Assembly: GCA_963693365.1 (NCBI GenBank)
Contig: CAVNZM010000006.1
Span: 7,233,264-7,297,263, forward strand
Reading direction: 5' to 3'
DNA: 64,000 bases
Source of the DNA: Amoebidium appalachense
Lineage: Eukaryota; Protista; Ichthyosporea
Part shown: piece after piece, positions 1 through 64,000 of the stretch
Layout: each line of letters begins with the position of its first letter
Position numbering within the stretch: the stretch's first letter is position 1
Position numbers and translations under genes: made by a program
Notes under the pieces: generated by a model
What the model saw: only the letters and a program-made list of their open reading frames with translations
Told to the model about the DNA's origin: nothing
The model's database searches: none

Positions 1-733
1 GGGGGGGGGAGAAGGGCAGGACGGGGAGGGGAAGTGTGGTTGGATGCATGAATAAAAAGCATTGTTGTGGTGGGTTGGATTGCAGGAGTGCCCGGGGGAG
101 GGGGGGGGGGGGGGGAGAGGGGGGAGGGGGAAAGGGTAGTATTAATTTTGTTAGGGAAAAGATTTAGGCATGGTGGACGCCCCCAACCTTGAGAATGGGG
201 GGGGGGGGGGGAGGGGGGGAAAGGAGGTGAGGTTGTGTGTGGAAGGATGGAGGGAGAATAGGGGAGGGGGAAGGGGGGCTAGTTTTATCCGTATAGCAGT
301 GGTGTGGGTGGGCTTCAGGAGAAGGGAGGGTGGGGAAGAGGGGGGGGGGGGGGGGGGGGGGGGGGTTACAAGGTGTGGTTTTGGTGCTAATCGATCGGTG
401 ATATTGTGATTGCGAGAAGGAGGGTTAAATGGCGTGGTCACTATCAGAACATACTGCCTTGTGTGCATCCAAGAGTGTTTTGGTGGGTGCATGCTGCAAT
501 GTGGCTGTGTCTGTGTGCTTGTAACGCATGTATATGGTTCTGGGTATGCATCGGGAAAATCAAGCTCTACGGTGGTATGTATACGAGAGCAAGGACAGAG
601 GGAGGGAGGGGGGAAAGGGGGGGGGGGGGAAGGGGGGGGGAGGGGAACTGGGGGACAGGGGGGGGGGGGGGGGGGTATTATTGTTCTAACGGTTTGTAAT
701 CGGATATTGCCTTGATGCACCTATTATGCATGG

Positions 734-781
<48 letters not shown>

Positions 782-967
782 GTGCGCGCGCGTGTGTGTG
801 TGGTGGTGGTGGTGGTGGTGGTGGTGGTGGTGGTGGTGGTGGGGGGGGGGGGGGGGGGGGGGGGGATGAATGTGTTGATCTCCAGAGGGACACTTTTGTG
901 GGGATGTGACCGTGTGTGTGTGTGTGTGTGTGTGTGCGTGTGTGTGCGTGTGTGTGCGTGTGCGTGT

Positions 968-998
<31 letters not shown>

Positions 999-1247
999 GT
1001 CAATGTGGATGGAGTGGGACCAAGTTTTGATTGGTTTTGACTAATTAAACATTTCTGAATTCAACGGTTGTTTTTATTCATCATGTACGCTTGCAGGCAG
1101 ACTAATTGGGTTTCATTTGCAGTGCCTGGAATGGGCCGCCGTGGTTGGTCGCTACATCCTATGGGCTACCGGCACCACTCGACATGACTCCATTTGCTTG
1201 CCACATGCAACATAATCTGTCTGCTACCCACGTTTTGGCTACCACGC

Positions 1248-1487
1248 GCGACATGATTCTATTGGCTACAACGAGCGACGTAATTCTGTTGGCAACATGC
1301 AACGGGCTACCTCGCGCCACATGTTGACGATATGATTTTATTGGCTTTCCACGGTTTGTCTACTCCACACGTGACATGATTCGATTGGCTAAGCACAAGT
1401 TGGGCCTGAAGGCAAAGTGGGTTTATTGGCTGCCGTATGCGCGAGATGATTCTATTGGCTATCGATGCGACACGATTCTATTGGCTA
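1248..1487 (+). repeat. Cluster of about 6 imperfect copies of a 21-bp motif GCGACATGATTCTATTGGCTA (each contains an inverted CCAAT-like box)
   Basis: Copies near 1248, 1275, 1326, 1371, 1441 and 1467, irregularly spaced; further ATTGGC at about 1425 and 1546. Confidence 0.75.
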
Positions 1488-2518
1488 CTGTAACTGTATG
1501 AAGGTCACGACTGAGCTGGGTGCTGTGTGTGAAGGACAGCTTTCATTGGCTATCTCTCCCCCGGGAAAGTGATTTGATTGGGTTTGGATGGCTGTGCTAC
1601 TCACACAGTTTTGTATGAACACCTGCTTTTTGTAAGGGGCCTTATACACAGTTATATATTCCAACTTAAATCCAAACGCGATTACCATTTTTATGTACGT
1701 TTTTGGAACATGAAAGTTTTTTTTTTTGTATTCCCTTTCCCAGTTGATGACCGTTTATTGCTTCTTTTCTTTTTTCTTTCCCCGAGACCCGGTTTGTCTA
1801 ATTTATAGGGGGAGAAGTTGCTTATCTACTTGTACGAAACCCAAAGAGAGCAGTGGGTTGCAATTGGCTGGAACAACCCTTGTGCTTTGGCTTAGAGTTT
1901 GTTTGGGTTGTGAATTTTACGTATGGAAATATCACACGGCATAATGAAGTGTTCGTGAATCTACATCCGGAGCACTGAATTATGAATCAGATGTACCCCC
2001 CCCCCCCCCCCCCCCCCCCTCCCCCGTAGGACCACAATACACCTGTATAATATATACACAGTGTCACGTGCGCGCGCACACATGTACATGCACAAAGTTT
2101 ATGCAAGAGAGCGCGCACGCGCACACACATACGTACATGCATCCAGTGCACAAACCCTATACTCATCCCGCCAAAGGTACTTGATCAATGAAACGGGCAA
2201 AACACAAAGTCAACCCTACATGCCAGACTCTCACGTAGCCCCCAGGCTCTCCGCCTCCTCCTATCCCTCCCCCCTCTCAGCAGATATGCTCCCCCCCCCC
2301 CCCACCACCACCACCCCACCCACCCACCCACCCACAGGGGCCACCCACTCTCCTGCATCCAAGAAGGTCCTTCAGGCGTCATGCAAAAGAGAATTTTATG
2401 CGATGACTGATTGAATATTATTATGTCGCACCATATTATTGATACGCGGTCGCGAGCATATGCTTGATATGCGGAGCAGTTAATCGTGAGAGGATGGCAA
2501 ATGTGGGGATGTTTGTGG

Positions 2519-2563
<45 letters not shown>

Positions 2564-2603
2564 TGCTTGTGTGTGTGCTTGTAGTGGTGGTGGTGGTGGT
2601 GGT

Positions 2604-2685
<82 letters not shown>

Positions 2686-3157
2686 TAATTCGAATTCCCG
2701 GTCAGGAAAGCCGAATATCGGAGTCAAAGACACTTTATTGACAATCACAGGCCGCATGTACATCGTGGACAGATATTTTCATTGAAGACTAGTCCGAATT
2801 TGCATCTGACGCTCTGTGCACCCACAAATAAAACTAAAACGAGTTTTCTGAGGATGACAAGAAAGTAAACCCGAAGGAAACACCGGAGCACAATATACGT
2901 ATATATACCGTGTTTTTGAAACACAATTATACCATAAAGAATGTGTGTGTTATGCCCGTTGTGTTCTACATGTACAACTGTGCTTAAATACTCATTATGT
3001 AGTTATGCTCTATACCCTTTATGCACCAACAACGATGCAATATGGATTGTGTCTCCCCCCAGCCAAATATGACAGAATTCCCATGTTTCTCGCTATAGCA
3101 CACAGGTCTAGAGAAACTGGTGCGTGCTGGGCTTGGAAGAAAACCTGAGTGGTGTCG

Positions 3158-3195
<38 letters not shown>

Positions 3196-3209
3196 ACGTG
3201 TGCTTGTCT

Positions 3210-10809
<7,600 letters not shown>

Positions 10810-11947
10810 CTGGGTGGGAAAAGGGGAGGGGGGAAGGGGGGGAGGCGGGGGGAGGGGAGGGGAAGGAGGCTAGGGGGGGGGGGGGTGAGGAGGCTGGGAG
10901 ATGAGGGGGGGAGGAGAGGGAGCCTGGGAGGGGTGGGGGGGAGGGGGCGAGGGGAGGGGAGGGATGAGGGAGGGAGGGGGACGAGAGTGAGTGGGCATCG
11001 ACCGGAGATGTCGAAGTTGGCAGGGAAAGGGAGGGAGGGTTTGTGTATGTATGTGTATGGGTGGGTGGGTGGTTGGGTGGATGGATATCCGCTTGTGTGT
11101 GTGTGGGTAGAATAAGGCGCAAGTCTGTATCATTTGAGTGTATCCTCGTGTGTATGCAAACCTGTGTCTCCCATACAGGTAGATGTCCAGGTTGTGTGCC
11201 GTCAGGTGCATGAGGAGAATGTTTTATGTATGTCATCTGCCAAAATCTCTGAGTAAAAGGCAAAAACGTCTGAAGTCAAGATTGAATGCCGTCACTCGTG
11301 CTGGACAGAATTCTGAGAGGTAGAGTTGCATGGGCTAGAAGAAACTTGGAAATCATAAATAGGAGTGATAGGCTTTTCCTACAAGCCTTTTAGTTTTTTT
11401 GTGTTGCTTGGCACTGTAGATTTGCTGTGTGTCTTCTGTGTTCGTCACTATGAGTGTATGCTGGTATCCAGCTGCAGGATGCATACACCAGGCATGTGAT
11501 CGTATGTAAATGAGCCTGGCTATACTAGACTGTTTTCGCCAATAGCGTATCCTTGTGAATTTATTCAACATATACGACCGTCTACGGGTGTGCTTGCTCA
11601 ATTCTTATGGCTGTCGAGGAGCCCACTTGAACACGCTTTGGCTCGGGATCCATGTTTCCTTAGATCCTGCACAACAGAAGGAACTTACTGATGGCGTGAC
11701 CTCTCTGTCCCACAGACGTCAGGAAAACTTAGAAATAACGGTATAGTGATGTTCCTTTGGATTATAATCTTGCCTGCCTCTCGTCTATACTTTTTGTTTT
11801 TTGTTTCTTGATTTTCTGAATTTGAAAAAGTTTGGCTGGCTGTGACAAAAAAATTTCGCCGCACTTTTGAAACTTTTTGAAGCTCAGGAGAGGAGGCGAG
11901 CCACCCCTTCCTTATTTGGTCATTTTCTGCGCAAAGATAAGATCTGG

Positions 11948-11983
11948 CCAATCAAAGAAAGCCTTTGGGCCCTACTGACGTCA
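11948..11983. promoter_or_regulatory. Candidate promoter elements upstream of the SH3 gene: CCAAT, GGGCCC, palindromic CRE (TGACGTCA)
   Basis: CCAAT 11948-11952 and TGACGTCA 11976-11983 in a microsatellite-free stretch; motif match only. Confidence 0.3.
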
Positions 11984-13467
11984 CGATCACGAAAGTTTGT
12001 CTTTAAAGAGAACGCAAAACGGTTACCCCGGGAACTGAGGACAGAGCTCCAAAACGACACCGGTACCCACTCAACACACATGTCCGTGCACGTGTGACAG
12101 GCACAACATACAAACCCGTGCACGCACACGCGAACACACACACACACACACATGAACAAGTAGGCACAGCCACACACACGCGTGCCATGCATGTCAATGA
12201 GCACACACACACACACACACAGACACTCTCACAGTAGCTCCCGGAGGCTGAATGTAGCCATGGCCGATCCTTTCAAGGCCTTCATATGCATGTGTTTTGA
12301 AGTGGTCTGCCTTTCAGCACAAGTTACGCTTTGAGTAAAGCATGAGCAGCTAGACTTTCGGGACAGGGGCTCAATGGCTCTCTGAAGCAGGGTTATGCTC
12401 TTCACTCGACAAAAGCAGACCCACAAATTCTCCGGTATATTGATTGCGCATGTACACATAGGAAGTGCGCACATAGCCACGTGCACGGACACGTTGCACG
12501 GTCAAACACACGGCCAGGTGTACACACTCACACCGTGCATGCACAGATCCAGATGCGCGCACACAACATAACTCTTTCACACGCGACCCATGGCGTGCGC
12601 GCGTGCGCGTGCACAGACACACACACACACGCACGCATGCACACGCACACGCACACGCACACGCACACGCACACGCATACGCACACGCACACACAGATAG
12701 TAGCCCAGTTGGTGAGAATAAACTGTCGTCACGCGTGCGCTTTGTTGTTTACTCGGCCAGTAAGAAACTGAGAGTATCGGTATGGAAGATGAGGCAGGGA
12801 GGAGAGGATCAAGCCCTGGAGAAGGAAGGAAGGAAGGGGGAGGGGGGGGGGGGAGGGGGGGAGGGGCTGGTTGGTTGGGGGGCAAGAAGGGAGGGTTACG
12901 GAATCATTTTAGACATCACCAGAGCCAACTTGGCAGGGGCGGAGGGGACCGCAGGACTCGGGGGGACACGGAGGGGCCCCCGGGGGTGGAGTGGGGGTTG
13001 GGGGGGGGGGGGGGGGGGGGGGGGGGGAGGGGGGAAGAGGAGGAAGGGCGGGGGGGGGGGGGGGGGGAGGGGGGGGAGGGGGCAGGGGGGGGGGGGGGGG
13101 GGAGGAACTTGGAGAGAAAGGAAGATCTTTAGAGGAGCATAGGAGGCCATTGTGGTGGGGTGAAGTCAACATGCCTGCAGACTCTTTCCAGCTATGTGTG
13201 TACGTGACCGTGAGCTTCACACGTGGGCCCAGATGTACTCCAGAAGTTTATCTCCTGTTTGATGCTCGCACTTGACATGCCCAAGTGGACACCTTTGAGG
13301 GCTAGCCACTCGTATAGCCATTGTTGGTGGCCCAGCAAGAAATATAAGAAAGCGTCAAAAGAGCAACGTGGGTGTATGATGCCGGTGATATGCCACAATG
13401 AGCAGCTGTATGTACATGTGAACAGGTGTTAGCTGGGTATGCATGTATGTAGGGGGGGAGGGGGTTG

Positions 13468-13504
<37 letters not shown>

Positions 13505-13829
13505 GGAGGTTGCGGGGGAGGGGGGGGGGGGGGGGGGGGGGTGTCTACGAGATTTCCGACGTGGAATAGCAACGGTGCAAAACCTTACAAGTCCGACTTT
13601 GCTATGTACACGTATAAGTTACCACCTACTGAGGCGGTGTCTCCTTTCTCTCTTTTTTTTTTTTTTTTTTTTTTTTTACTTAAAAGGGACCGCCTGAGTA
13701 GATGTTAAAACGTCGCACGTGCGGCAACACGTCAGTACGTGTTAGACGTATAAGGTGAAGTCGTATGGTCACCATGCCATTGTTCAAGTTTTTTTGAGAT
13801 ATACAGTAGTTGTGATATACAGAGTGAAT

Positions 13830-13873
13830 TTCAAAAAATTCCTTACTGCTGATTGGTCTATTTCCGCGCCAAA
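13830..13873. promoter_or_regulatory. Candidate E2F site (TTTCCGCGCCAAA) with adjacent CCAAT and CHR-like TTCAAA
   Basis: TTTCCGCGCCAAA 13861-13873, ATTGG 13852-13856, TTCAAA 13830-13835, about 480 bp upstream of the ATG at 14356. Confidence 0.4.
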
Positions 13874-14355
13874 TATTTGTTTGCGCCATCATGGGCCGGC
13901 GAGTGGCGACGCTTTCGAGGAGCTTTCAGAGGCTCTCGTTTTGTTTTTCAAGAAACGGAAGAGTAGAGGTGGGGCCGATCACCGTTTTTGGTAGTGGTTA
14001 GGGAGCTTCCAAGGGAGTGGCCTGAGCAACAAGTGCCTACGTTTAGATACCGATGTAGTAGAGTACCCTTCGCCCCTTAGTTTGCTTGCACCCCATCTTT
14101 CCAACGAGGGGCTCCGGAACCACCCTGATTGGGATCGAGAAACGCCAAACACGCAACACGAAACACAAACACGCAAAGCTTTCGGGGAATGCCTTTCACT
14201 TTTTGCCTTTTAAAGGTTTCGCATATATGTTTGGAACGAGAACGAAGCTCCTAATTTCGGATATTTCTCTACCATCTTTCTCACCGGGTTCTCTGTTCTC
14301 AATAATGTCTAGGTTGAGCACCCCTTAGTTTGTCGTTATATACCTCCACACAAGA

Positions 14356-16969
14356 ATGAGGGCCGGGAACTTTTTCTCGCCCCTGTCAAGCCCCGACCTC
14401 CCCAGCCGCCCTCAACCGAAACCAAACAGCGTTTTGGCGCTCTGGAAAAAGCTACACTCCCCACCTTCACGTTCTCCTACCAACTCTCCATACCCAAACA
14501 CAGCGCACCCTAAGATCTCTCTTCCTTTCGACAACTACAGCTCCTCCGCGCACGATAAATACAATGAGCTACCGGAAGAGGAATCCTGGGGGCTAGGAAT
14601 GCAACGGGAACAAGAGAGGAATCTGTCGGACCTCGTTTCTAAAGAGGTGAATAAGAACACAGAGGAGGTGACAAGCGCCCGGACACAACTGGGCGAGCAG
14701 AGAACACCGGTGGAGAGTGCAAGTGTAGAGGAGGGTGCACGTGGGGGAGGGTCGGGGAAAAGCACGAGTAAGGGTGGGGAAAAATGTGAACACGAAACGA
14801 AAGAGAGGAGAGCAAAGAATAAGGAGCGAGTTTTTGGAACGGACAAAAAAGGGTTAGCTAAAGGTCTCCAAGCGCAACAGGAGAGCTCCGAGAACAAGGG
14901 AAGTGCATCTCAAAACGAAAAACACATCAATCGTGAACGTGACGACGTTGTGGAAAACACCACAGGAAAAGAGGCAAGCAACGAAAACCGACTTGACGAG
15001 ACGGAAACCAACCACAAAGGGGATTATCAAAAGTGTCGAGGGGAGGGAAAACGAAAAGAAACGGGAGAGGAGAAAGGAAAAGGGAACGAAAGAGGGAAAG
15101 AGAGAGGGAGAGGGGAAGATAACGAGAAAGGGCGAGAGAAAGGGGAAAGGAAAGAAAACGGTGGTGGTAAAGGGCACCTCTGACCAAGCGGAATTTGAAA
15201 ACGACCACTTACATAACACAACCGACGAAGGGAAAGAAAAGGGAGTGTGTGTGGGAAGCTGGATTTCGCAGGACTCAACTAGTAACAAAACGAAAATAGA
15301 CTCCGAAAATTGCGTGTGCGCTCAAGTGGTCCCCGTTTATATGGAAAACGAAAACAAGCGCCCAGCCAACAACACGAGAGGAAAAGGAAAAAGGGATTGT
15401 TGGGAAGTGTTGTTAATACTGTACAAAACGTGGAGGAAGGAACAAACGTGGTCGGGGAGAGAAAAGAAGAATTGAATGTGAGCGTAAAAGAGAGTGGGAA
15501 AAGAGAAAATGAAACGGCAGAGGGACAAATGGAATCCTGTGAGGAAGAAAAAGAGTCGTGTGAAACGGGTGAAAAAGGAAAAGAAAAAGGGCAGGGCAAA
15601 GAGGTGTCTGGAGAGTTGCCTCTGAATTCCGTTGAACGGGACGAAAATGATATTCCCGCAAACAACACGCGAAAAAGGAAGGAGGTGGTGAAAGTTTCGG
15701 AAAACGGTATGATATTACAGGATCCACATGTGGGCTTGGCGCAAACATGCAGTGTGAACAGTAGCAGTGTGCCGGAGAGAGAAAAAATTGCACCCAATTC
15801 AGGAACAGATATTTCTCCACCGGCAAGCAATACGAGGAAGAAATCGAAAATAGGTGAAAAAACAGAGTCGAAGAAGGAGACAGGTGCAGAAGAGAAAGGA
15901 AGAGGAGAGGGTGACAAATCTGCATGTAAAATGTGCTCTATTCCCCTTTTAATTGGAGACTTTTTTCAGGCCTTCAGTTCTTGTTGCACCCATGGCCAAA
16001 GCTGATGTGGTGGCTGCATGCAGACACGGAGCAGGAGCGCAGTGGGCGGATATTCGTGGGCGTGGTGGTGTGGGCTTACTACCACGACCAGTATCCCTAC
16101 ACAGGTAAGATAACATGCCAACATCTACATGTCAAGATTAGTTATGGTTAGTATGTTTACTGTATATGACAACGTCTCATGATCATTATTAATCTTTACC
16201 ATATTCCTACTTTTTTTATTGTTTTTATGGAGTTAGGGTAGCAATAGTCGGTTAACAGTTTGAACAGCAACAATAATAGAAACAACCACAACCCATCTTC
16301 TCTGCCTTTTGGGGGGGAAAAAACCGTGCAGTGTGTGTTTCGGCTTATACTGCATGCCTTCTTTTCATCCCAACGCATATATGTTTACCCACCCACCCCC
16401 CCCCCCCCACCCTTTTCCCCCTGTCCCTCCCCCGTCCCCCCCCCCCCCCCCCCCCCCCCCCCTCCCCCCCCCTCCCCCAGCCCGCCGCCCCCTCCCCATC
16501 ACTACACTCTGAGTACTTCACATTCATGTACATTAAGGCTGCAGCGATTACTTCGGCTCTTCAGGCATGCACATGCACACATTCCACCACTTATAATGTT
16601 ATCGGTCTTTTCAACTCGTACAATGCCTTTCCTACCTTTCAAATAGCATGTTGCATGTTGTCGCACCGTTACCTTTTTTTACACGGTTTATAGTGTCTGT
16701 GTCCCTTACGGCTATGTATACAACGATTGTTCCGCCACATTGTGCACTACAAGTGTCTCGTTGAACTTGCCTTCCGGAACGTTTTCTTTATTTTTCATCC
16801 TCCGTCTGGCGCGTGGTATGAAGAGGGGATATGCAATGCACACTAACTAATAGCATACGCGCGCACACACCGAACACACACACACATAAGCACGCACACA
16901 CGCACACACACGCACACACACACACTCATATATACACCCATCCCGTCTCCCTCCAACCCCCGTTCCCAC

Positions 16970-17007
<38 letters not shown>

Positions 17008-17245
17008 ACGCACACACACACACACACACGTACAGGGTGCATAGTGAAGCAGAACACGGACGGCACGTACACAGTGCACTTCAATGACGGGGATGTGCGT
17101 CTGCGTGTGCCTGTGGATGAAATCAATCTGGAGGAGGAGATGCCCGGGACCCTGCGCTGGCGCCTTATGGCTAACCATGGTGTGTTGAGCCCTTCTGTCT
17201 TCCCCCTCCCCCCCCCCCCCCCCCCCCCCCCTCTCTCCCCCCTTC

Positions 17246-17291
<46 letters not shown>

Positions 17292-17491
17292 ACACCGGGC
17301 TACATATGATGCATATGTGTTTGTGTGTTGGTCGGCAGAATTTGCCGTTGCAACCTATAGCTTGTCCGTCGTGAATGTGTACCTCTAACTCTGCAAGGCA
17401 TTCTAACCCCCTCCCCCCCCTTCCCCTCCGGATCCCCCCTTCCCCCCCCCCCCCCCCCCCCCGGATCCCCCCGTCCGCTTCAATCCACACA

Positions 17492-17538
<47 letters not shown>

Positions 17539-17713
17539 CTTACACACACACTTACACATACATATACACACACACACGTGCACACACACACACACACACA
17601 CAAAAAAAAAAAAAATAGGGCCACACCTGCTAAACTAGTTCAATCCTCCCCATCCCCCACAAGCACACAGACAAGCACACACACGCGTGTGTGCGCATGC
17701 ATGCACGTGCACG

Positions 17714-17779
<66 letters not shown>

Positions 17780-17899
17780 AACACACGTACACACACATAC
17801 ACACATACACACACGTGACACACACACACTGCAGATAAGATCTGCAGTCGGTGTGGCGCCCTTGCAGAGCTCTTCCCGCGCAACATGCGAAGCGCTTGA
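14356..17899 (+). CDS. Tudor-like domain protein with long charged disordered N-terminus; first exon has two apparent frameshifts (possible pseudogene or sequence errors)
   Basis: E/K/G-rich ORFs 14356-15183, about 15165-15380 and 15310-15925 in shifting frames. Phase-consistent exons about 15971-16104, 17036-17179 and 17835-17899 give IFVGVVVWAYYHDQYPYTG|CIVKQNTDGTYTVHFNDGDVRLRVPVDEI..NH|DKICSRCGALAELFPRNMRSA*, a Tudor-type pattern (V.A.Y.D..Y.G.I....GTY.V.F.DG). Confidence 0.65.
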
Positions 17900-19626
17900 A
17901 CCATATCCAACTATCCTTCCGGTTATGTGTACTTAATTTATAATAATTGTGTCTCCTTGTCTATTTACGGATTCCACTACATACGTTTTGTTTAAGAAAC
18001 GCTGTAGTACCCGAGGACAGAAACTAGTTGCAGTATTTGGGGGGGGGGGCGGGCTCAGTATCCCCTCACCGTTATATCAGGTACATGGAGGTCTGGTGCT
18101 GTTATATATGTATTGGTCGGTGGTGGTGGTGGTGGCGGTGGTTGGGGGGGCTTGGGGGAGGAGGGAGGGGGGGGGGGGGGGGGGGGAGGGGAAGGGGGAG
18201 CCCCGGGCTGGAGGGGGAGGGGGGGGCGTATACTAGGCCCTGAAAACGTTGAAACTTTAGTGTATGATAATTTAAATTTAAGATGGACTTTGTGGTGGTG
18301 ATGGTGTGTGTGTGTGTGTGTGTGGCGGCGGTGGTGGTGGTGGTGGGGGGGGGGGGGGGGGAGGGGGGGAGGGGGGGGCGCGGGGGGGGGGAGGGGAGTC
18401 TGACTAGGGCTTGCTGTATCAAGATTTGCACTGACGCATGCATTGAATTTCCGAATATAAACATTTGAGTCTTGGTGTGTTTCCTCGGCGCTGGTATGCC
18501 CAATGATATATAGAGTATGCTTACTTGTCTTACATATGGTTAACCTTTGGTGACTCCTTGCACATCCAGATAATATCATGATCTTGGAGACCGGGTGAAA
18601 TCCCGAACCGTGGCACCAAATATACCTGGATCCTCGCCACATATAACAGATCTATAACTGCAGTTCGTGTATGTATACCCAACAAAATGCCTTTGCCCCC
18701 CTCCCCTCCCCCCCCCCCTCCCACCCTCCTCCCCCTCTTTCTTTGGTATTTGCCTCCCTTCCGTCCAAACATACGACCTGGAACTAAATCAAAAACGATC
18801 AATTAAGCCCCGCACCCCCAAAGCCTCCCTTTTCTTCTTGCGCTTTCTCTCGTTTTCTGGACCATTCTTTTTTCTCATACTCCTTCGTACAGCATTAGTC
18901 ACATACCACCCGGTACATTTTTTCTTCGTATGGTCCCCAAATCATATGGCGCACTTGCAATTCTCGATGCAAGTTCTTGTGATGACTGTACAAATGGATG
19001 CACTAAGTTAGATGGCCACATCCCGATCACCCCGGACCCACCGGGGTGAGGAGAGGGGGGAACGAATTTCCCTCTTGGGTGCCTCTTGGTGATGATTGAA
19101 AGCCAAGTGCATGAGAGAGGCTCCATGAACTTACCAACACCACATGTGCAGGGAAATGCCATAGCCCCATGGTAATATGACTCCAAGTTGCTCTGAAAAA
19201 CATGAGAACCTAGGGGTGCGTTTGCATGCACGCCCTCAAAATTAAGATGTTCTCGGAAATTACAACTCCAATATATATTTTCGAGCCAACTGCATTCACA
19301 GCTTCACGCAGTGCGGGCCATTCCTCATGTACAGGTTTTGTTTCTCATGGTATGGGTGGGGCCCACTATTGTAATGCCTCTAGCATCGCATCTGGTCATA
19401 GATCCTTATAATTAGGTCTCACTACTTCAGTTGGGGAAATATTCGGTTTATCTCAAATAGCCCTGCGCGGAGTGCATTAGTGCAATCAATACTAGTATTC
19501 TCCTTTCATTTGGCCACCTCAGATCTCCTCGGCCCCAGCCGGTTGTGTTCAGGATGCATCACCACAATCAGCTTGACTTCGTTTTCGTTTCGGGGCATTC
19601 GAAGGGTGGGGGGAAGAGGGGAAGGA

Positions 19627-19669
<43 letters not shown>

Positions 19670-21514
19670 GGGGGGGGAGGAGGGGGGGGGGGGGGGGGGG
19701 GGGGGGGGCGAGGTGGGGAGGCCGCTTCTATGCGTAACTCAGGCGAAAGTGACGGTAACACTTCTACAAAAGGCAGTTTCGGTTATGTATCGTTCGTCTA
19801 ACCCAGCCTAGCACACACTCTACAGCCCGCGATTGATGGACCGTAACTTCCATCGATGCTTCCGGAAAAATGCGAACTATTTGTGCCAGAGCGTGACTCA
19901 CAGTGGCTCTTGGACTACAGCTACCCGTTGCTTATTTTGCTTCGTTCCTTGAGTTGCAACGTTTCGTTTTTGCACCGTCAGAGTCGAAAACCTTTGGAAA
20001 ATTCCGAGCCGCCTTCCAGTGAAAGCACAAAGAGCAGTTATGTTGGCGATGCGCCGCATTTTGATTGGACCATCAAATTGCGATGTTTTGATTCGCTTTA
20101 GATCATGACTAGACCTAATCCATAATTCCTCAAAGGGCTGTTCCGGCTAATGTGATTTATTGCCAATTATCAAAAAGCTAGTGGCTTCCAGTCACATGTT
20201 TGCCGTTTGGGAGCAGTGCTTGCTGGCAGGCTGCTCCTGGTGCTGCCGGGTGAAGTGTAGAAGTACTGTAATGAATTTTGAAGCAGTGCGTAATGTTGTA
20301 CAAGTATAGCTCAAAATAATTTCTTTTAAATTTTTATTATTTAATGTGCTTTGAGATCGGTTTGGTGGTTTTGTGATCATGAGGCTCTGTCGTTCGCCCG
20401 GTACGCGCGCGTGCACCGGCCGGGTGCCATGGGCGACGGAGTCTGTCGCGTGCCATGTACACTGAGGGTCGGGCTAGCCCAGGCACTGCATACAAAAAGT
20501 TAGTGAAAAGAAAAATAAACTTTCTTTTATGTATCTATAAATAAACATGCAGTCTATGAAACGAGCATACCAGATTACTTGCGACACAGGCTTTATTTGG
20601 GCCATAAATCCAGCACATGCATGCTCACGACCCAACATGATTGGGGTTTGGTATCACAAAGCTTGAATTTCACTCGAGCTTCCCAGAAACTTGCTGGCAG
20701 AAACTGAAAGCACATAAAACGGCACTAGAGGACTTGAATAAACATTGCCATTTATGCAGATATACTTAAAAAATCTTAAATATCCATTAATCATTTATAC
20801 TCTAATGAAACACTGCCTAAAGTGAACTTTCTTCGATTAGCCAAGCCCACCAAGCACGGGCAAATTCGACTTATACAGCACCCCAAAGTATAGGAGATTG
20901 TTTGGGGTGTAGGGGTCTGTGTGAGCTCTTTATTTGATTGGCTCACTCACCAAATAGTTCTCAATTCAAAAATATAATCCAATCAAAATGGATCTATGAC
21001 ATCACCTATTGCCGTCACATGTCTTGTGAGTGGACACAGGCGTATCCGTGACCCACTCTCGCCCCTTCCACTATAGCTGTGTGCACACACAAACGAGTCA
21101 TTGTTCAAGCCGGCATTTATTTTCTTGTTTACTACGGTTTTTTGTCTTGCCTGCTGCGTTTCTTGGTATTGTAGTGTCCAGGTAAACACGGAGTACACGG
21201 GAGATAATAGGGCTTCCGATAGTGTATATATAGTGGATTTAGTTTAGCGAAGGTTGTTTTGGATTAAGTCCATAAGATTTTTTCGAGTAGAGCACCTAGT
21301 GTCTATAGGGCGTTTACTTCATATTCTTGAGTTCAGAGCAGGGCTTCAATTGCTCGATGGGCCTGTCTCTTACCACACCCCATAGGCCAACACACTATTC
21401 GGCAGCCTGCATTTGTAGGCTGCCTTCGTACTCTTCATACCTGCTCTCTTTCCCACTCTTTTGTTACTCTTCCGGCTCGCACAGGTGTGATCATCCGAAC
21501 ATCCCTAGTCAAAC

Positions 21515-21918
21515 ATGGGCAACTCGCACAGCCATCACGGGGGTGTTGTCGCGGAGCCGCGCGCCCACAATTCCCATTCTTCACATGAGCGCAAGGGACA
21601 CACGGTTAGCCTCCACCTCCCCCACCTGAAGAAATCTTCTCCCCCTAGCTCTTCAGCCGCCTCCACACCCAAACATTCCCACACCAGCCTTCCAAATGGA
21701 AGCGCACAGAAACAACCAGATTCCCTTGGAAAGACAAAGAGTGTAGGGCACTTGATGCACAACATGAGCAACAAGACGGCCCCGGAGGATAAGACGCCAC
21801 AGGCGACGCGTGCTCCGAGCTTGCAGCCAAACGAAAAGGGGCACGTGCAGAGGTCTAGTTCGTCCGGGTCGCTGAAGTTGCCTACACATGGGAGCAGCTT
21901 TCACCTACCCCACGTCAA

Positions 21919-21958
<40 letters not shown>

Positions 21959-23824
21959 ATGCAAGAGCTTGTTCCGGTGTTCAAAGATGCATGTGTAATA
22001 GAAGAGGCTGTAGTTTAGTTTGCAAGGTGGAGTTAGGGAACGATGCAATTGAGTGTGGGATTTCAATGTGCATATTTGAACATAACAAGGGCGCTTGAAC
22101 GTGGCTGTGTGAATCACTTGTGTGTGTGTGTGTGTGTTTCGGTGTTTTTGAAGTCACATTTTTTTTTGAGAGAGGGGCCGGAGGGGGGGGGGGGAATAAT
22201 TGAACATTTTTTATGCAAGCACAGATGTGCGTTATTTATTTTCTCTTTCTTTGCAGTAACTATATTCCTGTTAGTTAGAGTTTGGAGCTGTTGCTCATAA
22301 CCACGGGGTCACGTGCACACACACACACACACACACACATGCCCTCACGCAAATCACATACACCCACTACCCCGCCATGATGCCTAAACATGCAAATGCG
22401 CGCCCAACACATGCACATACACACACACACGTGTACAAACACACACTCAAACACGTACACACACACACACACACACACACACGTGCACAGGTTCCCCTCG
22501 TTCCACGGGCACCACGAGCACAGCACCAGCTGTCAGGTGATGGAAGAGTTGGCCAACGAACCGGGGTTCAAGTACGCCCTAGACCAGTTTGAAATAATCA
22601 AGCAGATTGGTTCGGGTGCGTTTGGCCGCGTTTTGCTCTGCAAGCACACACTCACGGGGCAGAAGGTGGTGTTGAAAGCGATTGAAAAGAAACTCGTTGT
22701 GAGAATGAAACAGCAGCAGCATTTGAGGGAAGAGAGAAACGTTCTGAAGGAACTTTCGGAACACAACTGCCCGTTTGTCGTCAAGACGGTGGGTTGCTTC
22801 CAAGACGCGTCGACGGTCTATTTCGTGATGGAATACGTCCCCGGGGGGGAGCTTTTCGCGCATTTGCAGGCGTCGAACCACCACCACTTTAGCGAGAAAC
22901 GCGCGCGGTTTTACCTTTCGGAGGCGATACTCGCGCTTCAGCACATGCACGAAAAGGAACGCGTCGTTTATCGTGACATTAAGCCGGAAAACATGCTTTT
23001 GGACGAACATGGACACTTGAAGATTGTTGATTTTGGGTTTGCTAAGCATCTTGATGACGAGGAGAGGACGTATACGTTCTGCGGCACACCGGACTATCTT
23101 GCTCCCGAGGTGATCAAGGGCAAGGGGTGCTCGAGAGAGGCCGACTACTGGGCTCTAGGTGGGCATGGTTCTGTGCTTTTATTTTTGATTTATTTTTTAA
23201 TTTATTTTTTTAGGTGAAAGGGGAGGGGGGTTTGATGTGTGTGTGTTTGGGGGGGGGGGGGGGGGGGGGAGGAAATGTGTAATATTTCTTTACTCCTCTC
23301 GGGAACACCCCTGATGATGGGCTCTTTTCAAGTGTCGCCTGCCTGCACTTTTTTTTTTTTTTTTTTTTTTTTTCCGTTGTCTTTTGATGGCTCCACTTCC
23401 ATGATTCCAACGTTTGAATGTATACATCCCCTGCCCTCCCCACTTTCCTCAACAATATAAGAAGAACTTCGGTAATGGACAAACATGCACACGCGCGCGC
23501 GAGCCACACACATACACACACACACACACACACTTACACACACACACAAATACACCCACACGTACACACCACACACACACACACACCCCTACTCTGCAAC
23601 AACGACTGACATATTTCTTTTCCACCCTTCAGGGGTGCTCACCTACGAGCTCCTTGTTGGGCACGCACCATTTGAGACGAGGGAGGCGCACAGCGGCAAG
23701 GTGACGTACAAGCACATATTGGGTGGGAGGGTGCAGTTCCCTAAGTTTGTCTCGAAGGAGGCAAGGGAGTTCATTCAGGCCTTACTGCAGGTGGGTGATG
23801 GTCGATTTTATTGTTTTTTGCAGT

Positions 23825-23863
<39 letters not shown>

Positions 23864-24051
23864 TATTATTCTTATGTTGTTGTTTATGTACGGTTGGTAT
23901 TGTAGGTGTGTGTGTGTGTGTGGTGGTGGGGAGGGGGGGAGACAGGGGAGGGGGGGGGAGGGGGAGGGGGGATACTTGAACCTGCTTGTGTGCGCACGTG
24001 TGTGTGTGTGGTGTGCCCCTTATTTGCCATGCTCTCTCTCTCTCTCTTTCT

Positions 24052-24091
<40 letters not shown>

Positions 24092-24420
24092 ACATCCCCC
24101 TCCACGCTACTTGCAGTTTTTGTAGACTCTGTTTTCTTAGATTGCTGCTCCTTGAACAACCCTGCTCGTCTTTGGCCAAGACGGGTGGACTCGCCTATTG
24201 CTGTTGAAACAAAGTATGGGTTGGGAACCACGCGCGAGAGGTTAAAGAGTCGAAACACATGCTTTTGTGGAGGCATAGGAACCCCCCTGATGATGGGCTC
24301 TGTTCAAGTGTCTTCTGCCTGCATGCTTAATTGTTTGATTTTGGATTTCCCACGTTTGTGACGTTTTGCTGTTGCTCTTTGTTGTCTCCTCCATATTTCC
24401 AACCCTCTAACACATACATC

Positions 24421-24465
<45 letters not shown>

Positions 24466-25089
24466 ACCTCTCCCAACTCTCTTTCTCACATTCGCCCTCC
24501 TGTCCCCGCCTCACTCCCTCTTCCCCCTACCCACCCACACACGCACAAACACAAGTGTGTTCTTTTGAGACTAACCGGCATCAGCAATTACCTAGTCACA
24601 TATTGCACAAACACCTTATATACCCGTATCTGAACAAGTCAAAACTCACTCAAATTTCGCATTTTATGCACGCAGGTGGACCCCACGAAGCGCCTGGGGC
24701 ACACCGGGGGGGTCGAAGCGATCAAACACCACCCATGGTTTACGGCGACCGACTGGGAGGCCATTCTCCGTATGGAGGTGAAGCCCCCCAAACTCCACAA
24801 GTGCAAAAAAGGGACCGTAAATTTGCAAGCGCCCCAAGACCCCCGCCAGGTTAAAGCCGAACCCGTATTGGATGAAGAGACGAAGGCCCTCTTTTCGAGT
24901 TTCGATTTTGTGACCCGACCCGAAAGTCACATGGAGCAGATTCAAGAGGAAGAGCAACCCGGTCCGGCCCAAGCACAGCCCGAACGGCAGGCGCCCGCGG
25001 TGGCGGGTGGAGTGGTTCCTAATGGGATCAGGAATAAGAGGTTCTATATTGCGGGGGAGGAGGGAGAGGAGGAGGAGGATTCAAAGTAG
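21515..25089 (+). CDS. AGC-family Ser/Thr kinase, cAMP-dependent protein kinase catalytic subunit (PKA-C/PRKX)-like
   Basis: Exons 21515-21918, 22491-23158, 23633-23790 and 24676-25089, all phase-consistent. Motifs IGSGAFGRV, VLK, MEYVPGGELF, YRDIKPEN, DFGFAK, RTYTFCGTPDYLAPE, DYWALGVLTYE, DPTKRLG, IKHHPWF..DW. N-terminal MGNSHS fits the myristoylation consensus. Confidence 0.95.
23301..23347 (+). repeat. Intronic repeat family A, short fragment
   Basis: ggaacacccctgatgatgggctcttttcaagtgtcgcctgcctgca matches 24278-24323. Confidence 0.75.
24182..24420 (+). repeat. Interspersed intronic repeat family A, long copy
   Basis: Near-identical to the reverse complement of 5302-5540; followed by poly-C. 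Confidence 0.9.
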
Positions 25090-26185
25090 TGGTGGTGGTG
25101 GATGGGGGAGAAGGGAGGGGGGCGGGGGGGGGGGGGGGGGGGGGGGGGGGGTTGGTGTCAAACATTGGAGAAACGTTCGTTGTCATTTGGTGTCAGCCTT
25201 TTGATATTTACTGGCTTTGTCTGTTCTCTCTCAGACTGTCCTCTCTCTCTCTTGCTCTCTCCTCGAACAGTTAGGCTCCGTCAACTATTACGGATTATGT
25301 AATTCGGAAATTTGGATTTCGATTGTATATGGGGCTGGTGGGTGGTTGGGTTTTGGGAAATTACATCATCAATATACGCATATTTAGTCAAAAAGTGCAG
25401 CCGGGCATGTTAGTTGTGTATAGCCAAGGTGTATTACCAGCATGTATAGAGTTTGAATATTTGATGATTTCGTCTTTTACGGATTAGTAGTGACCCGTAA
25501 CCGAAATTTTCGGTCATATCTCGTGGATATGTCTTCGAGCGATAGTGGCGATTTGCATGCAGTATTTAGAATGAAGATATGCGTACGTTTTTCTGTTCTG
25601 GCTAGGGTGAAGTATTTATGTTGTTGTTGACTGACTTGATGTAGCTCTCCGTCGTCGATTTTGTCTTGACTTTTCTTTTTGCCTCGTTGTTTTCTTGTAT
25701 TCTATTTTTTGTTTTTGTTTTTTCGAATCTAGGGGGTCGTGTCCCTGTGTTGACTGTTGTGATCTCGACCCACGGCGGTGTTTCTAGATGGCCGTGTCTC
25801 GACCCAATCAAAAATGTGCATGGGCAGAGTTGGCCCATAGCCTTGTGTGAGGTCACATGGGTATTACTCGTGCGCACGTGCACAAGCACACGGGCACGCT
25901 TTCATGTTCCCGCGTGTTGATAAATTTCACAAAAGGTCCTTATTTCCATGTCGACATGTTCAATTGCATGTCGTACGCAACATACATGCTTGCGCACAGC
26001 ACACGTGTTCGTGACTGTCAATCTCAAAAGCACGAATATATGCACACGTGTGCACGCGACCTGCATTCCCACATACGTGTGACATTTTATCATAACTAAG
26101 GTTTACAGTCGGACATGTTACCTCGCAAACCTTTTGTGTTTGCAGTGTTTAGGTATGTGGCTCGGTATTTGCCCAATTTGCTGCG

Positions 26186-26232
<47 letters not shown>

Positions 26233-26292
26233 ACCCACACACATACGTGTACACACACACACACACACACACACGTACCCACACACATACGT

Positions 26293-26330
<38 letters not shown>

Positions 26331-26346
26331 ACCCACACACATACGT

Positions 26347-26385
<39 letters not shown>

Positions 26386-26545
26386 TACAGTTGCCGTGAC
26401 ACACACATGTACTAGTACTGCAGCTGCAGCGCACACTTCGGACTGGGTTGTGTAGATCAATCACCAAATAAGGCTGGGCCTGCAATCACACCCCATCATA
26501 CTGGCGCCAAAATGAAACCAATCACATACAATATATGCTACTATG

Positions 26546-26594
<49 letters not shown>

Positions 26595-27269
26595 TGTATA
26601 TAGATTATTGAACCGGAATTCCAGCTGCAACAGCACATTCCCCCAATATATGCGTTCACAGTACATAAAACATGCAACTTGAGAATTCGTGTACCACCGA
26701 TTAATTTTCGGTGTGCCATGAGGTGGACATGTACGGATTCAACGAGACTGCTATCACATACCTCATAGTACAATACAAAAGGATATATCCAATCACACAC
26801 TTACGGCCACACCATTGCTATAATGAACTTTAGAGCGAACTAAAAAGTAGGAATATAGCGTTATTTAACTATGTGGTTATGCAGTTGTGTAATGCAAACA
26901 ACAAAGAACAGTAATCTAGGTCGAGAGACCCAAGTTGAATACAAGGAGATTATTTTATTTGCAATTTGCATCATCTGGTGCTGGTTGTTGAATTTCTCCC
27001 GCAGGACTGCTGACGGCCAGCGCCAATATACCTGCGACAGGTTATAAGCAATGGGATAGCCTAAAAACCTAAAGTCATCTAAATATCCTTGTTATTGTCT
27101 GTGACGGGCACTCCACGTTTGCAAACAACTCGGAACAAATGAATTATCAAGACCGCGGATCGGGGGTGTATCTATGCTCTGTGTGAGTGTGTGAGTGTGT
27201 GTGTTGTGTGTGTGTCTGTGCGTGCGAGCGTGTGTGCGCGCGTGCGCCCGCGCAACCACGTGCGTGTCT

Positions 27270-27320
<51 letters not shown>

Positions 27321-27880
27321 TATGTACAGGTGTGTGTGTGTGCTTGTGAGCTTCATGCTTTCCGTTCACACTACGTCATACAAGTAGGTCCTACATTTAC
27401 ATAATCTATATACTAACCGTTTGACACATACTCTCACCATGAAATAAACAATGTAGAACACCATACATAGTAGTATCCACATGCGCACGTGTGCTTGTAC
27501 AGTCTAATTCATTAGCACACACAATCAATTCATGTGTGCGTACATGCACTTGCGCTCTTGTGGTTTGCATGTATGCCGGTGTGTCACGACACGTGTATAT
27601 ATACCTCGCTTCTAGAGCATCACCGACTCTCTTTCCAAATGCTATTTTCCTAACTTTCAACCCTTATAGAACAACCCAACCTGCTATCGCCTCTTCAACT
27701 AATGACACACACTAATACATTAACACACTAATGTAAATTAGCAGCCCACAACACCAATAACTCATATATCATCATTCACACATCCCTCCCTCCCTCCTCC
27801 CCCCCCCCCCCCCCCCCCCCTCCCCCCCCTCCCCCAACCGTCCACCACCCAAACCATCAATCATGCGCGATTTTGAAATT

Positions 27881-41198
<13,318 letters not shown>

Positions 41199-42444
41199 GT
41201 TTGCGTCTGTGTGGTTGCATAAACTATACCCCAAACCTGCAGACACAAGATGTACACGTTTTTGTTATACTTCTGACCAAAGGAAGGGTAGCCCACGAGC
41301 TAAGCTACCGGTAGACGCCCCGACGTCGTAGCCCCTTCAATCTCTCCCACCTACCCAAAACATCCCCCACAACCCTACGACCCGCCCCCCCCCCCCCCCC
41401 CCCCCCTCCCCCCTCACCACCCCAGCCTTCCCATACTATCCCCCCCCCCCCCCCCTCCAACCCCCCCCACCACCACCCCAGCCTTCCTCCCCCTCCCCCT
41501 CACCTCCTTCCAACCCCCCCTTCACCCCCCAGTCTCTCTCCCCCACCCACCCACGACCTCCCTCCCGCTGTAAGGGTTCGTCATAAAACCGTTGGTTTAG
41601 TGGTGAAATATAGATTGATGCAGACTTTCGGCTTCGTAGGCATAGATCAAACCAACGCATGCACTCCGCCACCCTCAATTTTCCAACCAGCAACCGCTTG
41701 CCGACCTAGTTTTTCACAGGTATGTTTTCAGATCTTAACCCCAGCGAACAAGAACCGAAAGCCCCCACCACGCAACAGTCACCCACAGAGAATTAAAGGG
41801 ATCTATCTAACAAGGAGCTTTCATCCAAGTAGTGGGCCTACCTCAGTTTTGGTCAATATTAATAATCCGCCACACTCAGGTTCAACATCATTATATGCGC
41901 GCCTAGACACCCTCCCTCCTGTGTGTTTGCTCCTAGAAATACAGCCGATCATACAGTACAAGGAACGACAAAGATTGTGGTCCGAAATAGAGGTTGCTAC
42001 TGATGAACAATTATTATAAGCTGTCGTGGGAGAAGGCCCAACTATGACGGTTTTCGAGCTATACTCAAGCCATACACAGGCATATACTTCTAAGGTACTT
42101 TTGTTACAAACTTCGGTGTTTGTATCCAACAACTGGCCAGGAAACAAGAGAGGAAACAAGCAATTGACTGTCTGTAAGCTTGAAAAGCCCACCCCGCACC
42201 TCCGCACTTTGCCGCGATACCATTAAGGGATACGGGATCGCGCGGCTCGAATACTTTCTGGCGCCGCTCAGATCGATATCTATCTGGATTGAGTGGGCTT
42301 GATCTGCCTATTGGGCACCTAAGATCGTGTGGCCGAGCTATACCATGTACACACGGCATGCCACACACGTGTCCGGACAAAACTGCGCTGCACATTTTTC
42401 ATGAAGGCGGGTTGTTTTCTAACTATATATGTTAGGCACTCACA

Positions 42445-44360
42445 ATGCCAACTTGCGCGGCTAACTACTGCAAAAATGACGAAGAAACAGTCTCTCCCAA
42501 AGATCCTACCAGGAAGATAAAGCTTTTTACTGTTCCATATGGATACAAACCAAATGTATTGGCTAGGAGGCATGCTTGGTTAAATGCTATAGGCAGGCAG
42601 GAGCAAACAAAGTATGAGCGGAAACAAATAGCAGAACACACAAAGCAAGCACCCCCCGACCCAGACACACACACAGACACAAGGCCAAAGGCCTCGGATG
42701 GGACAGACGTAAATACAGACACAACCACTACTGAGACACACACAGCTGACACACAATCCGAAAATGCCAATGACTCGGCTGTGCCAGCTGAGCAGTCGGC
42801 ACAAGAACCACAACCAAAGAGGAAACGGGGGCAACCGAAGGTGGAAGTCCCCTGGCCACTGGCTATCCTTAAGCAACTGGTTGTATGCGAGGCACATTTC
42901 ACCGATGATGATATTACTGCTAAGAATGGAAAACTGAAATTAACAAAGGATGCATGTCCCATCCGAATGGAACTAGACCCGATGTACAGAGAGAAGGTAC
43001 AGCTATTGAGGGAGGAAAGGGCCAATAGTCATATGCAAGCTGTAGGAATGGATGCCTCAGATATTGAGCAAACACGGAAACGAGCGAGGGAGCGGGGGGA
43101 GACGAGCAGTGAAGAAGCAGAGGACAGTGAACGAGCGAAAAGAAGGAGGGAACATGTGCGTGAAAGGACATTTGACTATCTAGAGTCGAAGGCAGGTGAG
43201 GAAGGGATGGATGTAGAGGATTATGTGAATGTCCTGGAACGTTCAAGAGCTTTCTATAAGGAGCAGGCGGAGAAAATGCAAATCGAACTTGAGATAGCTA
43301 CGAAGCAATTGGAGGAAAATGAGAAGAAACAAAGATTGGAGAAGAAGGAGCTCGAACAAGCGCTTGATCAAGCGAGGGAGGAATTACTACAAAACCAGAA
43401 AAGAATATGCATGGAGGACATAGTGGCGGAAGAGGAAGGGAAGGCTAGAGATGATGTGGTGAAAACATACACGGGGTTGGATAGTTTTGATGCTCTCATG
43501 GGAGTGCTGGGGATTGTTGCTTTTATTGGCCAATCAACTATAAACATGAATGATTTTAAAACCAAAACAGGAAGGAAATAATATGGCATGATGGATGTCT
43601 TTTTACACTTTTTCGCCTCCGCCACGGCACATCCTTCCAACTATTGAGTCGGCTGGTGGATGTGTCAGAACCGAATCTTTCGCGTATATTCCGCCATTTT
43701 CTTGGTGCCCTGGCGTTAGCACAGGTTTTTCTATACGAAAAAGCCCCCACCAGAGAGCAACTTTCGAAGTTTAAAGCCGGTTGCTACACTGGGCAATGGG
43801 ACGATGTACGGATGATCATTGATTGCACCGAGGTGTTTGTACAGGTGCCGACAAACCTCCTTCTGAAACGATGTTTCTACTCAGAGTACAAAAGCAATTA
43901 TACTCTCAAGTACTTCGGGGGCATCACAACGGATATGAAACTCAGACCGGTGTCCGATGCACATGTGGGGGGGTTCAAAGACCCGGATCTCACAGGTGTA
44001 TGCAAGCGTGAATTTGTAGATCAGATAGAAGAGGGGGATGAAATAGCAGCTGATAAAGGGTTTAGAGTGCACGGGCTAATCATGGAGAAGGGTGCTTCCT
44101 TGCTATTACCGTCGTTTGTTGAGCATGGGCAGCTAAACGCTGAAGACACCATATATAGCCAAAGACTGTCTAGTGTGCGCGTGCATGTGGAGAGGGCTTT
44201 TGGGCGCATGAAAAATTATCGGCTGTTTAGCAATCAGGTGCAGATGTCGATGGTAGGCACCCATTGGATGGTAGCTAAGGCTGTGGCTTTCTTGTGTAAC
44301 ATGCAAGAGCCACTATATAAGGATATGGTGGGGCCCGGGCACACCAAAAGCATGGTGTAG
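42445..44360 (+). CDS. THAP + coiled-coil + HTH + DDE_Tnp_4 transposase, split by a 1-nt frameshift near 43575
   Basis: THAP C2CH (CAANYC..LFTVP..RHAWLNAIGR..VCEAHF..DACP), YTGL motif, HTH (FTLFRLRHG..LSRLVDVSEPNLSRIF), catalytic IIDCTE, YSEYK..TLK, ADKGF, RVHVERAFGRMK. ORF 42445-43581 overlaps the -1 frame, which is open from 43560 to 44360. Confidence 0.92.
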
Positions 44361-44435
44361 AATTTTCGTTTTCGATTGCCAGTGCCTCTCCCTAAAGCCC
44401 CCTTCTCTGCTTTTTTTTTTTTTTTTTTTGTCTTT

Positions 44436-44487
<52 letters not shown>

Positions 44488-44614
44488 AAAATATGAATGA
44501 ATGCTTGCATGTATGTATTCGGCCAGTAGGGCTCCACTTTTCCTGTATAGGAAAATAATAATAATAATTGAAATTATTATGTATTTGTGTGCCAAGTACA
44601 ACCTTGAGTCGTTC

Positions 44615-44649
<35 letters not shown>

Positions 44650-44789
44650 TTCACAAACACACACAACCACGCACACACGGAAGCACGCACGCACGCACGC
44701 ACGCACCCACGCACCCACGCACCCACGCATGCACGTGCACACACGCACGCATGCACGCCCCCCCCCCCCCCCACACACACACACACACA

Positions 44790-44830
<41 letters not shown>

Positions 44831-44972
44831 AGGTAGGCACGTATGCAAACACCAAGGGGGGAGGAGGGACCGGGGGGAGGGGGGGGGGGGGGGGGGGGGG
44901 GTAGGAAACATATGCAGGCACCAGGGTCTGGTACATTGCTCTCAGATTTGACACACGGTCTTCATTCATTCA

Positions 44973-45006
44973 TTATAGGTTCACTAGATCGGTCAGAAGA
45001 TTACTG

Positions 45007-45064
<58 letters not shown>

Positions 45065-45773
45065 ACATTATGTTGTACTTTGTGCTTCTGGTAAAAACAT
45101 CGGCGGGGGTTACAATCACTCCGTACAGTTTGGGAATGCGCACCGCATTAGCGGTCCCAGGGATGACCGCCGCATCCGCAATGCGCAGTTTGTATACAAC
45201 CCGCGGGATGTTATACAGAAGAAGGTCGGCATCCTCAGTGACAACAGTGTGTGCCAAACCGGTACGTGCCATATAGGCAAGCTGGGGGTCTGCTTCGTAT
45301 GGAGCTACTGTGTAATCGACATTCTCATCTTTCAGTCTAAGGATGATTGCATGTAAAACTCTGTTATCTAACTCTGCAGCGCTTCTCCATTTGTTTTTAG
45401 TTACCTCCTCCTGTTTCTCTCTTTTTGTGGCTATTTCTTGGCGGGCTTTGACCACCTTTTCTGCACGGTCGTTATCAACTAGTTTTCCCTCTTTCAATCT
45501 GCGCCCATCAAACACATAGTGTGGCTGGACCCCTGCTAGCCTATACGTATTAACTTTGGACATAAAGTGATTTGCAATAGCTGCATATGTGTCGTCTGTG
45601 ACTTTTTTGTCATCTATTTGCTGTTTGGCTACTGTGTCAGCGAAAACTGAAAAGGACTTGTGGACCTGCACCATCCCGTCAAAAGCAACTACCCCACGTT
45701 GCAACTCTGCAGTAACATCTGTGGCTTTTTCGGCACTAATGCCGAGTGCTGGGAGCAAGCCCTGCACACCCAT
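44973..45773 (-). CDS. EXO1-like XPG/Rad2 (FEN1 superfamily) 5'-3' nuclease, N and I domains; H3TH region not seen
   Basis: MGVQGLLPAL, VAFDG, HYVFDG..K..R, VAPYEADPQLAYM, VVTEDADLLLY. Inside the transposon TIRs; the 3' end runs into (TG)n/poly-G. Confidence 0.88.
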
Positions 45774-46669
45774 GGTAAAAGTGCATGTATTCAAAGTAGT
45801 TTCTTTACATGAAAAAAATTATTTCGGGTTGTGCGCCCTCTGCGTTAACGTGCGAACACAAAACTCGTTGTACGGCGTGGGTGCGTAGCAACGCGTTACG
45901 TAATCAGGGGAAAAAAAGGCGGCGCCAGAAAGAAATCGGGGACCACTCAAAATCGCCGATCCCGTATCCCTTAATCCTAAACGATACGACACGTTCGAAA
46001 CTATCTACTTTCGATTTTGCGCAAGCAGCATCAATGAGGACCTGCTACTTCATTTCTGTAGAATCCGCGTTGTTGTCTTTGCCTCATCTCGAACATTATC
46101 GAGGTGGCGCGCACAAGTCGATCAATCAACTGTAAACAGCAGCCTAACCCAATTAGATTACAGATCTGCCAAATCGTGGCTGTAGATCCATCAATCAGCA
46201 ACGACCACGAAACGAACAGGTGCATCCACCCACGCAAGCCGCAGTGATTTTGATTTCTGAGAAGATGTTAAGACCCTCAAAGAGTGCTTTTTCTGTTGTT
46301 ATAATTACACTAGCGGAAATCTCCTGATTTTCAATACACATTCTATATAAAAAATATATTCCTGCAGGCATCTCCGCAGCCTTTGCTGACTGTCAAAATT
46401 GACACAGGCAAGGTAATAACACTAACCTTTTATGGTTAGCTACCTGCCAAACAGAGCGAGAAAAATCGGCTAATTTTGATTGAAAATATCTACCATCAGA
46501 TCTAAGGCCAGTGGTCTGCGAAATTTGTCGACTGATCAGGTACGTACATGCATAATCATGTGTGTTTGTTTGCGTGCTTGTGTGGCCTGTGTGTGTATGT
46601 GTGCGCGCGTGTGTGTGTGTGCGCGCGTGTGTGTGTGTGTGCGTGTGTGCGTGTGTGCGTGTGTGTGCA

Positions 46670-46760
<91 letters not shown>

Positions 46761-48738
46761 TGGTGGGTGGGAGGGTGGGTGTGGATGTGGGTGTGCGTGT
46801 GCGTGTATGTGAGTCACCTGGCACACGTGTACATGTGCGTCGACACGGTTCAAAGTATACAGGTACGTACCCGTTTGTGTGTACATGTGCCTGGCCATGG
46901 GTTAACGTTGCCACGTCGTATGGCGGTGCTTTTGTGCATGTGGCGACGTGTATATATATGTACATAGCGTGTGTGCCTCCTTGTGCACGTGCGTGTGTTC
47001 GTTTGTTGGTGCATGGGTATATACGATCGGTATCCACACTCAAAAACTCACTCAAATGTATAAACACTTGCCCATATGGACACCTATTTCCTTTTTATTT
47101 TTTTTGTTGGACTTTGCCCATGAGGATCCCGTGCACCGTCTTTCCCCCTCCTCTTCGGGCCTTCAAACCCACGTGCACACTCCATGCATCCCTCCCGGTG
47201 GAGATCTCCAGAACCTCGAGCTAGAGACTTCCCCCTCACCCGGCCCCTCTTGTGGCCTTTTGTCACCCTGCCAAAACACCGTGAATGAAGATCGTATGTA
47301 TACGTACATCGCCATGTTCACCGTGAGACCGTGCAGACAGTGACTACCAGTCCTGTGTGTCACACTGTGAAACTTCATAACAACAACACCGCTACTGCGT
47401 GCCTTGCATTGATCCAACACTTTTCACATGCATATGTACATGTCGAAGACGGCGTGGCTGGGGTAGTAGCCCTGGGCAAAGTGTGTACTTATAGTAAGGT
47501 TGTGGAACTCATAGATAGCACCTTAACTAGTGTACTGTCGGTGCTGTGTGGTAGACGGTAGTTTCCCTAGAGGGCCTGAAAAGGCCCTCCGGGAACAAAA
47601 CGTGATAAAATAAAATAAAATAAAAAAATACATGCCGAAGACACCTGCAGTACGTATACTATTGTAGTAGTGGTCCAGCATGCAAGGGGCGAACTGCCCC
47701 AGTTATAGGAAACCCTGCAGGGACTTACGCTGAAGTTTCCCACATGATAAAGTGAATTACAATGTAGGCCTACGTAGGACACTGTAAACACCGGGATCCA
47801 AGCTTGAAGCTCGCTCTTCTATCATGCGGCATGCGGCGCACTTGCCACTGTCACTCGAGTCGGCCCGGGTACCATATCAGGAGCGGGCAATTTTTGAATT
47901 CTCCCTCCCCGGCCCCGCCGGGGAAAATTTGAGGTTTTTGGACCTCAAAGAAGTCAAATCCTGCAAAATCCACTACCGGGAGGCCAAAAAGGGTGATTTT
48001 ACAAAAAAGGAGGGACATACATGAAAAAGAGAAAATGGGCGAGTTCAGTGGGCTGCCGATAAGTATATTTCGTGCTGGGCCGGTATACATGCTGCCGTGG
48101 TTGTTGCTGTAGACGGCAGTATGGCATCGCATGTGTCACGTGACCTGCACGTGAATGCGACCATGTGCAGGCACTGAGTCTAGGGGGATTTGTATGTGTG
48201 TTTTGGAGCACCGACAAGGCAGAGCCAGGGTGAGGGATGTGTAAACATGGAGTTTAGGGAGATCGTGCTGCTATTGTAACATGTGCACAAAACAGCCACG
48301 TGCACCGGCACACTCCGGTGTACAGAACAATAATATGCACATGCGTCACTGTAATATCATGTATGCGCATGCCGCACAAGGTTTAGGAGACCACCACAGT
48401 ATATACTATTTTCTTTTGGTTGATATCCATGTAGGAATGGTGTGTTGCAGTTGTCATGATCAGCCTGAGGCAGGCACGTGCACTCACTGAATCACTAGAA
48501 CTCATGAATAAAAAATACATTCGCTAAAAACGGCAAGGTAAATTTGGGGCCAAGCTATTATTTCCCCCTTTTAAACGTTTTTTTAGCTCCAAGAACTTCG
48601 ACGCCAAAATTTCTATATTTGGCCATCGTATATGATAATGAACACGTGTACTTAAATTAAAGTAGTTATATAAATATGAGCGGCCCGTTACAAATACAGT
48701 GACGAAAAACAGTGACCCACGAGCAGTTTTTCTTTCTA

Positions 48739-48813
<75 letters not shown>

Positions 48814-50093
48814 AGACACACACACCACCACCACGGTGACCACCACCACCACCACCACCACCACTCACCCCTTAGAAAAACCACACACATACGTGCACGT
48901 GTACACACACACACAGAACACCACCACCACCTCCACTGGACCCCATTTCCTCGTTGTTTTCTTAAGCCTTCAGACCAGTCCTGCACACTGGAGTTAAACA
49001 ATTGAATTCACCTAGGCTGACATGCATCCACCCCCGCCTTCCACTTCCCTCCCCCCCACCCCCACCCCCCACCCCCCCCACCCCCACCCCCTCCCCCTCG
49101 ATGAAGAAGGGCCCCCGTAAGCCTTGGGGGGGGGGGGGGGGAGGGGGGAGAGGGGGGAAGGGGGGAGCTCTTGAGCCTCCGGGTAGGGAAGTGGGGTCCG
49201 GGGATCCGGAGAGGAGGGGGGGGGGGGGGGGGGGGGGGAAGGGGGCATATAATATTGGGCCTAGATATCATAGTATGGGGCCCCGGGGGAGGGAGAGGTG
49301 GGGGGGAGGGGGGAGGATCCACGGGAAAGACCTTTAGCTGCATGTTCTTATTTATACCCCCTTCGAATCATCCCCCCTCTCCCCCCCCCCCCCTCCCCCC
49401 CCCTGAGTGCAGGCCGTGACGTAGCTACGATAACCCTGCAGAAGGCAACAAAAATGTATTAATTACTAGCACTATACATGTGTTCATAGTGCAGCTTGCA
49501 CCACGTATGATCTCAGCAACTTTAAAGTAGTCACAAAGTTTAGTTATTTTCATTATTTTCATTGCTCTGAACTCTATTACTCTGAAATGATCACCGTGCA
49601 TGTGCCGCAAGATAACAACCCTATATGTGTGCAGCTGCTGCCTGCAGGTTAGACTCGCTGAAAAGACAATTGTCAGTGTGCATCCGACGCTTGCAGCTGC
49701 AGCTAGCCTCTGCAACATTAATACTTGCCAAGTGAATGCTCTTACACTTGATCATCATTCACTCAAAAAACCGAGGACCGACAGATTAAATATTAATGTC
49801 GATCCGAATGATCAGCAAGTGTCTATGCGTACTACTATATATACACACACGTAAAATGCGAAGCTATCAGTTACAAGGCACACCTGCTGCACTGGCACAC
49901 ATACACATACACACCGGCAGATCGATGCTGTCAAAATTTACTTTCATGTACTTCGTAGGTCCGACACAGGTGCACATGAACACGTACATATGTACAAGCC
50001 GCGCACACACCACACCACACATACACACACACACACACACACTCACACACACACACGCACACACGCACACACGCACACACGCACACACGCACG

Positions 50094-50213
<120 letters not shown>

Positions 50214-50539
50214 GACACACACACACACACACACATCACTGGGTGCGCTCGCTGGGGATTAGTTTTTTGGCACGCTGTTGACTTTATCGTGTGTTTATTA
50301 TTTGCTATTTATTGGCCAGCGGCCAACATTTAAAAATATACTATATACCTAAAAATAGATACTGACTACGGCCAGCAGACATTATACACCTTCCAGGACA
50401 CATTAACACCAATAGTCTAACACACCATACTCTCGATCACAAAGAATTCCTAACAAACAGAGAAAAGTGCAAAGGCTCTGTACTATTACTCAGATTCTAA
50501 ATTTTAATTCTTTACAGTAAACTTCGGAATGAAAGCTAG

Positions 50540-50595
<56 letters not shown>

Positions 50596-50674
50596 CATGA
50601 CTGTACGAAGAACAGGTATAACTTGAAGCACTACAACACATATGAGATCCGTTACATTGGTGTACATTCCAATA

Positions 50675-51999
50675 TTAGACACTAGTTTGGCTACTCTGAC
50701 TACTCTGAGATCCTGATTGGCTGCCTGCAGACTTGCGGCCACGATTACTTTGCTTTCGATCGTGCCATTGCAGCTGCGTCTCTCCAGCAGGTGGCAACGC
50801 CAGGCCCAGCACAGCAGATGCACGAGAAGGGGGTGGGAACTGCCCACCAGCCGAGGGCTGGCCCACATGGCCCAAGTAAGGATGGGGACCGTGCTGCGGC
50901 AGTAGCCCAGGCATGGGGAAGGCAGGGCCGGGCTGAGGCGGCATGATGCCCCACGGTGGGGGCCAGCCATGTGGGTGGTGCGGGCCTGGATGGGGTGCAG
51001 GGGGCATGTGCGGCACATGGCCCTGCTGCATGTCAAGCGCGGGTGCTGGTGGCATGGCATCCTGATTGGCTGCAACCCAACGTGGGCAGCTCTTGGCCCG
51101 ATTGGAGCCGGGGCAGCCCTTGCCCTGGCGGCCACACGTCTTGCAGGTCTTGGGGGCTCTCTGGGGTGGCTGCATAGGAGGGGGCACCGGCAAATCCATC
51201 TGCAGGGGCCCCTCAGGGCCAATGTTGCGATGCTTTTTGCCCACTAGCATGGGCAAGGGCCGCTCACGCTGCGCCCCTGCATCGACACCGTCTGGAACAG
51301 GGAGGGGTGGCAAGGGGGCAGGCCGTATGGTTGCTGGCACAGCGTCTGCCCTCTCCTCGCGCATACGCTTGCGGTGATCTGCCAGGCCCTCGTGTGTGGA
51401 GCGCTGTGCATGTGCCGTCTGCCAGGTCTTCCACTTGTCGAAATGCTTCTTGATGTAGGCCGCATCCTTCATGTAGATTCCCCCAGCCACAGAGGCAGCC
51501 TTGTTGAAGTCTTGGGCCAAAGCCTCGAACAGCTGGCCGTTGGGCTTTGCATGTGCCTTGTAGGTGCCCAGGAGCAGCGTGCTGAATAGCTTGCGCTCCT
51601 GAGGGGTAAGCACCGGAAGGAAGGGGATGGCCACATGTTGCTTCTGCGCCAGGAACTTGTAGTCGCCCCTCAGTGCAGGGTCCGGCTGTGGTGCACCACG
51701 CGCCACCTGGTTGCCCCCCCCCATGGCAGCACCGTCACCCTCCTCGACCTCACAGTCCTCTGGCCCGCCCATCACGCCATTGGCACCCCCTGTGAGGCAG
51801 GATGCCAATATTAATTTACTACGCACACTGCAATTTGGGTTTGGTAGACTTTGATACCTGCCGTTATTGTAGGACCCCTCCCCTCCACCCCCCCCATCTT
51901 CTCCCCCAACACAAGTAAAAAATGCATGTGGCTCTTTCCCCCCACAACCCTACATTATTTCTCTCTAGGCATATGAATAACCCCCACTCTCCTCCCCCC

Positions 52000-52075
<76 letters not shown>

Positions 52076-53081
52076 TCTCTGAGGCTCAGGCTCTCTCTCT
52101 TCCCTCAGAAGTTTTGTCGAAGGTGTGCATGGTTGTGGGTGGAATGGTGAGTGTGTGCTAACGAGTGTATGTGTGTGTGCGCGTCAGTCACGCATGTTGT
52201 TGTTGCCGTTTTTTTTATTTTTATTTTTTATTTTTTATTTTGGGGGGGGGGGGGAGGGGGGGCACCTTCACATGTCCGTAATCCTCTTCATTCCACACAA
52301 ATATTGCCTCGCTGAGTGCGCGTGCGTACTCAGCCCTGCGGGGGTGTGACTTGTACGTGCCGTCCGCCGTGTTTGCAATGGAGTGGAAGGCGTCATTCAG
52401 CACAGTCTGCCACACCACCTCCCCAGGCGGTGCCTGGCCCAACATGCCCTCTCTGGGAGCTGCCTCGGGTCCCCCTGGGGCTGCCTCAAGGCCCCCCGGG
52501 GCTGCCTGGGGGTCCTGGGGGGGTGCCTGTGGGCCGGCAAGGGGTTGCTGCTGCTCGGCAGGGGGAGGGGCTGGGTCAGGGACCACCGGCACCTCGGCAC
52601 CTGGCCAGGGGCTGAATGGGCCGTAGCCACTGCAGGTGCACCATCAGCTCAAAGGGCGGCGGGCCCAGCTCTCCCAGGGTCTTGCCCTTGTCGGGGCCAA
52701 AGGGCACCTGCATGGCCGGCGACAGCACCTGATCCACCCGCACCACTGCATGCTTCTTGCCCACCTTCATGCCCCCCCAGCGCTCCGGCTGCACAGCCAG
52801 CACCACCCCGGTGGCTGCTGCAGCATGTGGGCCCCGCCGGGGCACAATCTCAACCCCTTCACCGAGTGCCTTTGCATGAAGCCGCGCTGCATGTCATAGA
52901 GGGAAGCAAAAAACTCAGCCAAAAAGCCACAGCACCAACGTTTTTCTCTTCGCTCCACAAAAATCAAATGCATATTCCTTAGCAACCCCCCCCCCCCCCC
53001 CCCCCCCCCCCTTCTCCCCTCCCCCCCCCCTCTCCCAGTGCCCAGCTTGTGTGGCACTTGCACGTGTTAACAGTGCTATAG

Positions 53082-53112
<31 letters not shown>

Positions 53113-53203
53113 ACCACCACCACCACCACCAATCACCCCCTCCTTTGATAGCCACCCGACACCCAGCATAACACAACTGGAACACTGGCCCATGTGGTCA
53201 GCC

Positions 53204-53240
<37 letters not shown>

Positions 53241-54747
53241 CCCCCCCCTCCCCCCCTCCCCCTCTCCTCTGGGGGGCCCACAATCTTTCTATATCTGGCA
53301 TAAGCACATAAGCACTGGGGCAAAAAGCAGGTGGGATACACACCTGACAGGTTTGGCCTATCGACCACGGCCGAGTAGACCTGCAGGGACGCATATGCAT
53401 CAAGGGCAGCGTAGGTGGCCTGCACCTCTGATAGCGGCTCGTGCCAGTTGGAGCATCGAACAAGTGCCGGCTTGGGCAGCTTCTTGCCTATGACCTGGGC
53501 AGTGATGTCGGCCAAGCCCCGGGCCGCAGAGGTGATAGCTGCACGGGCATAGCAGAACCGGCCCAGCTCCAGATAGCTGGCCACAGGGGTGCCGTAGTCC
53601 TTGTTGAGGTGGGCCGAGTCCGTGCCGATCTGCTTGCCCACCTTGATGATGCTGGGGTCCCTAAGCAGCGCAATCAGCTCGTCCACCAGCCGCGCGGGCG
53701 GGCTGTGGTTGGGGCCCATGCGTGCCAAGTGGAAGATGTACACGGCCCGTGCGGTGGCAATCTGCAGCGTGCAAACCTTGGACCGCGCCTGGCCCACCCG
53801 ATAGACCCACTCGCAGTCCAGCCCCACCACGCGGTGCTGCTGCCCCTCCAGGTCGGCACGAATGGCCGCTGTAGCCACCACCGCCCCCTGGCAGTCGGTG
53901 TACACCGGCTTAGGGTAGTTGGCCGGCAGCTCCAGCCCAGGCAGACCGTCCGTCACGCTTACCAGCGCAGCCTCGTTCAGACGGACGGGGCATTTTGGCC
54001 GGGCTAGGGTTGGAAACATGCGCTCAACAAACGCCCGGTCTTGGCAGCACCGATCTGTGTAGAAGAAGGCCGGGCCCTTGCTGTTGAGCGCCGCCGTGGT
54101 GGCAGAGATGCGCTGGATCACGGGCTCAATCTCCTGGTGGCTGCAGTCCCGTGTAAATACCTGCGCCCGGATCTCTGGGGTGCCGCACTGTGTGAGAGGG
54201 CATCTCCGAGCAGCCATGCATGTTCTAGCTTCCCTTACCACATGGCCCTTCACGAGACTTCAGTGCCCACACAATCCTTTCCCCCCTCCCTCCCCCCAAA
54301 CCCATGTGCCCACATACTTTCCCCTCCCTCTCCCCCAAAACCCTTCCCCCTCCTTCCCCCCAAACCCATGTGCCCACATACTTTCCCCAGGCCTCCCTTT
54401 CCCCCAAAATCTTCCCCCCCCCCTCCCCCCCTAAACCCATGTACCTACAATCCTTCCCCCTTCCTCCCCCTAAACCCTTGTGATCACAATCCTTTCCCCC
54501 TCTCTGCCTTCCCCCCAAACCCATGTGCCCACGATCCTTCCCCACTCCCCCTCCCCCCAAACCATGGGACAGCCCTCCATATGGCACCTACTGTCCCCCC
54601 CCCCCCCCCCCCCCCCCCACCCCACCCCGGGCCTCTTGCCCTCTCTACCTTCAACCCCGACGGTGGTGTCTCTCCCCCCCCCCCCCCCCCCCCCCCTGCA
54701 TCCCTTGCAATCACTGGCCCCTACTCCCATTCTGCTTGGCAGAAGCT

Positions 54748-54803
<56 letters not shown>

Positions 54804-55033
54804 ATTCCCCGCCAAAAGAAAGCTCCACCCCAGCCCACCCCAATCTCTACCCAGCAAAAACACATACACACATATCTGGAGCTTCCTAGTTTTTGCTCGA
54901 CAGGGCAAGAATTGTCCCCAAAACCCACATACTACAAACCTCTACTCACAGTGTGCCACCTCATTAAATGTGGAGCCTAAGAGATTTAAAGGCCCTAGAG
55001 GGGGGAGGGGGGGGGGGGGGAGGGGGGGCGTGT

Positions 55034-55064
<31 letters not shown>

Positions 55065-55494
55065 GGCGTGTGTGGGGGGGGGGGGGGAGGGGGGAAGGGG
55101 GCCTGGGGGAGAGTGGGGGGAGGGGGGAGAAGAGGAGGGACCACACACCGCCAAGCTCGTTTACACAAGTCCATAGGCCTCGGTACAGAGGCTCCCCATT
55201 GATGCCGGTGAGCTTCCCAATTTGGAAGGTGTGGTCGGCCTTGAGCACGTTGTTTACGGGCTTGAGCTGCGTGTCCAGGCTCTGGTACTTTGCCGTGCGG
55301 TCGCTGAACTCAGTATACACGGCACTCAGGTATTTGCCTGAACCCCAAGTACTGTTAGAACTCCACCACCCTCCCATCAGGACCATCCCCCCCATTCCCT
55401 CTAGTCCCTCGTGTTCATCTCACCTCTCTGTATTTTCGTAAGTCTGTATGGCTTTTCCCATCTCAAAAACGCTACACACCCATCTCCGGCCGTT

Positions 55495-55530
<36 letters not shown>

Positions 55531-55708
55531 CCCCGCCTCCCCGGCGCGCGCAAACCCTCCAAGTCATTGCACCAACTTTCACCTTCTTTCCCCTTTGTGC
55601 CCCATCTGCAGTTTGTCCCCTGCACGTCCGTTTGCCCTTCCCCCCACACCCTCCTGCCACTACTATAATAACCATTAAGTACCGCCACCAAGATCCAGTC
55701 TACCACCA

Positions 55709-55758
<50 letters not shown>

Positions 55759-55907
55759 CTCTCCACCTCCTTTCCCCCAACACACACAGACACACATGCG
55801 CACACCCACCATCTAATTTCAGGCATAACAGTTCTCCACGATTTCCCAAGCACACTCACTGGTACATGGACCGTTATGCTTTCACCCCTCTGATGATCCC
55901 TCTGCCC

Positions 55908-55938
<31 letters not shown>

Positions 55939-56018
55939 ACCACCACCACCACCACCACCACCACCATGACTGATTGCCACCACCACCACCTAATCCATCA
56001 CCATGTCCCCCCTCCCCC

Positions 56019-56050
<32 letters not shown>

Positions 56051-57454
56051 ACACACACACACGGACCCACAAGTACACGCACACTCACAGGCGCACATCC
56101 ACCACCACACATCCACCACCACCATAATAGAAACTTATTGACCACACTTCCAAAACCCATTTCCAAGTCCCCCCCCCCCCCCCCTAAAAAAAAAATAAAA
56201 AATAATAAAACAAAACCCTACCAAGCCAACCCAAAAAATGCCCAAGCACGTGCATACAAAACAATGGGGACCATTTACACACCCAAAATGCAGTGCACAC
56301 TTGCCTGAAGGCACATGTCCAGCGTAACCATTTTTGTCACCAAACGCCGAGAACTTAGCCGCCTGCTCCTCTGGGGGAAGTTCTGTCAGGCGCTGGTCGT
56401 GGGGGCGGAAATCGTTACGCTTTTTGAGTTCATACTTGGTCCAATGCAGCGCCCTCGAGTAATACAGGAGCCGCTGCTCGTCGTATCGCTGCTTGTGGAG
56501 CTCCGAGAGGAGGGTGGCAAAGGCGTTTGGGCCCACACCTTTGTCTGCCAGTGCACGCAACAATGTTACCACCTTTAGGTCGAGCCCACTGCGGTGGCTA
56601 AGGTAGGCCGGAAACTGATCACGCATGAAGAGTGGAAGGCGTTTAATTGTCTGGGGGTTTGTGCCGGCAAAGTTTTTTTTGCATGTGTCACAAAAGTACC
56701 GGGCCGTGATAATGTAGTAGCAGCTGTCAAAGTCGATAACACGCCGTCCTACGGGGTTGCTCATGAACCCATTGCGAGAAGTACGGTGTGGGTTGGGGTG
56801 GTTGTGGGGGTCCACGTAGTGATCATCGAAGGGGCACGGCACCATGAAACCGGGAGACAACCTTTCCGGAAGCCAGGCAAAACATCTGGGTTTGTAGAAA
56901 GGCGCTGGATCGCCCCCAAATTTAAAGCCTATAATGGGAGGTGGAAGATGCCACCCCACAGGCGTCTTCTCATCTTTGAGACTCTCTTTCACTGTGTGCA
57001 GGTGCGACTTGATTGTTTCGCCCGCCGCGTCAGAAAACTCCTCTCCACCGTCATCCCCGTCCGTATTATCTTCTCCCTCTTCCTCCCCTTCATCCTCGTC
57101 TACCCGGTACGCATCTGCTGCTGCATTTAGCAAAGGTTCCTCGTCGGGTTGCACCTGTATGTCTGGTGGGTGTGGAGCAGGGGCCCGATCCATTTCTCTT
57201 GGTAACGAATGGACGCTACCTGCCTCAACTACACGGGCCCTTATGTCGGCGGCCTTAGATAGAGGGGGCTGTTCGGGTTGTACGTTTACGTTTAGTTCCT
57301 GCAAAACAGCTTTGTTTGCCGTCCCAAAACCTGCAAAGTTCGCTAAAGGCTGAACAAATGCAGCATCTTTTTTTTTGCGCCCAGCTCCCTCCCTAGCTCC
57401 GCCTGTTTTATGCCCAGGGCGCTGTGTTGTGCCCTTAGGGCAGCCTGGCTTCAT
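50675..57454 (-). pseudogene. DUF6729-type transposase-like gene with inserted DEDDy (WRN/EXD2-like) 3'-5' exonuclease; frameshifted and probably internally deleted
   Basis: Exons 57454-56305 (AT-hook-like GAGRKKK; FAWLP..CP..RRVIDFD..RYFCDTC..LP..FPAYLSHRSG..GVGP..ELH), 55337-55149 (LKADHTF..VNELG), 54174-53344 (EIR..FYTDRCCQD, then VGLDCEW, IGTD, YAALDA), about 52887-52266 (frameshift near 52610; VLNDAFH..ALSEAIF) and 51789-50675 (FLAQKQ..LPV.T..ERKLF, GIYMK, CKTC..CPG..C). Phase mismatch between the last two exons. Confidence 0.75.
54285..54570 (+). repeat. Intronic minisatellite, about 6 degenerate units containing CCCCAAACCCATGTGCCCAC
   Basis: Core motif at about 54294, 54358, 54430, 54468, 54513 and 54555. 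Confidence 0.75.
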
Positions 57455-58326
57455 TTTAAACACTTGGGGCCTGGCCCCCTGCCCCCCTAGTGCGACTACG
57501 TTACCGCAAACATTCCCGTATTCCAGTGTGCTCGGCAATGCTGCTCATGGCCTTCGCGGACTGGTTGTGACCAGTAAAGAGCGCGCCAATTGGCCCGGGA
57601 CAGCAGTGTATGATCTGTTATCCATATTCGGCAAAAGGGGTCTTGCCCAACCAATGGCTTGAATCCTTGTAACTTTGCTTTATCCATATAAGGTTAGCTG
57701 AACACCCCCCCTCCAATCATACCCCCCCCTTCTCTCTAGTAGTAGCTCCTGGCATGCCGCACCCCCCCCCTCGAGTCGGAACTTTCGCCGAAATTCGATT
57801 GGCGCCCTGGAATGCCACAAATGATTAAATCATAAAATCTAGGATTGCTTACACATCATGTTACCGGAACTGATGGCAGCCAAAATGAAGATTCTGGGCC
57901 GGGCTTGCCGTCATTACCGTGACAGCGCACTGAGCAGCAGTGCCACTTGTCACCATCATGTCAGACGCTCTACGGTTTCTGATCCCGGATGCTTTTAGTA
58001 ACTCAGCGTTAACGTTTTAGAGGGTATTCTTCATTTGCGGGGCATGCAGGTTATAATTTATGAAATTGGTGTAGCCTATTGTGGCATGCATGCGCGCATC
58101 TATTTATGCACGCACTAATATTAGCTTGCATGCACGCACCCATTTGCATGCACATGTTACAACGTATATTGCAGACGCTCAAAAGAAAAGAAGAGAAAAG
58201 AAAAAAACCAAGGGCTGCCAATTGCGCCCACGATGAAATAGCAGAAAGCACGCGAGCTTTTCAGTTGAAAAACAAAGGCTATAGCTACCTGCAGGCCAGT
58301 CGCGCTTACGCTACTGTGCTTGTTTC

Positions 58327-58953
58327 ATGGCTACTGTGACCGTGGCAACACACCGTGCAGCAACCCTCACGGCCTCCCCTTCGTCCGAAGACTCCGATGC
58401 ATGGGACCCCATCCGTTTCGTTTTGCGCAACAGCGAGCTTCTGGGCCACATCCTGTCGTTTGTCGGCCAGCCCGCACGCACGGCCTGCACCCTCGTGTGC
58501 CGCCAGTGGCGTGACGTGGCGCGCTCTGTGCCCCTCCACATCACCGTCGCACAGGACACAGCGTGGGAACAGTTGGAGAGGGGGGTGGATGCGTGGAGAG
58601 GTGCCGTGGTGGGTGTTTCTCTCCCCTACCAAATATTCGGTCAGTGGCAGCCGGGGCTTGAGGACAGCACCGTGATGCGTGAACGTGTGGTGTTTTTATT
58701 TGAAAAGCTCCTAAAGTTGCGCACTGTCACTGTATACACAAACCTTTTGTATGGTAACGAGTTCTGTTACAGAGAGCAATGGCGGGCAGGGCCATCCCAT
58801 AAATCCCATGCATATGAAGATGGTGTGGAGGGTGTGTGTGCGATAGTGCGGTCTGTCGGATTGAGGGCACAGTCAACGGACTGGTATATTGCACGGGCCC
58901 GAGAGATGTGGGATGCCGTCAGTGAAAATGTCCATGGCTTTGGTTTGCTGTAG
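58327..58953 (+). CDS. Intronless F-box domain protein (208 aa)
   Basis: VLRNSELLGHILSFVGQPARTACTLVCRQWRDVAR fits the F-box consensus (L..ELL..I.SF......LVCR.W..); normal coding composition, ATG to TAG. Confidence 0.75.
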   Translation: MATVTVATHRAATLTASPSSEDSDAWDPIRFVLRNSELLGHILSFVGQPARTACTLVCRQWRDVARSVPLHITVAQDTAWEQLERGVDAWRGAVVGVSLPYQIFGQWQPGLEDSTVMRERVVFLFEKLLKLRTVTVYTNLLYGNEFCYREQWRAGPSHKSHAYEDGVEGVCAIVRSVGLRAQSTDWYIARAREMWDAVSENVHGFGLL

Positions 58954-60423
58954 AAAAAATTATTAATATCGGGTGTGTGCACATGTGTAAGCCGCGGGTT
59001 CTGCGGCAAGTTTTTGTTGCTTGATTGTACATAGTGGGGTTAAAGTGCTTTGGTGCATTAACACAGAAAGGAAGATAGAAGAGCACGTACTGCATTAAGT
59101 CACTGAGTTGTTCTGGGGAGTCCGAGTCACCACCGTTTCGCCGAGCATGTTTTAGCGATGCTCCTCTTTCCAAGGCTTTTTCTTCTCTTTCTTTTTCCCT
59201 TTTTGTTCTTTGAACTTTTTTTTCCTTCTTCTTATGCTTTTGTGTGTGCTCTACAATTTTTTACTTTACGGAGCAGTTACGGGATATTGCGGGAGCTTGG
59301 TATTGTGTACGAAAACGCACTGCTATAGCTATGACAGGAGGCAGGGTGGAAGTCCCCCATGGCAAGACCCTGTTCTTTGTCACGTGAGGGGGGGGGGGGG
59401 GGGGGGGGGCAGCACTGGGGGGATCGGAGGGGAGAGGGGAGGTGGTGGAGAGGGAGGGGATGGCTCAGATTTAACAAATTAAGTTTGATTGGGTGTGTGG
59501 TAGTAATGTTTATGATGTCTGCAAATGTGAGCCCCCAACCGGTATACAGTGCAAAAATCTGTACACGCACGGTCTGGGAATATTGTCTTTTCAATTATAA
59601 CCCTGTGTGCATACAAACACAGAGGAAAAACATCAGAGCCTCTGGTCTCAGTAAAATGGCACTGTTATTATACATGCTCTTCGGGCTGACAAATATGTAT
59701 AGTCGCAATGTTTTTCGATTGAGCTTTCCCTCCCCGTCCTCCCCCCCCCCCCCCCCCCCTCCCCCAAACTCACATACGTACAAACACACACATCCACACA
59801 ACCACCACCACCACCACTACCACCACCACTCAGAGCTCAGGCTCACCCACCCACCCACCCGGCACCCACTCATTCATTCCCACCCTCACCCACCTAGGCT
59901 ACACACACTAATACTAAGAGCCTTTTATAGATACATTCCAATTGAAAAGATTGCACTCCGTTGTACTTCTTTAGGCTTCGAAATCAGTTGAGCCGGGCCC
60001 CGTTATAGGGCCTCTTGCCGTATATACATACATCAAAGTCCCCAAAATAGCAAAGGTTATGTTTGCTTACCTTCGAATGAACATAACGAACGAAAAAAAA
60101 GCACTCACAATTTCAGATTTGTAAGATCTAATACAACTTGCCCTCACCCCACTCCCCGCCCCCCTCCCCCCCCACCCACCCCTTCTCCCGCCGGTCGTCA
60201 TCACTGCTCACGTGCACACCTACAGGCAACTCACCCAACAGAAGTTCAAGACTTAAGATAAAGTAGAGCACAAACACAGCAGAAACAAGGGTTCGATGGA
60301 ATTTTGGGGAGTTGCCATGATCCTGTTGGGCAATTTTCACAGAATCGAGATAGAGGTAACCGACCCTACCCGAGCAAATTTGTGCTCAAATGAGGAGAGC
60401 ATTAAGTTAGTAAGAATCAGCAT

Positions 60424-60542
<119 letters not shown>

Positions 60543-60749
60543 CACGCAGGGACGCACATATGCACACACGCAGCTAAACGTGCACACGTGCACACACGCC
60601 TTTACCCTAGCGAACACACAACAATGCACGCAAGCACAAACACACATGCACACCAAAAACTAAACCCAACCTCTTTCAGAGTCTCACACACCTACACCTA
60701 CACACACACTCACAGACGAGATAATACACACACCGTCTGGCCGCACACA

Positions 60750-60922
<173 letters not shown>

Positions 60923-61214
60923 ATCTTTCCCACAATGTGACACACACACTCTCTCTTCCCCCGGCCCCCTCCCTCCCCTCCCCCTCTCCCTCCGAGTGAC
61001 TCTCTCTCTCTCTCTCTCTCTCTCTCGCTCTCCTCCCCCCCCCCCCCCCCCCCTTCCCTCTCCCCCTCCCATCTCTTTCCCTCTCTTTTTTTCTGATGAC
61101 GCTAGCTCGAGCACACACACATACACCCTGGTGACAGGAGTACAGGCACACGCATGCACATAGAGTACATAGACACACCCCACAGTGTACACACACACAC
61201 ATGTACACCCACAC

Positions 61215-61287
<73 letters not shown>

Positions 61288-61307
61288 ACACCACAAACAC
61301 ACACACA

Positions 61308-61361
<54 letters not shown>

Positions 61362-61729
61362 TCATTCTGAGGGCTACTGCGGCTTCATCCACTTTTGCTC
61401 TTTTTTCGCATGAAAGTGCACAATATTATATAAGGCATTGCATTTTTATATAAGGCATTGCATTTACCAGGTTATTATATATGGTAGTTCGTCGATTGTT
61501 CCAGTCCGTCTCTGGTAAAAACGGAAGCCTTGCTTGTGTAAGGCACGTCTTTTCATCTCCAAAATCGAGGCAGCCGCAGTATGACTCGGATGCTTGTTTC
61601 GTTAGGAAAACCTCTACTACAGAGTCCTCCTCCGTAAGGCTTATTTGCGAAAGAGCAGAAAGGAATCTACATGTGGTATGGAAAAGGCATATAGCCTTGC
61701 CAATGGTGTCTCCCTGTGGTAGAGAGCTA

Positions 61730-61805
61730 GCCTTTTTGGCCTAGATGGTTTAGCCATCGGCCTAAGGACACCAAGTGCTCGGGTCCAAATCCCGATGGAG
61801 GAGGC
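61730..61805 (+). pseudogene. tRNA-derived sequence (tRNA pseudogene or SINE head), copy 1
   Basis: A-box TGGCCTAGATGG, T-arm TCGGG-TCCAAAT-CCCGA, acceptor-like GCCTTTT/AGGAGGC, then TTTTT; anticodon stem does not pair. Confidence 0.6.
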
Positions 61806-62171
61806 CTTTTTGTGAGCCATACTTCACTACAGAGGGTGCCAGCTCTTGAATAAAAACATGAAAAAAGGCAGGTTATTATGCGTTTAATCTTCTCTGGCTA
61901 TGACAACCACAGCTTATTATATATGGTAGTTCGTCGATTATTCCAGTCCGTCTCTGGTAAAAACGGAAGCCTTGCTTGTGTAAGGCACGTCTTTTCATCT
62001 CCAAAATCGAGGCAGCCGCAGTATGACTCGGATGCTTGTTTCGTTAGGAAAACCTCTACTACAGAGTCCTCCTCCGTAAGGCTTATTTGCGAAAGAGCAG
62101 AAAGGAATCTACATGTGGTATGGAAAAGGCATATAGCCTTGCCAATGGTGTCTCCCTGTGGTAGAGAGCTA

Positions 62172-62247
62172 GCCTTTTTGGCCTAGATGGTTTAGCCATC
62201 GGCCTAAGGACACCAAGTGCTCGGGTCCAAATCCCGATGGAGGAGGC
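62172..62247 (+). pseudogene. tRNA-derived sequence, copy 2
   Basis: Identical to 61730-61805 (offset 442). Confidence 0.6.
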
Positions 62248-62498
62248 CTTTTTGTGAGCCATACTTCACTACAGAGGGTGCCAGCTCTTGAATAAAAACA
62301 TGAAAAAAGGCAGGTTATTATGCGTTTAATCTTCTCTGGCTATGACAACCACAGCTTAGTAAGCCTTTGGAAGTGGCTCCGAAGCCTTAGCTTGACTTGT
62401 ACACTTTTTTTTTTTTTTAAATCATGATAGCTTGACCTCTGGCCGGTAGCTCCGGTCCGGCGACCAAACTTTGAGCATTCAATTGCAGTGTCACAAAG

Positions 62499-62510
62499 TT
62501 TCGCGCCAAA
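62499..62510. promoter_or_regulatory. Candidate E2F site TTTCGCGCCAAA
   Basis: Matches the overlapping E2F element known from DHFR promoters; about 270 bp upstream of the candidate gene at 62776. Confidence 0.4.
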
Positions 62511-62775
62511 ATTGATAAATCGACAGAAATGCCCATCAAAAATATGAAACAATAACTATATATGGTAATAGCGCCCCAACGAGCCGTGCACGTCGCGTGC
62601 GACAGCCGCTCACAGCGAAAGTTTAGGGCAGCTATGAGTGGTGGAGGGGGGGAGGGTCCAGTTTTCCCCGTTACTTGAATACTATCATAGTAGTTTCACC
62701 CTTTGTGGACTACAGACTCTAACGCGTAGTAGTAGACATGACTAATGGTGTCCATTAATATCAGTCTTCGCAGTC

Positions 62776-63622
62776 ATGCCGTACAACTTGATAGATGGGG
62801 ACTGTATAGACACTTTCCTTACAAACCAGGCACCCAAGTCGCCCGATGCCTACTCAGCAACACTTAAAGTGGAAGATGAAAGACGTGCCCTACAAAGTAA
62901 TGTATTCTTTTTTTGTGCGCGGTTTTTTTTTTGGGGGGGGGGAAAGGGGGGGGGGGGGGAGGGGGGCTTAGTTGCTTACGAAAACGGAGAGCAGAGGGTG
63001 AGCACGGTGGGGAGCTTATACTTGCGCTTGCAGCAAGGTCTGGGATCTGCAAGGTTTATTTCTTTTACTGGTTATAAGGAAACGACGTGAGTAAGAAGTC
63101 AAAGTTTTAAGTTTCAGATTTGAGAAATGACTGGGAAAGAGAGGGGTTAATTGGCGGGAAAGCACCGATACGTGGGGCCGGGGGGGGGGGGGGGTTGGGG
63201 GGGGTGGGGGGGGGGGGGGGGGTTGGGGGGTGGAGGGGGCGGGGGGGAGCTTGACGAACACGGTCCGTGCTGATGAGGTGTAAAGAGTGCTTCTGGTGTT
63301 GGTGTGTCCTTGTGTGTTCGCGCGCGCGCGTGCGCGCGTATGTGTGTGCGGGTACGCATCTACGTGCATGTGGTAGAAGGGTTAGGCGTGTAGGAAGGCA
63401 GGATAATGCAGGAATGAGTGTTCTTATCACCTGGTGTTGCAGCATCAATTCACACAGGTGTGTTATTCTAGGTTTGGCCCGGGAGGCAACCAGAAGGGGC
63501 CGGGTTCTTGGTGTGCTGGAAACCAACTCTGAGGTGACGAGGGTTCTGAATGCCTGCCCCATACCTGACGCCTACTGCTGTGGGGGGTGGTGGACTGGAA
63601 TGATAAGATGCCCGTCACGCAA
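62776..63622 (+). CDS. Partial spliced gene of unknown function (probably continues beyond the window)
   Basis: Candidate exons about 62776-62901, 63032-63086 and 63458-63622 with GT/AG ends in compatible phase; first exon has a diverged inverted paralog inside the 442-bp repeat. No domain recognised. Confidence 0.35.
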
Positions 63623-64000
63623 GTGCTTGTGTATGCGTGTGAGTGTGAGTGTGAATGTGTGTGTGTGAGTGAGTGTGTGTGTGTGTGTATGGGTGAATGT
63701 GTGTGTGCATATGTGTGGTTGTTGTGTGTGTGTGTGTGTTGTGCGTGTATGTGTGTGTGTGTCTTTTGATGGGTAGAAGGATGTAGGTGTGGATTTGCGT
63801 GTGAGTGTGCCTGTCTCTTTCTCCCTTTTTTTCTCTCTCCCTCCTGCCCTGTCCGTTTCTCTCTCTTTTGTGTCACTCCCCCCTCCCTCCCCCCCCCCCC
63901 CCCCCCCCCCACACACACACACCTTCTAATTCTCTCTCTCTGTCTGTCTCTCGGGTCCTTCTCTCTCCCTCTTACCCCTCCCCCTCCCTCCCTCTCCCTC

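Follow-up and report, generated by a model that had tools for sequence, protein, structure and literature searches.

The stretch of Amoebidium appalachense DNA analysed here (the window, 64 kb at its full length) contains a transposase gene that faces a gene for an EXO1-like nuclease, and raises the question of what such a nuclease does in a transposon. At 42227..45970 lies a damaged member of a multi-copy family of cut-and-paste DNA transposons that are ISL2EU-like (PHIS); its features are as follows.

Anatomy of the element and comparison with known transposons

42223..42226, + strand: left target TTAA (4-bp TSD), read directly from the flank
42227..42240, + strand: left TIR GGGATACGGGATCG, 14 bp, perfect
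42254..42267, + strand: left 14-bp subterminal motif, 27 bp in from the end; candidate site for THAP binding
42445..43581, + strand: N-terminal part of the transposase, THAP (Pfam) and a coiled-coil-like region
43560..44360, + strand: C-terminal part of the transposase, HTH_Tnp_4 and DDE_Tnp_4 (Pfam)
44361..45071, no strand: low-complexity middle (poly-G/C and CA tracts), holding the breakpoint 45071/45072, beyond which the C-terminal half of the nuclease is lost from this copy
45072..45773, − strand: N and I regions of the EXO1-like nuclease (XPG family; Pfam and alignment; ORF 45773 to 45066)
45919..45932, − strand: right 14-bp subterminal motif, 38 bp in from the end, 11 bp deeper than its left counterpart
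45957..45970, − strand: right TIR GGGATACGGGATCG, 14 bp, perfect
45971..45974, + strand: right target TTAA

The perfect TIRs reported by the first-pass annotation were recovered as the 14-bp pair at 42227-42240 and 45957-45970, and the motifs at 42254-42267 and 45919-45932 form a second inverted pair of 14 bp. The TIR starts with GGG (14 bp), or with AGGG (15 bp) if the flanking A is included. With the A at 42226 counted as part of the element, the TSD could be read as a 2-bp TA, for which the ends of locus L031 (AAT|AGGGG...CCCCT|ATT) provide a model; with AGGG termini as in L031, the geometry T|TA|A would mirror that of ISL2EU. The two ORFs are convergent, transposase on the + and nuclease on the − strand. 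No second full copy of the element was found within the 64-kb window, and Rfam gave no match.

Pfam detects THAP in the N-terminal transposase ORF (42445-43578, E 1.9e-8) and both HTH_Tnp_4 (E 7.1e-8) and DDE_Tnp_4 (E 1.4e-30) in the C-terminal ORF (43563-44357), where the catalytic residues, in the numbering of that ORF, are D87 (DCTE), D164 (DKGF) and E210 (VERAF). The THAP domain is interrupted by a low-complexity insert. All three domains of the previously proposed THAP-HTH-DDE_Tnp_4 transposase are thus present, but the gene is split in this copy: a premature stop, caused by a frameshift near 43571, ends the N-terminal part. In other copies, seen in sequencing contigs, both parts lie in one open frame. 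Reading of the C-terminal ORF revealed no C/DxxH between D164 and E210, and Pfam found no Myb domain among the element's three ORF parts. With its transposase frameshifted and its nuclease minus the H3TH half, the copy at 42227..45970 is dead.

ISL2EU elements (PMC4482050, PMC4122938 and PMC9179366) resemble this one in their THAP, HTH_Tnp_4 and DDE_Tnp_4 transposase, in short G-rich TIRs (usually beginning GG, here GGG), in an AT-only palindromic 4-bp target and in two convergent ORFs, of which ORF2 is a 5'-3' exonuclease (predicted for our element). They differ in that (i) their ORF2 is YqaJ, whereas ours has the EXO1/XPG fold, (ii) they target A|AT|T with an AT duplication, found in all 18 examined table rows of the ISL2EU supplement, whereas ours targets TTAA, (iii) our transposase sits on a very long branch, and (iv) the host here is an ichthyosporean rather than an animal, the source of the 25 families in PMC4482050. 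The initial label of an ISL2EU-type element is therefore retained for domains, TIRs and convergent ORFs, but not for the AT duplication or a YqaJ ORF2.

PIF/Harbinger and NuwaI/II, also PHIS, share the DDE_Tnp_4 core, two ORFs and short TIRs, but have a Myb/SANT partner and TWA, CWG or CTNAG targets, in contrast to THAP, a nuclease partner and TTAA here; a TWA duplication is not seen, as the 3-bp flanks of the element differ (TTA vs TAA). The nuclease of AcademX is of XPG type. In the accessible part of PMC10045372, AcademX elements are likewise DNA transposons with an accessory nuclease and TSDs of 3-4 bp; their transposase is unrelated to our DDE_Tnp_4 enzyme. For the XPG-Academ association named in the first pass, this source confirms that AcademX encodes a nuclease. 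Kolobok lineages D, E, P and H show TTAA duplication and RR...YY termini, a definition that also describes our element, but their transposase is of C/DxxH type, whereas ours is DDE_Tnp_4 without C/DxxH; they exchange accessory nucleases (DEDDh, lambda-like, His-Me and RecQ) and so provide a precedent for swaps (PMC9587614).

The EXO1-like nuclease

Pfam assigns XPG_I (E 3e-13) and XPG_N (E 2.8e-5) to the nuclease ORF, and the motifs AFD, VFD, YEAD and TEDAD are all present, in agreement with the earlier description of a convergent ORF that retains the acidic residues of the FEN1/EXO1 N and I domains. The window copy has six of these (D32, D89, E160, D162, D181 and D183) together with R103, the equivalent of EXO1 R92, which is kept; the seventh, D225, and the H3TH occur only in other copies of the nuclease (protein P0004). 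EXO1 is the best match both in sequence (E 2.2e-17 vs 3.8e-10 for the best FEN1) and in structure (human EXO1 in the first 14 listed rows, TMq up to 0.75). On the XPG N and I fold, the nuclease resembles EXO1 more than it does FEN1 or XPG; the EXO1/XPG identity originally assigned to it is borne out by fold and best match, but this copy stops before the H3TH. In the ESM Atlas, the nuclease matches generic XPG clusters only. Complex prediction for transposase core and nuclease yielded no answer (score 0.01).

The H3TH motif is absent throughout the 64-kb window. An intron as the cause was rejected, because an X2 DNA contig passes straight from 45072 into codons on the H3TH side and the window holds no such exon. 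In sequencing contigs of other copies, the nuclease reads on into the H3TH in an open frame, and the gene is intronless; the genome's host genes appear to be rich in introns.

With host EXO1 (FEN1/XPG superfamily), the nuclease shares the fold, seven acidic residues, the N-terminal Gly, the R92 equivalent and, in intact copies, the H3TH. It differs in being intronless, in its length of ~360 aa (judged from P0003 and P0004) compared with at least 550 aa in many host EXO1s, and in Gly96, adjoined by Lys97, at the gateway lysine position (EXO1 K85). Gly is also found there in transcript protein P0016, and Lys in the other 37 of 38 aligned rows; going by the sequence, the enzyme may be weakly active or act differently. 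Compared with 152 other EXO1-like rows, it is at most 35% identical (median 29%), whereas those rows have a median of 40% among themselves. SWIM and SAP domains, present in several YqaJ partners, were not detected in P0004, and a scan of 71 EXO1-like proteins (69 of 147 new representative matches and 2 others) showed no fused transposase, THAP or SWIM.

Copies and relatives

Many insertion sites of the element are visible in sequencing contigs, including five right flanks other than the window's own in run X2. Relative to flank depth, the nuclease reached 22-25x and the transposase core ~10x in run X2, and 24-27x and 11-12x in run X7, where contig depth is a rough guide to copy number only. 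Of the other runs, X11 and X12 may be RNA, and X19 and X20, with small shares, were left out of the evidence. One X2 contig runs from the start of the nuclease to the subterminal motif on the right; no contig was found to span the low-complexity middle from transposase to nuclease, so that full two-gene copies are inferred from the window copy and the depths. Also abundant is a derivative with an internal deletion, whose joint shows a short overlap, the pattern that abortive gap repair would give. Many copies without the catalytic transposase core still carry the nuclease, the retention of which cannot there reflect selection for transposition, and in one abundant variant the nuclease is frameshifted (comparison of P0016 and P0004). 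Transcript-derived proteins exist for both transposase and nuclease, near-identical ones being labelled Amoebidium parasiticum.

Whether other copies carry the nuclease had been posed as a check, with a Pack-type capture of host EXO1 confined to this copy as the counter-case. The contigs show that the nuclease is family-wide; since it is at most 35% identical to EXO1-like proteins and keeps seven acidic residues, recent capture of this type is unlikely. The contigs showed no loose end at the 5' side of the nuclease gene, and thus no host gene of at least 80% likeness was seen.

The nearest transposase relatives (31-35% identity) are YqaJ-linked. At 34 of 80 nearest-transposase loci YqaJ occupies the same convergent slot, and XPG at none; 33 of the 34 YqaJ ORFs lie downstream and convergent. 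A YqaJ-ORF2 profile had no match in positions 40001-48000 of the window. The proposal that the nuclease replaces YqaJ is supported by this shared slot, but strict membership of ISL2EU fails. An unrelated contig, L084, encodes XPG_N, XPG_I and DDE_Tnp_4 in a single 1513-aa ORF, and the pairing therefore recurs. The transposases of the window and L084 share seven rare residues; this count ranks first for L084, but three other rows equal it for the window, so that it is not decisive. No usable match to the L084 fusion was obtained in the ESM Atlas, no matching transposase part in the L085 genome, and no description of an XPG and DDE_Tnp_4 pairing in the papers searched.

In the transposase tree, built without Harbinger, Spy or IS5 outgroups, the nearest rows are YqaJ-linked and the element's very long branch is unplaced; plasmids searched for a prokaryotic outgroup gave no match. 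Between one origin and several, the trees do not decide: on the two-gene transposon clade initially suggested, they disagree or are unresolved. A viral origin was rejected: single-protein scans of viral contigs found no match, and an alignment scan gave three AT-rich viral loci with XPG at 22-40% identity over short stretches, on a separate branch and with no transposase nearby.

Possible roles of the nuclease

Lambda-type exonucleases and EXO1 have a single activity in common, the 5'-to-3' resection of duplex ends, and for this reason 5'-end processing was chosen as the role. In an evenly balanced judgement, the nuclease would do the job of the YqaJ of animal ISL2EU, a predicted 5'-to-3' trimming of transposase-made DNA ends in an ISL2EU-like transposon. 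The observed anatomy, insertion sites, open frames, YqaJ slot and L084 fusion support this reading, from which we infer the steps of a mechanism. THAP would bind the subterminal motifs and the DDE core would excise the element and insert it at TTAA; the nuclease would resect 5' strands at the donor break, or trim 5' overhangs, and resection would favour sister-chromatid repair, a route that restores the donor copy and lets the copy number rise.

The nuclease could instead be a second-strand cutter inside the transpososome, as TnsA is in Tn7: the DDE enzyme would nick and join 3' ends only, and an EXO1-like flap endonuclease would remove 5' donor flaps and set the duplication length. The L084 fusion unites the XPG and DDE_Tnp_4 active sites in a single polypeptide, some EXO1 structures are complexes with a 5' flap and the target is TTAA here vs AATT in YqaJ elements, all of which argue for such a cutter; lambda-type YqaJ enzymes, however, are exonucleases and not flap endonucleases, so that flap cutting is not the shared activity, and loss of the gateway lysine would impair threading-dependent flap cleavage. 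The difference in Academ TSD length between helicase and nuclease lineages (accessible part of PMC10045372) also favours this explanation, but PIF/Harbinger, in the accessible part of PMC9179366, transposes with a Myb partner and without a nuclease, and we consider a second-strand cutter unlikely. Quite improbable in our estimate is an old, lineage-specific capture of host EXO1 that is now a passenger or a weakly catalytic DNA-end binder, dispensable for transposition, with similar pairings separate in origin. Consistent with a passenger are the Gly at the K85 position, the abundant frameshifted variant, a terminal branch of 1.46 (median 0.35 in the tree of EXO1-like rows), and a 24-row control tree in which the transposon-linked nucleases break up (grouped in 1% of bootstrap trees) and amphioxus EXO1-like proteins are the nearest rows, a grouping that the AU test does not reject (p 0.128). 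Yet seven metal ligands and R92 survive at no more than 35% identity in an open, intronless frame, in an apparently intron-rich genome, the nuclease sits in the exact slot and orientation of ORF2, and a passenger hardly explains the same partner recurring in L084.

In the accessible ISL2EU literature, we found no explanation of the role of the second (exonuclease) ORF. A non-homologous swap to EXO1, the chemistry of which is well known, points to 5'-end processing as the shared activity, and the role of this ORF becomes testable by single active-site mutations. The surprise is tempered by the accessory-nuclease swaps already known in Kolobok and Academ. Terminus-based classifiers would misfile the element as Kolobok or piggyBac because of its TTAA target, and gene annotators would count its nuclease as extra EXO1 copies. 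ISL2EU-like two-gene elements are extended to a unicellular relative of animals and to a new target, TTAA, and the comparison suggests that transposons of this kind likely need an accessory enzyme for the trimming of 5' DNA ends. Tentatively, the element may belong to an ancient, undescribed sister lineage of ISL2EU across unicellular eukaryotes (an ichthyosporean and the L084 host), in which an EXO1-fold nuclease, separate or fused, would be an obligate second catalytic subunit; if true, mobility in this branch of PHIS would depend on a dedicated 5' nuclease, whatever its fold.

Anatomy and multiplicity of the element

The element is enclosed by a perfect 14-bp terminal inverted repeat at both ends, as the first-pass annotation had reported, and carries a transposase and a convergent nuclease gene:

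42227-45970, whole element, 3744 bp
42445-43578, + strand, THAP part of the transposase (Pfam THAP, E 1.9e-8)
43563-44357, + strand, other frame, HTH_Tnp_4 and DDE_Tnp_4 part (E 7.1e-8 and 1.4e-30)
45773-45066, - strand, XPG nuclease (Pfam XPG_I, E 3e-13; XPG_N, E 2.8e-5)

Pfam recovers all three domains of the proposed THAP-HTH-DDE_Tnp_4 transposase, but the window copy is split across two frames. Contigs of three sequencing runs (X2, X7 and X11) carry at full depth an extra A after 43571 that unites both frames; the window copy is damaged and the family is not. Across an alignment of 7 sequences, the DDE residues D87, D164 and E210 of the C-terminal transposase part (P0002) do not vary. A derivative skipping 43110-44190, which retains THAP and the last ~55 residues without the DDE core, is abundant in X2 and agrees with the in-frame transcript protein P0194. 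The P-element KP protein is a repressor, and this derivative could act similarly.

The window nuclease stops ahead of the H3TH region, and no H3TH exon occurs anywhere in the window. One X2 contig and one X11 contig diverge from the window at 45072 and run on into codons matching P0004, a protein containing a GCDY...GIG motif; therefore, the H3TH half is missing from the window copy, through deletion or an assembly fault. The FEN1/EXO1-type acidic residues noted earlier are indeed present, all seven being retained (the seventh in P0004) together with the R92 equivalent. At the K85 equivalent the nuclease has Gly; the remaining 37 of 38 rows have Lys, and no variant at this position is listed in the sequencing runs. 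K85 is important in EXO1 catalysis, so that full activity of the predicted nuclease is not assured.

Inside the terminal repeats sits another perfect inverted motif of 14 bp, at a distance of 27 bp on the left and 38 bp on the right from the respective element end; the two sides thus differ by 11 bp, roughly a helical turn. TTAA stands at either flank (ATTAA and TTAAT). Several X2 right flanks match through TTAAT and three depart earlier, at 45970-45972; TTAA is therefore a preference and may not be strict. The YqaJ-type element L031 has canonical ends (AAT/AGGGG...CCCCT/ATT). By analogy, the window element may read TTA/AGGG...CCCT/TAA, i.e. a TA duplication in T/TA/A, which is indistinguishable from a 4-bp TTAA duplication by sequence alone. 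Terminal inverted repeats of the YqaJ-type elements L010, L030 and L031 are long or imperfect (up to 465 bp in L030).

No second copy lies within the window. X2 contains at least 5 right flanks other than the window's own and at least 2 different left flanks, direct evidence of several insertions. Depth relative to flank in X2 and X7 is ~10-12x for the transposase core and ~22-27x for the nuclease, contig depth being a rough guide and not a copy number; no contig was seen to span both genes across the low-complexity middle. Because proteins 96-98% identical to both genes occur in a EukProt set labelled Amoebidium parasiticum, we infer an Amoebidium host. These proteins are transcript-derived, and those retrieved are broken variants: a frameshift divides the nuclease between P0016 and P0004, and the DDE core is absent from P0194 and P0201. 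Run X11, whose RNA nature is a guess, has one contig over 42393-44380 and another running from 45803 to 650 nt past 45072; their starts lie 52 and 30 nt ahead of the ATGs and the terminal repeats are excluded, limits that hint at transcripts. The element is real, and its EXO1-like second gene is real and family-wide.

Elsewhere in the window, a multi-exon GC-rich region at 50678-57544 (- strand) resembles a further large mobile element with a nuclease: it has DUF6729 at 56138-57544 (E 3e-18) and, at 53201-54259, a DNA_pol_A_exo1 3'-5' exonuclease (E 5e-15). An F-box ORF lies at 58285-58950. Host genes at 21509-25086 and 3213-11275, a PKA-like kinase (+, Pfam) and an SH3-like protein (-, by eye), have apparent introns full of long poly-G/C and CA tracts.

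An EXO1-like gene in the YqaJ slot

Among solved structures, human EXO1 is the closest in sequence (E 2.2e-17, against 3.8e-10 for the best FEN1) and also the top structural match of the predicted model (pLDDT 75.7; TMq up to 0.75). A protein library search returned 3063 proteins at E <=0.001 and just 2 at 1e-30, both from Amoebidium. Over 218 columns (154/157 rows), no other EXO1-like protein exceeds 35% identity to the nuclease; the median is 29%, vs 40% among the others. Its terminal branch measures 1.46, the median being 0.35. A near-identical host gene should yield a contig diverging at the 5' end of the nuclease gene; none was seen among read contigs at a likeness limit of 80%. Capture of a near-identical host EXO1 fragment by this one copy, the alternative raised at first, is made unlikely by this result, by the low identity and by the family-wide occurrence of the gene.

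The EXO1-like amphioxus protein P0164 has a C-terminal HIRAN domain, and Branchiostoma has several short EXO1-like paralogues (P0005, P0007); both are possibly mobile. Three AT-rich viral contigs (L081-L083) carry syntenic EXO1-like XPG genes, with an M16 peptidase gene upstream in L081.

The transposase-alignment scan yielded 159 metagenome stretches, of which the best 80 were retained. Among 85 of their 135 other ORFs (>=130 aa) scanned by Pfam, YqaJ was found in 34 loci, in some cases together with SAP or SWIM; of these 34 YqaJ ORFs, 33 lie downstream of the transposase and convergent to it. A profile from 18 of the YqaJ ORFs matches 31 of the 38 loci having at least 1.5 kb downstream; an EXO1 profile has no match in the best 80 of 159 loci (best E 0.2; window control 1.8e-59). 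The EXO1 gene therefore sits in the YqaJ slot, as anticipated. The sole upstream YqaJ ORF (L037, 2493-2969) points away from its transposase.

ISL2EU elements have an AT target and a YqaJ ORF2, whereas the window element has a TTAA target and an EXO1-like ORF2. It works like ISL2EU and is, on these two counts, not a strict member; of the original ISL2EU-type assignment, the nuclease in place of YqaJ stands and strict membership does not. Among 18 ISL2EU rows listed from the PMC4482050 supplement, AT stands in all and YqaJ in 12; XPG has 0 occurrences in three supplement files, and Harbinger and ISL2EU have 0 in the main text of PMC11244446. Comparison was made with PMC4482050, PMC9179366 and PMC4122938 (ISL2EU/PHIS), PMC10045372 (Academ) and PMC9587614 (Kolobok). 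The pairing was not found in literature on ISL2EU, Harbinger or Academ transposons with XPG, EXO1 or FEN1, and may already be catalogued in Repbase, Dfam or subscription reviews.

Recurrence of the pairing

A nuclease-alignment scan of genome contigs gave two loci out of 38 pattern matches. In L084, a 5.5-kb contig of 62% GC binned with a bacterial MAG and likely eukaryotic from its THAP-like/DDE content, the pairing recurs as a fusion: a single 1513-aa ORF contains XPG_N (E 6.5e-7), XPG_I (5.3e-10) and DDE_Tnp_4 (8.5e-27), separated by Cys/His-rich segments that appear SWIM- and THAP-like by eye, without Pfam match. Both parts are 29% identical to the window proteins. L084 249-264 matches the window element left end at 14/16 positions, with a frequency of 0.0035 in shuffles; about 403 kb of loci contain no other match with <=2 mismatches. 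The L084 match points away from the fused ORF, in the orientation of a right end whose element would lie upstream, and no partner repeat lies within the contig. The XPG ORF of L085 is truncated by the contig end, and no transposase was found there.

The pairing may have arisen once or several times, and trees of the two genes disagree. For the transposase (49/70 cores, near-duplicates removed, without outgroup), a fast LG tree joins the window and L084 (SH-aLRT 74); a mixture-model tree separates them, with 62% of bootstrap trees uniting them. A 38-row nuclease tree, with the window part spliced to the P0004 tail, groups the window, L084, L085 and the EXO1-like proteins P0012 and P0180 at 92/85, bootstrap being unsettled. 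A 24-row control took the nuclease sequence of the window alone and dropped L085, the viral pair, FEN1 and 10 host rows; here the window/L084/P0012/P0180 grouping is lost (1% of bootstrap trees). Grouping with amphioxus EXO1-like proteins is not rejected by the AU test (p 0.128).

Possible roles of the nuclease

The THAP domain would recognise the subterminal motifs; asymmetric internal sites are also known from the P element. The DDE core would excise the element and integrate it at TTAA, and the nuclease would process 5' strands. TnsA-like cutting of the second strand or of flaps is a tentative reading of that last step, and a passenger nuclease is less likely again. Abundant internal deletions agree with gap repair, yet are unspecific to it. 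The folds of lambda-type exonucleases and of EXO1 are unrelated, and 5'-to-3' resection of duplex ends is common to both; for this reason we favour, at even chances, a nuclease that would resect the donor break or trim the element ends.
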